Shown here: positions 1 to 56,005 of the stretch, in pieces | Layout: every line of letters begins with the position of its first letter | Position numbering within the stretch: position 1 is the stretch's first letter | IMG/VR virus record: IMGVR_UViG_3300027971_000061 | Span: 1-56,005 of that record | Strand: one strand, 5' to 3' | DNA length: 56,005 nucleotides | Origin: a virus | Taxonomy: Duplodnaviria > Caudoviricetes | Position numbers and translations under genes: made by a program | Notes under the pieces: generated by a model | Seen by the model: only the letters and a program-made list of their open reading frames with translations | Database searches by the model: none | Told to the model about the DNA's origin: nothing

Positions 1-309
1 TCTCAGGAGACTGGCAGTCAGCGCGCAGGTAAAGCAGGCAAGCGTTCTGCATCAGCCCGTAACGGGATCAACGTAGGTCGCAAGTGGTTCAAGGACTACA
101 TGGCTTCAATCGGATTCGTATGGGTTCCTACCATGGGCATCGGCACTGGATGCAAAGTTCACTTGAACGCTGACGAATTGCCCAAGGGTCGTTTGATCGT
201 GTCCGTCAGCAAGCACTACACAGCTTTGATTGATGGCGTGATCAACGACTTGTACAACCCTGACAGGGGCGGCAAGCGCTGTGTTTACGGCTACTGGGTT
301 AAGCAATAA
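1..309 (+). CDS. Conserved phage hypothetical protein, C-terminal part (5'-partial; N-terminus at 55893..56005)
   Basis: Frame 1 is open from base 1 (SQETGSQRAGK...KDYMASIGF...SKHYTALIDGVINDLY) and continues the ORF that starts at 55893 (MFTINDGGR...GDCVARSIAIA). Confidence 0.8.
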   Translation, partial: SQETGSQRAGKAGKRSASARNGINVGRKWFKDYMASIGFVWVPTMGIGTGCKVHLNADELPKGRLIVSVSKHYTALIDGVINDLYNPDRGGKRCVYGYWVKQ

Positions 310-314
310 GGGCA

Positions 315-420
315 TTAGGGTAAGTCCTAATAAAAATAATTTAAATTTACTGGACTTACCGCTTTAACTTCGTGTTAAGATGCATTCACTGCAATAAGCA
401 GGTTACCTGAAAGACAAACA
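315..420 (+). promoter_or_regulatory. Repeated early promoter/operator cassette, copy A
   Basis: TTAGGGTAAGTCCTAA at 315-330, palindrome TTAAC-N5-GTTAA at 364-378, extended -10 TG-T-TAAGAT at 373-381 and hairpin CTGC-AATAA-GCAG. Repeated at 3469 and 55811. Confidence 0.75.
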
Positions 421-422
421 TC

Positions 423-767
423 ATGACAACAGCAACACAGATCCAAGCAGTCGCAACAGTCGAGTCACTGCTCAACCCTATCGACCAGCTCTTCGTTCTG
501 GATCGCCAACAAAAGACCTTAGCCGCTCAGGTTAAGACTCTCAAAGACACCATCGCTAACACCTACGATGTGTCCGCCAAAGACGCCGCTGGCAAGATCA
601 TTCCCCACCGTGGTGAGAAGTATGGCGTCAAGGTCACCATCGAGAACCGCATTGGTTCCGTGGACGTAGAAGCCGTCATCGCGGCTTTGGGCATCACAGA
701 GGCAGAGTTCAACGCCAAATTCCGTGGTGAGTCTAGCGCCATCATCAAAGTTTCAACAACAGCTTAA
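423..767 (+). CDS. Hypothetical protein
   Basis: 114-aa ORF directly downstream of promoter cassette A. Confidence 0.8.
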   Translation: MTTATQIQAVATVESLLNPIDQLFVLDRQQKTLAAQVKTLKDTIANTYDVSAKDAAGKIIPHRGEKYGVKVTIENRIGSVDVEAVIAALGITEAEFNAKFRGESSAIIKVSTTA

Positions 768-770
768 GGG

Positions 771-983
771 GTGCATACCATGATTCGCTTCAGCAAAGAA
801 AATTTATTAACGCAATTGCAAAACAAAATTAACCACATGGAAAAAGTTTGGGGTTTTGTTTCTGACAATGGTACAAACCAAATTAAAGACAAAACCGAAT
901 TTGACCGCGTTATGGCTTACGGTGAATACAACTCCCTGCTTGACATTTACGAGTCAATCAAGGATGGAAACTATTTCATATGA
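771..983 (+). CDS. Hypothetical protein (start may be ATG 780)
   Basis: AT-rich 70-aa ORF whose stop overlaps the methyltransferase start (ATGA). Confidence 0.7.
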   Translation: MHTMIRFSKENLLTQLQNKINHMEKVWGFVSDNGTNQIKDKTEFDRVMAYGEYNSLLDIYESIKDGNYFI

Positions 984-2023
984 AATTCCTTGAATTATTT
1001 GCAGGTATTGGTGGCTTCCGCCTTGGGTTAGAAAAGGCGGGTCACCAGTGCGTATGGGCTAACGAATTTATACCAAGAGCGGCAAGCATCTATGAGCACA
1101 ACTTTAAACACAAACCCGACGGACGAGACATACGAGGAATTCACATTGATGAAATCCCCAGCGCCGACCTACTCGTTGGAGGATTTCCATGCGCAACTTT
1201 CAGCGTTGCTGGTAGACGAACAGGATTCGGGACAGAGGATACACGCGGTACTCTCTTTTTTGAGATCTGTCGCATTGCCGCTGGTAAGCGAATCCCATAT
1301 CTATTCCTTGAGAATGTTAAGGGACTCCTCAATCACGACGGAGGACGAACCTTTGGAATTATCATCGCAAGTCTGGATGAACTGGGGTATGACGTCCAAT
1401 GGGAGTGTCTTAACAGCAAGAATTTCGGAGTCCCACAGAATAGGGAACGAGTCTTTATTGTCGCAAGTCTTAGAGGACACCCCAGACCCCAAGTATTTCC
1501 TCTCGGAAGATGTTATGCAGAAGATAGCGTTCAACACCGAGGTGAACAAGATCAAGAACCGCGGGTTCGGAGCGAAGGTGGTCTCACTATCGGAACACTC
1601 TGTCACAGACTTTACAAGGGAGACACTAACAACTTCTACCTTGCTGGACAAGTACGAGGACAGGTTGAACAACTTGAGGACGCTACAGCAGGAGAAAGTG
1701 ACAGCACTTCCGAACCAAATGGATCTGTTCGGGCAGTCCTGACACCAGCCAAAGAAAAGAAGCGCCAGCGTGGTCGCCGAATGAAAGAGCACAACGAACC
1801 AGCATTCACGCTCACAGCTCAAGACAGGCATGGGTTGATGGTTGGGTCACAGCTCAGAAGATTTACTCCGTTAGAGTGCGAGCGTTTGCAGTCGCTACCT
1901 GATGATTGGACGCGCTGGTTTGCAGACGGATCAGAGGTTCCCGACACGCACAGATACGAGCGTTGTGGTCGTGCCGTAACAGTCAACGTGATATACGAAA
2001 TTGCCAAGAGGTTACCAGCATGA
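980..2023 (+). CDS. C5 DNA cytosine methyltransferase-family protein, predicted carboxymethyltransferase
   Basis: Motif I ELFAGIGG, IV GGFPC, VI ENVKGL, VIII QNRERVF, IX RRFTPLECERLQ. Motif X reads CGRAV (Arg331, codon 1970-1972) instead of GNAV. Confidence 0.95.
   Translation: MKFLELFAGIGGFRLGLEKAGHQCVWANEFIPRAASIYEHNFKHKPDGRDIRGIHIDEIPSADLLVGGFPCATFSVAGRRTGFGTEDTRGTLFFEICRIAAGKRIPYLFLENVKGLLNHDGGRTFGIIIASLDELGYDVQWECLNSKNFGVPQNRERVFIVASLRGHPRPQVFPLGRCYAEDSVQHRGEQDQEPRVRSEGGLTIGTLCHRLYKGDTNNFYLAGQVRGQVEQLEDATAGESDSTSEPNGSVRAVLTPAKEKKRQRGRRMKEHNEPAFTLTAQDRHGLMVGSQLRRFTPLECERLQSLPDDWTRWFADGSEVPDTHRYERCGRAVTVNVIYEIAKRLPA
1092..1742 (+). CDS. Overprinted +1-frame protein inside the methyltransferase gene (M.EcoHK31I beta-like arrangement), with C-terminal beta-clamp-like motif
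   Basis: 216 stop-free codons. LSQVLEDTPDPKYFLS resembles the LxxxLE...KYxLS segment of C5 MTases that is missing from the main frame. Ends QMDLFGQS. Confidence 0.7.
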   Translation: MSTTLNTNPTDETYEEFTLMKSPAPTYSLEDFHAQLSALLVDEQDSGQRIHAVLSFLRSVALPLVSESHIYSLRMLRDSSITTEDEPLELSSQVWMNWGMTSNGSVLTARISESHRIGNESLLSQVLEDTPDPKYFLSEDVMQKIAFNTEVNKIKNRGFGAKVVSLSEHSVTDFTRETLTTSTLLDKYEDRLNNLRTLQQEKVTALPNQMDLFGQS

Positions 2024-2835
2024 TTGACATCAAAAAGGTTTTGCTTCAAAGCGCTAGTACACCAGAGACTGACGCGGCTGTTTTGCTTAGTGCAGGGGTA
2101 GACTCATCAAGCGTTCTATTCGCGTTGCTAGAGGCTGGTAAGCGCGTCACAGCGTATTCGTTCTGCTTAGACGATAGAACGTCAACCGATGTGAAGTACG
2201 CGCAGATCACAGCTAAGGAGTTTGGTGTACCGTTTGTGCAGATACCGCTACCCACGAGCATAGACGTGCTCAGGGAGGACTTGGTGGATCTGGTGCGTTT
2301 CGGGGCTAGGAAGAAGACGGACTTTGAGTGTGGTTGGCCAATGCTCTACGCTTACAAAGCCATCCGCGAACGCGAGATCTTCTCTGGCATGGGTGCTGAC
2401 GGACACTTCTGCATCAGCAAAAAAGGAATGATGCACTTCAAAGACAGGATCGACGAGTTCAGGGATACCTTGTTCTCAAACCCCTCCTATGGTCAAGAGC
2501 ACATCCACAAGAAGCTCAGCATGGTCTACAAAAAGAGTTGGGTTGCGCCCTTCATGACGCAGAAGATGATTGACGAGCTTAGGGGAACCACATGGGACGA
2601 GGTTAACCGCCCTCACCAGAAGCAACCTATCCTCGACGCATTCCCTGAGCAGTTCAAGCGTATACGGGTCTTCAAGCACACAAACTTTCAGAAGGGTGAC
2701 TCAGGTATCTCTGAGCACTTTGAGAAGCTCCTAACTACGGATCTGAACGTGGGAAGGCACAAGTCGGTGGTTGGGATCTACAACTACTTAGTCAAAAACT
2801 TAGCGAAAGAAAAAGATGAGCTCTTGGACATTTGA
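2020..2835 (+). CDS. Asparagine-synthetase-like ATP-dependent amide ligase (synthetase domain only)
   Basis: PP-loop VLLSAGVDSS, SGMGADGHF and APF..; no N-terminal Ntn glutaminase domain. ATG 2020 overlaps the MTase stop (ATGA). Confidence 0.85.
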   Translation: MIDIKKVLLQSASTPETDAAVLLSAGVDSSSVLFALLEAGKRVTAYSFCLDDRTSTDVKYAQITAKEFGVPFVQIPLPTSIDVLREDLVDLVRFGARKKTDFECGWPMLYAYKAIREREIFSGMGADGHFCISKKGMMHFKDRIDEFRDTLFSNPSYGQEHIHKKLSMVYKKSWVAPFMTQKMIDELRGTTWDEVNRPHQKQPILDAFPEQFKRIRVFKHTNFQKGDSGISEHFEKLLTTDLNVGRHKSVVGIYNYLVKNLAKEKDELLDI

Positions 2836-3472
2836 AACCCCTGAGATTGCCAGCACGTTTGACTCTCACGTTCGTGAGCAGTTACCGTGGTACGACATGA
2901 CCACAGACGCTGTGTGCTATATCGTGCGCAACTACCTAACCGAAGGCGGTCTCGTGGTGGACGTAGGGTCGTCTACTGGGAACATGCTTAACAAGCTAAT
3001 GCCCTTGCTGAATGAGCGTTTAGCGCAAGCAGTTGCTATTGAGAAAAGCCGCAACATGTGCGAAGTCCTGCAACAGCGCCTAAAGCACCACAACAACGTC
3101 GCCGTGGTTCAGGGTGACATCATTGACTGCGACATCCCAGAGGCTCAGGTCTTTATCGTTTTTCTGACCATGATGTTTATTCCTGTGCACGAGCGTCAGT
3201 TGGTTTTAGAGAACCTCAGAGCGCGTTGCGTTGAAGGTGGGGTGATAGTAGTGGTGGACAAGATCTGTGACCATGGCGGGTACTTTGCGACCGTCCTGAA
3301 GCGCCTCACTATGCAACTCAAGCTCCAGCAGGGAGCCAAGCCAGAGGACGTGCTTAACAAGGAGATGAGTTTGGCAGGGATACAGATCCCAATTGACCCA
3401 GCTATTTTGGGGTCAGACGCGAAGCAATTTTTCCGCATGGGTGAGTTTGCAGGATGGGTAATTGAATGTTAG
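2816..3472 (+). CDS. cmoA: CmoA-like carboxy-SAM synthase / class I SAM-dependent protein
   Basis: WTFETPEIASTFDSHVREQLPWY aligns with CmoA [22 protein letters not shown]. Also VDVGSSTG SAM motif, LTMMFI, GGVIVVVDK and C-terminal FFRMGEFAG. Confidence 0.82.
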   Translation: MSSWTFETPEIASTFDSHVREQLPWYDMTTDAVCYIVRNYLTEGGLVVDVGSSTGNMLNKLMPLLNERLAQAVAIEKSRNMCEVLQQRLKHHNNVAVVQGDIIDCDIPEAQVFIVFLTMMFIPVHERQLVLENLRARCVEGGVIVVVDKICDHGGYFATVLKRLTMQLKLQQGAKPEDVLNKEMSLAGIQIPIDPAILGSDAKQFFRMGEFAGWVIEC

Positions 3473-3553
3473 GGAAAGTCCCTATACCTAACCCGCTTTA
3501 ATTTCATGTTAAGATGCATCCACGCCAATCGGGCGTTTACTTGAAAGACCAAA
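3469..3553 (+). promoter_or_regulatory. Repeated early promoter/operator cassette, copy B
   Basis: TAGGGAAAGTCCCTA at 3470-3484, TTAAT-TTCAT-GTTAA at 3498-3512, TG-T-TAAGAT, hairpin ACGCC-AATCG-GGCGT, then TTAC-TTGAAAGAC. Confidence 0.75.
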
Positions 3554-3988
3554 ATGAACTTCTTCAAAACACAACCTAACCCACACGCTCCAGTCCACAT
3601 CATCGTTGTGGAGATCAGCGACAAGACTCAGCACACAGATGGCTGGGTATCACGCAATGACTTTAAAACCTTTGAGCAGGCTCAAGAGGTGGCAGAAGCC
3701 GCCAGCCGCTTTGAGGGCGTGGACTACATCGCTACTGATGCTGGTAACTACTGCTCACCACGTTACGACGTTATCAAGGCGCCACAGCACTTGGCTCCAG
3801 TCTCCTATTGTTTCAATGGCGACTACTACCCTTGCGGTCACATCAAGTCCATCAGCAAGACCATGAAGAAGATCACCACTACCACAGACAAGACCTTCTA
3901 TCGTCGTAAAAACACAGGTTGCTGGTTGGCTAACGGCACATGGTCAATGGTCGAAGGTCACATCGAAGCGCGCAACCCAATGTTCTGA
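3554..3988 (+). CDS. Hypothetical protein
   Basis: 144-aa ORF, first gene after cassette B. Confidence 0.8.
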   Translation: MNFFKTQPNPHAPVHIIVVEISDKTQHTDGWVSRNDFKTFEQAQEVAEAASRFEGVDYIATDAGNYCSPRYDVIKAPQHLAPVSYCFNGDYYPCGHIKSISKTMKKITTTTDKTFYRRKNTGCWLANGTWSMVEGHIEARNPMF

Positions 3989-3998
3989 AAGAACCATC

Positions 3999-4187
3999 AT
4001 GACAAACGAAATTGAAACATCATTCAACACGGAGGCGGAAGTCCGCATCAGTGCCGACCAGTACGAGGGGGGCGTCTGGCTCTCCCTGCAAGCTCGCCGC
4101 TCAATGATGAGCGTCCCAATGACTCGTTCCGAGGCTGAGCAACTGCTGGCCAACTTGCAACTCGTACTCGCAAAAGAGGTGGCTTGA
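3999..4187 (+). CDS. Hypothetical protein
   Basis: 62-aa ORF in a tightly packed operon. Confidence 0.7.
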   Translation: MTNEIETSFNTEAEVRISADQYEGGVWLSLQARRSMMSVPMTRSEAEQLLANLQLVLAKEVA

Positions 4188-4435
4188 TGTACGACAGCGT
4201 CACATGGGGTCGTGTAGTCCCTGCAAACTACGTATGGAACTTCCTGTCAGAAGATCAACTTTTAGACAACATGCAACGCATCTGGGACAACCCAGCCAAT
4301 TGCGCGATGTCTCACCTCAAGGCAGGGATATCCCAGCTTGAAACTCGTGGCATTCTGACAAGCGAAGAAGCGGCTTCTTGCCTCAAAGAAACACTGAGAT
4401 TGAGAGCCAAAGCAAAGCGGGAGGCATTAGCATGA
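4184..4435 (+). CDS. Hypothetical protein
   Basis: GAGGTGG RBS; overlaps its neighbours at stop/start. Confidence 0.7.
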   Translation: MMYDSVTWGRVVPANYVWNFLSEDQLLDNMQRIWDNPANCAMSHLKAGISQLETRGILTSEEAASCLKETLRLRAKAKREALA

Positions 4436-4611
4436 GCGAGACCAACATGAACCCATACGTCAAAGGTTTTAACGCAGGGGTTGACTGCGTCCTGACCGAA
4501 ATCGAGCGCCTTGAGAAAATAGCCCCTATAAACCTCGAACAGCTCCTTAAGCACCTTGACCCTCAACGCGACCAGAAAACGGCTCAAACGCCCGATAAAG
4601 GGGTTTCCTGA
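4432..4611 (+). CDS. Hypothetical protein (MSETNMNPY...)
   Basis: ATGA overlap with the upstream gene and a GGAGG RBS. Confidence 0.65.
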   Translation: MSETNMNPYVKGFNAGVDCVLTEIERLEKIAPINLEQLLKHLDPQRDQKTAQTPDKGVS

Positions 4612-4859
4612 TGCTGTCTGTGATCAAGAGCATAAGGGTTACGCTTCGCGGAGTTCCTGATGGCATGACCTTAGAGGAACTAGCGGATCTGCTTAATAGA
4701 CCAAGAACCAACGTCAGGAAGGTTTTAAAAGCCATGCCAGACGTGTACATAGACCGATGGGAAGCGGCACCAAGGGGGCAATACAAAGCCGTCTGGTGTG
4801 CTTGCATCCCCCCAACTGATTGCCCAAGACCTGAAGGGATGAGTAATGAACGCGATTGA
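4611..4859 (+). CDS. Small putative winged-HTH DNA-binding protein
   Basis: GMTLEELADLLNRPRTNVRKVL helix-turn-helix-like segment. Confidence 0.6.
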   Translation: MLSVIKSIRVTLRGVPDGMTLEELADLLNRPRTNVRKVLKAMPDVYIDRWEAAPRGQYKAVWCACIPPTDCPRPEGMSNERD

Positions 4860-5133
4860 ATGTTCTGTGTGCGGGTGTGACTTTACAAATGACGAGGGTG
4901 GAGCTGAGGGGTTGATCGGTATGATCCCTGCCAACTTCTGCCCAACATGCTTGGCTGGTGTTTATGATATGGTAGAGCAAAGCACTGAAAAACCTGAATG
5001 GGAAAGTCTTACTGACGAAGAGATTCAGAAAGCTTTAGGAGTAACTGCTGAGAGTTCAAACTGGAACATGATCATGGTGCTCGAGTGGGCAAAGAAGATT
5101 GAAACTGCACTGTTGGAGAAAAACAATGGATGA
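4846..5133 (+). CDS. Zn-finger-like hypothetical protein
   Basis: CSVC...CPTC pair and a WESLTDEEI segment typical of phage accessory proteins. Confidence 0.7.
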   Translation: MNAIECSVCGCDFTNDEGGAEGLIGMIPANFCPTCLAGVYDMVEQSTEKPEWESLTDEEIQKALGVTAESSNWNMIMVLEWAKKIETALLEKNNG

Positions 5134-5323
5134 CGACGACACGCAAGACTATGTAGCATCTGGTTGGCGCAAAAGACAAGACCAGCCAACACGCAACGAG
5201 ATCATCGACAAGATCAGGAACGACACACTCGAGGAGGTAGCGCATGAGGTGGAGAAGATGCAAGCCTTTGAAAAAGACACAATGGCAAGCTTTGCGGCGT
5301 ACATACGAGGACTTAAGAGATGA
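5126..5323 (+). CDS. Hypothetical protein
   Basis: GGAG RBS, ATG 5126, RNDTLEEVA segment, ATGA coupling to the next gene. Confidence 0.7.
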   Translation: MDDDDTQDYVASGWRKRQDQPTRNEIIDKIRNDTLEEVAHEVEKMQAFEKDTMASFAAYIRGLKR

Positions 5324-6006
5324 CGAGAAAAGTAGCAATCGTTAGCCCGTCCTATGATGGAAAGATCGTATGCGATCACGCTATAGCGCTGGTGACCATC
5401 TTCCAAAGAGCGGCTAAGGAGCGTCCTGACTTAGACCTGAGCCTGAACTACTGGATGGGTGAAGCTCTGCTACAAAAAGCCCGAAACAACCTGTTCTGCG
5501 ACGCATACGACAGTGGGGTAGACGACATTGTGTTTTTAGACGTAGACCAAGGGTTTGATGCACAGGCGTTCTTTGATGTTCTCGACCACCCAGTAGACGT
5601 GGTCGGGATCACTGCTAGGATGAAGACAGACGACGAGCGCTACACACACCGCCCAGAAGACCCTAAACAGCACCGCTGGGATCAGAGTTTGAAGCTGTTG
5701 GAGGTAGAGTTCCTAGCCACAGGATTTTTGCGCCTCAGCAGAAAAGCTATGAAAGCTCTGTATGACGTGTCAGCACCCTACAACGACGGAAAAGAGAGAA
5801 GACTGATCTGCGACGTGCAGATTATCAATGGTGGAATGATCTCGGAAGACATCCAAATTGGTAAGAAGCTCAAGGAGGCTGGGTTCCAAAGCTACTTAGA
5901 CATCCGCCACACCTGTACACACTTTGGTGTCAAGAAGTACGAGGGTGACTACCAGTACAAGTACGCTGAGACAATCCTTGAAGGACTGATGGAGAACCAC
6001 AAATGA
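5320..6006 (+). CDS. GT-A fold glycosyltransferase-like protein
   Basis: N-terminal VAIVSPSY, ARNNL, DxD motif (FLDVD), ATGFLRLSR, SED motif and HFG. Confidence 0.75.
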   Translation: MTRKVAIVSPSYDGKIVCDHAIALVTIFQRAAKERPDLDLSLNYWMGEALLQKARNNLFCDAYDSGVDDIVFLDVDQGFDAQAFFDVLDHPVDVVGITARMKTDDERYTHRPEDPKQHRWDQSLKLLEVEFLATGFLRLSRKAMKALYDVSAPYNDGKERRLICDVQIINGGMISEDIQIGKKLKEAGFQSYLDIRHTCTHFGVKKYEGDYQYKYAETILEGLMENHK

Positions 6007-6215
6007 CAGAGCAGATCTGGGAGGCGGACTGGATCAGCGAGAACCCTGAGCTGGCAAACAAAGCTATCACAGAGCTACATACTCAGGTACAGGAGCTCGA
6101 GTCAAAGCTCAAACATGCGAACAACAAAGTCGCAAAACTAGACGCACAAAACAGAGAATTCAAGCTCACCATCAAGGACATGGATCGAAGGATCATGAAG
6201 GGATTAAAGGACTGA
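6003..6215 (+). CDS. Small coiled-coil protein
   Basis: Heptad pattern; ATGA coupling. Confidence 0.7.
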   Translation: MTEQIWEADWISENPELANKAITELHTQVQELESKLKHANNKVAKLDAQNREFKLTIKDMDRRIMKGLKD

Positions 6216-6254
6216 TTGCATACAATCACAAAGATCCGTTAAACTTTGCGTTAA
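6216..6254 (+). promoter_or_regulatory. Putative sigma70 promoter of the terminase genes, with a degenerate operator copy
   Basis: TTGCAT-N18-TAAACT. TAAAC-TTTGC-GTTAA (6240-6254) resembles the TTAAC-N5-GTTAA motif. Confidence 0.45.
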
Positions 6255-6263
6255 AGGAGTCCA

Positions 6264-6824
6264 GTGATGGCAAAGAAACCAAAAGATCTTTCCAGCGACA
6301 AAGTCGCCGATGTGACAGGTAAGCCGCAAACAAGAAAAGTAACAACAATGGGCAGACCATCAGTCTACTCAGATGCGTTAGCTAACGAGATATGCGTAAG
6401 ACTAGGATTAGGTGAGAGCTTACGCAAGATATGCTTGGATGACCGTATCCCAAGCTTGGCTACTGTGATGACTTGGTTGTCGCGCAAGCCTGACTTTCTT
6501 GAACAATACACTCGCGCACGTGAGATTCAAGCAGAGACTCAGTTCGATGAGCTGATCGACATTGTTGACCAACCGCCTGAGCTGGCGCGCATTGTGGACA
6601 AGAACGGAGAGCTGATTGAGGTCAAGTTCGACTCCTCCTACGTGCAATGGATGAAGCTGAGGGTCGACACCCGCAAGTGGACAGCCGCTCGCATGGCGCC
6701 TAAGAAGTACGCTGAGTACAAGCAACCAGAGGAGAAGGTTGACTCAATAATCGTTGATGGTGAGATCAAGACGGTCATGGACGTGGCGATCAAGCGCCTT
6801 GAGCTGATCAGGATCGCTGAATGA
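6264..6824 (+). CDS. terS: Terminase small subunit
   Basis: GRPSVYS...GESLRKIC...PSLATVMTWL...KLRVDTRKW (Sf6/P22-type), immediately upstream of TerL. Confidence 0.9.
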   Translation: MMAKKPKDLSSDKVADVTGKPQTRKVTTMGRPSVYSDALANEICVRLGLGESLRKICLDDRIPSLATVMTWLSRKPDFLEQYTRAREIQAETQFDELIDIVDQPPELARIVDKNGELIEVKFDSSYVQWMKLRVDTRKWTAARMAPKKYAEYKQPEEKVDSIIVDGEIKTVMDVAIKRLELIRIAE

Positions 6825-8257
6825 GCGAGGTCATAGAGCAGGACGTGCTGGACATCCTTGCTGACCCGCAGATCAGGAAGAGCCTAGGCCCCTACCACGC
6901 TATGGCATACGCCAGACGGGCTAAATGGCTCTCAGGCGCCTTCAATCACCAGAAGCTACCCCAAGGTACGTATTGGTCTATTTGGCTCATGCTCGCAGGC
7001 CGTGGCGCCGGTAAAACTAGGACAGCCGCGGAGCAACTTTGGTGGTGGGCGTGGGAGAACCCGAACACCCGCTGGCTGGTCTCCGCCCCTACGTCTATGG
7101 ACGTCCGCGGTACGTGCTTTGAGGGTGAGTCAGGACTTATGGCTGTGATTCCCGAGATCCTGATCAGGGACTACAACAAAGCCCTGCACGAGATTGTGCT
7201 GATCAACGGGAGCCTGATTAAAGGCATCTCGGCGTCAGAGCCTGATCGTTTCCGCGGTGGTCAGTACCATGGGGCTTGGTTAGATGAGCTTGCCGCTTGG
7301 GATTATCTTGACGAAGCTTGGTACAACATACAGTTCGCCGTCCGTCTTAAGAAGGCTGATGGCAGGACACAGATCATTGTTACGACTACCCCACGTCCCA
7401 AAGACCTGATCGTAGAGCTTGTAGGCAGGGAAGGAGACGACGTAGCCCTGACGACGGCATCTACCTATGTGAACCTAGCTAACCTCGCTCCAAGCTTTCA
7501 GAAGCAGATCCTAAGCTATGAAGGAACCACCATAGGGAGGCAGGAGATCCACGCAGAGCTGATAGACCCAGAAGAGTCAGGGATCGTCAAGCGCGACATG
7601 TTCAAGCTGTGGGCGCCAAACAAGCCGTTCCCAAAGTTCGAGTACATCATCCAGTCATACGACTGCGCAACCTCAGAGAAGACTGTCAACGATCCGACCG
7701 CGGCTATCACGTTTGGGGTGTTCAAGCCACTGGATGGCGCTATGTCAGCCATGGTGATCGACTGCTGGCAGGACAGGCTCCAATACCCAGACCTGCGCCC
7801 CAAGGTGATCGAGGAGTACGACGTGGTCTACGGTGAGGGCAAGGACAAGAAGCGCGTAGACCTGATCCTCGTAGAGGACAAGTCCGCAGGGATCTCCCTG
7901 ATCCAAGACTTACAGCGTGCGCACATGCCAGTGAGGGCGTACAACCCCGGTCGCGCTGACAAGCTTCAGCGCCTCAACATTGTGTCCAACATCATCGCCG
8001 CTGGGCGTGTATGGATCCCTGAGAGCAGTGTCAGGAAGGGTTACGTCAAGGACTGGGCTGAGGGCATGGTCAGCCAGATCTGTAGCTTCCCTGACTCGAC
8101 GCACGACGACTTCGTGGACGCCTGCACCCAAGGCTTGAGGTTCCTACGTGATGCTGGGTGGCTAGACATCGATGGCGCCCCACGGGACGACTATGACGAC
8201 GACGACTATGCGGATAGCGGTATGGCTAAGAAGCGCGAGAACCCATATGCCGCATAA
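6821..8257 (+). CDS. terL: Terminase large subunit
   Basis: Walker A GRGAGKT, Walker B WLDE, TTTP motif and nuclease HDDFVDA. Confidence 0.97.
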   Translation: MSEVIEQDVLDILADPQIRKSLGPYHAMAYARRAKWLSGAFNHQKLPQGTYWSIWLMLAGRGAGKTRTAAEQLWWWAWENPNTRWLVSAPTSMDVRGTCFEGESGLMAVIPEILIRDYNKALHEIVLINGSLIKGISASEPDRFRGGQYHGAWLDELAAWDYLDEAWYNIQFAVRLKKADGRTQIIVTTTPRPKDLIVELVGREGDDVALTTASTYVNLANLAPSFQKQILSYEGTTIGRQEIHAELIDPEESGIVKRDMFKLWAPNKPFPKFEYIIQSYDCATSEKTVNDPTAAITFGVFKPLDGAMSAMVIDCWQDRLQYPDLRPKVIEEYDVVYGEGKDKKRVDLILVEDKSAGISLIQDLQRAHMPVRAYNPGRADKLQRLNIVSNIIAAGRVWIPESSVRKGYVKDWAEGMVSQICSFPDSTHDDFVDACTQGLRFLRDAGWLDIDGAPRDDYDDDDYADSGMAKKRENPYAA

Positions 8258-8900
8258 GGTGGGAGTCATCATTCCCACATATAGAAGACCAGACCTACTG
8301 CGTCAGGCAGTGCTCCAGTGGATCGTTCAGACCGTCAAGCCTGATGTGCTGTGCATCCACCAGAACGGTAGTGAGGAGAGCTACGAGTGGGTGATCGAGG
8401 ATCTCAAGCCTCTGATCGAGATCAAGTGGATCCACGTACCTAACACGATCAAGCAACACCTGTGGTACGCGCTACCCCTGAGCCAGCTTCTTGGGGAAGG
8501 GTGCGACGTGTTCCTGTGGGCAGATCACGACGACATCTACTACCGTGACCATGTGGAGAAGAAGCTTGCCGCCTTGGAAGGGCACGACATGACGCTGTCC
8601 GACACCTGTGGGGTGCTGTTCCTTAAACCGCACGACTACAAGTACCAGAGACCTGAGAAGTTTACGGCACACGCCCCCGGGGGTATGTCCTCCTCCACCG
8701 CCTTTGGCAAGAACTTCGCGCTGGCGCTTATGCTCGACTTGGTGACTGACGAGGAGTTCTACTACTCTGACAACGTGCTGGCGTACACAACCATGCCCAA
8801 GCACGACGTCCATGTGACTCAGGACGTGACCACGGTGTACGTCTCCCACAAGGGATCGCACAGCTCTGGGCACTGGGCTGAGAATGTTTTGGGATCGTAG
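8247..8900 (+). CDS. Glycosyltransferase family 2-like protein
   Basis: MPHKVGVIIPTYRRPDLL N-terminus and ADHDD (DxD) motif. Confidence 0.85.
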   Translation: MPHKVGVIIPTYRRPDLLRQAVLQWIVQTVKPDVLCIHQNGSEESYEWVIEDLKPLIEIKWIHVPNTIKQHLWYALPLSQLLGEGCDVFLWADHDDIYYRDHVEKKLAALEGHDMTLSDTCGVLFLKPHDYKYQRPEKFTAHAPGGMSSSTAFGKNFALALMLDLVTDEEFYYSDNVLAYTTMPKHDVHVTQDVTTVYVSHKGSHSSGHWAENVLGS

Positions 8901-8926
8901 ACACAGCATGAGCACCAAGGTATCAT
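8898..8926 (+). promoter_or_regulatory. Putative sigma70 promoter
   Basis: TAGACA-N17-TATCAT upstream of 8957. Confidence 0.55.
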
Positions 8927-8956
8927 TAGGGCAACAGCAACTCAGCAGGGTAAGCC

Positions 8957-11900
8957 ATGGCTGATCTAAACAAACCAGCGTTCTATCCCCGTGTTGGGAA
9001 CATCACCCCTAGACCTCGTGCGCCGTTGGCTCAGACTGAGGTGAGGGAGCAACCCCTTGACCCCATCATGCGGGTGTTCAAGGATCTGATGGACAGATCG
9101 TCTGCCCTGCTTGACAAGTCCAAGGTCTCCCCCTTTGACGTGACCAAGGGTCTGATCAGCGCTATCCCGTTTGAAGGTGAGCGCTTTGCTAAGGACTTTG
9201 ACAAGTCAACCATGCCAATCCCTACTGGGTTTGGTCTACTTCCAAAGGTCTCACCCCAAGGTATAGACACCAGCGAGATGGGTATGCAGTCCGTGCGCGT
9301 TCCAACAAAGGAAGCACTAAACGAGCTGAAGTGGTCTGACTTGGTCGGTACGGCTGGCGCTTCCCGTATGTTCGAGGCGTTAGGTCAGAACAGAACCCCT
9401 GAGTTCTTTGACACGCTTGACGCCACAATGCTAGGTCTAGGTGGTCTGAGCGCCGCTAGAGCCGCTCCAAAGGTCGCTAAGGCTGTTGGTGAGGGTGCTA
9501 AGACTGTAGGCATGGGTGGACTTGAGATGATCGACCGCGGCATGTTTGGGGAAGGCCCCTTGCGTAACTTCGTCCCCCAGCACAAGTTTGTTGTCAAGCC
9601 CAAGGGTGGGAACTGGTTTGACGACAACTTGAATAGGTCAGTCCAAGATTTAAAGAAGAGTGATAGAGGCATTCCGTTTTCTAACGAAGATGTAACGTAT
9701 CTTGAAGGTGAGATAGAGCGTTTACAAAGTGGTAATCTTCAAAACGAGATGGTGCAGGACAACATCCGAAGATTGCAAGGCGACTTAGCCCTGAACAAAC
9801 AGGAGTCAGCGCTAAACAATTGGCTTGAGAACACATACAAAAACTACGTCAAGAACGAGATGGCGACACCTGAAGACAGGGTGCGCAAGATGTTTGACCG
9901 TCGTACAGAAGACGTAGAGAAGCTAGAAGCTAAGTACGAGAAAGACATCACCAAGCTGGAAACGAAGCTGGCAAATGCTAAAGCTCAACCACAAAGCAGG
10001 GAGAGAGACCAAGCGATTGCTTACCTTGAGCGCGACATTGAAAACAAGATTCAAGATTTAAACTTTGATGTTGGTACTGCTGAAAAAACCATTGGTCACA
10101 TTAGGTATTTAGAGAACGAAGCAAGACACCCAGCACACGGAGTGACAAGCGTACGTGAGGATAGAGGTTTCCCGACTGAAGGATTGGCTACCTCCACCAT
10201 TGGCAAGGGCTGGGAAAACTTAACAGATAGTTTGCTTGGTATGAAGAAGGCTGGTCGCATAGGAAGGTTGCCTGAAACCGTAGAGCGCTACCCATGGCTT
10301 GAGAAGGTTGATCCAGAATCCATGGTCTACAAAACAATGAGCGACTTAAACAAGGATACAGGTATTGATCATGTTTTAGACGTACTACGTCAAGACGTGC
10401 GCTCTGGTGCTATTACCCCTGAGCAGTTAAGCAAAATAACAATGGATCAGGCTATTGAGCGCACCGCTAACTTTGACCGTGCGGCGGCTGTAAAGATGCG
10501 TAAGACTGCCATTCAAAACACTGAAGGCTTCCCTACCTACAAGGCATACCCAGAAGGATACAAATGGATTGAGTTGGCTCCACCAAAGGAACTGCCTGCT
10601 GGGTATAAAGTGATTAAAAGCGACATAGGTGAAGGTTTCAAAGTTGTAGACGCTGATGGAAATGACGCGGTATCAACAGCTTCGCGCCCAACAAACAACA
10701 TGGGGCATACAAACATACCGTTTCACAAGACTGAAGAGGAAGCAATTGCTGACGCACTAAAGTACGACAAGCGTTTAGAAAAAGCTCTTAAGTACGAAGG
10801 CGACACCATGGGTCACTGCGTCGGTGGTTACTGCCCTGATGTGCAGGAAGGACGAACCAGAATATTCAGTTTGCGCGACAGGCGTGGTGAACCTCATGTA
10901 ACGGTCGAAGTAAAACCGCAACAACATTTGGATTACAACACTTGGTTTAATAAACAGCCAGAAGAAGTTCAAAACAGAATTGCCCAACGAAGAATACAAG
11001 ACAAAAATCACGACATATACGAAGGCCCAGAATATCTCGCCGCCCGTGAAGCGTTATCACCTTTAATTTACCAAGTTAAAGGTAAGCAGAACGCTCGTCC
11101 GATTGAGAAGTACGATCCTTACACGCAGGATTTTGTTAGAAGCGGTAACTGGGACATCATTGGAGATTTTGAAAACACTGGTTTGTACAAAGCTGACCCC
11201 AATGAACTGGGCATGTATTTGCCTATGGCTGAAGACCTCAAAGACTTGCCAGTTAAGCGCTCTGACCTGCTTACCCGTGCCCAGCAAGCAGGCTTGTTTC
11301 CAGAAGGGCAGAAGTACCTCAACCGCAGTGAATGGGAAGACATCCTGCGCAAGCAATACCAAGCCGAGAACCCACCTAAGCCTGACGTTCCACCAGATCT
11401 TGAGGGCATGAAGCGTGGGGGTGTGGTCATCTCCAACAACCCAGACACCATGATGATGGAGCTAGGCAATCAAAAGTTTGGTATTGGTGGTCTTGCCACG
11501 GTAGCTAAAAACGCTAAGAAGGTAGCTGAGCCTATGAAAGCCTCTGAGGCGCTAGGCAAGATTGAAGGTCGCCCACTGAAGATTACGCAGTCTGACCGCA
11601 CGAAGGTTGGCGGCGGCTACTTGGGAGGCCCCGGCTTCTCGAGCCTTCAGCTTACCGAACCCGAGTACCGTGCGGCTGAGGCGGCATGGGGCGTTCAAAA
11701 CGCAGGCACAGCTAAGACTATCCTTGGTGGTGGTAAGAAGGGTGACGACGCCGTTTATGCGGCTATGATTGGTACACCTACCCAGCACCAGTCCAACCAG
11801 ATGGTGTTTGACAAGCTGTACGGTGACTTTAGGAAAGCCGCTAAGCGTGGTGAGTTAACACCTGAACTGCGCGACTTAATCAATACACGCCTAGCCGCGT

Positions 11901-12457
11901 CCGTTGACAACAAGGGTAATCCTGTATTCCCTGCGGATGTTGACATCATGGACAAGAATTTTAAGAACATAGCTGACACGTTCAGTCGTCGCTCTATAGC
12001 TGGTCACTTGATGGGTGGTGTACAGGTAGGCGGTAAGAAAGGTCAGATCATTGACTACGACAAGATCATCCGCAACACAACCGACCCAGCCTTGATAGAT
12101 CAACCTACTGGTGCATTAGGTAATCGTCTGTTTACACTCAGTGGCGGCATTATTGATCGCCCTGACTTACACCCAGCGTTCCCAACCATCCTGCAAGGTG
12201 AGGACTTAGGTCTGACGTTTAGCCCTGTGGAGCGCAACCTTGTCATGAAGGACTTTGTTGATAAGACCATGCGCGAGAAGGGCAGGAAGCCGGGCTACAT
12301 GGACTACACCCGCGGCAACCCACCCACACAGTTGATCACCGAAGACATCCTGACCGAGTTGCAGAAGCTCGGTCTTAAGAAGGGTGGAGCTGTCCACAAA
12401 GCCGAAGGCGGTGAAGTAACTGGCGACGACCTAATCCTTGAAGAGAGACCACTATGA
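8957..12457 (+). CDS. Large polyvalent/internal virion protein with PcfJ-like domain
   Basis: EGDTMGHCVGGY...IFSLRD...HVTVEV (PcfJ-like motif) and several xxxGG motifs; lies between terminase and portal. Confidence 0.75.
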   Translation: MADLNKPAFYPRVGNITPRPRAPLAQTEVREQPLDPIMRVFKDLMDRSSALLDKSKVSPFDVTKGLISAIPFEGERFAKDFDKSTMPIPTGFGLLPKVSPQGIDTSEMGMQSVRVPTKEALNELKWSDLVGTAGASRMFEALGQNRTPEFFDTLDATMLGLGGLSAARAAPKVAKAVGEGAKTVGMGGLEMIDRGMFGEGPLRNFVPQHKFVVKPKGGNWFDDNLNRSVQDLKKSDRGIPFSNEDVTYLEGEIERLQSGNLQNEMVQDNIRRLQGDLALNKQESALNNWLENTYKNYVKNEMATPEDRVRKMFDRRTEDVEKLEAKYEKDITKLETKLANAKAQPQSRERDQAIAYLERDIENKIQDLNFDVGTAEKTIGHIRYLENEARHPAHGVTSVREDRGFPTEGLATSTIGKGWENLTDSLLGMKKAGRIGRLPETVERYPWLEKVDPESMVYKTMSDLNKDTGIDHVLDVLRQDVRSGAITPEQLSKITMDQAIERTANFDRAAAVKMRKTAIQNTEGFPTYKAYPEGYKWIELAPPKELPAGYKVIKSDIGEGFKVVDADGNDAVSTASRPTNNMGHTNIPFHKTEEEAIADALKYDKRLEKALKYEGDTMGHCVGGYCPDVQEGRTRIFSLRDRRGEPHVTVEVKPQQHLDYNTWFNKQPEEVQNRIAQRRIQDKNHDIYEGPEYLAAREALSPLIYQVKGKQNARPIEKYDPYTQDFVRSGNWDIIGDFENTGLYKADPNELGMYLPMAEDLKDLPVKRSDLLTRAQQAGLFPEGQKYLNRSEWEDILRKQYQAENPPKPDVPPDLEGMKRGGVVISNNPDTMMMELGNQKFGIGGLATVAKNAKKVAEPMKASEALGKIEGRPLKITQSDRTKVGGGYLGGPGFSSLQLTEPEYRAAEAAWGVQNAGTAKTILGGGKKGDDAVYAAMIGTPTQHQSNQMVFDKLYGDFRKAAKRGELTPELRDLINTRLAASVDNKGNPVFPADVDIMDKNFKNIADTFSRRSIAGHLMGGVQVGGKKGQIIDYDKIIRNTTDPALIDQPTGALGNRLFTLSGGIIDRPDLHPAFPTILQGEDLGLTFSPVERNLVMKDFVDKTMREKGRKPGYMDYTRGNPPTQLITEDILTELQKLGLKKGGAVHKAEGGEVTGDDLILEERPL

Positions 12458-15018
12458 GCCTTGTCAAATTAGGTGGGTTAGGCGCTAAAGCCGCTAAAAA
12501 GACTGCACCCTTTTACTCTTTCGTAGATGAGACGTTGGCTAACCTGAAGCGTAACAAGGGTACAGGCGCTGAGTTCCTAACCGAAGTCATGAAGACCAAG
12601 GGTGTCAAACCCGCGGAGATCGCTGATCGTAAGCTTGAGCAGGCGTTCAAGGACAAGGGCAAGATGACGAAGCAAGAGGCTCAGCAAATCTTAGCCGATA
12701 ACCCTCCGCCAAAGGTTCAAGAGCGTGTGCTTGAAGATTTGGATGATGATGCGCGCAAAGCGTTGATCGACGATAAGATGGAAATTTATGGGTACGATCG
12801 TTACAGTGAAGTTCCAAGAGACGTAATGCGTCAATGGAATGATGAGATTGATGCTGACGCCGTAAAGTACAACGATTCCGATTACGTAAGCAAAGGTGGT
12901 AGCAACTACCGCGAAATCCTGCTCAAGTTACCGCAGTCTTATACAGAAAAAGATTTTCAACGTTTGTTGATGCTAGAGGCAGAACAACGACGTGGTGACT
13001 TGACCCCTGCGCAAATTAAAGAGATGGCAGATTTGCAGGCAAAGAAGCAGACAGCCGCATCCAACTACTCATCTGGTCATTGGGATGATCCAAACGTGTT
13101 AGCTCACATGCGTGTACAGGATAGAATGATCGCTCAGCCCCCACAAAAGGGCTTTTACGTTGTCAACAATACGTCTGGCAGACGATCAGATATGTTTGAT
13201 ACCCCTGAACAGTTGCAGGCGTATGTTGAAACTTTGCCTGAAAGCATTCGCAACAACGTGACTATGGCTCAGGGTGAACGCAAGGTTCCGCCGAGGAAGG
13301 TCTTGCAAGTTGAAGAGATCCAGTCTGACTGGCATCAGGCGGGACGCAAGAAAGGTTACGCATCTGAGGAAAATCCAATGCGTATGACTGGCGAGGCTAT
13401 ACCTCTTGGCGACAAAACCTACGGAGTTAGGTGGCAGGATGGCTCTGTAGATACGCTTGGTTACGGAAAACATCATGCTGAAACAATTGCCCAAGAAGGC
13501 AAGTTGACTGGCGTTGTTCCTGACGCGCCATTCAAAAAGAACTGGCACGAGCTGGCAATGAAGCGCTTGTTAAACTACGCGGCTGATAAAGGTTATGACG
13601 GCATAGCAATCACGCCCGGCTCTGAGCACTTTAAGCGCTATGGTAGTGAGCGCATTGATTGGAAGAAGAGCGATGACGGTTGGATTGTTGGAGCCAAAGA
13701 GCAGACTGGTGGACGCCACGAAGGTCGAGACCTTGAAGAGATTGCCCGTGATCGAGGCATTTTGCTCGAGCGAAGCGGTGACCCAGTTAAGTCTAAAGAA
13801 GACCTGTATCGAATTGTTAACACAGTACTGAATCGCGAAAACAACCCAGAGCAGGTCAATAAGCTTACAAATCGCATTTGGGATCGTATGCAGACAGAAG
13901 CAGAAGGCACATCCTTACCCCGCAAGGAAGGCATGGAAGGCTTCTACGACAAGATGCTGACGGACTACCTGAACAGCTACGGTGATAAATACGGCGCTCA
14001 GGTTCAAATGCGTCAGGTTGCGGCTACGCCTGAAGCTATGGAAAAGAAGTTCAATCTCAATCCTAATACTTTGCCTGACATGAACGCAGAACAGGCTACT
14101 GACTACAACAAGATCCTACAAGGCTTTGGCAACACACAACTGTCTGACGTGCACTACTTTCCCATCACGCAACCTATGCGTGAGTCCATCAAGCAAAAGG
14201 GCTTACCCCTGTACCAACAGGTTGGCATCCCAACTGCTGGCGCTGGTGCGGCTTCTCAAGCGCTACAACCTGAAGAAGAGTTAGGCTTGTCTGGTGGTGG
14301 GTCTGTTGCCAAGCTGGCGGCGCTTGCCAAGATGAAGAAACTCAAGGAGGAGATGGCACCTCGTGCAGAAGCTGTTAAGAACATAATTACCAGAGATCAG
14401 AATAGCTATTTGCGTGACGTTGTCCCTAACTCGCTGACCAATCCTGAGATTGAGGCTGAGATCAAGCGCATGGCGGCTAAAGCCAGAGCCGCTGAGAGCG
14501 ACGCTAAACTTGCTAAGTTCCTCGAGGAAAGCAAAGTCAAAGATCGTCTGTATCATGGAACTAACAAAGATATATCGTTTTACGATAAATCAAAACTGGG
14601 GGCAAACCCAGAAACCGCACACCAAACATCTCAATTGGGATTTTTCTTAACAAGTTCACCTGAAGAAGCATCAGCTTACGCAGGCAAAAGAAAAGGCGCA
14701 AATGTTCAACCATTACACGCCGCCATCAAAAACCCATATGAGACAACGTGGGATAACATCCATGAGATAGATGGTTATGAATTGCAACAAAAATTAAAAG
14801 GTCTTGGTTATGACGGCGTTGTAATTAAAGACAAGGGCGCTCCTGACAACTATGTTGCATTTGAACCTACACAAATCAAGTCAGCTACAGGCAATCGCGG
14901 TACATTTGATCCGCTTGAACCTGAAGTTAATAAGGCAAAAGGCGGCAAGGTTACAATGGCCAAGAACCGCGACGCAATGTTCATGGAACTGAGCAACAAG
15001 AAGCTCAAAAGGAAATAA
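12454..15018 (+). CDS. Large polyvalent protein with C-terminal ADP-ribosyltransferase-like domain
   Basis: LYHGT...GFFLTSSPEEASAYA...GYDGVVI...YVAFEPTQIKS (ART of polyvalent proteins), plus a central EEIQSDWHQ domain. Confidence 0.75.
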   Translation: MSLVKLGGLGAKAAKKTAPFYSFVDETLANLKRNKGTGAEFLTEVMKTKGVKPAEIADRKLEQAFKDKGKMTKQEAQQILADNPPPKVQERVLEDLDDDARKALIDDKMEIYGYDRYSEVPRDVMRQWNDEIDADAVKYNDSDYVSKGGSNYREILLKLPQSYTEKDFQRLLMLEAEQRRGDLTPAQIKEMADLQAKKQTAASNYSSGHWDDPNVLAHMRVQDRMIAQPPQKGFYVVNNTSGRRSDMFDTPEQLQAYVETLPESIRNNVTMAQGERKVPPRKVLQVEEIQSDWHQAGRKKGYASEENPMRMTGEAIPLGDKTYGVRWQDGSVDTLGYGKHHAETIAQEGKLTGVVPDAPFKKNWHELAMKRLLNYAADKGYDGIAITPGSEHFKRYGSERIDWKKSDDGWIVGAKEQTGGRHEGRDLEEIARDRGILLERSGDPVKSKEDLYRIVNTVLNRENNPEQVNKLTNRIWDRMQTEAEGTSLPRKEGMEGFYDKMLTDYLNSYGDKYGAQVQMRQVAATPEAMEKKFNLNPNTLPDMNAEQATDYNKILQGFGNTQLSDVHYFPITQPMRESIKQKGLPLYQQVGIPTAGAGAASQALQPEEELGLSGGGSVAKLAALAKMKKLKEEMAPRAEAVKNIITRDQNSYLRDVVPNSLTNPEIEAEIKRMAAKARAAESDAKLAKFLEESKVKDRLYHGTNKDISFYDKSKLGANPETAHQTSQLGFFLTSSPEEASAYAGKRKGANVQPLHAAIKNPYETTWDNIHEIDGYELQQKLKGLGYDGVVIKDKGAPDNYVAFEPTQIKSATGNRGTFDPLEPEVNKAKGGKVTMAKNRDAMFMELSNKKLKRK

Positions 15019-15021
15019 GCT

Positions 15022-17580
15022 ATGGCGACACAATTCCCACAAGATCCTAACGCTGGTCGTTTTATCGATGGGTTAAAAGACCAGCAGGTTAATGCTGACG
15101 AAGGCATGGAGTTTGAAATGCCTGATGACGACCAAGAGATCGAGGAGCTACCTGACGGTTCTGCCATTGTGCGTATGCCAACCAAGGGGCCCATGGAGGA
15201 CGAGGACTTCTACCAAAACTTGTCTGACGTGCTTGACCCATATGACCTAAACAAAATCGCTCTGCGCTACATGGACTTGGTCGAGAACGATAAGAAGTCT
15301 CGTGAGGAGCGCGATAAGAAGTACGAAGAAGGACTGCGCCGTACGGGCATGGGCAATGACGCCCCCGGGGGTGCCACCTTCATGGGTGCCAGCAAGGTTG
15401 TTCACCCTGTCATGGCTGAAGCCTGCGTAGACTTCGCCTCTCGCGCTATCAAGGAGATGTTCCCACCAGATGGCCCTACCCGCACGAAGATTTTGGGTAA
15501 GGTTGACGAGGACAAGATCAGCAAAGCTGAGCGCAAGCGCGACTTCATGAACTGGCAGTTGACTGAGCAGATTGAAGAGTTTCGCGACGAGCAGGAACAG
15601 CTCTTGACTCAGCTCCCCTTGGGTGGCTCACAGTACATGAAGCTCTGGTACGACGACAAGAAGAAGCGTCCTTGTGCTGAGTTCATGCCCATCGACAACA
15701 TCTTGCTACCCTTTGCCGCGGCTAACTTCTACACAGCCCAGCGCGTCACTGAGATGCAGACTCTGACTGAGTGGGAGTTCAAGAACCGCATTCGCTCAGG
15801 CTTGTACCGTGACATCGACCTGATCCGCGTAAGCGCTGAACCAGAGGAAACTCACTCTGAGAAGGCAAACAACAAGATTGAAGGTCGTAAGTTCGAGGAC
15901 AACGAAGACGGACTGCGCAAGGTTTATCACATCTACACATGGTTAGAGCTCGATGACGACCCACTGACAGATGGCGAGTCAGCTCCCTACATCTTGATGG
16001 TTGACGAGCACGAGAATGAGTGCGTTGGTCTCTACCGTAACTGGGAAGAGGGCGACGAGACCATGACTAAGCTCGATTGGCTAGTCGAGTTCAAGTTCAT
16101 TCCATGGCGTGGCGCCTATGCTATTGGTCTGCCACAGCTCATAGGAGGGCTGTCAGCGGCTCTTACAGGGTCGCTACGCGCTTTGCTGGACTCTGCCCAT
16201 ATCAACAATGCGGCAACCATGCTAAAGCTCAAGGGAGCGAAGATTTCTGGTCAGTCCCAACAGGTCGACGTGACGCAGGTTTGTGAGATTGAAGGGATGC
16301 CCGGTGTGGACGACATCCGCAAGATCGCCATGCCTATGCCTTTCAACCCCCCTTCCCCTGTCTTATTTTCGCTTTTGGGCTGGTTAGACAGTGCGGCTAA
16401 AGGTGTTGTGACCACCGCAGAGGAAAAGATCGCTGACGTGAACTCTAACACCCCAGTTGGAACCACCCAAGCTCTGATCGAGCAGGGAGCCGCGGTGTTC
16501 TCCGCCATCCATGCACGTCTGCACGAGTCACAAGGTCGTGTTTTGAAGATCCTTGGTCGCTTGAATCGTTGGTACATCGACGAGCAACGCAAGGGTGAAG
16601 TTGTCGCTGACCTTGAAATCAGCAAGGAAGACTTCGCATCTAACACAGACGTGATCCCAGTCTCTGATCCACACATCTTCTCTGAGACTCAGCGCATGGC
16701 GCAGACTCAAGCGGTGATGGCGTTGATGGACAAGAACCCAGATCTGTTCAACCGCAAGGTGGTGCTGGAGAGGTTCTTGAAGCAGATCAAGGTGCCCGGC
16801 ATCAACGAGCTAATGAAAGACGTCCCCAACCCCGAAGAGCGCCCAGTCGCAGACGAAAACGTCGCTATGGCTCTTGGTCAGATGGGTTTTGCCTTCATTG
16901 ATCAAGACCACTTGGCTCACATTCAGGGTCACTTGGACTTTGCCAAGGATCCAGCCTTTGGTGCTAACCCTATGATCGCGCCAGCCTTCATCCCACAGAT
17001 GATGGAGCACGTCAAACAGCACATCACCCTGTGGTACTTGAAGCGCATGAACGGTTATGTGACCAAGTCCACTGGTAAACAACAAGCTGACTACGCTAAT
17101 CCGAAGTTCACAGCCGAGATTGACAAGATATACGCCTTGGCATCTCAGCACGTCGCTATGGACAGCGAGAAGGCGTTCAAGGGCGTTATGCCTGTGATCC
17201 AGCAGATGATGCAAATGATGCAACAGAGCAAGGGTCAAGCGCCTTTGCCACCCGAAGCTCAGGTTCTCATGCAGACAAGCATGGCAGAGACCCAGCGCCG
17301 TGCCGCAAAAGACCAAGCCGACCTCCAGTTGGCAGATAAACGCCTCATGCAAGAAGGTCAAGAGTCTGCCGCACGGATGCAAATGGAGATGGAAAAGCAA
17401 CAACAGTCAGACAGCGTCAAAATGTCGACCAATTCTGCTGACAACCTGACCAAAGAACGTATTGAATCTGCAAAACTGACGCGAGACGCGGCTAAATTGC
17501 AAAACGAGCAGGCTCAAACTGCACTGGAGCTTCAAAAAGAAGCACAACAAACCCTAGGAGATCGAAATGGCTACATCTAA
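15022..17580 (+). CDS. Portal protein
   Basis: 852 aa with HPVMAEA, GLPQLIG and PVGTTQALIE segments and a Q-rich coiled-coil barrel at the C-terminus; position in the head module. Confidence 0.88.
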   Translation: MATQFPQDPNAGRFIDGLKDQQVNADEGMEFEMPDDDQEIEELPDGSAIVRMPTKGPMEDEDFYQNLSDVLDPYDLNKIALRYMDLVENDKKSREERDKKYEEGLRRTGMGNDAPGGATFMGASKVVHPVMAEACVDFASRAIKEMFPPDGPTRTKILGKVDEDKISKAERKRDFMNWQLTEQIEEFRDEQEQLLTQLPLGGSQYMKLWYDDKKKRPCAEFMPIDNILLPFAAANFYTAQRVTEMQTLTEWEFKNRIRSGLYRDIDLIRVSAEPEETHSEKANNKIEGRKFEDNEDGLRKVYHIYTWLELDDDPLTDGESAPYILMVDEHENECVGLYRNWEEGDETMTKLDWLVEFKFIPWRGAYAIGLPQLIGGLSAALTGSLRALLDSAHINNAATMLKLKGAKISGQSQQVDVTQVCEIEGMPGVDDIRKIAMPMPFNPPSPVLFSLLGWLDSAAKGVVTTAEEKIADVNSNTPVGTTQALIEQGAAVFSAIHARLHESQGRVLKILGRLNRWYIDEQRKGEVVADLEISKEDFASNTDVIPVSDPHIFSETQRMAQTQAVMALMDKNPDLFNRKVVLERFLKQIKVPGINELMKDVPNPEERPVADENVAMALGQMGFAFIDQDHLAHIQGHLDFAKDPAFGANPMIAPAFIPQMMEHVKQHITLWYLKRMNGYVTKSTGKQQADYANPKFTAEIDKIYALASQHVAMDSEKAFKGVMPVIQQMMQMMQQSKGQAPLPPEAQVLMQTSMAETQRRAAKDQADLQLADKRLMQEGQESAARMQMEMEKQQQSDSVKMSTNSADNLTKERIESAKLTRDAAKLQNEQAQTALELQKEAQQTLGDRNGYI

Positions 17581-17722
17581 CCCTTACCACAACGAAGCCG
17601 TGCCCATGCACAAGCGTATTGCCGCTGGCGAGAAGCTTGATGGCACGTCTTTGAAGCCCTCTGGCAACACAGCGCCAGCCAAAAAACAAGGAGGCGCACT
17701 ATCGCAAGCTAAGAAGAAATAA
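17567..17722 (+). CDS. Small basic protein (51 aa, not in the ORF track)
   Basis: AGGAG RBS; MATSNPYHNEAVPMHKRIAAG...KKQGGALSQAKKK; stop overlaps the next ATG. Confidence 0.7.
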   Translation: MATSNPYHNEAVPMHKRIAAGEKLDGTSLKPSGNTAPAKKQGGALSQAKKK

Positions 17723-17913
17723 TGATATTCAATTTGGGTGATCTGATCGGCGCAATTAAGGCGCGTCAAGCTAATATAGCTTCTTCCTTAGCGGCTGGAA
17801 ATGTCGCGTCATGGGAGACGTACCAACGCACGGTCGGCACAAACTTGGGATTGCAGGAAACCCTCGATCTCATTAACAAAATGTTAAAGGAAGATGAAGA
17901 AGATGAGCGATAA
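17722..17913 (+). CDS. Hypothetical head-module protein
   Basis: 63-aa ORF coupled to both neighbours. Confidence 0.75.
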   Translation: MIFNLGDLIGAIKARQANIASSLAAGNVASWETYQRTVGTNLGLQETLDLINKMLKEDEEDER

Positions 17914-18334
17914 CCCCGAAGTGTTGGAAAACGCTGAAGTGAAGTGGGCATTCCCCGCTGTGAATCCGGGTGCTAAGCCATTAGGTGGTCGAATTTTGGT
18001 GCAACTACGTCGCACACGACAGAAAACGACAGGCGCAGGGATTATCTTGGTTGAAGAGACCAAGGAGACCGAGAAATGGCAGAACATGGTGGCTAAAGTC
18101 ATCGATGTGGGCCCTCTCGCATTCAAAAACCGTGACACCATGCAAGGCTGGCCCGAGGGGTCATGGTGCGAAGTCGGCGATTACATTCGAGTCCCCAAAT
18201 GGGGCGGAGACAGGTGGGAAGTTAAGGTTGATGAGGATGATCGAGAAGATCCAGCCCTGTTCATGATCTTGAACGACCACGAAATTATTGCCAAAGTCAT
18301 CGGTGATCCCCTAGCAATGAAAGCATTTTTATGA
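17903..18334 (+). CDS. GroES-like co-chaperonin
   Basis: KPLGGRILV...TTGAGIIL...VIDVGP...VGDYI...ILNDHEIIAKV. Confidence 0.88.
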   Translation: MSDNPEVLENAEVKWAFPAVNPGAKPLGGRILVQLRRTRQKTTGAGIILVEETKETEKWQNMVAKVIDVGPLAFKNRDTMQGWPEGSWCEVGDYIRVPKWGGDRWEVKVDEDDREDPALFMILNDHEIIAKVIGDPLAMKAFL

Positions 18335-19278
18335 CCACAGAAAACGAACTTAAAAAGATTGTTGTTACTGAAGAGGCGGACGGTTCAGCCGTTATTGACC
18401 TACCTGACAGCATTGAATCCCCTGATGAGCAGGAAGACGACCGTGAAATGGCTTCTGGAGGGTCTACAGACGACGATATAGCTCCTGAAGACGAGACGGA
18501 GTACCAACGTGCCCGTCGTGAGAAAAGGCGCGCTAAGCGTGATCTAGCCAAGAAGACTGGCGTAGAGAAGGACATGAAACTCCAGCACTTGGAACGCAAG
18601 AACCAAGAGCTGATGGAGCGTTTGTCCGTGGTGGAGCGCAAGACGCACTCTGCTGACCTAGCTCGCATCGACAAAGCTATTGAAGACCAAGAGCTACGCC
18701 TCCAGTACGCCAAGATGAAGGTTGCTGAGGCGGCTACAGCGGCTGACGGTAACGCAATGACTGACGCTCAAGAGATGATGTACGAAGCTCGTCGTCAGAT
18801 TGAGTCCTTGTCGTCTCTTAAGAAGACCGCGGTTCAGCCTAGTCAGAATCAAGGAAATGTCCCAGATCCCCGTCTACAACGTCTGGCGGCTAACTGGATG
18901 GAAAGAAATGATTGGTACGACCCAAGCGGTCGAGATACCGATTCAAAGATTGCAAAGCAGATCGACGAAGCCTTGTCCGCGGAGGGTTGGAACCCAACTG
19001 ACGCAGATTATTGGAATGAACTCGATAATCGCTTGCATAAGTACTTGCCTCACAAGTACAATGACAGCACGGACGTACGTTCGTCTACTAAGAGACCAAG
19101 GAGTGTTGTAACAAGTTCTGGTCGCGAAAGCGTCAACGGAAGCACCAACAGGAATACATTTGTTCTGAAACCAGAGCAGGTGCGTGCCATGAAGGATGCA
19201 GGCTTTTGGGATGATCCCGATAAGCGCTCCAAGATGATTAAGCGATATGCGCAAGAAGCTCGAAACAACTCTTACTAA
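18331..19278 (+). CDS. Capsid scaffolding protein
   Basis: Acidic N-terminus, coiled coil and C-terminal helix pair; position between portal and capsid genes. Confidence 0.75.
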   Translation: MTTENELKKIVVTEEADGSAVIDLPDSIESPDEQEDDREMASGGSTDDDIAPEDETEYQRARREKRRAKRDLAKKTGVEKDMKLQHLERKNQELMERLSVVERKTHSADLARIDKAIEDQELRLQYAKMKVAEAATAADGNAMTDAQEMMYEARRQIESLSSLKKTAVQPSQNQGNVPDPRLQRLAANWMERNDWYDPSGRDTDSKIAKQIDEALSAEGWNPTDADYWNELDNRLHKYLPHKYNDSTDVRSSTKRPRSVVTSSGRESVNGSTNRNTFVLKPEQVRAMKDAGFWDDPDKRSKMIKRYAQEARNNSY

Positions 19279-19288
19279 GGAAACAAGT

Positions 19289-19837
19289 ATGACCGAATCA
19301 CGTTTGAAAAAATCTCTGAATGCAGGTGGACGCAATGATCGCGCAAGCGAGGACGCAAGTCGTGCCTCTCCAGAAACAAAGTTCGTAAGCTCACAGGAAC
19401 GTCGAAAGATGTGGAGTGATGAATGGAACCAATCAGCACTGCCAAAAGTCCCGCCCTTACCCGGTTGGCACCTAATTTGGCTTTCAACCACCAACGCATA
19501 CGACACCATTGATAAAAGGGTGCGACTTGGCTACATTCCCGTGAAAGCGGACGAAATGGCTGGGTTCGACAACTACAAAGTCAAGGCTGGCGAACACGTT
19601 GGGTACATATCATGCAACGAGATGTTGCTGTTCAAATTGCCCATGGAAGTCTACCAAGACGTTATGGCGCAACTGCATTTTGAAGCTCCCCAAGAAGAAG
19701 CGGACAAAGTTCGTATTCAGCTTGAGAATCTCCAAGGTCAGCGTGACAGTAGCGGAAAATCGCTGGTACGGCTGGAAGAAGGTATGGGCAGGCTTGACCA
19801 ATCTCAATCTAATCGTGCCCCCATTTTTGAGGGCTAA
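19289..19837 (+). CDS. Conserved head-module protein
   Basis: AAGGA RBS; PPLPGWHLIWL and GYIPV segments; upstream of the capsid genes. Confidence 0.8.
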   Translation: MTESRLKKSLNAGGRNDRASEDASRASPETKFVSSQERRKMWSDEWNQSALPKVPPLPGWHLIWLSTTNAYDTIDKRVRLGYIPVKADEMAGFDNYKVKAGEHVGYISCNEMLLFKLPMEVYQDVMAQLHFEAPQEEADKVRIQLENLQGQRDSSGKSLVRLEEGMGRLDQSQSNRAPIFEG

Positions 19838-19855
19838 CTTCTAAGGAGTAAGACT

Positions 19856-20425
19856 ATGTCTGCAACATCTGCTCCGTTTGGCTTTCGCCCTGTTTACCAT
19901 CCCACTGGGATGGATCGAGCAGTTGCGCTGGCTGGCGGTATTGCTAGTGGTTATTCCACTGGTATTCTCAAGAACCAACCCGTAGCTTTGGATACGAACG
20001 GAAACATCATCATTGCCACCGCAGGTAGCGCCTTTATTGGCGTATTTGCTGGTTGCGAATGGACTGATACTTCTGGTCGTAGACAAATTAACAACCAGTG
20101 GCCTGCTAACACAGCCTATCAAACTGGTTCATGCATTGCCTACTACTATCAAGAACAAACGATAGTGTATGAAGTGCAATCTAATGCAACTTTGGCTCAA
20201 ACATCTATTGGTGACCAAGCAAATATGGCTTCGGCTACAGCAGGTAGTACAACTACTGGCTTGTCAGCGGCTATGCTCGGAACCGTGGTGGGTGCATCAA
20301 GCCAAGGTGATTTCCGAATCATCGACCTCGCCCCCTATGCAGGAAATGCATGGGGAGACCCGTATGTGATAGTGCGCGTGCAAATCAGCCGCCACCAGTA
20401 CACAGCTAACATCGTCGCCATTTAA
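19856..20425 (+). CDS. Capsid decoration/cement protein (putative)
   Basis: APFGFRP N-terminus and GVFAGC motif; directly upstream of the major capsid gene. Confidence 0.65.
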   Translation: MSATSAPFGFRPVYHPTGMDRAVALAGGIASGYSTGILKNQPVALDTNGNIIIATAGSAFIGVFAGCEWTDTSGRRQINNQWPANTAYQTGSCIAYYYQEQTIVYEVQSNATLAQTSIGDQANMASATAGSTTTGLSAAMLGTVVGASSQGDFRIIDLAPYAGNAWGDPYVIVRVQISRHQYTANIVAI

Positions 20426-20437
20426 AGGAGTCCCATC

Positions 20438-21355
20438 ATGGCCGCACCAATGCGCAGTACGGACTTTAGAAGTATCGTTGAACCTATCCTTAACGAATGC
20501 TTCGATGGAGTCTATGATCAACGTGCCGATGAATGGTCTCGTGTTTTCACGGAACAAGAAGGCATTCCACGTAACTACCACGAAGAACCCGTCTTGTACG
20601 GTTTCGGCGCGGCACCTCAGTTGCCTGACGGCACACCAGTGTCGTACCAACAGGGTGGTGTTCTGTTCTTAAAACGCTATGTGTACTCTGTGTACGGCTT
20701 GGCATTTGCTTTGACCAAAGTTTTGGTTGAAGACGGTGACCACATCCGTATCGGTCAGGTGTACGCACGTCACTTGGCTCAGTCATTGATTGAGACTAAA
20801 GAGACATTGTCTGCTAACGTGCTGAACAACGCCTTCACAGGTGGCGCTACAGCAGGTGGCGACGGCGTTGCTTTGATCAGCACAGCTCACCCTATCGTCA
20901 GTGGTACATTCAGCAACCAATTGGCAACAGCCGCCAATCTGTCTCAGACATCTTTAGAACAGACGTTGATCCAGATTCGTCAAGCTGTGGACAACAATGG
21001 TAAGAAGATTCGCCTTGTGCCCCGCCAATTGGTGGTCGCCCCCGGTAACGTCTTCCAAGCTGAAGTTCTCCTGAAATCAGTGTTGCGTTCAGGTAATGCA
21101 AACAACGACATCAACCCTGTCAAGTCCATCGGTTTGTTGGATGAAGGCGCGGCTGTGTTGTCACGTTTGACCAACGCTTCAGCATTCTTTGTGCAAACCG
21201 ACGCTCCTGAAGGCATGAAGCTTTTGATGCGTCGCAAGCTTGAGAAGACTATGGAAGGCGATTTCGAGACTGACTCTATGCGCTATAAAGCGACAGAGCG
21301 TTACGATGTTGGCTTTACTGATCCTCGTGCCATGTTTGGCACTGCTGGCGTTTAA
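20438..21355 (+). CDS. Major capsid protein (Mu gpT-like HK97 fold)
   Basis: 305 aa with GGDGVALISTAHP, PRQLVVAP and RYKATERYDVGFTDPRAMFG; followed by a terminator. Confidence 0.9.
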   Translation: MAAPMRSTDFRSIVEPILNECFDGVYDQRADEWSRVFTEQEGIPRNYHEEPVLYGFGAAPQLPDGTPVSYQQGGVLFLKRYVYSVYGLAFALTKVLVEDGDHIRIGQVYARHLAQSLIETKETLSANVLNNAFTGGATAGGDGVALISTAHPIVSGTFSNQLATAANLSQTSLEQTLIQIRQAVDNNGKKIRLVPRQLVVAPGNVFQAEVLLKSVLRSGNANNDINPVKSIGLLDEGAAVLSRLTNASAFFVQTDAPEGMKLLMRRKLEKTMEGDFETDSMRYKATERYDVGFTDPRAMFGTAGV

Positions 21356-21362
21356 AGCAAGC

Positions 21363-21396
21363 AGGGGCTGGCATAAAACCCAGCCCCTTATTTTTT
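21363..21396 (+). terminator. Rho-independent terminator
   Basis: AGGGGCTGG-loop-CCAGCCCCT followed by TATTTTTT. Confidence 0.85.
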
Positions 21397-21428
21397 AATG
21401 TTTGGTCAAACTTTTCAAGGAGCAGACC

Positions 21429-22406
21429 ATGCCCCAATTTTCAGATGATCTTTTTCTAGGCTCCGCCATTACCTATCAAGGTGGTGATGCCTATCCTGCT
21501 GTTGCAACTTTTACTGGTTCAATTTCTACCACTACACTAACCGTCACCGCTATGCTGTCTGGTGATCCAATTACTGTTGGTATGTTTATTGACAGTTCAA
21601 CGTCACTCACCAATGGAACTTACATTACCGCTTTTGGTACAGGTTCTGGCGGTACAGGTACTTACACGGTCAGTGCCTCACAAACTGTAGCAAGCGCTAC
21701 GATCATTGGTTCTGGTAATGCTTTGTTGCAAAACCCATCCCCAATGAACGTCGGGGTTGGCCCTCTCGGTCGCCTATACGTTTGGGACGCTGTACCACAG
21801 GCAAAACTAACAACCAACATTGTTGCCGCTGTCATTACAACTGCCACCACGCTCACGCTTGCCGCAGGTGCTGGTGTTACATCCGCTACGCTTACAGGCG
21901 GTGTAACAGGCTTACAACTTGACTGCCCTCGTGCTGTGTCTACTACCACAGGTGCTGGTACTCCAACTTCTGTCAACATTACTGTTTCTGGTTACGACTA
22001 CTACGGTCAAGCCATGAGCGAAGTGATTGCGACAGGTACGGTGGCATCGACAACTGTCAGTGGTAAAAAAGCCTTCTATCAAATCTCTAGTGTCACTGCT
22101 TCTGGTGGAAGCGTCGTAACCGTTGCGGTAGGTACAACCGACATCTTGGGTGCACCATTGCGCATCACTGATCGAGGATACGTTACCCGCGCTGGTTGGG
22201 ACAATACTTTGGCTGAAGATGCTGGCACCCTGACTGTTGCCGCTACCGCTACAGCAACTACCACAACTGGAGATGTGCGCGGAACGTACACCCCTTCTTC
22301 GGCGGCAGACGGTATCAAGCGCCTTGTAATGGGAATAGCCCTGCCAGCAATTGCGGCAGGCCCGAATGCAACTCGTGTTGGCGCGCTTGGCGTCACACAA
22401 GCATAA
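21429..22406 (+). CDS. Thr/Gly/Ala-rich virion structural protein
   Basis: AAGGAG RBS; [13 protein letters not shown]...[13 protein letters not shown] beta-rich module. Confidence 0.75.
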
Positions 22407-22416
22407 GGAGAGCAAC

Positions 22417-23451
22417 ATGGGACAATTTAAACCAATGGTAAAGATGGAGACCACTGAGCCTTCAGTAATATTGAAGCTCAAAAAAGGTGGATCCGTTAAA
22501 AAAGCTATGGGCGGCATGATGGGTGCGCCCATGGATGCCACTATGGCTTCTTCAATGCCTGCACGCGGTGGCATGATGCCCGTTGCTCGTCCTAAGCGTC
22601 CTTCTATGGCGGCACGTCGTGCGGCTATGGCTGGCGCCACCATGAAGGAAGGCGGTATGTCAGACACTGCTCAGGACAAAGCCATGGTCAAGAAGGCTTT
22701 TAAACAGCACGATATGCAAGAGCATAAAGGCGGTAAAGGCACTGACTTGAAGCTTAATAAAGGCGGCAAGATGGCTACTGGTGGTGTTGTAAACGGTCAA
22801 GGTGGCTATGCCACTGGCGGCGTAGTCAATGGTAACGGTGGCGGTTACAAAGAAGGCGGTATGCCCATGAAAAACGGTAAACCCGCTTTTATTGGCGACG
22901 GCGAGGGCAAGATGAAAAAGGGCGGGAAAGCCATGGCTACTGGCGGTGTTGCATTGGGTAACGCTGGTGGTTACAAAAAAGGTGGTGCCTCAAAAAAGCA
23001 CTACGCGACGGGGGGAACTGTTAATTCAGGCAAACCCGTCGCGATGCCACAAGGCGATAAAAAGCCATCCGCTCCTGTCAGCACTAACCGTATATCTGGC
23101 ACCTTTAAAACAGGTGGCAGTGTAACGCCAGCCCAAAAGAAAGAGCAATCTGCCTACAAGGGTGAGAATGCTACTGCGATGAAGCAAGCGAAAGCCCAGA
23201 GCAACGAGAAGTATCAATCTGGCGGAGCGGCAACAACTGACCTGTCAAAAGGTGCTTACGACAAATCCATCGGCCCCTCTGAGAGTGATATGGACATGGC
23301 TAAAACCATCCGTAGCATCCCCAGCAAGCTGATGGAAGGTGCTAAGAGCCTGTTTACTAACAAGGATAAGCCTTCTGGCTCTGTTACTAAGACTGAAAAG
23401 TCCGTGACTGTTACCCCTGCTAGAAAACGTGGTGGTGCAGTAAATTGCTAA
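22417..23451 (+). CDS. Basic low-complexity internal head protein with tandem xxxGG motifs
   Basis: AAGGAG RBS; about 14 copies such as LKKGG, MATGG, YATGG, YKKGG, FKTGG. Confidence 0.8.
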   Translation: MGQFKPMVKMETTEPSVILKLKKGGSVKKAMGGMMGAPMDATMASSMPARGGMMPVARPKRPSMAARRAAMAGATMKEGGMSDTAQDKAMVKKAFKQHDMQEHKGGKGTDLKLNKGGKMATGGVVNGQGGYATGGVVNGNGGGYKEGGMPMKNGKPAFIGDGEGKMKKGGKAMATGGVALGNAGGYKKGGASKKHYATGGTVNSGKPVAMPQGDKKPSAPVSTNRISGTFKTGGSVTPAQKKEQSAYKGENATAMKQAKAQSNEKYQSGGAATTDLSKGAYDKSIGPSESDMDMAKTIRSIPSKLMEGAKSLFTNKDKPSGSVTKTEKSVTVTPARKRGGAVNC

Positions 23452-23455
23452 ACTT

Positions 23456-23481
23456 AAGTGGGGGCTTCGGCTCCCGCTTTT
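23456..23481 (+). terminator. Terminator-like hairpin with C(UUCG)G loop
   Basis: AAGTGGGGGC-TTCG-GCTCCCGCTT-TT. Confidence 0.75.
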
Positions 23482-23495
23482 AATTGGAGAGAAAT

Positions 23496-23900
23496 ATGGC
23501 TGATGCAGTTACGAGCCAAACGCTCATTGATGGTGAGCGCACGGTCATCATGAAATTTACAAACATCAGTGACGGCACTGGTGAGTCTGCTGTTACAAAA
23601 GTTAATGTGTCCTTGCTTACGGCAAGCGAATCAGGTAAAGCTTGTACTAGGGTAACGGTTACAAAGATTTATATTGCTAATCACGGCATGGAAGTCAGAA
23701 TGTATTGGGACGCCTCAACAGATGTGCCGTTCTTCCTCTCGTCGCCCGGTGCAACCCAGACGCTTGATATGACAGGCTTTGGCGGTATTACCAATAACGG
23801 CGGCACTGGTGTAAATGGCAACATTGTGTTTAGCACGGCTGATGCATCTTCTGGTGACACTTATTGGTGCATTCTTGAGATGGTTAAAGGTTATAGTTAA
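23496..23900 (+). CDS. Virion structural protein (hypothetical)
   Basis: GGAG RBS; 134-aa beta-rich ORF. Confidence 0.75.
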   Translation: MADAVTSQTLIDGERTVIMKFTNISDGTGESAVTKVNVSLLTASESGKACTRVTVTKIYIANHGMEVRMYWDASTDVPFFLSSPGATQTLDMTGFGGITNNGGTGVNGNIVFSTADASSGDTYWCILEMVKGYS

Positions 23901-23902
23901 TC

Positions 23903-24181
23903 ATGCCAAGCAAATCATCTTCCCAACACAATTTGATGGAAGCGGTCGCACATAACCCTGCGTTCGCCAAGAAGGTTGGTATTCCTCAAAAGGTTGGCAA
24001 AGAGTTTGCTAAGGCTGATGAAGCAAAAAAAATGAAAGGCGGCGGCTTGTATGAAAATATCAATGCAAAACGTAAAAGAATCTCTGAAGGCTCTGGGGAA
24101 AAGATGCGTCGAGTGGGTAGCAAAGGTGCGCCAACGGCTCAAGCCTTCAAGCAATCCGCCAGAACAGCCAAAGTAAAATGA
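23903..24181 (+). CDS. Small basic protein
   Basis: MPSKSSSQHNLM...MKGGGLYENINAKR; Lys/Arg-rich. Confidence 0.75.
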   Translation: MPSKSSSQHNLMEAVAHNPAFAKKVGIPQKVGKEFAKADEAKKMKGGGLYENINAKRKRISEGSGEKMRRVGSKGAPTAQAFKQSARTAKVK

Positions 24182-24429
24182 GCAAAAAGAACGTAAGTCT
24201 TGCAATCGGTCGCGGTGAGAAGCTCCCTGCCAAGCAAGGTGCTGGACTTACAGCCAAAGGTCGCGCTAAGTACAACCGCGAGACTGGTTCAAATTTAAAG
24301 GCTCCGCAACCCCAAGGGGGCTCCCGCAGAGATGCATTTTGCGCGAGAATGGCACCTGTAGCAGAAAAGAGTGAGAAGGGCAGTAGAGCGAGGGCTTCGA
24401 TGCAACGCTGGAACTGCCCTAACTGGTAG
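24178..24429 (+). CDS. Small basic conserved phage protein
   Basis: GLTAKGRAKYN...RRDAFCARM...RWNC. Confidence 0.75.
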   Translation: MSKKNVSLAIGRGEKLPAKQGAGLTAKGRAKYNRETGSNLKAPQPQGGSRRDAFCARMAPVAEKSEKGSRARASMQRWNCPNW

Positions 24430-24437
24430 GAAACACA

Positions 24438-25508
24438 ATGGCGTACTCGGATACATTCGGTCAGACAGTTAACGTCCAAACCTTGATCGATCATGGTGCG
24501 AGACGTGCAGGCAAATTAGCCGAAGAGTTGACCTCTGAGCAACTTGTGTCCGCTCGTCAGTCTTTAAGTTTTCTTCTTCAAAACCTGATCAACATTGGGA
24601 TCCAGTATTTTGCAATTGATAAGACCGTCATAGGCGTCTCTGCAAACAATTATGTGTACACCCTACCCGCAGGTGCAAACGACGCTCTAAACGTGCTCTA
24701 TCGCACCATGAGCCGCCCTAGCGCAAGCTACTCATCCTCCGCGGGTGGTACGGTTGGCAACGTGGGTGACAACGACGTAGACACGTTCTGCCAACAGACC
24801 AGCGCAAACGGCAACATTTCAGCCAATTTTGGAACAAACCAAGAGATTTATGCTGGCTCAATTGGTATCCTGCCGTACATAGCAGGGGGCGGAAGCGCAA
24901 CTTGGACGCTGACGCTTGAGTACTCAACAAACAATAGCACTTGGACGACTTTAGAAAGCCTTGGCGCTGTAGCGGTAACGGATAACCAGTGGATTTGGAC
25001 GGACATAAACCCGGGTCAAGCCGTCCAGTACTACCGCGTGCGCATCTCTGGTGGTTCAACGCTGGCTTTGCGCGAGTTTTACGTTGGAAACAACTCCACT
25101 GAGATCACCATGTCCCGCCTAAACCGCGACGACTACACAAACCTGCCAAACAAGAACTTTACGGCTAACCAGCCCTTCCAATTCTGGTTTGATCGTACGA
25201 TTCCTCTACCATCGCTGTACTTGTGGCCCGTCCCCAGTGACCCGTTTGTTCAAATCACCGTGTGGTACAGCCAACAGATCATGGACGTGGGTTCATTAAC
25301 AAACGAGCTGTACATCCCCACTCGTTGGTACGAGGCGACGCTGATGATGCTGTCGCACAGGATGGCTCTGGAGTTGCCCGGCGTCGATCTTCAGCGCATC
25401 CAGTACCTTGAAGGTCAAGCCGAGAAGTATCTGAATCAAGTTGAGCAAGAAGAGCGCGACAAGTCTCCTATCTACTTTGCCCCCAACATTTCGGTGTACA
25501 CAAGATAA
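24438..25508 (+). CDS. Head completion / head-tail adaptor-like protein with inserted beta-sandwich domain
   Basis: ARQSL, LYLWPVP and helical C-terminus typical of podovirus adaptors. Confidence 0.6.
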   Translation: MAYSDTFGQTVNVQTLIDHGARRAGKLAEELTSEQLVSARQSLSFLLQNLINIGIQYFAIDKTVIGVSANNYVYTLPAGANDALNVLYRTMSRPSASYSSSAGGTVGNVGDNDVDTFCQQTSANGNISANFGTNQEIYAGSIGILPYIAGGGSATWTLTLEYSTNNSTWTTLESLGAVAVTDNQWIWTDINPGQAVQYYRVRISGGSTLALREFYVGNNSTEITMSRLNRDDYTNLPNKNFTANQPFQFWFDRTIPLPSLYLWPVPSDPFVQITVWYSQQIMDVGSLTNELYIPTRWYEATLMMLSHRMALELPGVDLQRIQYLEGQAEKYLNQVEQEERDKSPIYFAPNISVYTR

Positions 25509-25855
25509 TGCCAACCTTTCTCGATACTCGTGGAAACGCTACTCTTTCTATTGCAATTTGCGATAGGTGCAGGATGAAGCGTGCCCATGACGAGATGAGA
25601 CCTGACCCAAACTTCCCCGGTCTCCAAGTTTGTGGGCAAAACTGTGCAGATGAAAAAGATCCCTATAGACTTCCAGCCCGAAAAACTGAGAGAATAACAA
25701 TAAGATTTCCGCGTCCTGACGTGAGCGTCGCCGCCAATGACAACAATATTGTGACTACTCAAAATGGTATCACTGGTGGAAGCTTTATTATTTCGACACA
25801 GGGTAATACTCAGACGCCTGCTAACAACGGTAACCTAGACCAACTGAGCCCATAA
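25508..25855 (+). CDS. Cys-motif virion-module protein
   Basis: ICDRC...LQVC..C...PRPD. Confidence 0.7.
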   Translation: MPTFLDTRGNATLSIAICDRCRMKRAHDEMRPDPNFPGLQVCGQNCADEKDPYRLPARKTERITIRFPRPDVSVAANDNNIVTTQNGITGGSFIISTQGNTQTPANNGNLDQLSP

Positions 25856-25856
25856 T

Positions 25857-27680
25857 ATGTCCGCACAAGTAACGATCACACAATTACCTGCCGCTGGTAC
25901 GATTACTGGTACAGAAGCTGTTCCTATCGTTCAGAATGGTCAGACCGTACAGACAACAACTGCCGCGCTTGCGGGATCTCCCGTTCAGACTCAGACGTTC
26001 ATTACAAAGAACCAAGAGCCAACCCTAGCCAACAGTCGTGCCTTGTCCAATGGGACGGGCATAGGGCTTGTTGATGGTGGTGCGCAGTCTACCCTTCAGA
26101 TTACCCTAAATGCCGCTTCTGGGAGCCTAGAAGCGGCTTCCAACGGCATGATTGCCAAGACCGCAAGCAACGCTGTTGTGGCAAGGACAATGACCTCGTC
26201 TACGGCTGGATTGTCTGTCACCAATGGGGACGGAGTTGCTGGTGCGCCAGCCTTTGCACTGACTGGGGTTGCTTTGGCTGTTGCTGGAGCAACGGGTACG
26301 GGTGCCTTGGCGCTGACCAGCCCAACTACGGTTTCGACTAGAACAATCCTTGGAACAGCAAATCAAATTGATGTTACGGATGGTAACTTTGTTAACTCGC
26401 CAGTTATTGCAATTGCAAGCAACCCGACGGTGCCCGGTTCGGGGGGCATAGTTCTACCCGCAGGAACTACTGGGCAACGAGGTGCATCCACCAACGGTAC
26501 TATTCGCTACAACACAACCATTGGCTTACTTGAGGGTTACATCAATGGCGCTTGGGCAACTCTTGCTTCTGGCGGCTCTGGTGTTACCTCCATAGCTACG
26601 GGAACAGGGCTGACGGGAGGCCCAATTACCTCCACAGGCACAATCTCTCTTGCTGATACGGCGGTAACGCCCGGCGCTTACACAAATGCAAATGTAACCG
26701 TTGACCAGCAGGGTCGAATTACTTTGGCTTCAAGCGGTGCGGCTGGGGGTGTAACAACATTTAGTGCAGGCACTACTGGGTTTACCCCTAGCACTGCAAC
26801 CGCCGGCGCAATCACCTTGGCGGGGACTTTAGCGCTTACCAACGGCGGCTCAGGTCAAACCACAGCTCAAGCGGCAATGAACGCTTTTGCGGGTGCGGTT
26901 ACAAGCGGATCGTACTTGCGAGGCAACGGGACAAATGTGGTGATGAACACCATACAAGTTGCCGACGTTCCTACGCTTAACCAAAACACAACTGGCACTG
27001 CGTCTAACGTCACGGGCACTGTGGCAATAGCAAACGGCGGTACTGGACAGACCACAGCGGCGGCGGCTATTACAGCCCTGACAGGTACGCAGACAAGCGC
27101 ATATTATTTACGCTCTAACGGTACAAACGCTACGCTGTCTGCTTTGTCTGCGGCTGACTTGACAGGCACGGTGGCTATCGCTTCTGGCGGTACAGGTCAG
27201 ACAACAGCTTCTGCGGCGTTCAATGCGCTGTCTCCTGTTACGACTACAGGTGATTTAATTATTGGTAACGGAACCAATAGTGCAACACGTTTGGCTATTG
27301 GCGCTAACGGATATTTGCTGACATCCAATGGAACAACGGCATCATGGGTTGCCGCGCCAGCAAGTGGTGTAACCACATTTAGCGCAGGAACTACGGGTCT
27401 GACGCCCTCAACCGCAACTTCTGGTGCGGTGACTCTGGCTGGAACTTTGGCAGTTGCCAATGGCGGCACAGGAGCAACAAACGCTACTGATGCAAGAACA
27501 AACCTAGTTGCCGCAAAGTCAGGTACCAACAGCGACATTACAGAGTTGTACGCGCTGAACGGAACGGCTTATGGCGTGGCGTATCAAAACGCTGGAAATC
27601 AACTGATAATGGGATCAGCATTAACATTTAACGGCTCAATGCTTTTTGTACCCGGTGGAATCTCAGGAGGAACTTTTTAA
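25857..27680 (+). CDS. Tail fibre-like protein
   Basis: ITQLP N-terminus, GTIRYN, NVTVDQQGRIT and repeated GTVAIANGGTG units; ends ISGGTF. Confidence 0.8.
   Translation: MSAQVTITQLPAAGTITGTEAVPIVQNGQTVQTTTAALAGSPVQTQTFITKNQEPTLANSRALSNGTGIGLVDGGAQSTLQITLNAASGSLEAASNGMIAKTASNAVVARTMTSSTAGLSVTNGDGVAGAPAFALTGVALAVAGATGTGALALTSPTTVSTRTILGTANQIDVTDGNFVNSPVIAIASNPTVPGSGGIVLPAGTTGQRGASTNGTIRYNTTIGLLEGYINGAWATLASGGSGVTSIATGTGLTGGPITSTGTISLADTAVTPGAYTNANVTVDQQGRITLASSGAAGGVTTFSAGTTGFTPSTATAGAITLAGTLALTNGGSGQTTAQAAMNAFAGAVTSGSYLRGNGTNVVMNTIQVADVPTLNQNTTGTASNVTGTVAIANGGTGQTTAAAAITALTGTQTSAYYLRSNGTNATLSALSAADLTGTVAIASGGTGQTTASAAFNALSPVTTTGDLIIGNGTNSATRLAIGANGYLLTSNGTTASWVAAPASGVTTFSAGTTGLTPSTATSGAVTLAGTLAVANGGTGATNATDARTNLVAAKSGTNSDITELYALNGTAYGVAYQNAGNQLIMGSALTFNGSMLFVPGGISGGTF
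26748..27480 (+). repeat. Internal repeats of the tail fibre
   Basis: GVTTFSAGTTG(F/L)TPSTAT.GA.TLAGTLA occurs at ~26748 and ~27366; (G)TVAIA.GGTGQTTA units lie between them. Confidence 0.75.
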
Positions 27681-27992
27681 ATGGCACAAGCAACTTACAC
27701 ACCTATCTCGCTGTATCACAGCACTACGGCGACTACAGTCCCAACCTCTGGCAACTTGGTCAGCGGTGAGCTTGCGTTGAATATAGCAAATGCGGACATG
27801 AGCGTTTATACAAAGAACGCTTCAGGCACTGTAAAACTGTTGATGAACAACCCTGCCGCATTAAAATATCCAACAGCGGACGGTTCAGCAAATCAAGCGG
27901 TGATAACAAACGGTTCTGGTGTTCTGTCGTTTGGATCAGCAGGCGTTTCAACAGGCAAAGCAATCGCAATGGCGATGATCTTCGGTTTCTAA
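27681..27992 (+). CDS. Tail-associated protein
   Basis: LVSGELALN and GKAIAMAMIFG motifs seen in phage fibre proteins. Confidence 0.7.
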   Translation: MAQATYTPISLYHSTTATTVPTSGNLVSGELALNIANADMSVYTKNASGTVKLLMNNPAALKYPTADGSANQAVITNGSGVLSFGSAGVSTGKAIAMAMIFGF

Positions 27993-28001
27993 GGACTAAT
28001 C

Positions 28002-28424
28002 ATGGCAAATCCAAATATTGTTAACGTCACAAGTATTTACGGCAGTACAGCGTACCAGTTTCCAACAGCAATCACTGCTAACTTGGTTGCATGGACATAT
28101 GCAGGTGTTCCACCTGCAACATCTGGTACAACTTCTTTGACAGGATTGACACCCGCTTCTGGGTCAGTTAATCGTGTCACAAGTATTGTTGTATCAAACA
28201 TTACTTCAAGTGCGGCTAACTGTACGGTGGCTTTTCACGATTCAACTGCTGGCGGCGGAAATGCACAATACATTGCATACCAAGTCAGTGTTCCACCTAA
28301 TGCTTCATTGATTGTGATGGACAAGACTACATCGGTCTATGTTACTGAATATCAGTCAATTAGCGTGACTTCTGGAACTGCTAGTGCATTGAAATATGTT
28401 GCCACACTAGAAACTATCACCTGA
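28002..28424 (+). CDS. Tail-associated beta-sandwich protein
   Basis: MANPNIVNVTSIYG N-terminus; AAGGA RBS. Confidence 0.7.
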   Translation: MANPNIVNVTSIYGSTAYQFPTAITANLVAWTYAGVPPATSGTTSLTGLTPASGSVNRVTSIVVSNITSSAANCTVAFHDSTAGGGNAQYIAYQVSVPPNASLIVMDKTTSVYVTEYQSISVTSGTASALKYVATLETIT

Positions 28425-28436
28425 TAGGAGGTTCTC

Positions 28437-29351
28437 ATGGGACTTCGATATACGGGCGGCATTCTTTCTGTCGGGCTTGACGGCATCAATTCACCTGTAA
28501 CAGCGGTGGAATACCTTGTCGTGGCTGGCGGGGGTGGTGGCGGTTCAGAGAATTACAACTCTGGATGTGGAGGCGGTGGTGGCGCTGGCGGTCTTTTAAC
28601 GGTTAATGGGTATGCTGTTACTGTGGGTTCTGCAATTACGATTACTGTAGGTGCTGGAGGCGCTGGTGCGCCAAACAGTGCGGTAGCGGCTGTTCAAGGT
28701 ACAAATTCAACTATTGTCGGTGGCGCAACCATAACTGCTACAGGTGGCGGTTACGGCGGAGGTGGTGGAACTGCGGGTACAACGCCCGGCGGTGCTGGCG
28801 GGTCTGGTGGCGGTGCTGGATGGTTTGCTGGCGGTACAGGTACTGCTGGACAAGGAAACAACGGGGCTTCATTTACCAGCGGATTTAATGGAAGTTTATA
28901 TTGGGGCGGCGGCGGCGGCGGTGCTGGTAGTGTTGGACTCTCTGAAAACACAACTCCTTTTGGTCAAACAGGGGGCGCAGGGGTAACGTCATCAATAACA
29001 GGAACAGCCATTCAATACGCTGGTGGTGGTGGCGGTGGAGTTTATGATCCCGGAAATACTGGTTTTCAATGTTTAGGTTCAGCAGGGGGCGGAAATGGTG
29101 GAAGCGGCACTGGTTCTGGAGCATTACTTTTTACAGCTACGAGTGGCTTTGCCAATACAGGTGGCGGTGGTGGTGGCTCTGGAAATTTTGTTAATTCTAA
29201 AGTTGGAGGTGCTGGAGGTTCAGGCATCGTAGTAATTCGCTACCCCTCTTACTTAGCCCCCGCCACATCAACAACAGGCTCTCCTGAAATGTACGTTGCA
29301 GGCGCATGGCGCGTGTACAAGTTTGTTGCCTCTGGCACTATCACATTCTGA
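28437..29351 (+). CDS. Glycine-rich virion protein, paralog 1
   Basis: VEYLVVAGGGGG...GGSGIVVIRY...FVASGTITF. Confidence 0.8.
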   Translation: MGLRYTGGILSVGLDGINSPVTAVEYLVVAGGGGGGSENYNSGCGGGGGAGGLLTVNGYAVTVGSAITITVGAGGAGAPNSAVAAVQGTNSTIVGGATITATGGGYGGGGGTAGTTPGGAGGSGGGAGWFAGGTGTAGQGNNGASFTSGFNGSLYWGGGGGGAGSVGLSENTTPFGQTGGAGVTSSITGTAIQYAGGGGGGVYDPGNTGFQCLGSAGGGNGGSGTGSGALLFTATSGFANTGGGGGGSGNFVNSKVGGAGGSGIVVIRYPSYLAPATSTTGSPEMYVAGAWRVYKFVASGTITF

Positions 29352-29357
29352 GGTTCT

Positions 29358-30248
29358 ATGGCAAACGGTTTATTTAATCTCAAGCAAGTCATGCAAGCTG
29401 TTCAGCAAGGTGGTTGGCCTAATCAAAGAACTCCGTCAGTTGAATACTTAGTTGTTGCTGGCGGTGGTTCTGGTGGATGGGATCAGGGCGGTGGAGGTGG
29501 TGCAGGTGGTTTGCTGACAGGACTTGATCCTGTTCCAAATGGTCAAACACTTCTTGTAACTGTAGGCGGTGGTGGCGCTGGTGTAACAAGCGGTCGAGGT
29601 AATAACGGAACTGATTCTGTCTTTGGGCAAATTTCTGCGGTTGGTGGAGGTGGTGCAGGGGCATACAGCAATCCTCCCGGAACTACTAATTTGGGCAAAG
29701 ATGGTGGCTCTGGTGGCGGTGCTGGTGGAAGCGAAGGCGCGAGACAGCCCGGAGGCCAAGGCACATTTGCTCAAGGAAATGCTGGCGGAGGAGGAGGCAA
29801 CAATTCGGGTTATGGCGGCGGCGGCGGCGGTGGCGGCGGTGCAGGCGCAGTTGGGTCTTCTGTAGCAAACTTAAGCGCAAGTCCCGGCGGCAACGGGGGG
29901 CCGGGAGTCGCTTCTGCAATCTCTGGGACTGTTACAGCGTATGCTGGTGGTGGTGGTGGCAATAAAGGTGGCGGCACTCCCGGTCAAGGTGGCGCAGGTG
30001 GCGGAGGCGCGGCATCTAGTTCTACAACTGTAGCTGGAACGGCTGGAACAGCTAACACTGGAGGCGGTGGTGGCGGTGTTTGGAACACAGGCGGTGCTTA
30101 CCCTTCTGGCGCAGGCGGCTCTGGCATTGTTATTATTCGCCATCCAGTTGCATACGCTGATGCAACTTCATACTCACCAGCTACAAAAACAACATCAAAT
30201 GGGTACACAATTTATACCTTCCTTTCTTCTGGTTCAATTACCTTCTAA
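29358..30248 (+). CDS. Glycine-rich virion protein, paralog 2
   Basis: Same domain boundaries as paralog 1. Confidence 0.8.
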   Translation: MANGLFNLKQVMQAVQQGGWPNQRTPSVEYLVVAGGGSGGWDQGGGGGAGGLLTGLDPVPNGQTLLVTVGGGGAGVTSGRGNNGTDSVFGQISAVGGGGAGAYSNPPGTTNLGKDGGSGGGAGGSEGARQPGGQGTFAQGNAGGGGGNNSGYGGGGGGGGGAGAVGSSVANLSASPGGNGGPGVASAISGTVTAYAGGGGGNKGGGTPGQGGAGGGGAASSSTTVAGTAGTANTGGGGGGVWNTGGAYPSGAGGSGIVIIRHPVAYADATSYSPATKTTSNGYTIYTFLSSGSITF

Positions 30249-30257
30249 GGAATAGAC

Positions 30258-31379
30258 ATGAGTAATAGATTAGGTGGTTTTATTGCAGGGCAGAACATCA
30301 GTGCCTCTATTGGCACGTTCACGGCTGTAACTTCACCGACCTTTACCTTTGGTTCTACGCAAGGGACTCCTTCTGTGGGTCAGGCTGTGCAGTTAACAAC
30401 CACTGGCACTTTGCCAACTGGCTTATCTTTAAACACAACGTACTATGTCATTAGTACAAGTACAAACACTTGCCAATTATCTACAACGCTTGGCGGCTCT
30501 GCTGTCACGTTCACAAACAGTTCAGGTTCTGGCACTCACACTGCTGTAACCCAACGCGCATTCAATCCTTATGCTGGCGCTCCTGATACTGTTGAATATC
30601 TAGTGGTCGCTGGTGGGGGTGGGGGTGGAACTTATTTTGGTGGCGGGGGTGGTGCTGGTGGTTTGCTTCAAGCCGCAGGTTTTGCAGTTACTGCGGGTTC
30701 TGCTATTACTGTGACTGTAGGTGCTGGCGGTACGGGACAAGCCTCTGGTAATTCCACCCAAGCAACCAATGGCAATAATTCTGTATTTAGTTCAATTACT
30801 GCTATAGGTGGCGGTTTTGGCGGTGGATACAATGGCGGCGCTTCTGGAAATGGCGGCTCTGGCGGAGGCGCTAGAGGCGCAGGTGCATCAGGTGCGGCGG
30901 GGACGGGAACAGCGGGTCAAGGTTTTGCTGGTGGCGGCGCTGGTAGCGGGGCTTGTAATTCTGGTGGTGGTGGCTCTGGTTCTGTGGGATTAGCATATGG
31001 GGGCGGTAATGGTGGCGGTGGCGGTACAGGAACTTGCTCCAGTATCACAGGCACAAGAGTTTTTTATGCTGGTGGTGGAGGTGGCGGTGCTAACAACACA
31101 TCTCCCGGTGGAAATGGCGGGTTAGGTTGCGCTGGCGGTAGCGATGGAACCTATGATGTTTCGTCTGCCAATGCTTTGGCTAATTCAGGAAGTGGGTCTG
31201 GTGGTACAGGGCAGAATGCAACGAGCGTTAATTCAGGTAACGGTGGGTCTGGTATCGTTATTGTTCGTTACCCGCAACTCAATTCAGCCCCAGCGCTAGT
31301 AACAGGTTCCCCCCAAGTAAACTACGCAGACGGCTATCAGATTTACACATTCACATCTTCAGGTTCAATTATTTTCTAA
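30258..31379 (+). CDS. Glycine-rich virion protein, paralog 3 (extra N-terminal LPTGL..TTYYV module)
   Basis: Same Gly-rich domain. Confidence 0.8.
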   Translation: MSNRLGGFIAGQNISASIGTFTAVTSPTFTFGSTQGTPSVGQAVQLTTTGTLPTGLSLNTTYYVISTSTNTCQLSTTLGGSAVTFTNSSGSGTHTAVTQRAFNPYAGAPDTVEYLVVAGGGGGGTYFGGGGGAGGLLQAAGFAVTAGSAITVTVGAGGTGQASGNSTQATNGNNSVFSSITAIGGGFGGGYNGGASGNGGSGGGARGAGASGAAGTGTAGQGFAGGGAGSGACNSGGGGSGSVGLAYGGGNGGGGGTGTCSSITGTRVFYAGGGGGGANNTSPGGNGGLGCAGGSDGTYDVSSANALANSGSGSGGTGQNATSVNSGNGGSGIVIVRYPQLNSAPALVTGSPQVNYADGYQIYTFTSSGSIIF

Positions 31380-31388
31380 GGAGCAATC

Positions 31389-31751
31389 ATGAGCCATTTC
31401 GCAAAAGTAGAGAACGGTGTAGTGACGCAAGTCATCGTCATCGAGCAGGATGTTTTAAACCTTGGTCACTGGGGCGACCCAGCATCTTGGGTTCAGACCT
31501 CATACAACACCCAAGGTGGTGTTCACAAACTTGGTGGTACACCACTGCGTAAAAACTACGCTGGTATTGGTTACACATACGATGCACAACGTGATGCGTT
31601 TATACCTCCCAAGCCTTTTGCGTCTTGGTTGCTAGATGAAGGCACTTGTCAGTGGAGCGCACCTACAGCCATGCCTGTTGTAGAGGGCAAAATGTTTAGA
31701 TGGGACGAACCCACAACTTCTTGGGTTGAAGTCGTAGCGCCAACAGTTTAA
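31389..31751 (+). CDS. Conserved partner protein of Gly-rich tail proteins
   Basis: MSHFAKV...WVQTSYN...RKNYAGIGYTYD...DAFIPPKPF.SW. Confidence 0.75.
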   Translation: MSHFAKVENGVVTQVIVIEQDVLNLGHWGDPASWVQTSYNTQGGVHKLGGTPLRKNYAGIGYTYDAQRDAFIPPKPFASWLLDEGTCQWSAPTAMPVVEGKMFRWDEPTTSWVEVVAPTV

Positions 31752-31763
31752 TCGGAGCAAGAG

Positions 31764-33455
31764 ATGCCTCAATACAGCGGAATGTGGACACTGAGTCAAG
31801 TCAGTCAGGCGGTCAAAAACCTGAATTGGACGGGCGTTCCTCCGTCTGTTGTTGAGTATTTGATTGTTGCTGGAGGTGGCGGGGGGGCTGGTGCTTCTCC
31901 TAATTTCACAAGTGGCGGTGGGGGTGGTGCTGGTGGATTGCTTGCTGGTTATGCAGGCATTACCCTTGGTTCTTCTTACTTTGTAACTGTAGGTTCTGGG
32001 GGCGCAGGATTTAATGGTTATGCTGGTGTTGGTGGGACTGGCGGTACTTCTGTTTTTGATTCCACAACTTCTAATGCGGCTACAGGGCGTATTGTTGCTT
32101 CAGGCGGTGGCGGTGGCGCTGGATATGGAAATAATGGTGTTGCTGGAGGCTCAGGTGGTGGTGGTTCAAATGGCCCCGCCCCCGGTGGCGCTGGAACTTC
32201 TGGACAAGGCTTTGCTGGGGGCGCTGGCGGTTCTTATGGAGGTGTTGGAGTCTCACAAGGTGCTGGTGGTGGAGGTGGTGCAGGTACAGTCGGTTTAAGC
32301 AATGCTACTTTAATTGGTGGTAATGGGGGCGCGGGTATTGCAAGTGCAATTAACGGAACCGTGACTACATATGCTGGTGGTGGTGGCGGCGGTGCTTGTA
32401 ATAGCACTAGTGGAGCGGGTGGTGTTGGCGGTGGCGGTAACGGAGCGTCAACTACTGCCGCAAATGGCTCTGCTGGAACTGCAAATACTGGCGGAGGTGG
32501 CGGGGGTGCGGCTAGTGGACTATCTGGTTTTTATACTGGTGGTAACGGTGGTACAGGCGTTGTTATTCTTCGCTATCCCGGCTCAATTCAATATTTCACT
32601 GGTGGCACAGTAACTACAGGCAACGGCTATGTTGTCCATTCATTTACTTCTTCTGGAACTTTAGCGCCTACTACTCCTACTAATTTAGGAAATGTTGTGG
32701 TGTTTTATGCCTCTGGAACATGGACAGCCCCTGTTGGCGTTACTTCTATTGAATATTTGGTAGTTGCTGGCGGCGGTGGCGGTTCATTTGGTGGTGGCGG
32801 TGCTGGTGGTTTACTTACAGGTTCAGGATTGTCTGTAACTCCGGGAACTCCTTACACTATTACAGTAGGTGCGGGTGGAGTTGGTCGAGGAACTGTTTCA
32901 CAATACGGCTCAACAGTTACTAATGGTACTAATTCTTTACTTGGAACTTTAGTCAATGGAAGTACAGGCGCAGTTGGTGGAGGTTACGGTGGTAGCCAAA
33001 CTGCTAACACAGGCTCTGGCGGTTTAGGCGGCTCTGGCGGGGGCGGAGGACACGGATCAGGAAGTGGTGGTGGCTTAATCTCTCCAGCCAATGGTGGTGC
33101 GGCAACTTCTGGTCAAGGATATGCGGGTGGAACTGGGCGTGAACCAAGTAACTACACTGGTGGCGGCGGTGGCGGTGCTGGTGCGGTCGGTGCAGACGCA
33201 TCAACCGCACCAACTGGTGGAAATGGCGGTGTAGGACTAGCATCAAGCATAACTGGAAGTAGCGTTTACTATGCGGGTGGAGGTGGTGGTGGGTATGCTA
33301 GTACAGGTGGTTTAGGTGGAGGTGGAGCCGCTTCACCTGATGATGGGACAACACGAGCAACTGCGGGAACTGCCAGTACAGGTGGTGGCGGTGGTGGTGG
33401 AAATGGCACAGGTCAAAACGGCGGCTCTGGCATCGTAATCATCAAGTGGAGCTAA
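31764..33455 (+). CDS. Glycine-rich virion protein, paralog 4 (two domains)
   Basis: Two (V/I)EYL(I/V)VAGGGGG...G(V/I)VI units. Confidence 0.8.
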   Translation: MPQYSGMWTLSQVSQAVKNLNWTGVPPSVVEYLIVAGGGGGAGASPNFTSGGGGGAGGLLAGYAGITLGSSYFVTVGSGGAGFNGYAGVGGTGGTSVFDSTTSNAATGRIVASGGGGGAGYGNNGVAGGSGGGGSNGPAPGGAGTSGQGFAGGAGGSYGGVGVSQGAGGGGGAGTVGLSNATLIGGNGGAGIASAINGTVTTYAGGGGGGACNSTSGAGGVGGGGNGASTTAANGSAGTANTGGGGGGAASGLSGFYTGGNGGTGVVILRYPGSIQYFTGGTVTTGNGYVVHSFTSSGTLAPTTPTNLGNVVVFYASGTWTAPVGVTSIEYLVVAGGGGGSFGGGGAGGLLTGSGLSVTPGTPYTITVGAGGVGRGTVSQYGSTVTNGTNSLLGTLVNGSTGAVGGGYGGSQTANTGSGGLGGSGGGGGHGSGSGGGLISPANGGAATSGQGYAGGTGREPSNYTGGGGGGAGAVGADASTAPTGGNGGVGLASSITGSSVYYAGGGGGGYASTGGLGGGGAASPDDGTTRATAGTASTGGGGGGGNGTGQNGGSGIVIIKWS

Positions 33456-33457
33456 TC

Positions 33458-33652
33458 TTGGAAGCAACTGAAACCAAATTAGCCGTACACGAAGCCATCT
33501 GCACTGAACGATACAACAGTATTGATCGTTCTTTGCGTGATGGGGACAAGCGCATGACGAAGATTGAGTACCTCTTGTATGGGGTGATCGTGTGCGTGCT
33601 GTTCGGTCCGGGCGTGGCTGGAGAACTCCTCAAAAAAGTTTTGGGTATTTAA
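33458..33652 (+). CDS. Small coiled-coil plus transmembrane protein (holin-like/XhlA-like)
   Basis: GGAG RBS then TTG 33458; HEAICTERY coiled coil and C-terminal hydrophobic helix. Confidence 0.6.
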   Translation: MEATETKLAVHEAICTERYNSIDRSLRDGDKRMTKIEYLLYGVIVCVLFGPGVAGELLKKVLGI

Positions 33653-33671
33653 CCAGAGGCTCACATGACAT

Positions 33672-33959
33672 ATGCGCTGGCTCATACTGTTACTGCTGTT
33701 AGGGCTGGTTGGAGCCGTAGCCAAGAATGGCTGTTATGTCCGCGAGTTCTATGGAATTGGTTATACAGTCCACAACCCCATAGAGCGTTACACAGAGATG
33801 CTGGCATGGTTAGAGCGCAATGCATCCCACTGCAAGACAAACGATTATGTGATGATTTGGAACAATCTACCCAATTGGGCAGGAACTTCAGACACTGCGC
33901 AACTTAGAAGCGCGGTCATCAAAGGTTACACAGATGCACTTGATCGAGAGAAAAAATAA
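33672..33959 (+). CDS. Small exported protein with signal peptide and two Cys
   Basis: MRWLILLLLLGLVGAVA signal; located in the lysis cassette. Confidence 0.7.
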   Translation: MRWLILLLLLGLVGAVAKNGCYVREFYGIGYTVHNPIERYTEMLAWLERNASHCKTNDYVMIWNNLPNWAGTSDTAQLRSAVIKGYTDALDREKK

Positions 33960-34651
33960 TGGTTACAAAGAAAGTCCCAGCCAAAGTAGCGCCTGTTAAG
34001 CGACGAACAGCCACACCAAAAGTTGAGGTTGCTTCTAAGCCAGAAGCCAAAAAAGATGACAGTACCGTTGGCAAAGTGATTGGCTTGATTGAATGGGTGG
34101 ACAATCCCTTCAAACTGTTTACGGTTATCTTGCTGTCGTTCCTGTTTTTTGCGGGTTATTTTGCTTGGGATTCACGCACGGTCATTCTGAACGCCATCAC
34201 AAGTTCAAGTCATCAGCCACAGCTTAAAGAAATCAAAGTTTTAGAACACGTTGCTGAAAGACTGAAAAAAGACTTGGAAGCTGAGACTGTATTGGTTCAC
34301 AAGGTAGCCCTAGTTGTAAACAGCAGGGTCACGCTACTTTCGTATGGCCCAAAGGGTCGAGACACTACTCTTGATGGTTACAACTCCACTCTGTTTGGCA
34401 AAGATGCTACCCGCAATGCCGCAGTGATTGCCATGATGAATGGCGAGGTGCATTGCGACAAGCTGGTTGCCTCTGGAAAAACATCGGACTGGGAAGAGAA
34501 ACAGGGCGTAGGCTTTATCTGTCGTGGTTCTATCCCACCTGAAATGGGCGCATTTGAAGGTTATATTTCTGTTGGCTTTACCAAAGAACCCCAAGACCTT
34601 GGCGCTGTTAAGACTCGCATTAACTTAGCATCAACTGAAATGGCTAAATAA
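33959..34651 (+). CDS. Single-pass membrane protein with putative periplasmic GAF-like domain
   Basis: Basic N-terminus, TM LFTVILLSFLFFAGYFAW, C-terminal ICRGSIPP...GYISVGF. Confidence 0.65.
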   Translation: MVTKKVPAKVAPVKRRTATPKVEVASKPEAKKDDSTVGKVIGLIEWVDNPFKLFTVILLSFLFFAGYFAWDSRTVILNAITSSSHQPQLKEIKVLEHVAERLKKDLEAETVLVHKVALVVNSRVTLLSYGPKGRDTTLDGYNSTLFGKDATRNAAVIAMMNGEVHCDKLVASGKTSDWEEKQGVGFICRGSIPPEMGAFEGYISVGFTKEPQDLGAVKTRINLASTEMAK

Positions 34652-34652
34652 A

Positions 34653-35168
34653 ATGGCACAGTTTGAACCAGCTTTTGAGCAGATGATGAAAGACGAGGGC
34701 GGCTACGTCCTTCACGAAGTACCCAACGACACTGGCGGTATGACCTATGCAGGTATTGCTCGTAACAAGAACCCGCAGTGGGCTGGCTGGGCTTTGGTAG
34801 ACAAGAAAGAGTTTGGCGGCTCCTTGACGCCTATGGTGCGTGAGTTCTATCGCATTGAGTTTTGGGACAAAATGCGCGGCAATGAGATTGCCAACCAAGA
34901 CGTAGCAAACACCATCTTCAATTTTGGCGTCAATGCTGGGCTAGGCATGGCTGTGAAGCTGGCTCAGTTGATCGTTGGCGCTACCCCTGACGGCGGGATT
35001 GGTGCCAAAACCATTGAAAAACTAAACCAAGTCAATGACGGTCAAAGATTCAAAGAGTCTTATGCGTTGGCAAAAATTGCTCGTTACGTTGAAATTTGCA
35101 ACAAGAACCCTGTGCAGGTTAAGTTCCTCAAAGGTTGGATTAACCGCACACTGAAAGGTCTAGCATGA
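34653..35168 (+). CDS. Endolysin, GH108 lysozyme with peptidoglycan-binding domain
   Basis: EGGYV...DTGGMTYAGI, DGGIGAKT and FLKGWINR. Confidence 0.93.
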   Translation: MAQFEPAFEQMMKDEGGYVLHEVPNDTGGMTYAGIARNKNPQWAGWALVDKKEFGGSLTPMVREFYRIEFWDKMRGNEIANQDVANTIFNFGVNAGLGMAVKLAQLIVGATPDGGIGAKTIEKLNQVNDGQRFKESYALAKIARYVEICNKNPVQVKFLKGWINRTLKGLA

Positions 35169-35602
35169 GTTTGCTTGCTGTTGGATCAATTATTGAAGCT
35201 GTGGGCAAGGTTGCAGGCGACCTGATCACCACTGACAAAGAAAAGATGGAGATGGAGATTGAGCAACGTAAGCTCGATCTTGAAGAAAAACGTATTGACC
35301 AAGCTACAGACTTAGCCCAGATCGAGGTCAACAAGATCGAAGCCTCCTCTAGTAGCGTGTTTGTCAGCGGCTGGAGACCTGCCATTGGTTGGATCGGTGT
35401 GGCGGCTATGGGGTACCAGTTTTTAGCCTACCCGCTGTTGCAGTGGGCGTGGAAATACTTGCAAGCTATGGGCTGGGTGCCTATTGGTATGGAACCTCCC
35501 CCAGTGCTTGAGGCTGACCAACTATGGGTCATCCTCTCAGGCATCTTGGGAATCGCTGGCATGAGAAGTTTTGAGAAGACTAAGGGTGTGGCAAGCAAGT
35601 AA
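35165..35602 (+). CDS. Holin of 3TM (GTA-type) family
   Basis: FVSGWRPAIGW...LGIAGMRSFEK; ATGA coupling to the endolysin. Confidence 0.88.
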   Translation: MSLLAVGSIIEAVGKVAGDLITTDKEKMEMEIEQRKLDLEEKRIDQATDLAQIEVNKIEASSSSVFVSGWRPAIGWIGVAAMGYQFLAYPLLQWAWKYLQAMGWVPIGMEPPPVLEADQLWVILSGILGIAGMRSFEKTKGVASK

Positions 35603-35604
35603 CC

Positions 35605-35633
35605 TTGTCACAAGTGAAAAGGCAGATTAAAAT
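35605..35633 (+). promoter_or_regulatory. Putative sigma70 promoter
   Basis: TTGTCA-N17-TAAAAT upstream of 35661. Confidence 0.65.
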
Positions 35634-35660
35634 GCCTCAACGAATTTAAGAGGTGAACGC

Positions 35661-36296
35661 ATGACGACCGCAAGTGTTATGACCTATGACAGTTTGGTCG
35701 AAAACATCCAGTCTTATCTGGAGCGTACTGACACCGCCACGCTGGACAAGATCCCCCTGTTTATCATGCTCGCTGAGCAGGTTATAGCCTCTCAGATCAA
35801 GTTTTTGGGCAACCTGACTGTCAATACCAGCACCATGACAATTGGCGCCAACGTGATCGACAAGCCAGCTCGTTGGCACAAAACAGTGTCCATGAACATC
35901 ACAGTATCTGGTGAACGCCAACCAGTCTTTAATCGTAGGTATGAGTACCTAAGAGAGTACTGGCCTAACCCCACCTCCACAAACGTCCCCGAGTTTTACT
36001 GCGACTACGACTACACCCACTGGATGGTAGCTCCTACACCTGCCGCGGCTTATGACTTTGAGGTCTTGTACTACGAGCGCGTTCAACCCTTGGACAGCTC
36101 TAACCAGACCAACTGGTTTACCATCTACGCTCCGCAAGCTTTGCTGTACGGATCACTGTTGCAAGCTATGCCGTTCCTTAAGAATGACGACCGCATACCC
36201 ATGTGGCAGGCTCAGTACAAGCTGATCATGGATATATTGACGGCTGAGGACAAGTTGCGTATTGGAGATCGTCAAGCAATCGCTAACGACAGTTAA
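35661..36296 (+). CDS. Tail adaptor / head-tail connector protein
   Basis: MTYDSL...IPLFIMLAE...APTP...QTNW...LLYGSLLQAMPFLKND. Confidence 0.75.
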   Translation: MTTASVMTYDSLVENIQSYLERTDTATLDKIPLFIMLAEQVIASQIKFLGNLTVNTSTMTIGANVIDKPARWHKTVSMNITVSGERQPVFNRRYEYLREYWPNPTSTNVPEFYCDYDYTHWMVAPTPAAAYDFEVLYYERVQPLDSSNQTNWFTIYAPQALLYGSLLQAMPFLKNDDRIPMWQAQYKLIMDILTAEDKLRIGDRQAIANDS

Positions 36297-36304
36297 GGAC
36301 AAAC

Positions 36305-37597
36305 ATGAGCTACAACTCACCATTCACAGGTAACGTCATTCAACCGACTGACGTTTCTTACCGTTCGGTTACGCTGAGCGCAAACACCCAGTTACAGTGG
36401 CCAATCAACGGGAACGCTACGGACGACTTTGCGGCTAGGATTATGGACGTTACCGCGTCTGCGTCTAGCCTTAGCCTGTACATGCCTCCAGCCAACCAAG
36501 CCTCTGTAGGTCAAGATGCGCTGATTCGTAACACAGGGGCTAATACCTTTACGGTCAAAGACTACGCTGGCGCCAACACAATCATCTCTGTTGCCGCTGG
36601 TCAGTCAAGATATGTCTACATCACAGCCAACCCTACGGTCACAGGCACGTGGAGCAACATCTCTTTTGGTACTGGAACATCCTCTGCCGATGCCTCTACA
36701 TTAGCTGGCTATGGTTTGGTAGCAAGCGGTTTAACTTTAAATCAGAGTCATCCAGCACAGACTCTTGTGACTGCTGGAACTTTTGCTACAACAGATAGAG
36801 CACAAACTTCTGTTTGGACTGGTGGAGCTGGTACTTACAACCTCCCATCAGCTTCAACCATTGGAAACAATTGGTTCACGTTGTTTAAAAACAGTGGCAC
36901 AGGCTCAATGGTCATATCAGCCGCTGACAACATTGATGGCGCAGGAACAAAGACCTTTGCTCCTAATGAGTCTGCTTTCATTGTTAGCACTGGTGTAACC
37001 TATTTGACTGTAGGCTATGGTGTCAGCAACCAATTCTTCTACACGTCTTTGGTTAAAGCTGTTGTTACAGGGTCATACACTTTAACTTCAAGTGAAGCTA
37101 CAAACACCATTCAAACATATACAGGAACTTTGACTGGTAACGTGACGGTCGTTTACCCACCTGTGGTGAACTTGTACGTAATTAAAAACTCTGTGACCGC
37201 AGGTGGTTTTACACTTACCGTAGGAACTGGGGTTGGAACGTCTGTGGTCATTCCTTCTGGTCAACAGGTAACTTTGGCTTGCGACGGAACTAACTTCTTT
37301 AACGCCAACACCTCTCAAGCTGGCTCCATTACCACTTTGAGCCTAGCTGACGGCAACGTAGGGTCGCCTTCTTTGAACTTTGGTAGCGAAGCAACCACAG
37401 GCGTGTTTCGTGCTGGTGCTGGACAATTTAATACTTCTATTTTGGGTGTTTTAAGGTCTACGCTTTCAGCGACGGGATTGACAATTGTTGGTGGCGTTGC
37501 TGGGACAACTGGAACATTTTCAGGTGCGGTTGTTGGTAGTACCACTGGAACATTTGGAAGTGGCGTTACTGGTGGTATTGCTGGGGGCACGTTCTAA
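36305..37597 (+). CDS. Tail structural protein
   Basis: Thr/Ser/Gly-rich beta protein ending IAGGTF, like the 25857 fibre. Confidence 0.7.
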   Translation: MSYNSPFTGNVIQPTDVSYRSVTLSANTQLQWPINGNATDDFAARIMDVTASASSLSLYMPPANQASVGQDALIRNTGANTFTVKDYAGANTIISVAAGQSRYVYITANPTVTGTWSNISFGTGTSSADASTLAGYGLVASGLTLNQSHPAQTLVTAGTFATTDRAQTSVWTGGAGTYNLPSASTIGNNWFTLFKNSGTGSMVISAADNIDGAGTKTFAPNESAFIVSTGVTYLTVGYGVSNQFFYTSLVKAVVTGSYTLTSSEATNTIQTYTGTLTGNVTVVYPPVVNLYVIKNSVTAGGFTLTVGTGVGTSVVIPSGQQVTLACDGTNFFNANTSQAGSITTLSLADGNVGSPSLNFGSEATTGVFRAGAGQFNTSILGVLRSTLSATGLTIVGGVAGTTGTFSGAVVGSTTGTFGSGVTGGIAGGTF

Positions 37598-39836
37598 TGA
37601 CCAAAAAGGTCTTTGCCCTTGATACAAAGCCGGGCATCCAGCGCGACGGTACAACCTTTGACGCGGACAGTTATCAAGACGGTCGGTGGGTAAGGTTTCA
37701 GCGTGGTCGCCCGCGCAAGATAGGTGGGTATAGGCAGATCACTGCTGGGATCTCAGGCCCCTCCCGAGGGATTTACGTTAATCCACAGCAGAGCTTTAAC
37801 AACGTATTTAATGGGCACTCTAAAGGTTTGCAGGTTATTCCCATTGACAACAACGGGGTTGGCTCTGGCGTAACGGATATGACGTTGTCAAACTTTACGG
37901 CGTCTGACAATAACTTGTGGCAGTTTGATACGTTCTATGACGTGAGTGGGTCTGGGAATAACTTGTTGTTAGCGCACCCGGGGCAGTCCCTCACCATCAT
38001 TGACAACAACGTGAACACTCCCGTTCTAGGTGGCAACATCACTGGTACCAGTCTATCTGCTATTGGCATATTCACCGCCTCTGTGTACTTGAACAGCACC
38101 ACGACCATGTACTTGTCAACGCCTAACCTTCAGATCGGTGCTGGTCAATCCATCTCAGGTACAGGAATTCCTTCTGCTACTACGGTTGTCTCAACCGCCC
38201 TTTCCGTTCCCGTTTTGAACGCTGTAGCCGTGACTGGTATTGCTGGTCAGTGTTCATGTACGTCTACAACAGGACTCTACATTGGTCAAACCGTAGCTGT
38301 CTCTGGTACTAACACTGGTACAGCAACAGGAATTACCTCTGGTGTGACGTACTTTATTATTGCAACTAACTACGCAACGACGTTTACTTTGTCAGCTACG
38401 TCGGGCGGCCCTGCGCTCGTTACGACTGCTGGAACGACAACTGGTTTAGTGTTTACCCTAAGTCAGATACAGAACGTGGTAATTTCTGCCGCCGCAACAA
38501 CGTCTGGTGCATCTACTATTACCTTTGACAACAACGTATCCGTCTCTGGTGGCGTGGTTTCCCTTCACCCTTATGTCTTCGTCTATGGCAACAACGGGTT
38601 AATTAGAAACTGCTCAGCAGGCAATACAAACGACTGGGTCTCTGCGGACGCCAATGAGGTCTCTGTAGCCACTGGAAAGATTGTCCAAGGGCTACCCGTC
38701 AGGGGTGGCTCTAACGCGCCTTCTGGGTTGTTTTGGAGCCTTGACAGCGTTATCCGCGTGTCATTTATTGGCGGTACAGGAACCCCTGCTCAATACTGGC
38801 GCTATGACTTGATCTCGTCTCAGTCGTCTATCCTTTCTTCTCAGTCTGTGATTGAGTACGACGGTATCTATTATTGGTGCGGTGTTGATAGGTTCTTACT
38901 CTACAACGGTGTGGTTAAAGAAATTCCTAACACCATGAACCAAAACTACTTCTTTGATAACCTGAACTACGCACAGCGCGAAAAGGTTTGGGTATCTAAG
39001 GTTCCGCGTTTTGGTGAAGTCTGGTGGTTTTACCCTCGTGGAACTGAAACAGAGTGCACTGATGCAGTTGTTTATAACGTACGTGAGAACATTTGGTACG
39101 ACGCAGGTGAGGCTCTTGGAGCTCGTCGATCTGCTGGTTACTTTTCTCAAGTCTTTCACTACCCAACTTGGGCGTCATGGGAAACCAACGCTGTAGGTGG
39201 TGTAAACGCCATCACGTTAACCGCTGGTGGAACGACCTACACTAATGGAACCTACACGAACAAAGCTTTGACAGGTGGTAGCGGATCAGGTGCTACAGCT
39301 AACATTGTGGTGGCTGGCGGTATCGTTACCTCTGTGACGATCTTCACCAAGGGTAAGAACTACGTTGTTGGCAACACCCTATCTGCATCCCTTCCCGTAG
39401 GTTCTGGGTTGATCATTACCGTCACTCAGGTGGTTGACTTTGTGTCTTTGTGGCAACACGAGATTGGTACTGACGTGGTTCAGAATACGTCAGTTCTTGC
39501 AATTGAGTCTTACTTTGAGACAAATGACTTGGGTCTGGTCTCGGGGGGGCCGTCCCAGCCGTCCCCTGTAGGCGATAACAAGTGGTTGCGCTTAGAGCGT
39601 GTTGAGCCTGACTTTATTCAGTCTGGTGATATGGATGTCTACGTGACTGGTAGATCGTTTGCTCAGTCTGATGATGTGACATCTGCCGCGTACACATTTA
39701 CGCCTTCAACGGGTAAGGTCGACATGCGTGAACAGCGCCGTGAGCTTCGCTTGAAGTTTGTCTCTAACGTAGCAGGTGGTGACTATCAAGTTGGTAAAAT
39801 CCTCTTAGACGCCGATTTAGGTGATGTGAGACCGTA

Positions 39837-39837
<1 letters not shown>
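37597..39837 (+). CDS. Tail nozzle / P22 gp10-like stabilisation protein
   Basis: 746 aa; WVRFQRGRPRKIGG and FGEVWWFYP...CTDAVVYN; beta-propeller-like. Confidence 0.7.
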
Positions 39838-44454
<4,617 letters not shown>

Positions 44455-44464
44455 GGAGCACACC

Positions 44465-45523
44465 ATGGGACTATTTACTGGAGCCGCACCACCAGACGTA
44501 ACCAAGACGCAAACGACTGCGTCTACCACGCCTGACTACTACACGGACTACCTTACCAAGCTCTCTCAGACTGGTCAAAATGCTCTTGGCACGTACGACG
44601 CTACGACCAAGCAGTTTACTGCCCCAACTCAGGCAGGTTTGGTAGCGGCTGGTACGCCTTACGTTGCTGAGCTGACTCAAGAGCAGAAGGACATATTTAG
44701 CGGTGCTCCAACTCAACTAACACGCTATCAAACGCCTTTAGATGATGCTTTGACTGCTGGTCAATCAGGAATGAGCGTTGATCAAGCTGACATCTCTAAG
44801 TTCTACAACCCCTACGAAAATGCAGTGGTGGGTGGTTTGGGTGCTCAAAGCGCTACAAACGTCCAACGTAACCTTATGCCTCAGCTTAAGGCTGGCTTTG
44901 TTGGTACTGGTGGCTTGGGTAGTACACGATACGCCAACGCTCTTGGTCAAACTATGGGTGACGTAAACACTGGTCTTTTGCAAGAGCAGAACAAGACTCG
45001 TATGGCTGGCTACAACACAGCGCTTGATGCGGCTATGAAAGAAGCTCAGTTGTCAAACCAAGCTTCTGCCGCATTGACAGGTTTAGGTCAAGCTGAACAG
45101 CAAGCCGCAACGACTGGTCTGAAGACTGGTGCTGAGTTAGGTGCTTTAGAGCAAGCGTATACGCAAGCTCAGATCAATGCACCGCTCACACAGGCTACAA
45201 ACGTCGCTCAGTTGATGAAGGGGTACACCGTACCAACGGGTCAGACTCAGACGTACAAAGGCCCCGGTGACGTGTACCAACCCTCACCCCTTTCACAGAT
45301 TGCCAGCTTGGGTACTCTGTTGGCTAGTGGCTTTAATGCTAATAGCACTGGCTGGGGCAATCAACTGCTCAAAGGCTTGGGCGTTAGTGGTAGTTCCCCT
45401 GATGCAGATAAAATCCTTAAAGATTACATGACGACTACAGGAAAGAGCATTTTTGACTATGGGTCTGGTGATGATGATGACATCAGTGATTTCTTAAGCA
45501 ACTACACGCCACCAAATCCATAA
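44465..45523 (+). CDS. Putative DNA ejection/pilot protein
   Basis: Q/A/G-rich; FYNPYEN and GGLGSTR segments; position among internal virion genes. Confidence 0.65.
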   Translation: MGLFTGAAPPDVTKTQTTASTTPDYYTDYLTKLSQTGQNALGTYDATTKQFTAPTQAGLVAAGTPYVAELTQEQKDIFSGAPTQLTRYQTPLDDALTAGQSGMSVDQADISKFYNPYENAVVGGLGAQSATNVQRNLMPQLKAGFVGTGGLGSTRYANALGQTMGDVNTGLLQEQNKTRMAGYNTALDAAMKEAQLSNQASAALTGLGQAEQQAATTGLKTGAELGALEQAYTQAQINAPLTQATNVAQLMKGYTVPTGQTQTYKGPGDVYQPSPLSQIASLGTLLASGFNANSTGWGNQLLKGLGVSGSSPDADKILKDYMTTTGKSIFDYGSGDDDDISDFLSNYTPPNP

Positions 45524-45532
45524 GGACTAAAA

Positions 45533-47095
45533 ATGGCACTTCCAACAAGCTTACTTAAAAAACCTGTTGATCTTTCTGGTGATTCTCCAGAAGACGAGGA
45601 ATACAAACTCGACTTCAAAAAATCACAGGCTGACCTGAAGGCGGCTCTTGCCGCTCGTGAGAATCAACTGTTTGACCCAGTGCTGTTAGCTCTGTCACAA
45701 GGCTTTGCCGCCCCTACAAAAACTGGTGGTACTGGTGAGTCATTGAGTAACGCCGCAGGCTTGGCTAATACAGCCGCTCAAGCTCAACAAAAAGGTTTGA
45801 TGGAAAACGCGCAGATGCGTATGCAACTAGCGCAGATGGGTTTAGAGCAGGGTCGCAAAGAAAAAGCTCAAAACATGGTTAGCGGGTTGTTTAACCCTAA
45901 GCCTGCTGAGGGTGCTCCTACCGTTGGCGCTCCTGCTGTTGGAGCCACTGCGGGTGCTCCTGCGGGTGCTGGCGCTTTAGCTAATCAATCTGCTCAACCA
46001 TCCGCTCCGCCTACTGGTGGAATGCGTTCAATTACTGGTGCTGATATTTTTAAAATCAGTCAGTACGACAAAGATTTGGGCGACGCTTTAGCTAAAGCTG
46101 TTGGGGTAGATAGGGATCGTTTTAAGATTTCTCAGAACGGTATTGTGTTTGATTCGGGGACTGAGAAGTACTTGAATATCCCAATCCCGGGGCAAACGCA
46201 GTCAAAGTTTGACACACCATTTGGCTCATTCAACATGACTCCCAACGAGTACGCTCAGCTTGGTCAAGCCATGTCCAATGGCAAGGGCAAAGAATGGATG
46301 GACATGTGGCGTCAAGGCAAGATTGACGTAGCTGGTCAACCTGTTGCTGGCACTGTTCCTTCCCCTGCTGGTACTACTCCTGTTGGGGGACGTCCAACAG
46401 TTGCTGATGCTGAAACTGCCGCCGCCGCTAAGAAAGAAGAAGCTTTAGCAACCGTTAAAACTCGTGTTGCACAGACCACAGAGGTCAAAGATGCCGCCAA
46501 AGCCGCTATGACTTTGATTCCTTTGTACGAAAGAGCTGGCAAGCTTTTGAAGACCCAAGGAATTGATGAGGCTTTGGGTGTGTTTGAGCGACCTGACTTC
46601 TTGGCTCAGCTTGGAGCTTTCCTTGACGACGCCGTGAGGATTGGCCCTTACGCCGTCAACGCACCTGCTATTCGTAAGATTGTTACAAACTTTGCCACTG
46701 ACCCTAAAGTAATCAGTGCTTTGACAGAGTTAGGTCAAGTTGAAGCGATGTGGCAGTTTGCTCAGCGTAAAGGTTTGGGTTCTGGAACGTCTGTGTCAAA
46801 CTTTGAACAGCAAATGGTGAACTCGATGGGCCCGAACTTCAAGGATCCCAAAGACGCCTACACCAAGAAGCTTGAGTTCATGCGTGAGAAGGCTAACTTT
46901 GAGCAGTTGCTTGGAAAAGAACTTTACCGCACTGGTTTGCAGTACGAGGACTATGTCAATTCAGACGACTTTGATCGCATATTCCTGAACTACCGCAATC
47001 GACTAGAGAAAATTGGTGAGGTCAAAGTTCCTAGCGTAGGTGGAGCTGTTAACCCAGCGGCTGGTAATGATCTGCGTAAAAAGATTGGAATGTAA
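45533..47095 (+). CDS. Putative DNA ejection protein
   Basis: Helical 520-aa ORF with GTSVSNFE motif; position. Confidence 0.6.
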   Translation: MALPTSLLKKPVDLSGDSPEDEEYKLDFKKSQADLKAALAARENQLFDPVLLALSQGFAAPTKTGGTGESLSNAAGLANTAAQAQQKGLMENAQMRMQLAQMGLEQGRKEKAQNMVSGLFNPKPAEGAPTVGAPAVGATAGAPAGAGALANQSAQPSAPPTGGMRSITGADIFKISQYDKDLGDALAKAVGVDRDRFKISQNGIVFDSGTEKYLNIPIPGQTQSKFDTPFGSFNMTPNEYAQLGQAMSNGKGKEWMDMWRQGKIDVAGQPVAGTVPSPAGTTPVGGRPTVADAETAAAAKKEEALATVKTRVAQTTEVKDAAKAAMTLIPLYERAGKLLKTQGIDEALGVFERPDFLAQLGAFLDDAVRIGPYAVNAPAIRKIVTNFATDPKVISALTELGQVEAMWQFAQRKGLGSGTSVSNFEQQMVNSMGPNFKDPKDAYTKKLEFMREKANFEQLLGKELYRTGLQYEDYVNSDDFDRIFLNYRNRLEKIGEVKVPSVGGAVNPAAGNDLRKKIGM

Positions 47096-47097
47096 TT

Positions 47098-48387
47098 ATG
47101 GCTGAACCACAAAAACCAATGGCGTTTCTCGACACTCTTGATGAAACGCAAAAAAAATTTGCAGACGAGATTATTGAAAAGTCTAAGGCAAAAGGCATGG
47201 ATCCTCGCCTTGGTTTAGCTTTGGTCTACCGTGAGAGCAAGTTCAATCCTGATGCGATTGGTGACAGTGGTGAGATCGGTCTGTGGCAAGTCTTGCCATC
47301 TACTGGCAAACTGATGAAGTACTCTGAGAAGGATCTTAAAAATCCATCCAGAAATATTGATGCTGGTTTGCAGTACTTGAACCAAAACCTGATTAAGTTT
47401 AATGATCCTGTGCTGGCTGTGGCTGGGTACAACGCGGGGCCTGACCACCCGTACTTTTCAGACCCCAAGATTCCTTTGCCGCAGAGCACAGTTGATTACG
47501 TCAGAGACATCAAAGATCTTGGTGGATTTACTGAGTCACCAAAAGAAGATACATCGGGAGGCTCTCCTCCTCCACCTCCCCCATCTCCTGCTTCTGAGGA
47601 AGACCTGCGCAAGCAAAAAGCCGCCATGATTGGTGGACTGGGTGGGTTTGGTGCGGGTGCGGTTCAGACGATGTTTGGTGGTGGTGGTGGGCAAGGAGGT
47701 GTGACGACAAATGCGACCACCCCCGGGGGCAAGTACGCCGCCAAGACTGGTTACGGTCTAGGTGAAGGATCCACCAAAGAAGCCATTGAGCGTTACAAGA
47801 AGTTTGCACCTCAACCCTTGGGCGACCAAATGTTTGCTGGCGATGCAAAGAAAACCTCCATGGGGGCGGGCCCTCGAAACCTGCCCACGGTGCCGGGCAC
47901 CGTTGCCCCGCTCTCCATCAACAGACAGGTTCCTACTCCCCCACCTACACCTATGCTCCAAAACATTCGTCAAGGCGCTCAGACCGTAGGGAATGTCATG
48001 GGTAAGATCCCCGTGGTTCCAGCCACCCTTGGCGGAGCCTCCGCAGGCTACCAAGGTCAAGAAGCCTTCAACCGTTACAACAAAGGTGACATGACAGGAG
48101 CTACAATCGCTGGTATGGGTGCTCTAGGCGGTCTCGCATCGATGGTTCCTCACCCAGCCACCAGAGCACTCGGTGCGACAGCTTCTACGGTCTCTCCTGC
48201 GGCTCTAGCGGTGCTTGATAAGATGCGTGCTATGAATCAACAACCACAAGTTCCCGCCTCCCCTCAAGAAATGCAGGCGGCACAGAACCCAGCTTTCAGG
48301 TATCCTAAGCCCATGAGTCAAGCACCATTTCAACCAAGACTTCCACCATTAGGCACAGTTCCGCCTTCAACGATTATTGGTAATTGA
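47098..48387 (+). CDS. Virion-associated lytic transglycosylase (SLT domain) ejection protein
   Basis: RESKFNPDA..GEIGLWQV...NIDAGLQYL...AVAGYNAGP...TVDYV. Confidence 0.88.
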   Translation: MAEPQKPMAFLDTLDETQKKFADEIIEKSKAKGMDPRLGLALVYRESKFNPDAIGDSGEIGLWQVLPSTGKLMKYSEKDLKNPSRNIDAGLQYLNQNLIKFNDPVLAVAGYNAGPDHPYFSDPKIPLPQSTVDYVRDIKDLGGFTESPKEDTSGGSPPPPPPSPASEEDLRKQKAAMIGGLGGFGAGAVQTMFGGGGGQGGVTTNATTPGGKYAAKTGYGLGEGSTKEAIERYKKFAPQPLGDQMFAGDAKKTSMGAGPRNLPTVPGTVAPLSINRQVPTPPPTPMLQNIRQGAQTVGNVMGKIPVVPATLGGASAGYQGQEAFNRYNKGDMTGATIAGMGALGGLASMVPHPATRALGATASTVSPAALAVLDKMRAMNQQPQVPASPQEMQAAQNPAFRYPKPMSQAPFQPRLPPLGTVPPSTIIGN

Positions 48388-48428
48388 TTCTCCTCACAAG
48401 TGACTTTAGGTGCAGTTGCCACTTGTTT

Positions 48429-48456
48429 AGCCCCCCTAACACGGGGGCTTTTTTTT
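48429..48456 (+). terminator. Rho-independent terminator at the convergence of the two transcription blocks
   Basis: AGCCCCC-CTAACAC-GGGGGCT followed by a T run. Confidence 0.85.
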
Positions 48457-48679
48457 ATGCGTTACCAGCAGGTGTACAAAGCATGAACAGGATTTCTTTG
48501 CGCTCGTACTCTACGTCATCCATAGCCGCGTCGTAACCGTGTTCTAAAACCAACGAGAACAGCTTTGCTTTGTAAGCTTGCTCAGACTTACAACCTTTGT
48601 CAAAGCATTTTGTAAAGCGCTCTATGGCTTCCCAATCTGCTTGTAATTCGCCTTTTTCATCAATTTTCATCAAGATCAT
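48455..48679 (-). CDS. Hypothetical protein
   Basis: Likely start at MILMKIDEK, overlapping the upstream gene end. Confidence 0.6.
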   Translation of the reverse strand: MILMKIDEKGELQADWEAIERFTKCFDKGCKSEQAYKAKLFSLVLEHGYDAAMDDVEYERKEILFMLCTPAGNA

Positions 48680-48896
48680 GTTCAAAACGCTTGGAATCCA
48701 CAAGGTCGTCAAACTCGTGGCATTCCCTGCGATCTCGTGGGTCAATTGCCCATTCTAACTTTTTAGCAAAGTCTCGTACAGCGTAGTACCTTTGGGAGTC
48801 CTCAGACCAGCCCTTGATGGCGTCGAGGAAGGATGGGAGCTGTGACGGCTTCCACCCCTCTCCAAAGAGCTCAGTGACAAAGTCCTTGGGCGTCAT
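48660..48896 (-). CDS. Hypothetical protein
   Basis: ATGA coupling to the 48893 gene. Confidence 0.7.
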   Translation of the reverse strand: MTPKDFVTELFGEGWKPSQLPSFLDAIKGWSEDSQRYYAVRDFAKKLEWAIDPRDRRECHEFDDLVDSKRFEHDLDEN

Positions 48897-49120
48897 AGGT
48901 TCTCACGGTAATCACCAAGCGCTCTGGCTACGTTGGTGTTTATTGTGTTGACAAACTTGATGCACATGTCGCGCTCAGTTTTAACAATAGCAGGCATAGC
49001 CGCCATGATGAAGGCGTCAGCCAGCTTTTGAAGGTCTTCCTCAAGGAAGCTGTAGTTATCCTCAAGGTTGATCTTAAAGAAGGCTTGCTTGATGTCGTCT
49101 GTGTTTAAGTAGGGGTTCAT
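48893..49120 (-). CDS. Hypothetical protein
   Basis: Coupled ORF with ERDMC segment. Confidence 0.7.
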   Translation of the reverse strand: MNPYLNTDDIKQAFFKINLEDNYSFLEEDLQKLADAFIMAAMPAIVKTERDMCIKFVNTINTNVARALGDYRENL

Positions 49121-49611
49121 AGTAGTGCCATCTGTGCGGCTTTTTCAGCCTTCTTTTTTAAGTAATATCTTCTTTTTGACTCACGGTTTCTTTGATTTTG
49201 TTCGTCCGCTTTTCTTTTTTCTTGAACAAAGTCACGAATTGATTGAAACTTTTTTTCTGGGTCTTGCCATATGCCAGCGTCTTTCAACGCTTGCACTTTT
49301 TCTTTGGGAATAGTAATTTGTGATCGTGCTCTTGTAAGTAGTTCTATCTCGGTCATTCGCTTAATGATTAGGTCATTGATCTCCCGCAACATGGTGATCT
49401 GCTGTTGCAGTTTTTTTGCTTCATCTTTGGCGCCCCAGCACATCTTTTGTACTTGACCAACCGTATCTCGCATTTCTGCAATTTTTGATAGCCCTGAGTT
49501 GCCCATTTCAACCTGCAACTTGGCAACGTGCTTTACAACATTTTCAATTTGACTTTTGTTACGGCTAATGCTCTCGTTGATGTCGCTCTTTTCTTTGTTT
49601 GAAATAAACAT
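49117..49611 (-). CDS. Coiled-coil protein with scaffold-like C-terminal motif
   Basis: GAGGA RBS; VQALKDAGIWQDPEK matches scaffold VRAMKDAGFWDDPDK. Confidence 0.75.
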   Translation of the reverse strand: MFISNKEKSDINESISRNKSQIENVVKHVAKLQVEMGNSGLSKIAEMRDTVGQVQKMCWGAKDEAKKLQQQITMLREINDLIIKRMTEIELLTRARSQITIPKEKVQALKDAGIWQDPEKKFQSIRDFVQEKRKADEQNQRNRESKRRYYLKKKAEKAAQMALL

Positions 49612-49618
49612 GTTGTCC

Positions 49619-50380
49619 TCACGTGTGTTTGTTTTTGGCTTGCCAGTACTTGAGGAGGTGATAGAACATCTCCTCCCCGCGTTCGAGGTCGTCTTCTGAC
49701 CATTCCTTGGTGACGCAAAGACCCGGCTCCGTTACGGACACAAAGACATTTGCGCACCTTGCTTGGGGCAGGTTTAGACCTAACCGATAGGCGGCTAGTT
49801 GCATCAGGTGCTCGTCGTACGTATCCACCTTGGCTGGGTCTGTGAATTCCTTGGTTTTAAAGTCAATCACTATTCCATCACCATCCTCTGAGCACAGGTC
49901 TAGCTTCCCACCAAAGCCAAGCTCGCAAGCAAATGACTTCTCAGAGATCCACGTAGGCTCACCAAAGACCTTCTTGACCTCTTCACCAACGCCCATCTGA
50001 TAGTCCATCATGTCAGCAACCATGACGCCTTCGTACCACTGCTCAAGCGCTGTGTGCACCTCTGTACCCCTTTGAGCGGCGGCACGAGCGTGTTCCCTTG
50101 AGTCTTTGATCACTCGCTGTACGTAGAGGTCTTCTGCCTCGTCTGGCGCCCTTGGGAGGGTCATAGATGCAAGCATCATTTGGTTGAGCTTCCACGCCTC
50201 GAGACCCGGCTTGGCGGCACAGCCAATGATCGTCGTGACGGACGGTACAAGGTTCATTTTGCGCGCATCAGCTAACGTGGTGTTGCGTGGTTGCCCGTTC
50301 TTAGCTTCCACGGTGTACTTTGGTGCACCTTCTCTGGTGTACCAGTGCGAGCTTTCGCTTGCTCTTACGGTAATGCTCAT
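49619..50380 (-). CDS. PD-(D/E)XK exonuclease (RecB/Cas4-like recombination nuclease)
   Basis: PSVTTI, RGTEVH, GGKLDL, IDFKT and QLAAY. Confidence 0.88.
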   Translation of the reverse strand: MSITVRASESSHWYTREGAPKYTVEAKNGQPRNTTLADARKMNLVPSVTTIIGCAAKPGLEAWKLNQMMLASMTLPRAPDEAEDLYVQRVIKDSREHARAAAQRGTEVHTALEQWYEGVMVADMMDYQMGVGEEVKKVFGEPTWISEKSFACELGFGGKLDLCSEDGDGIVIDFKTKEFTDPAKVDTYDEHLMQLAAYRLGLNLPQARCANVFVSVTEPGLCVTKEWSEDDLERGEEMFYHLLKYWQAKNKHT

Positions 50381-50688
50381 TGAATTCCCTTTAGTTTATA
50401 AATTCCAACAACCCTTGCGTGGGCAGATGGGTTTGCAGACTGCTTGTAACCAATCTTTTCCCAAACATTCTCACGAAAGATTGAACCTGTTGCGTTCGGA
50501 TGAACCGACTCTGGTCGACTGCACATTGACAGAACCTCATCGATTGATACCGAACCGTGCAAGGCGGCAAGCGCCTTGGCTGTACTGCGAGCTTTGTCAA
50601 CCCACGTTTTGTTATGGTCGTACACCTTTTGGACTCCAACATCCCGAAGGCGTACACCCGCCAGCAAATCAAGCGTTTGGTTGTCCAT
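50377..50688 (-). CDS. Hypothetical protein
   Basis: Coupled 103-aa ORF with HPNATGSIF segment. Confidence 0.7.
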   Translation of the reverse strand: MDNQTLDLLAGVRLRDVGVQKVYDHNKTWVDKARSTAKALAALHGSVSIDEVLSMCSRPESVHPNATGSIFRENVWEKIGYKQSANPSAHARVVGIYKLKGIQ

Positions 50689-50690
50689 GA

Positions 50691-51347
50691 TCAGAAGGGA
50701 AGGTCGTCTTCCATGTCATCAAAGCCGCTAGAAGGGGTCTTAACGGGCGTAGGAACGGGTTTTCTGCCTTGGAGAGCCTGCCACTCAGGGGAAGCCTCAA
50801 TCATCGCCTTGAGCCCCTTGCCAAAGGTCTCAAACAGCTCAAGATCAGGCTCAGCTATGCGGAACACTTGATTAGGGTTGATGGCAGGGGGTAAGCCAGC
50901 GGACTTGATGACCGAGGGAACAGGAGCGACGCCTTTGACGTTGGAGAACGTCTTGCCGTTCTTGCCGGGGCGCGGTATTACCGTCAACATGCACCAAGCA
51001 CCCAAGATGCTCTGGATGTCAAAGCGACGCATCTCTGTGTCTGTGAAGGGCTTGTTACGCCAGTTCTGTAGGTCGATACGAAGGTTAGCCTTTTCTGACC
51101 AACTCAGCGTGTAGTTCTTGAAGATCGCTAAGGGGTCGCCACGCTCTGTGACAAGCTCTTCGCCGTCGTCGTCTTTGCCGTGAAGTTCCCAACCAAGCAT
51201 GATCTTGCGCTGGTGCTTCTCTTGACCATCAAACTCAGTACGCTGGGTTCCCAAGTCGATGATGCGATAGCAACGTGCAAGATGTAAACCTGCGGGTACT
51301 TGTTTAAAGTCGCCTGATGGCGCTGTGTTTTCTACAAAAAAACTCAT
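50691..51347 (-). CDS. Putative single-stranded DNA-binding protein
   Basis: PAGLHLARCYRIIDLGTQ OB-like N-terminus and acidic tail FDDMEDDLPF; next to the exonuclease. Confidence 0.7.
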   Translation of the reverse strand: MSFFVENTAPSGDFKQVPAGLHLARCYRIIDLGTQRTEFDGQEKHQRKIMLGWELHGKDDDGEELVTERGDPLAIFKNYTLSWSEKANLRIDLQNWRNKPFTDTEMRRFDIQSILGAWCMLTVIPRPGKNGKTFSNVKGVAPVPSVIKSAGLPPAINPNQVFRIAEPDLELFETFGKGLKAMIEASPEWQALQGRKPVPTPVKTPSSGFDDMEDDLPF

Positions 51348-51517
51348 GATTTTTCCTTAAATATTGTGTCAAATTGTCGAGTAAATTGGTCAATGAATTG
51401 GTCTAAGTCTGGTGCTGTTTTTTTTGCTTCCTCAAGTAAATATTGTGTGTATTCCTGTTGTGCAACAGGGTCTGCTTTCCATTCCTCATATTCTTTGTGC
51501 GTAGCCATGGTGATCAC
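51344..51517 (-). CDS. Small hypothetical protein (not in the ORF track)
   Basis: (V)ITMATHKEYEEWKADPVAQQEY...IFKEKS; 4-nt overlaps with both neighbours. Confidence 0.6.
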   Translation of the reverse strand: MITMATHKEYEEWKADPVAQQEYTQYLLEEAKKTAPDLDQFIDQFTRQFDTIFKEKS

Positions 51518-51723
51518 TCCCAGTCTCCAAAGAACAACGCCGCACCTACGTAGTCAGGAAGGTGTACGCCACCACTGTAGATGTGGTTGATGTCTACGTT
51601 TTCGTTCATGCCACTAGCTATGCCCATGATGTAGTGAAGCTGTTCTGTGTGCCAATCAAGCACCATGATGATGCCGATGCGACCTTTGCTGGTGTCGTAC
51701 CAGAGGACGTCTTGTAAGTTCAT
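51514..51723 (-). CDS. Hypothetical protein
   Basis: Coupled 69-aa ORF. Confidence 0.7.
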   Translation of the reverse strand: MNLQDVLWYDTSKGRIGIIMVLDWHTEQLHYIMGIASGMNENVDINHIYSGGVHLPDYVGAALFFGDWE

Positions 51724-51917
51724 TCTTCGTCCTCTGGATATTCTTCTGGATCTGCAAGGTCTTCTTCTGTCTCAATTGCTGTGCTCTGAGCTTCTTGCTC
51801 ACGTACAGCCTTGTTGCGCTCTTCAAGCTCTGCCCATTCTTGGGGCGTACGCTTAGGGTTGATAAAGCCTTCTGGGCTTTCGGCTTCAAGTTCAGCCATA
51901 GTTTTGTGGGTCATCAT
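51720..51917 (-). CDS. Acidic hypothetical protein
   Basis: GGAG RBS; coupled ORF. Confidence 0.65.
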   Translation of the reverse strand: MMTHKTMAELEAESPEGFINPKRTPQEWAELEERNKAVREQEAQSTAIETEEDLADPEEYPEDEE

Positions 51918-52012
51918 GGTCTCCAGATAAAAAGGTCAAGGGCTAAGACCACTGCGCCTATGGCGAACAGGATCACGTTAATACGCATGGTGCGGAATTC
52001 TTTGTCGTTCAT
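51914..52012 (-). CDS. Small membrane peptide
   Basis: MNDKEFRTMRINVILFAIGAVVLALDLFIWRP; GGGAG RBS. Confidence 0.6.
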   Translation of the reverse strand: MNDKEFRTMRINVILFAIGAVVLALDLFIWRP

Positions 52013-52013
52013 G

Positions 52014-52232
52014 TCAGATCTCCCACACAACCAATGCGGTGTACAGGACAACAAGGAACAAGGCATAGGCAACCCAGCCAGCAATGCGACGCTGAGAGAA
52101 CTCAGGCTCAATGTTGAGCAAAGCCATTTGGATGATTTCATCATCGTGGCTCATGTGGTTCTCTGTGGGAGGGCTGTACATACAGCCAATTTGAAGACCA
52201 GACTTGGTCGTGTAGGGAAGTTGTTTATCCAA
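52014..52232 (-). CDS. Small membrane-anchored hypothetical protein
   Basis: AAGGAG RBS before TTG 52232; PYTTKSGLQIG segment and C-terminal TM helix. Confidence 0.6.
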   Translation of the reverse strand: MDKQLPYTTKSGLQIGCMYSPPTENHMSHDDEIIQMALLNIEPEFSQRRIAGWVAYALFLVVLYTALVVWEI

Positions 52233-52325
52233 TTGATTCTCCTTAACCGTCGTATCGACGTGCAAGCATTCTAACACCGAATTAAAAACCCTTGCAACCA
52301 ATTGTTGAGTAAATTTGAGGGGTAT

Positions 52326-52350
52326 CTTTAATTTAAAGTTAATGTATACT
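52326..52350. promoter_or_regulatory. Operator copy and -10 element in the divergent control region
   Basis: TTAAT-TTAAA-GTTAA (52328-52342) followed by TATACT, between the divergent blocks. Confidence 0.65.
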
Positions 52351-52371
52351 TGCCGCCAAGGAATAAAAACA

Positions 52372-52575
52372 ATGAAATTGCAGGAGTACTTTTCTACGGA
52401 GCCGTTGGGCGCAAGAGGTGAGATGGCAGAGTATCTGGGCATCAGCTTGACATGGATGTCTCTGCTCATTCACGAGCGCAGAACTGCGTCTGCCGCGTTA
52501 GCGGTTAAGATTGAAAAAGCAACGCAAGGTCTGGTCACAAGAAAAGACTTGCGTCCTGATTTGTTTTTCGTGTAA
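52372..52575 (+). CDS. Cro/YdaS-like HTH transcriptional regulator
   Basis: AAGGA RBS; MAEYLGISLTWMSLL HTH and IEKATQGLVTRKDLRPD tail. Confidence 0.88.
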   Translation: MKLQEYFSTEPLGARGEMAEYLGISLTWMSLLIHERRTASAALAVKIEKATQGLVTRKDLRPDLFFV

Positions 52576-52580
52576 AGTTT

Positions 52581-52647
52581 GAAGCACGGCTAGGTAGGGC
52601 TTGATCACCCTGCCGAAAAGCGTTCCATCCCCGCCTGCCGCTGTTTC
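52581..52647 (+). ncRNA. Candidate three-way-junction RNA in the leader of the replication initiator
   Basis: Outer stem GAAGCACGGC/GCCGCTGTTTC, inner stems GGTAGGG/CCCTGCC and GCG/CGC, GAAAA linker. Confidence 0.5.
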
Positions 52648-52673
52648 TTTTGGGATGTGTAATTGGGATCGGT

Positions 52674-53447
52674 ATGCACTACTATCAATTTAACATTGGC
52701 GACTACGCCAGTCACACTCGCCACCTCGATTTATACGAGGACTTGGCTTATCGTCGCTTGCTCGACATGTACTACCTTCACGAACGCCCGTTGAACGTCG
52801 ATTCAGCGGTCGTTGCCAAGCAGATTGGTATGCGAGAGAAGGTTCAGGTTGTCCAAGACGTGCTTAATGAGTTCTTTCAGCTTGGCGAAGAGGGTTGGGT
52901 CAATGACCGTGCGGACAAAGAAATTAAGCATTTTCACTCCAAAATTCAGCAAGCATCACGCGCTGGTAAAGCATCCGCTGAACGTCGGAGTAGCGCCCGT
53001 TCAACGGACGTTCAACCAACCAATAAACAAGAAACAATAAACAAGAACCAATTTACAGTATCTAAAGATACTGTTAGTCCGCCAGCAGGCGAACCTGACG
53101 AAAAACAGAATTTAAAAATATTAGGTTGTGACCACAAAGGTGTTTTGTCTCTGTACCACACCACCTTGCCAAACCTACCCCACATCGAGATCTGGAACGA
53201 CACTCGTGCTGGCTACCTAAGACAAAGGTGGAGGGAGGTTGCGATTGACCTGTCAAAGAATGGAGTAGTCACCCACGCTGACATGTTGGCTTGGTGGAAG
53301 CAGTTCTTTGAGCACATTCGCAGTTCAAAGTTCTTGACTGGCAAAACCCAATCAAAGGACAAACCACCGTTCTTGGCTGACCTTGAATGGATCATCAAGC
53401 CAACGAACTTCGCAAAAATCATTGAAGGCAAATACCACAGGGACTAA
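52674..53447 (+). CDS. Replication initiator-like protein (YdaU/DUF1376 N-terminus)
   Basis: MHYYQFNIGDY...AYRRLLDMYY...AGKASAERR and C-terminal ADLEWIIKPTNFAKIIEGKY. Confidence 0.85.
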   Translation: MHYYQFNIGDYASHTRHLDLYEDLAYRRLLDMYYLHERPLNVDSAVVAKQIGMREKVQVVQDVLNEFFQLGEEGWVNDRADKEIKHFHSKIQQASRAGKASAERRSSARSTDVQPTNKQETINKNQFTVSKDTVSPPAGEPDEKQNLKILGCDHKGVLSLYHTTLPNLPHIEIWNDTRAGYLRQRWREVAIDLSKNGVVTHADMLAWWKQFFEHIRSSKFLTGKTQSKDKPPFLADLEWIIKPTNFAKIIEGKYHRD

Positions 53448-53449
53448 TC

Positions 53450-53866
53450 ATGGCACTGAACAACTTTACAAAATTCAACAAAACCGAAGCTGTCGATGAC
53501 AGCCCTAACACCCTTGAATGCTACGCCAATGGTTGCCCCATGGCTGGTGGGATCTCAACTGGAGGACGATGGGTCTGTGCCTACCACCATCAAGCTTTTT
53601 CGGATGAGTGGCCTCGCGTCACAGAAGCCTTGCGGGACGCAGAAGCGATTCGTCTTGCAATCACTGAAGTCATGAAGATCGACATGATCTCTTGGGGCGC
53701 CAACACAGGGGGCTACCCACCAAAGTGGCAAGAGTTTGCCGCCCTGTTCGACAACTACCCTGAGCTTCAACCAAACGAGCATGAGAAGATCCGCAAAACA
53801 AAGTACGAGTACCGCCTGCGCAATGAGCTGGCTATTCGTGCAGGCTTAGCCAAGAGGAAGGCATGA
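53450..53866 (+). CDS. Hypothetical protein (Cys/His cluster), possible replication accessory
   Basis: CYANGCP...WVCAYH; directly after the initiator. Confidence 0.7.
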   Translation: MALNNFTKFNKTEAVDDSPNTLECYANGCPMAGGISTGGRWVCAYHHQAFSDEWPRVTEALRDAEAIRLAITEVMKIDMISWGANTGGYPPKWQEFAALFDNYPELQPNEHEKIRKTKYEYRLRNELAIRAGLAKRKA

Positions 53867-54081
53867 CAAAAAGTGACGCTCAAAAAATCCTTGACGAGAT
53901 CCGCGGTGGGTTTGGTCATGCCTACACCGAGACTTGCACCCTCGAATGTCTCAATCTCACAGGAGACCTTGGAGCACATGAGACAGTGCGAAGCTCGGGA
54001 GTGGATGAGTCGGTACGAGAAGAAGGCTATCGAGCGAGGCTCCGCCAGCGCGCAATCATGGTGGCAAGGAGTAAAGAATGA
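53863..54081 (+). CDS. Hypothetical protein
   Basis: GAGGA RBS; ATGA coupling at both ends. Confidence 0.65.
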   Translation: MTKSDAQKILDEIRGGFGHAYTETCTLECLNLTGDLGAHETVRSSGVDESVREEGYRARLRQRAIMVARSKE

Positions 54082-54506
54082 CATCGCAAAACGCAGAGGA
54101 CAAGCCGCTTGTGACGACCTCGTCCAAAGAATGCAAAACGAGCGTACTGCGCGTCGAGCTAGACTTCCCGCCCGCGGAGCTGTTCCCAAACCGAGCGAAG
54201 GGCACCCATTGGGGGAAACTGTACAAGATTCGATCCGACTACCGAGAGGCAAGCACGTGGTTGGCAAAGCACCAGATCAAGGGGTGGAAGCACCATGGTG
54301 GACTGATTAAGTTGACCATCATCTTTGACATGCCTGACAAGCGCAAGCGTGATGCGGACAACTGCCTAGCCGCGGCTAAGGGCGCCTTGGACGGTCTGGC
54401 TGACGCGCTGTTTGTGAATGACCAGCTCTTTCAACCGATCCTAATTTTTAGGGTTGAGGGCAAGAAGCCGGGGCGTCTAATCATCGAAATTAAGGAACAA
54501 GCATGA
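54078..54506 (+). CDS. rusA: RusA-like Holliday junction resolvase
   Basis: RKRDADNCLAAAKGALDGLADALFVND catalytic pattern. Confidence 0.8.
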   Translation: MTSQNAEDKPLVTTSSKECKTSVLRVELDFPPAELFPNRAKGTHWGKLYKIRSDYREASTWLAKHQIKGWKHHGGLIKLTIIFDMPDKRKRDADNCLAAAKGALDGLADALFVNDQLFQPILIFRVEGKKPGRLIIEIKEQA

Positions 54507-55141
54507 ACTTATGGCAAGACTTTAAGAGCGTCAAGGGCGGCACCTGTTACAAGTGGACGCACTACTTCCCCATCTACGAAAAACACTTTGCTCAGTGGCG
54601 TAATAAGACCTTGACCATCTTTGAGATTGGCGTATCTAACGGCGGGTCTGTTGACCTGTGGAACCGTTACTTTGGGAACATGGCAACCATCGTTGGGATT
54701 GACATCAACCCTTACTGCAAACAGTTTGAGCGAGACAACATCCACATCCGCATTGGTAGCCAAAACGATGCTGGGTTTTTGGACTCATTGCTAAAGGAGT
54801 TTGGCAAGCCTGATATTGTTATTGACGATGGTAGTCACCTTATGTCCGATGTGATTCACACTTTTAATTTTATGTACCCCCACGTCAGCAAGAACGGGAT
54901 CTACTTGGTCGAAGACTTGCACACAGCGTACTGGCAGGAATACGGTGGTGGGTTAGACAAAAAAGACACGTTCATCAACTACAGCAAGAACTTCATTGAC
55001 TCGCTCAATGCAGACCATAGTCGTGGGGCTGTTACCCCCGACTTCATAACCAACAGCACGTTAGGCATTTCCTACTACGACAGCATTGTTGTTTTTGAAA
55101 AAGGAAAGCCTCACATGAAAGTCCCAGTTTTTAGTGGCTAA
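54503..55141 (+). CDS. Class I SAM-dependent O-methyltransferase (MycE/TylE-like)
   Basis: FEIGVSNGGS, VGIDI, GSQND, DIVIDDGSH and GIYLVEDL. Confidence 0.85.
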   Translation: MNLWQDFKSVKGGTCYKWTHYFPIYEKHFAQWRNKTLTIFEIGVSNGGSVDLWNRYFGNMATIVGIDINPYCKQFERDNIHIRIGSQNDAGFLDSLLKEFGKPDIVIDDGSHLMSDVIHTFNFMYPHVSKNGIYLVEDLHTAYWQEYGGGLDKKDTFINYSKNFIDSLNADHSRGAVTPDFITNSTLGISYYDSIVVFEKGKPHMKVPVFSG

Positions 55142-55150
55142 GGAGAAAAC

Positions 55151-55501
55151 ATGACCAAGCTTATTGACCCAAACGAAGCCGTAGATTTTATGATCACCAA
55201 CTCAGCCAAATACGCAGAGGCAGAGGCAACAAAGGTGTACATGGAGGAGCTGAGGAAGACCATCAAGGCTGAAGAAATGAAAAACGCTGAGGTGCATGGA
55301 AATGGCGAGTACAAGACCGCCGCCATGCAGGAACGCGAAGCCTACGCCTCCCCACGCTACAAAGAGCATTTGCAAGCCCTTAGACAAGCCGTAGAGGAGC
55401 GCGAGCGCCTCAGATGGCTCCTCATAGCCTGTCAGGAAAGAATCGCCGTATGGCGCTCTATGGAGGCTTCCAACCGCCACGTTGAGAAGGCTACCCTGTG
55501 A
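55151..55501 (+). CDS. Conserved helical phage protein
   Basis: AAGGAG RBS; QEREAYAS..Y and WRSMEASNR segments. Confidence 0.75.
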   Translation: MTKLIDPNEAVDFMITNSAKYAEAEATKVYMEELRKTIKAEEMKNAEVHGNGEYKTAAMQEREAYASPRYKEHLQALRQAVEERERLRWLLIACQERIAVWRSMEASNRHVEKATL

Positions 55502-55770
55502 ACAACTCCCTTACCGCCAAAGAAAAAGCTTACGTAGGGCTGGTCAAGGAGCTTCCCTGCTCTGTGTGTGATGCAGAGGCTCCTAGCGACGCCCACCACG
55601 TCAAACAGCACAGGCAGTACACCGTTATAGCTCTGTGCAAGTCCTGCCACCAAGGGAGCAAGATGGGTTGGCACGGGGAGCGTAGGGCGTGGGCGATAGC
55701 CAAGATGGAGGAGATTGATGCCCTGAACGTCACCATCGAGAGGGTCGTCGCCCAGCTAATGCAAAAATAA
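55498..55770 (+). CDS. HNH-like Zn-binding nuclease (DUF968/Ref-like)
   Basis: LPCSVC...DAHH...IALCKSCH...GWHG. Confidence 0.75.
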   Translation: MNNSLTAKEKAYVGLVKELPCSVCDAEAPSDAHHVKQHRQYTVIALCKSCHQGSKMGWHGERRAWAIAKMEEIDALNVTIERVVAQLMQK

Positions 55771-55810
55771 TGTTGTATTTTCACAAAAATATGCAAAATA
55801 AATGCAAAAC

Positions 55811-55892
55811 TTAGGGTTTATCCTACTAGGACTCTTTAACTTTAAGTTAAGATGGAGGGACTGCATAAGCAGTGTTACTAGGAAAATTTACT
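55811..55892 (+). promoter_or_regulatory. Repeated early promoter/operator cassette, copy C
   Basis: TTAGGGTTTATCCTA at 55811-55825, TTAAC-TTTAA-GTTAA at 55836-55850 followed by GATG, hairpin ACTGC-ATAA-GCAGT, then GTTAC. Confidence 0.75.
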
Positions 55893-56005
55893 ATGTTCAC
55901 AATTAACGACGGCGGCAGACAAGCCGCAGGCTTCAAGGGCACCACAGGCGACTGTGTGGCTCGTTCAATAGCAATCGCTTCAGGCTTACCTTACTCAGAG
56001 GTTTA
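55893..56005 (+). CDS. Conserved phage hypothetical protein, N-terminal part (3'-partial; continues at 1..309)
   Basis: MFTINDGGRQAAGFKGTTGDCVARSIAIASGLPYSEV runs off the end of the window. Confidence 0.8.
   Translation, partial: MFTINDGGRQAAGFKGTTGDCVARSIAIASGLPYSEV

What the first reader, a model, noticed from the sequence alone, without database searches (positions are those of the whole stretch)
980..3472. Predicted cytosine carboxymethylation/amidation DNA hypermodification operon
Seen: three tightly overlapping genes (C5 MTase, asparagine-synthetase-like ligase, CmoA-like protein). MTase motif X reads RCGRAV, so Arg331 replaces the nearly invariant Asn of G-N-(A/S)-V. Established: CmoA makes carboxy-SAM from SAM and prephenate; the engineered Asn-to-Lys change at this position (M.MpeI N374K, Dcm N436K) lets C5 MTases use carboxy-SAM to form 5-carboxymethylcytosine; asparagine-synthetase domains adenylate a carboxylate and amidate it. 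Inference: the phage makes its own Cx-SAM, writes 5cxmC on its DNA and converts it to an amide, probably as anti-restriction protection. I recall a similar gene trio being reported recently from a cyanophage, so novelty should be checked against that; this would be a case in an unrelated podovirus-like phage.
Basis: partly seen in the sequence, partly recalled or inferred. Interest (0 to 1): 0.95.

Follow-up and report, generated by a model that had tools for sequence, protein, structure and literature searches.

The report
Two-chain phage DNA carboxymethylcytosine operon
An uncultured phage carries the recently published three-enzyme kit for decorating DNA cytosines with a carboxymethyl-amide group, but its DNA-modifying enzyme evolved separately from the published one and probably needs a second protein hidden in another reading frame of its own gene.

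Summary
Three overlapping + strand genes sit at 980-2023 (C5 DNA methyltransferase fold), 2020-2835 (asparagine-synthetase-like PP-loop ligase) and 2816-3472 (CmoA-like). Motif X reads RCGRAV, and Arg331 aligns with M.HhaI Asn304.

Yang et al. (Nat Commun 2025, PMC12783734) proved CmoA/CmoX/CmoY chemistry in Synechococcus phage S-B43: 5-carboxymethylcytosine, then its glycine amide. This scan has also noted the cassette on other DNA.

What differs here:
1. The enzyme is not the published SPPC-type CmoX. It belongs to a GFPC-Ala72...Gly-Arg331 clade nested among ordinary HhaI-like enzymes, and a single Arg-bearing clade is rejected (p-AU 0.0085 and 0.0055).
2. Gln-to-Ala in motif IV covaries with Asn-to-Arg in motif X. 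These are the two pocket positions enlarged in engineered M.HhaI.
3. A conserved +1-frame ORF (1092-1742) lies inside the gene, as in the two-chain M.EcoHK31I. A complex model supports binding (0.83; best control 0.18).
4. Of 73 Arg-type enzymes, 68 have CmoA adjacent, against 0 of 35 Asn-type. The ligase is present in only 14 of 61 clade members.

The amine donor and the target sequence remain unknown. Verdict: a new variant of a known kind.

The parts
980..2023 (+). cmoX-like alpha chain: C5 DNA cytosine (carboxy)methyltransferase fold, 347 aa. Motifs: FAGIGG (998-1015), GFPC-A (1181-1195), ENV (1310-1318), QNRER (1436-1450), RRFTPLECERLQ (1856-1891), CGRAV (1964-1978).
   Evidence: Pfam PF00145 E 3.3e-78; TIGR00675; PDB best match M.HhaI E 3.7e-47 against SpCmoX 8YF3 E 1.1e-15; motif coordinates.
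1190..1195 (+). Codons for catalytic Cys71 and Ala72. Ala replaces the canonical motif IV Gln (HhaI Gln82).
   Evidence: Pocket role of Gln82 from PMC3526304 (passages).
1970..1972 (+). Codon CGT for Arg331 in motif X. It replaces HhaI Asn304 and equals SpCmoX Arg350, the Cx-SAM carboxylate contact.
   Evidence: PMC12783734.
1092..1742 (+). Nested +1-frame ORF, 216 aa: candidate beta chain of the transferase. Conserved core WMNWGMTSNG (1374-1403) and LLSQVLEDTPDPKYFLS (1455-1505); C-terminal NQMDLF (1713-1730).
   Evidence: The +1 frame is open for 192-251 codons in 23 of 23 relatives. The MTase is the outlier among 25 long ORFs. The segment is in the +1 frame in 11 of 11 clade genes. Alignment A5 has 15 invariant columns. 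Complex model 0.83 against best control 0.18. Precedent M.EcoHK31I (PMC2836561).
2020..2835 (+). cmoY-like ATP-dependent (AMP-forming) amide ligase, 271 aa. PP-loop SAGVDSS at 2089-2109; no glutaminase domain.
   Evidence: PF00733; phrog_26038 E 8.8e-59; 37% identity to SpCmoY, E 5e-45; model pLDDT 93.6; fold hits beta-lactam synthetase and AsnB/ASNS synthetase domains, TMq 0.70-0.75.
2816..3472 (+). cmoA-like predicted carboxy-SAM synthase, 218 aa. HVREQLPWY at 2867-2893, SAM-binding DVGSSTGN at 2960-2983, Lys182-Glu183 at the position of E. coli Lys198-Arg199.
   Evidence: TIGR00740 best hit but below cut-off; PDB sequence hits 4GEK, 4IWN, 1IM8; top fold hits the same, TMq 0.80-0.85; 41% identity to the Moraxella phage Mcat8 homologue beside an SPPC/Arg MTase; residue alignment.

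Best explanation
The locus is a phage DNA cytosine hypermodification operon of the CmoA/CmoX/CmoY kind. The CmoA-like enzyme (2816-3472) converts SAM plus prephenate into carboxy-SAM. The MTase-fold enzyme (980-2023) attacks cytosine C6 with Cys71 and transfers the carboxymethyl group to C5. Arg331 holds the cofactor's carboxylate, and Ala72 in place of Gln makes room and disfavours SAM. The PP-loop ligase (2020-2835) adenylates the new carboxylate and joins an amine to it, probably an amino acid such as glycine, identity open. The result is an amide-bearing cytosine on the phage genome that blocks restriction. Unlike the published monomeric CmoX, this transferase most likely works as a two-chain enzyme. 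The alpha chain is completed by a beta polypeptide translated from the +1 frame inside the same gene (1092-1742), as in M.EcoHK31I. Shown here: homology, motif states, gene linkage, phylogeny, conservation of the nested frame, and a supportive complex model. Inferred: every chemical step, the use of Cx-SAM, the amine, the DNA target site and the biological role.
For: Homology to the proven system:
- CmoY is 37% identical to SpCmoY (E 5e-45). It shares 20 of 23 invariant and 21 of 32 near-invariant family positions.
- The MTase Arg aligns with SpCmoX Arg350. Wild-type SpCmoX accepts only Cx-SAM, and R350N accepts neither cofactor (PMC12783734).
- CmoA structures are the best sequence and fold matches for the third protein.

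Pocket:
- Among 153 diverse sequences, Q/N occurs 128 times and A/R or S/R 10 times. No Q/R or A/N was seen where both positions were read.
- HhaI Gln82 and Asn304 line the transferable-group pocket. Q82A lowers methylation about 16-fold (PMC3526304).

Linkage:
- Of 51 Arg-type viral loci, 50 have CmoA adjacent, against 0 of 11 Asn-type.
- In the wider set the figures are 68 of 73 against 0 of 35.

Two chains:
- The +1 frame is open in 23 of 23 relatives.
- The LSxILE..KYFLS segment is in the +1 frame in 11 of 11 clade genes, and in frame 0 only in 2 longer single-chain relatives.
- Shine-Dalgarno-like sequences precede the nested ATG in six relatives (AGGAGG in L054/L056, GGGGGA in L053, AAGGAG or GAGGAG in L242/L251/L237).
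- The complex model scores 0.83 against a best control of 0.18. That mark was reached by 58 of 80 solved complexes and 2 of 110 mismatched pairs. The runs agree in at least 45% of contacts and the partner's pLDDT is at least 50.
- The interface uses beta's invariant W98, G99, T101 and K134-S138.
Against: - There are no chemical data for this phage or for any member of its clade.
- The CmoA-like protein scores 66-67 bits against a curated cut-off of 193.3 and is only 22% identical to SpCmoA.
- The one residue reported to contact the Cx-SAM carboxylate in E. coli CmoA, Arg199 (PMC4482062), aligns with Glu183 here. The validated SpCmoA also has Glu at that column.
- CysG/BelI-type methyltransferases score almost as well as CmoA in the fold search.
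- One of 121 close homologues (P0022) combines PCQ with Arg.
- The ligase differs from SpCmoY in a cluster after the SGxGADG loop (H129-F130-C131 against Y-Y-G), so glycine is not assured.
- The window's own nested ATG has only a weak Shine-Dalgarno.
- The alt-frame product is always less conserved than the main frame over the same DNA.
- The complex pass may reflect likeness to solved single-chain MTases, of which alpha plus beta look like a split form. My own alignments were used, so the calibration holds only roughly.
- No sigma-70-type promoter or terminator brackets the module on the + strand.
- The genome also relies heavily on site avoidance, so modification is not its only protection.
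Confidence: 0.75

Rival explanations
1. The transferase is single-chain, as published for SpCmoX. On this reading the nested +1 ORF is not translated, or has an unrelated role, and its openness and conservation are by-products of constraint on the main frame.
For: The main frame holds recognisable motifs I, IV, VI, VIII, IX-like and X. Its region 163-285 has real homology to the TRDs of Asn-type enzymes. Alt-frame identity is lower than main-frame identity in all 12 pairs. The window's Shine-Dalgarno is weak. SpCmoX is a monomer (PMC12783734).
Against: The MTase is the outlier among 25 long ORFs for alt-frame openness, 0.66 against 0.46 or less. Fifteen invariant beta columns persist down to 32% beta identity. 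The same segment is in-frame in single-chain relatives L159 and L160 and missing from the main frame here. Strong Shine-Dalgarno sequences occur in relatives. The complex model is supportive. M.EcoHK31I is a proven precedent.
Confidence: 0.15
2. The CmoA-like enzyme makes a SAM derivative other than carboxy-SAM, or modifies SAM differently, so the transferase installs a different group on cytosine.
For: The CmoA match is far below the curated cut-off. Arg199 is not conserved. Non-CmoA methyltransferases (CysG, BelI) are near-equal fold matches.
Against: A pocket Arg and a downstream carboxylate-adenylating ligase both call for a carboxylate. The validated SpCmoA shares the Lys-Glu pair at the Arg199 column. 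The 41%-identical Mcat8 homologue sits beside an SPPC/Arg CmoX-type enzyme. CmoA is the top hit in NCBIfam, PDB sequence search and PDB fold search.
Confidence: 0.07
3. An ordinary 5-methylcytosine methyltransferase that merely lies next to unrelated metabolic genes.
For: The enzyme has the full C5-MTase fold and is about 55% identical to M.HhaI over motifs I-VIII, judged by eye from the alignment printed. MTases are common in phages (1619 phage records matched).
Against: Both pocket residues that favour methyl transfer are replaced. Linkage to CmoA is 68 of 73 against 0 of 35. The genes overlap. SpCmoX with the same Arg does not use SAM.
Confidence: 0.03

Closest known systems
CmoA-CmoX-CmoY system of Synechococcus phage S-B43 (Yang et al., Nat Commun 2025, PMC12783734; CmoX structure 8YF3)
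   Same: The same three enzyme types lie in one overlapping operon. There is an Arg at the motif X position that binds the Cx-SAM carboxylate, and the motif IV Gln is replaced by a small residue (Ser there, Ala here). The ligase is of equal length (271 aa), 37% identical, with a PP-loop and no glutaminase domain.
   Different: The MTase is only 27% identical. It has GFPC, not the SPPC motif that the published survey required for its 5,615 candidates. It lies in a separate clade nested among Asn-type enzymes, and one Arg clade is rejected. It carries a nested beta ORF that 6 of 6 SPPC-type genes lack. The gene order is X-Y-A rather than A-Y-X. CmoA is only 22% identical. The ligase active-site neighbourhood differs. 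Nothing here has been tested biochemically.
M.EcoHK31I, the natural heterodimeric C5 DNA methyltransferase (as described in PMC2836561, passages read)
   Same: A second polypeptide is encoded entirely within another reading frame of the main MTase gene, and there it is required for activity.
   Different: EcoHK31I is a SAM-dependent 5mC enzyme of a restriction-modification system (YGGCCR). Its beta is said to carry motif IX. Here a motif IX-like RRFTPLECERLQ is in alpha, and beta carries the LSxILE..KYFLS and WGxTxxG segments. No sequence comparison with M.EcoHK31I itself was possible because no copy was on hand.
Engineered cofactor-pocket variants: M.HhaI Q82A/Y254S/N304A (PMC3526304) and M.MpeI N374K (cited in PMC12783734)
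   Same: The same two conserved positions, motif IV Gln and motif X Asn, are changed to accommodate a group larger than methyl. A basic residue at the motif X position gives Cx-SAM use.
   Different: These are laboratory mutants of SAM enzymes. Here the changes are natural, fixed across a large clade (119 of 121 PCA, 121 of 121 Arg) and linked to a dedicated cofactor synthase.
M.HhaI and HhaI-like phage C5 methyltransferases
   Same: Closest solved relative by sequence (E 3.7e-47). The catalytic domain motifs are shared.
   Different: The TRD does not align (only residues 1-162 and 284-343 matched). The pocket is Ala/Arg instead of Gln/Asn. The target sequence is unknown.

Membership tests
C5 cytosine DNA methyltransferase fold (PF00145 / TIGR00675) | Profile match over the curated cut-off, with the catalytic PC dipeptide, ENV and QxRxR motifs | tested here: met
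   263.8 bits against cut-off 22 and 274.3 against 100.65; motifs located.
CmoX as defined in Yang et al. 2025 | Arg at the position of SpCmoX R350 (HhaI N304) | tested here: met
   Arg331 aligns with HhaI Asn304 and with the SpCmoX GRMV Arg.
CmoX as defined in Yang et al. 2025 | 'SPPC' motif (S95 P96 P97 C98), used as a filter in the published survey | tested here: not met
   The window has GGFPC. 120 of 120 listed homologues have GFPC.
CmoX as defined in Yang et al. 2025 | Genomic association with CmoA | tested here: met
   Adjacent here. 60 of 61 GFPC-Ala/Arg clade loci have CmoA directly downstream; the exception has 32 nt of room.
CmoX as defined in Yang et al. 2025 | Common descent with SpCmoX to the exclusion of ordinary Asn-type MTases | tested here: not met
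   In the trees, the clade (SH-aLRT 99) is nested among GFPCQ/Asn enzymes. One Arg clade is rejected: dlnL 109.7, p-AU 0.0085 and dlnL 111.2, p-AU 0.0055.
CmoX as defined in Yang et al. 2025 | Uses Cx-SAM and forms 5cxmC on DNA | not testable with these tools
   Needs enzyme assays and LC-MS.
CmoA, carboxy-SAM synthase (TIGR00740) | Score over the curated equivalog cut-off | tested here: not met
   66.2 and 67.4 bits against 193.3. It is still the best-scoring family.
CmoA, carboxy-SAM synthase (TIGR00740) | Arg199 (E. coli numbering), the only side chain contacting the Cx-SAM carboxylate (PMC4482062) | tested here: not met
   Arg199 aligns with Glu183. The same Glu is present in 40 of 40 clade members and in the experimentally active SpCmoA. 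The preceding Lys and Tyr39 are invariant. So the feature is not universal in active CmoAs.
CmoA, carboxy-SAM synthase (TIGR00740) | CmoA fold | tested here: met
   Model pLDDT 84.3. Top PDB hits are 1IM8, 4GEK and 4IWN at TMq 0.80-0.85, with CysG/BelI close behind at 0.75-0.79.
CmoY, 5cxmC amide ligase (SpCmoY family, phrog_26038) | Homology to SpCmoY over the full length, PP-loop, no glutaminase domain | tested here: met
   37% identity over 256 residues, E 5e-45. SAGVDSS PP-loop. 271 aa. Fold matches only the synthetase domains of AsnB, ASNS and beta-lactam synthetase.
CmoY, 5cxmC amide ligase (SpCmoY family, phrog_26038) | Residues that bind the glycine carboxylate (paper's Supplementary Fig. 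8) | not testable with these tools
   Supplements are closed and the main text does not name the residues. Differences from SpCmoY cluster at H129-F130-C131.
EcoHK31I-type two-chain C5 methyltransferase | Second polypeptide encoded wholly within another frame of the alpha gene | tested here: met
   ORF 1092-1742 in the +1 frame, conserved in 23 of 23 relatives.
EcoHK31I-type two-chain C5 methyltransferase | Beta binds alpha and is required for activity | tested here: inconclusive
   The complex model supports binding (0.83; best control 0.18), but a model is not a measurement and may echo single-chain structures. The requirement for activity is not testable here.
EcoHK31I-type two-chain C5 methyltransferase | Beta carries motif IX | tested here: inconclusive
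   A motif IX-like RRFTPLECERLQ is in alpha. Beta carries other conserved segments. In the model beta contacts alpha 290-299. Motif naming in the source paper could not be compared residue by residue.

The most novel reading that the evidence does not exclude
This is a second, independently evolved family of natural DNA cytosine carboxymethyltransferases. It is built on a two-chain scaffold (alpha plus an overprinted beta) of EcoHK31I type, which converged on the same Arg/small-residue cofactor pocket as CmoX and as laboratory-engineered enzymes. Its beta chain has gained a C-terminal Q-x-x-L-F tail that might tether the enzyme to the replication clamp. With its own ligase variant it would produce an amide of 5-carboxymethylcytosine other than the glycine adduct, that is, an undescribed DNA base.
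Probability: 0.3. Interest if true: 0.7.

Novelty: new variant of a known kind. Interest (0 to 1): 0.55.

Why it matters
The chemistry itself (Cx-SAM, then 5cxmC, then an amide) was published in December 2025, so the discovery value of the trio is gone.

What remains is threefold. First, nature reached the same cofactor pocket at least twice on different methyltransferase scaffolds, and at the very two positions that protein engineers chose. That is a clean case of convergent evolution and a guide for re-engineering other C5 methyltransferases.

Second, the published census required an SPPC motif, so it would have missed this GFPC-type clade. The clade is large: all 120 listed best homologues and 61 distinct viral loci. 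Carboxymethylated phage DNA is therefore likely more widespread than counted.

Third, the nested beta ORF has a practical consequence.

Within the lineage the ligase is optional (14 of 61), which offers natural pairs of phages predicted to carry 5cxmC or its amide.

Tried and rejected
- Nucleotide search of the phage collection with the operon found nothing.
- PDB sequence search with the ligase found nothing at E 0.01 or better. The fold search was needed instead.
- Kim et al. 2013 (CmoA structure paper) is not held. Arg199 was taken from passages of PMC4482062 instead. The review PMC10491745 gave no residue detail.
- I considered that the MTase main frame might be frameshifted, with the real TRD in the +1 frame. 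I rejected this because main-frame residues 163-285 align with Asn-type TRDs at 30-40% identity over about 120 residues, and the frame is intact in every relative.
- I considered that SPPC-Ala/Arg enzymes (relatives of P0200) bridge the two Arg groups. I rejected this because they fall inside the SPPC group (SH-aLRT 97). P0200 itself sits on a long branch inside the GFPC clade and may be chimeric; this was not followed up.
- The treekit AU test on the 75-row set did not finish in 863 s. I replaced it with a direct IQ-TREE run using a simpler model (LG+G4, fast search). The tree had been seen before both AU tests were run, although the groups were defined by motif state.
- The regex reading miscalled L164 as Arg. 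The alignment-based reading (Q/N) is the one used.
- The promoter/terminator consensus scan gave nothing that frames the module.
- Inference of the target site failed. The TRD does not align with HhaI. Site statistics say only that GCGC is not avoided (272 against about 217 expected), whereas GGCC, CCGG, GCWGC, CCWGG and GGWCC are. That argues weakly against a bare GC specificity like SpCmoX.
- Pfam at E up to 1 gave nothing for ORFs 5320-6006, 3554-3988 and the nested ORF.
- Supplementary files of PMC12783734 are closed. They may list the 5,615 CmoX candidates, the ligase clusters and the glycine-binding residues, and so may bear on whether any GFPC-type enzyme or this ligase type was already catalogued.
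- Not-in-print statements rest on searches (one relevant paper; 7 EcoHK31I papers, none on Cx-SAM by listing). They also rest on the term search: 'Gln', 'motif IV' and 'FPC' occur 0 times in that paper's main text.

Full report
OBSERVATION. The window is a complete 56,005-bp IMG/VR virus record. One search lists three + strand ORFs at 980-2023, 1906/2020-2835 and 2816-3472. With the ATG at 2020 the middle protein has 271 residues and aligns from residue 1 with SpCmoY. The junctions are a 4-nt and a 20-nt overlap. Family scans give a C5 DNA methyltransferase (PF00145 E 3.3e-78; TIGR00675 E 1.8e-81) and an Asn_synthase/PP-loop protein (PF00733 E 8.3e-11; phrog_26038 E 8.8e-59). The third protein has CmoA (TIGR00740) as its best NCBIfam hit, but at 66 bits against a cut-off of 193. 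Motif X reads RCGRAV. In the HMMER alignment to M.HhaI it lies opposite FGNSV, so Arg331 replaces Asn304.

ALREADY KNOWN. A literature search found Yang et al., Nat Commun 2025 (PMC12783734). I read its abstract, Results, Discussion and term passages; its supplements are closed. In Synechococcus phage S-B43, CmoA makes carboxy-SAM and the C5-MTase homologue CmoX writes 5-carboxymethylcytosine at GC sites. Arg350 contacts the cofactor carboxylate. Wild-type CmoX accepts only Cx-SAM, and R350N accepts neither cofactor. The asparagine-synthetase homologue CmoY ligates glycine, giving 5gcxmC, which was found in phage DNA. The authors list 5,615 candidate CmoX sequences, selected for an 'SPPC' motif plus R350. 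They state that ligases of other clusters may use other amines. Two further searches found no other paper on natural phage CmoX. Earlier notes of this scan describe the same cassette on other DNA.

RELATION TO THE PUBLISHED PROTEINS. I fetched the S-B43 locus. The ligases are 37% identical over 256 residues (E 5e-45), the MTases 27% and the CmoA proteins 22%. The gene order differs: A-Y-X there, X-Y-A here. The best CmoA relative among cultured phages is in Moraxella phage Mcat8 (41%). There it follows an SPPC/Arg MTase with no ligase. The trio also occurs in Staphylococcus phage vB-SscS-F1 and Pseudomonas phage PaBG.

A SEPARATE LINEAGE OF THE TRANSFERASE. The PDB sequence search puts M.HhaI first (E 3.7e-47) and SpCmoX (8YF3) far behind (E 1.1e-15). 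Motif IV reads GGFPC-A, not SPPC-S. All 120 listed homologues plus the query have Arg in motif X (121 of 121). Of these, 119 have PCA, one has PCQ (P0022) and one has PCG. I then examined 153 sequences: 150 representatives of 50%-identity clusters, the query, SpCmoX and the Mcat8 enzyme. The two positions covary. Q/N occurs 128 times, A/R 8 times and S/R twice, with no Q/R or A/N where both positions could be read. The remaining 15 have other states or an unread position. Passages of PMC3526304 show why. HhaI Gln82, Tyr254 and Asn304 line the pocket for the transferable group. Q82A lowers methylation about 16-fold, and N304A gives the largest gain with extended cofactors. The window's enzyme is thus a natural 'Q82A + N304R'. 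The main text of Yang et al. does not mention the motif IV change.

PHYLOGENY. A 61-row tree (IQ-TREE, LG+C20 PMSF, quick search) places the GFPC-Ala/Arg clade (11 rows, SH-aLRT 99) inside a group of GFPCQ/Asn enzymes. SpCmoX, Mcat8 and PaBG sit in a separate SPPC group (98), together with SPPC enzymes that have Met or Leu at the motif X position and no CmoA nearby. Holding all Arg-type rows together costs 109.7 log-likelihood units (p-AU 0.0085). I then added 10 SPPC-Ala/Arg enzymes, which might have bridged the groups, and 4 more GFPC-type ones. The picture did not change. A direct IQ-TREE AU test on those 75 rows again rejects one clade (dlnL 111.2, p-AU 0.0055). That test used LG+G4 with a fast search, because the mixture-model test did not finish. 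Caveats: the outer Asn-type rows have long branches, both trees come from quick searches, and I had seen the tree before running the tests. Asn is the family norm, so the simplest reading is two independent gains of Arg.

Among 63 related viral loci, motif X was readable in 62. Of the 51 Arg-type loci, 50 have a CmoA gene directly downstream; the exception has 32 nt of contig left. Fourteen of them also have the ligase. None of the 11 Asn-type loci has either gene within 1.3-5 kb. After three more scans with divergent clade members, the set holds 112 distinct MTases. Of 73 Arg-type enzymes, 68 have CmoA within about 1 kb. Of 35 Asn-type enzymes, none has CmoA or CmoY. By scaffold, the 61 GFPC-type enzymes comprise 46 X-A, 13 X-Y-A, one Y-X-A and one truncated contig. 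The 12 SPPC-type enzymes comprise 8 A-X, three with no CmoA in 2-4 kb and one with only the ligase. Members of a clade are not independent, so the real weight is two independent lineages, each tied to CmoA.

THE CmoA-LIKE PROTEIN. PMC4482062 (passages) says that in E. coli CmoA only Arg199 contacts the Cx-SAM carboxylate. I fetched E. coli cmoA and aligned it. Arg199 falls opposite Glu183 of the window's protein and of 40 of 40 clade members. It also falls opposite Glu in SpCmoA, which is experimentally more active than the E. coli enzyme. The preceding Lys and Tyr39 are invariant. Arg199 is therefore not a universal requirement. The AlphaFold model (pLDDT 84.3) has CmoA structures as its top PDB hits (TMq 0.80-0.85), with CysG/BelI-type enzymes close behind. 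Function as a Cx-SAM synthase is well supported by context and only moderately by sequence.

THE LIGASE. The model is confident (pLDDT 93.6). It matches only the synthetase halves of beta-lactam synthetase, AsnB, human ASNS and carbapenam synthetase (TMq 0.70-0.75). The PP-loop SAGVDSS is present. SpCmoY shares 20 of 23 invariant and 21 of 32 near-invariant positions of a 53-sequence family alignment. The mismatches include H129-F130-C131 (Y-Y-G in SpCmoY), directly after the SGxGADG loop. The chemistry is conserved, namely adenylation of a carboxylate followed by amide formation. The amine is open. With no glutaminase domain, glutamine-derived ammonia is unlikely.

A NESTED SECOND CHAIN. The +1 frame of the MTase gene is open for 236 codons, with an ATG at 1092 and a stop at 1742. 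It is open for 192-251 codons in 23 of 23 relatives. Among the window's 25 ORFs of 250 aa or more, the MTase gene is the outlier (0.66 of its length, next 0.46). I had noticed MTase-like text in its product. Earlier notes of the scan then pointed to M.EcoHK31I. Passages of PMC2836561 confirm that this enzyme is a natural heterodimer whose beta chain is encoded wholly in another frame of the alpha gene and is needed for activity. Here the segment LSxILE..PD.KYFLS is encoded in the +1 frame in 11 of 11 GFPC-Ala/Arg genes and never in their main frame. It is in the +1 frame in 10 of 16 GFPCQ/Asn relatives. It is in frame 0 in the two longer relatives that lack a nested ORF (L159, L160). It is absent from 6 of 6 SPPC-type genes, whose longest alt-frame stretches are 34-139 codons. 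The window's beta aligns to L159's main-frame protein at residues 208-235, between its two alpha-like domains (43% over 28 residues, E 0.002). A 20-row beta alignment keeps 15 invariant columns down to 32% identity. Shine-Dalgarno-like sequences precede the nested ATG in six relatives (AGGAGG, GGGGGA, AAGGAG or GAGGAG), but in the window the equivalent is only weak.

COMPLEX MODEL. The single complex prediction gave 0.83 (median of three runs) against a best control of 0.18. That mark was reached by 58 of 80 solved complexes and 2 of 110 mismatched pairs. The runs agree in at least 45% of contacts, and the partner's pLDDT is at least 50. The interface joins beta W98, G99, T101 and K134-S138 to alpha 138-145 and 290-299. 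Alpha plus beta resemble a split single-chain MTase, so this pass may come partly from likeness to solved structures, and my own alignments were used. Main-frame residues 163-285 still align with Asn-type TRDs, so the annotated frame is genuine and both frames code. The two-chain architecture predates the switch to Arg, since Asn-type relatives share it. SpCmoX, in contrast, is a monomer.

CONTEXT. The phage is uncultured. Its large terminase is 66% identical to a spring-water Caudoviricetes record and 40% to Caulobacter phages. Portal, tail-fibre, ejection and internal virion transglycosylase proteins were recognised. A small terminase follows at 6264-6824. The genome avoids several restriction sites to an extreme degree: GCWGC 0 and CCWGG 0 against about 109 expected each, GGWCC 1 against 109, GGCC 38 against 186-217, and CCGG 44 against 113-217. 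GCGC is not avoided, at 272 against 217. This fits strong restriction pressure. As a weak inference, the target is not simply GC.

VERDICT. The kind of system is already published. This copy is a new variant: an independently derived GFPC-Ala/Arg transferase, probably two-chain, with a divergent CmoA and an optional ligase of unknown amine specificity. None of the chemistry has been tested for this lineage.

Noticed in passing
window 1713-1730 (nested ORF C-terminus): The nested beta ORF ends in P-N-Q-M-D-L-F-G-Q-S. A Q-x-x-[LM]-F tail is kept in 11 of the 12 relatives printed (L034 ends ...QLGLF) and in 11 of the 13 Arg-type rows of alignment A5. It is absent from the 7 Asn-type beta ORFs aligned. 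It resembles the bacterial sliding-clamp-binding motif (consensus recalled, not checked). The main frame has its variable, low-complexity insert over the same DNA.
   Followed up: partly
window 1-56005: Extreme avoidance of GCWGC (0 against about 109 expected), CCWGG (0 against 109), GGWCC (1 against 109), GGCC (38 against 186-217), CCGG (44 against 113-217), CTGCAG (0) and CAGCTG (0). GCGC (272 against 217) and GATC are not avoided.
   Followed up: partly
window 5320-6006 (+): A 228-aa ORF with an FLDVDQGF segment. There is no Pfam hit even at E 1, and phrog_1574 is of unknown function. Protein-atlas neighbours are viral clusters in which 11-12% of members carry Glycos_transf_2 or Anp1. This is a weak lead to a GT-A-type glycosyltransferase close to the modification module.
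   Followed up: partly
L149:5553-6560 (Staphylococcus phage vB-SscS-F1): The C5-MTase beside CmoA and CmoY homologues keeps PCQ but has Gly at the motif X Asn position (VVGGVI). This would be a third pocket solution, reminiscent of engineered N304A.
   Followed up: no
L148 (Erwinia phage pEa_SNUABM_36, record 8000-20000): CmoA and CmoY homologues are adjacent, but no C5-MTase lies within this 12-kb stretch. SpCmoX-like matches in these jumbo phages lie about 16 kb further on and start only at query residue 98.
   Followed up: no
L152, L153, L154, L151 (LoVEphage, Fpv5, BMBtp14, Melnitz-2): Close relatives of SpCmoX have SPPC-S or SPPC-P with Met or Leu at the motif X position, and no CmoA or CmoY within 3 kb. 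These are MTase-fold enzymes with a remodelled pocket and an unknown cofactor.
   Followed up: no
P0125 and P0165 (1146 and 1018 aa): Two large fusion proteins carry a beta-like LSxILE..KYFLS segment (residues about 206-267) N-terminal to an alpha-like MTase domain that starts near residue 384-416. This may be a natural beta-alpha fusion.
   Followed up: no
P0200; L166-L180: P0200 (GFPC-A, LGRAV) sits on a long branch in the GFPC clade. Its best viral relatives (about 50% identity) are SPPC-Ala/Arg enzymes of the other group. It may be a recombinant between the two transferase lineages.
   Followed up: no
L251:4001-4993 and flanks: This is the one GFPC-type locus with the ligase upstream of the transferase (Y-X-A) rather than between X and A. 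It suggests the ligase was acquired more than once within the clade.
   Followed up: no

What the first reader, a model, noticed from the sequence alone, without database searches (positions are those of the whole stretch)
1092..1742. Overprinted second subunit inside the MTase gene, ending in a beta-clamp-binding-like motif
Seen: a 216-codon +1-frame ORF nested in the MTase. It contains LSQVLEDTPDPKYFLS, an MTase-like segment absent from the main frame, and ends QMDLFGQS (QMDLF at 1716-1730). Established: M.EcoHK31I is a heterodimer whose beta chain is encoded in an alternative frame of the alpha gene, and QL[SD]LF-type peptides bind the DnaN clamp. Inference: a split enzyme whose small subunit tethers the modification complex to the host replisome for co-replicative modification. 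This fits a phage with no DNA polymerase of its own.
Basis: partly seen in the sequence, partly recalled or inferred. Interest (0 to 1): 0.85.

Follow-up and report, generated by a model that had tools for sequence, protein, structure and literature searches.

The report
Conserved overlapping gene inside phage methyltransferase
A second protein is encoded in a shifted reading frame inside this phage's DNA cytosine methyltransferase gene; evolution has preserved it in many related phages, and it probably supplies a missing piece of the enzyme and may link it to the host's replication clamp.

Summary
ORF 1092..1742 (216 codons, +1 frame) lies inside the C5 methyltransferase gene 980..2023.

It is not a chance ORF:
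- The same frame is open for 143-251 codons in 47 of 49 distinct homologous genes, down to about 38% MTase identity. Synonymous-codon shuffles expect 3.3-10.1 stops there (P of none at most 0.015 per gene).
- Main-frame synonymous sites are constrained inside the ORF.
- Downstream of KYFLS the +1 frame is more conserved than the main frame.

The +1 protein carries the segment that follows motif VIII in canonical Dcm. A relative matches E. coli Dcm 310-361 at E 2e-5, and the main frame lacks this segment. A complex model places this segment against motif IX (score 0.81, best control 0.00).

All 37 genes of the window's own clade end in Q-x-x-[LM]-F, although the overlapping main-frame residues vary.

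Best reading: a real overprinted beta subunit that completes the enzyme in trans, as in M.EcoHK31I. Its clamp-binding-like tail has not been tested for binding.

The nested ORF is already annotated in some phages (MM1 "beta subunit"; PHROG 16143), so this is a new variant of a known kind.

The parts
980..2023 (+). alpha: C5 cytosine DNA methyltransferase gene (347 aa), main frame. It has motifs I (FAGIGG), IV (GFPC), VI (ENV), VIII (QNRER), IX (RRFTPLECERLQ) and X (GRAVTVNV).
   Evidence: ORF. (PF00145, E 3.3e-78, full length). (residues 1-161 match E. coli Dcm 87-282, E 2e-36).
1092..1742 (+). beta: nested +1-frame ORF, 216 codons plus TGA. The stop-free stretch starts at 1032.
   Evidence: the frame is open in 47 of 49 distinct homologues; shuffle P at most 0.015. 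(PHROG 16143, E 1.1e-31). (2457 cluster representatives match the profile at E<=1e-3).
1134..1151 (+). Possible alternative beta start: GAGGAA at 1134-1139, followed by TTG at 1146 and ATG at 1149. ATG 1092 itself has no Shine-Dalgarno-like sequence in the window.
   Evidence: In 14 of 37 own-clade genes the conserved ATG equivalent to 1092 has GGAG, AGGA or AAGGAG 9-11 nt upstream. The window's sub-clade does not.
1092..1421 (+). beta N-terminal part, overprinted on alpha motifs III-VIII (S.EDF.A.LSALL, IYSLR, WMNWGMT.NG..LTA). Constraint is moderate and model confidence is low.
   Evidence: same-amino-acid codon identity is higher than outside the ORF in 22 of 24 pairs; pLDDT is below 50 for most of residues 1-127; beta 92-106 is predicted to pair with alpha 138-145.
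1422..1607 (+). beta residues 111-172: the Dcm-like segment, equivalent to E. coli Dcm 299-360, the stretch that follows motif VIII. It includes LSQVLEDTPDPKYFLS (1458-1505) and KNRGFGAKVV. This is the most strongly constrained part of beta.
   Evidence: BLASTP E 0.027 and 2e-5; hhalign E 0.0077 but probability only 5%. (the region from about 12 codons before KYFLS to the stop has codon identity 0.59-1.00). (from KYFLS on, the +1 frame is more conserved than the main frame in 26 of 28 pairs). (the main frame aligns poorly to Dcm 299-360).
1716..1730 (+). QMDLF: a clamp-binding-like pentapeptide, 8 residues from the beta C-terminus.
   Evidence: All 37 own-clade genes have Q..[LM]F 5-17 residues from the end. 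Q and F are invariant. Position 4 is L or M through 6 different codons, while the overlapping main-frame residue is S, L, H, P or F. The consensus QL(S/D)LF comes from PMC9690074 (passages).

Best explanation
The +1 ORF is a real, translated overlapping gene ('beta') inside the C5 methyltransferase gene ('alpha'). It is conserved across a large subfamily of phage and prophage C5 MTases.

The gene is collinear with a canonical Dcm only if three pieces are read in order: alpha through motif VIII, then the +1 frame (SLLSQVLEDTPDPKYFLS...KNRGFGAKVV), then alpha again (LTIGTLCHRLYKGD..., motifs IX and X). The start of the small, target-recognition domain is therefore encoded only in beta.

Most likely beta is made from its own start codon. 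It binds alpha through a strand (WMNWGMT) that adds to the edge of the catalytic sheet, and it places the KYFLS segment against motif IX. In this way it completes the enzyme in trans, as the nested beta chain of M.EcoHK31I does.

In the window's clade beta has an added tail ending in Q-[ML]-[DS]-L-F. This may bind the host sliding clamp and so bring the enzyme to replicating phage DNA.

Shown here: conservation of the frame, selection on it, and homology of the segment. Inferred: translation, alpha-beta binding (model only) and clamp binding (motif only). The confidence given is for 'translated gene whose product is a subunit of the MTase'; the clamp step alone I put at about 0.3-0.35.
For: Frame kept open:
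- 47 of 49 distinct genes keep the +1 frame open for 143-251 codons. These are 45 from 56 IMG/VR loci selected by main-frame similarity, plus the window and 3 Streptococcus phages. The +2 frame's longest open stretch is 20-96 codons.
- Codon shuffles expect 3.3-10.1 stops in the stretch. P of none is 0 to 0.015 per gene.
- Of 80 further loci fetched with P0141, 74 have KYFLS in the +1 frame just after motif VIII.
- 130 isolated-phage records hold the frame.

Selection on the frame:
- Same-amino-acid codon identity is higher inside than outside the ORF in 23 of 24 pairs, with p<0.05 in 16.
- It is strongest from just before KYFLS to the stop, 0.59-1.00.
- From KYFLS on, +1-frame identity exceeds main-frame identity in 26 of 28 pairs, and the main frame behaves like the non-coding third frame.

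Homology of the segment:
- beta 123-164 matches E. coli Dcm 310-351, E 0.027.
- Relative P0069 123-173 matches Dcm 310-361, E 2e-5.
- Alpha matches Dcm significantly only at 1-161 against 87-282.
- In a gapped alignment alpha shares 16 identical residues in 79 columns across Dcm 299-360.

Binding model:
- Complex prediction gave score 0.81 (runs 0.82, 0.81, 0.80) with best control 0.00. This mark was reached by 58 of 80 solved complexes and 2 of 110 mismatched pairs.
- Partner pLDDT is at least 49, and the runs agree in at least 37% of contacts.
- The interface is alpha 114-152, 173-176 and 290-303 with beta 92-137.

Tail:
- 37 of 37 own-clade genes have Q..[LM]F near the C-terminus, while the overlapping main-frame residues vary.
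- The QMDLF residues are not among the confident alpha contacts.

Precedent: M.EcoHK31I beta lies entirely in another frame of alpha and is required for activity (PMC2836561, passages).
Against: - There is no direct evidence of translation.
- ATG 1092 has no Shine-Dalgarno-like sequence in the window, and only 14 of 37 clade members have one at that ATG.
- The AF2 model of beta alone is poor: mean pLDDT 53, and residues 1-127 are mostly below 50.
- The complex score may reflect the model's memory of single-chain MTase folds, because the beta segment is homologous to an internal MTase segment. My own alignments were used, so the calibration holds only roughly.
- hhalign of the beta profile against Dcm gives only 5% probability. 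NCBIfam does not hit the isolated segment, and no PDB chain matches the profile.
- Pfam aligns the main frame to the whole PF00145 profile, so alpha may fold without beta.
- The terminal QxxLF is not family-wide. At the C-terminus it occurs in 2 of 145 representatives. A strict N-terminal version occurs in 18 of 145, or in 10 of 91 where the full N-terminal part is present.
- Position 2 of the motif is M, not the consensus L.
- The host, and therefore its DnaN, is unknown.
Confidence: 0.6

Rival explanations
1. Beta is a real protein but not an MTase subunit. It is a stand-alone clamp-targeting or regulatory protein, for example one that occupies the host DnaN cleft to interfere with host replication, or one that modulates the MTase. 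It would merely be housed in the MTase gene.
For: The terminal QxxLF is conserved in 37 of 37 clade genes. The tail region, residues 130-205, is the only part modelled with confidence (pLDDT 68-86). Toxins such as SocB bind the clamp through the usual motif (PMC9690074, passages).
Against: The most constrained part of beta is the Dcm-like segment, not the tail. The wider family keeps that segment (KYFLS-like in 135 of 145 representatives) and mostly lacks QxxLF. The complex model places beta on alpha, with controls at 0.00.
Confidence: 0.15
2. One polypeptide is made by two ribosomal frameshifts, +1 after motif VIII and -1 near 1583. This would give a canonical single-chain Dcm, so the +1 frame is conserved only over the stretch that is skipped into.
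For: Collinearity with E. coli Dcm requires exactly this reading path.
Against: The +1 frame is kept open, and its synonymous sites constrained, for more than 110 codons upstream of the segment. There is a conserved ATG, and 14 of 37 genes have a Shine-Dalgarno-like sequence there. The main frame across the same nucleotides is open and conserved (hLRG..VFP.G). The +1 frame runs on to a conserved C-terminal motif beyond the point where the shift back would occur. I did not scan for slippery sites.
Confidence: 0.05
3. The frame is not translated. Its openness and conservation are by-products of strong main-frame conservation, codon usage or nucleotide-level constraints, for example frequent recombination between phage MTase genes.
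For: The DNA is unusually conserved: about 70-74% identity to Streptococcus phage MTase genes over window 1177-1504. Antisense frames of these genes are also rather open, though variably, with longest stretches of 57-208 codons. Gene callers produce shadow ORFs.
Against: Codon shuffles that keep the protein and the codon usage almost never give an open frame. Canonical dcm has 14 stops in its +1 frame. From KYFLS on, the +1 frame is more conserved than the main frame. The QxxLF positions are kept through different codons while the main-frame residues change. The segment has protein-level similarity to Dcm.
Confidence: 0.05

Closest known systems
M.EcoHK31I alpha/beta heterodimeric C5 methyltransferase
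   Same: [quoted passage not shown] Beta carries a conserved MTase element that alpha lacks, and both chains are needed for activity. The N-terminal part of beta contributes to association (PMC2836561, passages read).
   Different: There beta carries motif IX. Here motif IX (RRFTPLECERLQ) is in alpha, and beta carries the segment after motif VIII (Dcm 299-360 equivalent). I could not obtain the EcoHK31I sequence, so homology of the two beta chains is untested. No clamp motif is reported for EcoHK31I in the passages I read.
Streptococcus phage MM1 orf13/orf14 (GenBank DQ113772, annotated 'C5 methyltransferase alpha subunit / beta subunit') and PHROG 16143
   Same: The arrangement is the same: orf14 (L002 1140..1565) is nested in the +1 frame of orf13. 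Its product is homologous to the window's beta (S.EDF.A.LSAL, WMNWGMM.NG, SLSDILE..YFLS). PHROG 16143 matches the window's beta at E 1.1e-31.
   Different: The Streptococcus versions are shorter (141-160 aa) and stop soon after KYFLS. They lack the helix-hairpin-helix tail and the C-terminal QxxLF. MM1 and Javan577 have QMTLF and QMSLF near the N-terminus instead; phage 5093 has neither. I found no functional study. The MM1 paper (PMC151507) is not held.
E. coli Dcm (canonical single-chain C5 MTase)
   Same: Alpha 1-161 matches Dcm 87-282 (E 2e-36). Beta 123-164 matches Dcm 310-351. The alpha C-terminal part carries motifs IX and X.
   Different: Dcm encodes everything in one frame, and its +1 frame has 14 stops. 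In the window the post-motif-VIII segment lies in another frame and overlaps the alpha residues that follow motif VIII.
Eukaryotic Dnmt1 bound to PCNA through a PCNA-binding motif (functional analogy only)
   Same: A cytosine-5 methyltransferase is recruited to newly replicated DNA by a short clamp-binding peptide (PMC9690074, passages).
   Different: This is a different clamp and a different motif, and in Dnmt1 the motif is in the enzyme itself. Here the motif would sit on a separate overprinted subunit, and binding is untested.

Membership tests
C5 cytosine DNA methyltransferase (PF00145): main frame | Full-length match to the family profile with motifs I, IV (PC), VI (ENV), VIII (QxRxR), IX and X | tested here: met
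   E 3.3e-78, residues 1-345 against profile positions 1-322 of 324. The motifs are visible. Motif X reads GRAV in the window's clade, against GNAV or GNSV in the other clades aligned.
M.EcoHK31I-type nested alpha/beta MTase | The beta ORF lies wholly inside the alpha gene in another frame | tested here: met
   1092..1742 lies within 980..2023, +1 frame.
M.EcoHK31I-type nested alpha/beta MTase | Beta carries motif IX, which alpha lacks | tested here: not met
   Motif IX is in the main frame (RRFTPLECERLQ). Beta instead carries the Dcm 299-360 equivalent, which alpha lacks. The logic is the same but the element is different.
M.EcoHK31I-type nested alpha/beta MTase | Both chains associate and are required for methylation | not testable with these tools
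   There is only a model: complex prediction score 0.81 against best control 0.00.
M.EcoHK31I-type nested alpha/beta MTase | Sequence homology of beta to M.EcoHK31I beta | not tested
   No tool gave me the EcoHK31I sequence.
PHROG 16143 (phage proteins annotated 'DNA methyltransferase', 139 positions) | Significant profile match | tested here: met
   E 1.1e-31, beta residues 21-146 against profile positions 13-136.
Bacterial beta-clamp-binding proteins (motif QL[SD]LF) | A pentapeptide matching the consensus, near a terminus | tested here: met
   QMDLF lies 8 residues from the C-terminus. Position 2 is M rather than L. Clade variants include QLSLF and QLGLF. The consensus is from PMC9690074.
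Bacterial beta-clamp-binding proteins (motif QL[SD]LF) | The motif is conserved among orthologues independently of its surroundings | tested here: met
   37 of 37 own-clade genes have it, with linkers of different length and sequence. Outside the clade it is absent from the C-terminus, and it is present N-terminally only in a minority.
Bacterial beta-clamp-binding proteins (motif QL[SD]LF) | Physical binding to DnaN | not testable with these tools

The most novel reading that the evidence does not exclude
A phage C5 methyltransferase is split between two overlapping reading frames of one gene. The overprinted subunit both completes the enzyme's DNA-recognition domain and, through a terminal QxxLF peptide, couples it to the host sliding clamp. 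Phage DNA would then be methylated as it is replicated by the host polymerase. This would be a prokaryotic counterpart of Dnmt1-PCNA, achieved through an overlapping gene that is conserved in thousands of MTase gene clusters.
Probability: 0.3. Interest if true: 0.85.

Novelty: new variant of a known kind. Interest (0 to 1): 0.68.

Why it matters
- Long same-strand overlapping genes that are conserved over wide divergence are rare in bacteria and phages, and annotation usually discards them. This one is supported by several independent comparative tests and occurs in a very large family: 2457 cluster representatives and 130 isolated phages.
- If beta is a required subunit, many phage 'orphan' C5 MTases are really two-chain enzymes. 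Expressing the annotated gene with altered codons would then silently remove a subunit. That matters for anti-restriction biology, methylome interpretation and enzyme engineering.
- The arrangement, in which an internal segment of a canonical enzyme is encoded in another frame and supplied in trans, is a clear case for studying how overprinting arises.
- A clamp tether for a prokaryotic DNA methyltransferase does not appear in the library I searched. It would give a mechanism for co-replicative protection of phage DNA.

Tried and rejected
- **Chance ORF:** rejected by codon shuffles, by the survey of this genome's other genes, and by E. coli dcm.
- **Composition artefact:** the +2 frame of the same genes has 14-43 stops.
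- **In-frame fusion proteins:** some database proteins join a beta-like N-domain to TRD-IX-X in one frame (P0099, P0141, P0204, P0212, P0236, P0244). I first read these as natural split or two-frame MTases. Of 74 loci with the arrangement, motif IX lies in the alpha frame in 68, in the beta frame in 3 and in the third frame in 1, and was not found in 2. L109 and L112 have the same beta-ORF coordinates, and their motif IX offsets differ by 1 nt. These forms are therefore probably indels or sequencing errors, and I do not build on them.
- **tblastn of Dcm against the genes to show frame jumping:** gapped frame-1 alignments absorbed the region, and only L018 gave a separate +1-frame match (E 0.11). 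This was not informative.
- **Searches that returned nothing:** Pfam and NCBIfam on beta; PDB sequence search with the beta profile.
- **Protein atlas:** only scores of 0.78 or lower, which the tool rates as leads at most.
- **Antisense ORF 1301..1831:** openness in relatives is variable (57-208 codons), so I treat it as a by-product.
- **Literature:** The searches on EcoHK31I, on overlapping or alternative-frame MTase subunits, on clamp-binding motif with methyltransferase and phage, on DnaN with cytosine methyltransferase, and on overprinting with DNA methyltransferase found no paper describing this beta family or a clamp-bound bacterial or phage MTase. Most subscription papers are not in that library. 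Supplements were not opened.
Full report
**Observation**

The window is a complete 56,005-base IMG/VR virus record. ORF 980..2023 (+) is a full-length C5 cytosine methyltransferase: PF00145, E 3.3e-78. ORF 1092..1742 (+), 216 codons, lies inside it in the +1 frame. It contains LSQVLEDTPDPKYFLS (1458-1505) and ends QMDLFGQS, with QMDLF at 1716-1730.

**Is the frame kept open in relatives?**

- I fetched relatives by main-frame similarity only (63 loci, 98% to 32% identity). I used 56 of them and left out 7 partial matches, then added the window and three Streptococcus phage genes found by blastn.
- After collapsing identical genes there were 49. In 47 of them the +1 frame is open for 143-251 codons at the same place. 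The +2 frame has 14-43 stops.
- The two exceptions are L060/L065 (33% identity, no nested ORF) and L061/L062 (a 1-nt frame break after GFPC that interrupts both frames).
- Shuffling synonymous codons within each gene, 2000 times, predicts 3.3-10.1 stops in the stretch. Shuffles gave none in 0 to 1.5% of cases for these 47 genes.
- E. coli dcm has 14 stops in its +1 frame. No other gene of at least 200 aa in this phage has an alternative-frame stretch above 177 codons.
- A second set of 80 loci, fetched with a database protein, has the arrangement of motif VIII followed within 120 nt by KYFLS in the +1 frame in 74 cases. That set is partly biased towards the frame, because some search patterns came from it.
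- tblastn of beta finds 130 isolated-phage records: Streptococcus 96, Lactococcus 7, and others.
- A profile of beta finds 2457 cluster representatives at E<=1e-3 and 373 at E<=1e-30.

**Is the frame under selection?**

- Main-frame third positions are +1-frame second positions, so selection on beta should depress main-frame synonymous change.
- Among aligned codons with the same amino acid, codon identity is higher inside the ORF than outside in 23 of 24 pairs. For example it is 0.79 against 0.47 for the window and L013 (p 3e-7), and 0.65 against 0.26 for the window and Streptococcus phage 5093 (p 2e-5). 16 of the 24 pairs have p<0.05. The pairs are not independent.
- Split in two, the part upstream of SLSDILE exceeds the outside in 22 of 24 pairs. 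The part from about 12 codons before KYFLS to the stop is the most constrained, at 0.59-1.00.
- From KYFLS to the stop, +1-frame amino-acid identity exceeds main-frame identity in 26 of 28 own-clade pairs, with one equal and one lower. The main frame is about as conserved as the non-coding third frame.

**What beta encodes**

- Pfam and NCBIfam do not hit beta. PHROG 16143, annotated 'DNA methyltransferase', does, at E 1.1e-31.
- In GenBank record DQ113772 (phage MM1) the equivalent nested ORF is annotated 'C5 methyltransferase beta subunit'. So the ORF has been noticed before.
- BLASTP against E. coli K-12 Dcm aligns beta 123-164 with Dcm 310-351 (E 0.027). It aligns the relative P0069 123-173 with Dcm 310-361 (E 2e-5). 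hhalign aligns beta 111-172 with Dcm 299-360 (E 0.0077, probability only 5%).
- The main frame aligns significantly with Dcm only through motif VIII: 1-161 against 87-282, E 2e-36. Across Dcm 299-360 it shares 16 identical residues in 79 columns, 18 of which are gap columns.
- The gene is thus collinear with Dcm only by reading alpha, then beta, then alpha. The start of the small domain is present only in beta.
- This is not a simple double frameshift of a collinear ancestor. The beta segment overlaps the alpha residues immediately after motif VIII (hLRG..VFP.G), and these are themselves conserved.

**Does beta bind alpha?**

- Complex prediction with my alignments A2 (alpha) and A1 (beta) gave 0.82, 0.81 and 0.80 in three runs. 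The best of three controls was 0.00. This mark was reached by 58 of 80 solved complexes and 2 of 110 mismatched pairs.
- Partner pLDDT was 49-59, and the runs agree in at least 37% of contacts.
- The confident contacts are beta 92-106 (WMNWGMT) against alpha 138-145 (DVQWEC), and beta 113-137 (including LEDTPDPKYFLS) against alpha 173-176 and 290-303 (motif IX).
- The model supports binding but does not show it. Because the beta segment is homologous to an internal segment of single-chain MTases, the pass may be from likeness to solved folds.
- Beta alone folds poorly (mean pLDDT 53). Only residues 130-205 are confident: helix 139-154, hairpin 162-173, helix 186-204.

**The tail**

- In all 37 distinct genes of the window's clade (MTase identity at least about 64%), beta has Q..[LM]F 5-17 residues from its end. 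The variants are QMDLF 14, QLGLF 7, QMSLF 3, QMDMF 3, and single or double cases including QLSLF. The linkers differ in length and sequence.
- Q and F never change. Position 4 is L or M through six different codons, while the overlapping main-frame residue is S, L, H, P or F. That is selection in the +1 frame.
- The motif fits the bacterial clamp-binding pentapeptide QL(S/D)LF, which is usually C-terminal (PMC9690074, passages).
- The QMDLF residues are not among the confident alpha contacts.
- Outside the clade the C-terminal motif is absent. A strict Q..[LMI]F lies in the N-terminal zone of 10 of 91 representatives, against 1 of 346 control windows. Examples are QMTLF in MM1 and QMSLF in Javan577.
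- The motif is therefore recurrent but not a family-wide feature, and binding to DnaN is untested.
- The record has no DnaN, PolA, PolB or PolIII-alpha. This is consistent with replication by host enzymes, for these families only.

**Start codon**

ATG 1092 is conserved in most of the clade. It has an AAGGAG-like sequence 9-11 nt upstream in 14 of 37 genes, but not in the window's sub-clade. There, GAGGAA (1134-1139) precedes TTG 1146 and ATG 1149. The exact N-terminus is open.

**Comparison with known systems**

- The closest known system is M.EcoHK31I. Its beta chain is encoded entirely in another frame of alpha, carries motif IX and is needed for activity (PMC2836561, passages). Here the logic is the same but the transferred element differs, and homology to that beta is untested.
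- My literature searches found no description of this beta family's function or of a clamp-bound bacterial or phage MTase. The MM1 paper and the Murphy 2013 review are not held.

**Verdict**

This is a real, conserved overlapping gene. It is most likely a trans-acting subunit of the methyltransferase, with a clade-specific clamp-binding-like tail. My estimates:

| Claim | Probability |
|---|---|
| Beta is a translated gene | about 0.9 |
| Beta binds and completes alpha | about 0.6 |
| Beta tethers the enzyme to the clamp | about 0.3-0.35 |

Noticed in passing
window 2020-3472: Two genes lie directly downstream of the MTase and overlap each other. 2020..2835 is a PP-loop ATPase-like protein (PHROG 26038, E 1.8e-58; weak QueC-like hit, 1.9e-6). 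2816..3472 is a SAM-dependent methyltransferase (PHROG 4752, 'tRNA methyltransferase', E 3.7e-42). With the C5 MTase they may form a nucleic-acid modification cluster.
   Followed up: partly
L061 616-1525 and L062 3001-3910: Two MTase homologues from different metagenome records share a 1-nt frame break immediately after GFPC. It interrupts both the MTase frame and the nested beta frame. It could be a pseudogene, a shared error or a real recoding or phase-variation site.
   Followed up: partly
window 1301-1831 (- strand): A 176-codon antisense ORF also lies inside the MTase gene. Relatives have antisense open stretches of variable length (57-208 codons) that are not fixed in place. It is probably a by-product of two constrained sense frames.
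   Followed up: partly
window 21912-22667 (- strand): This 251-codon ORF is antisense to the two + strand ORFs 21402..22406 and 22351..23451. It is the only other long ORF nested against the genes around it in the list of ORFs of at least 200 aa.
   Followed up: no
protein P0221 (689 aa, database representative): A beta-like N-domain is followed by an insert of about 400 aa with a weak radical-SAM match (E 9.7e-4, below the cut-off), and then by MTase motifs IX-X in one frame.
   Followed up: no
window 1966-1992 (motif X of alpha): Motif X reads GRAVTVNV in the window's clade, where the other clades aligned have GNAV or GNSV. The usual Asn is replaced by Arg.
   Followed up: no
window 1177-1504: This stretch has about 70-74% nucleotide identity to MTase genes of Streptococcus, Lactococcus, Enterococcus and Clostridium phages (140 records). 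That is unusually high for such distant phages, and it is explained by dual coding.
   Followed up: yes
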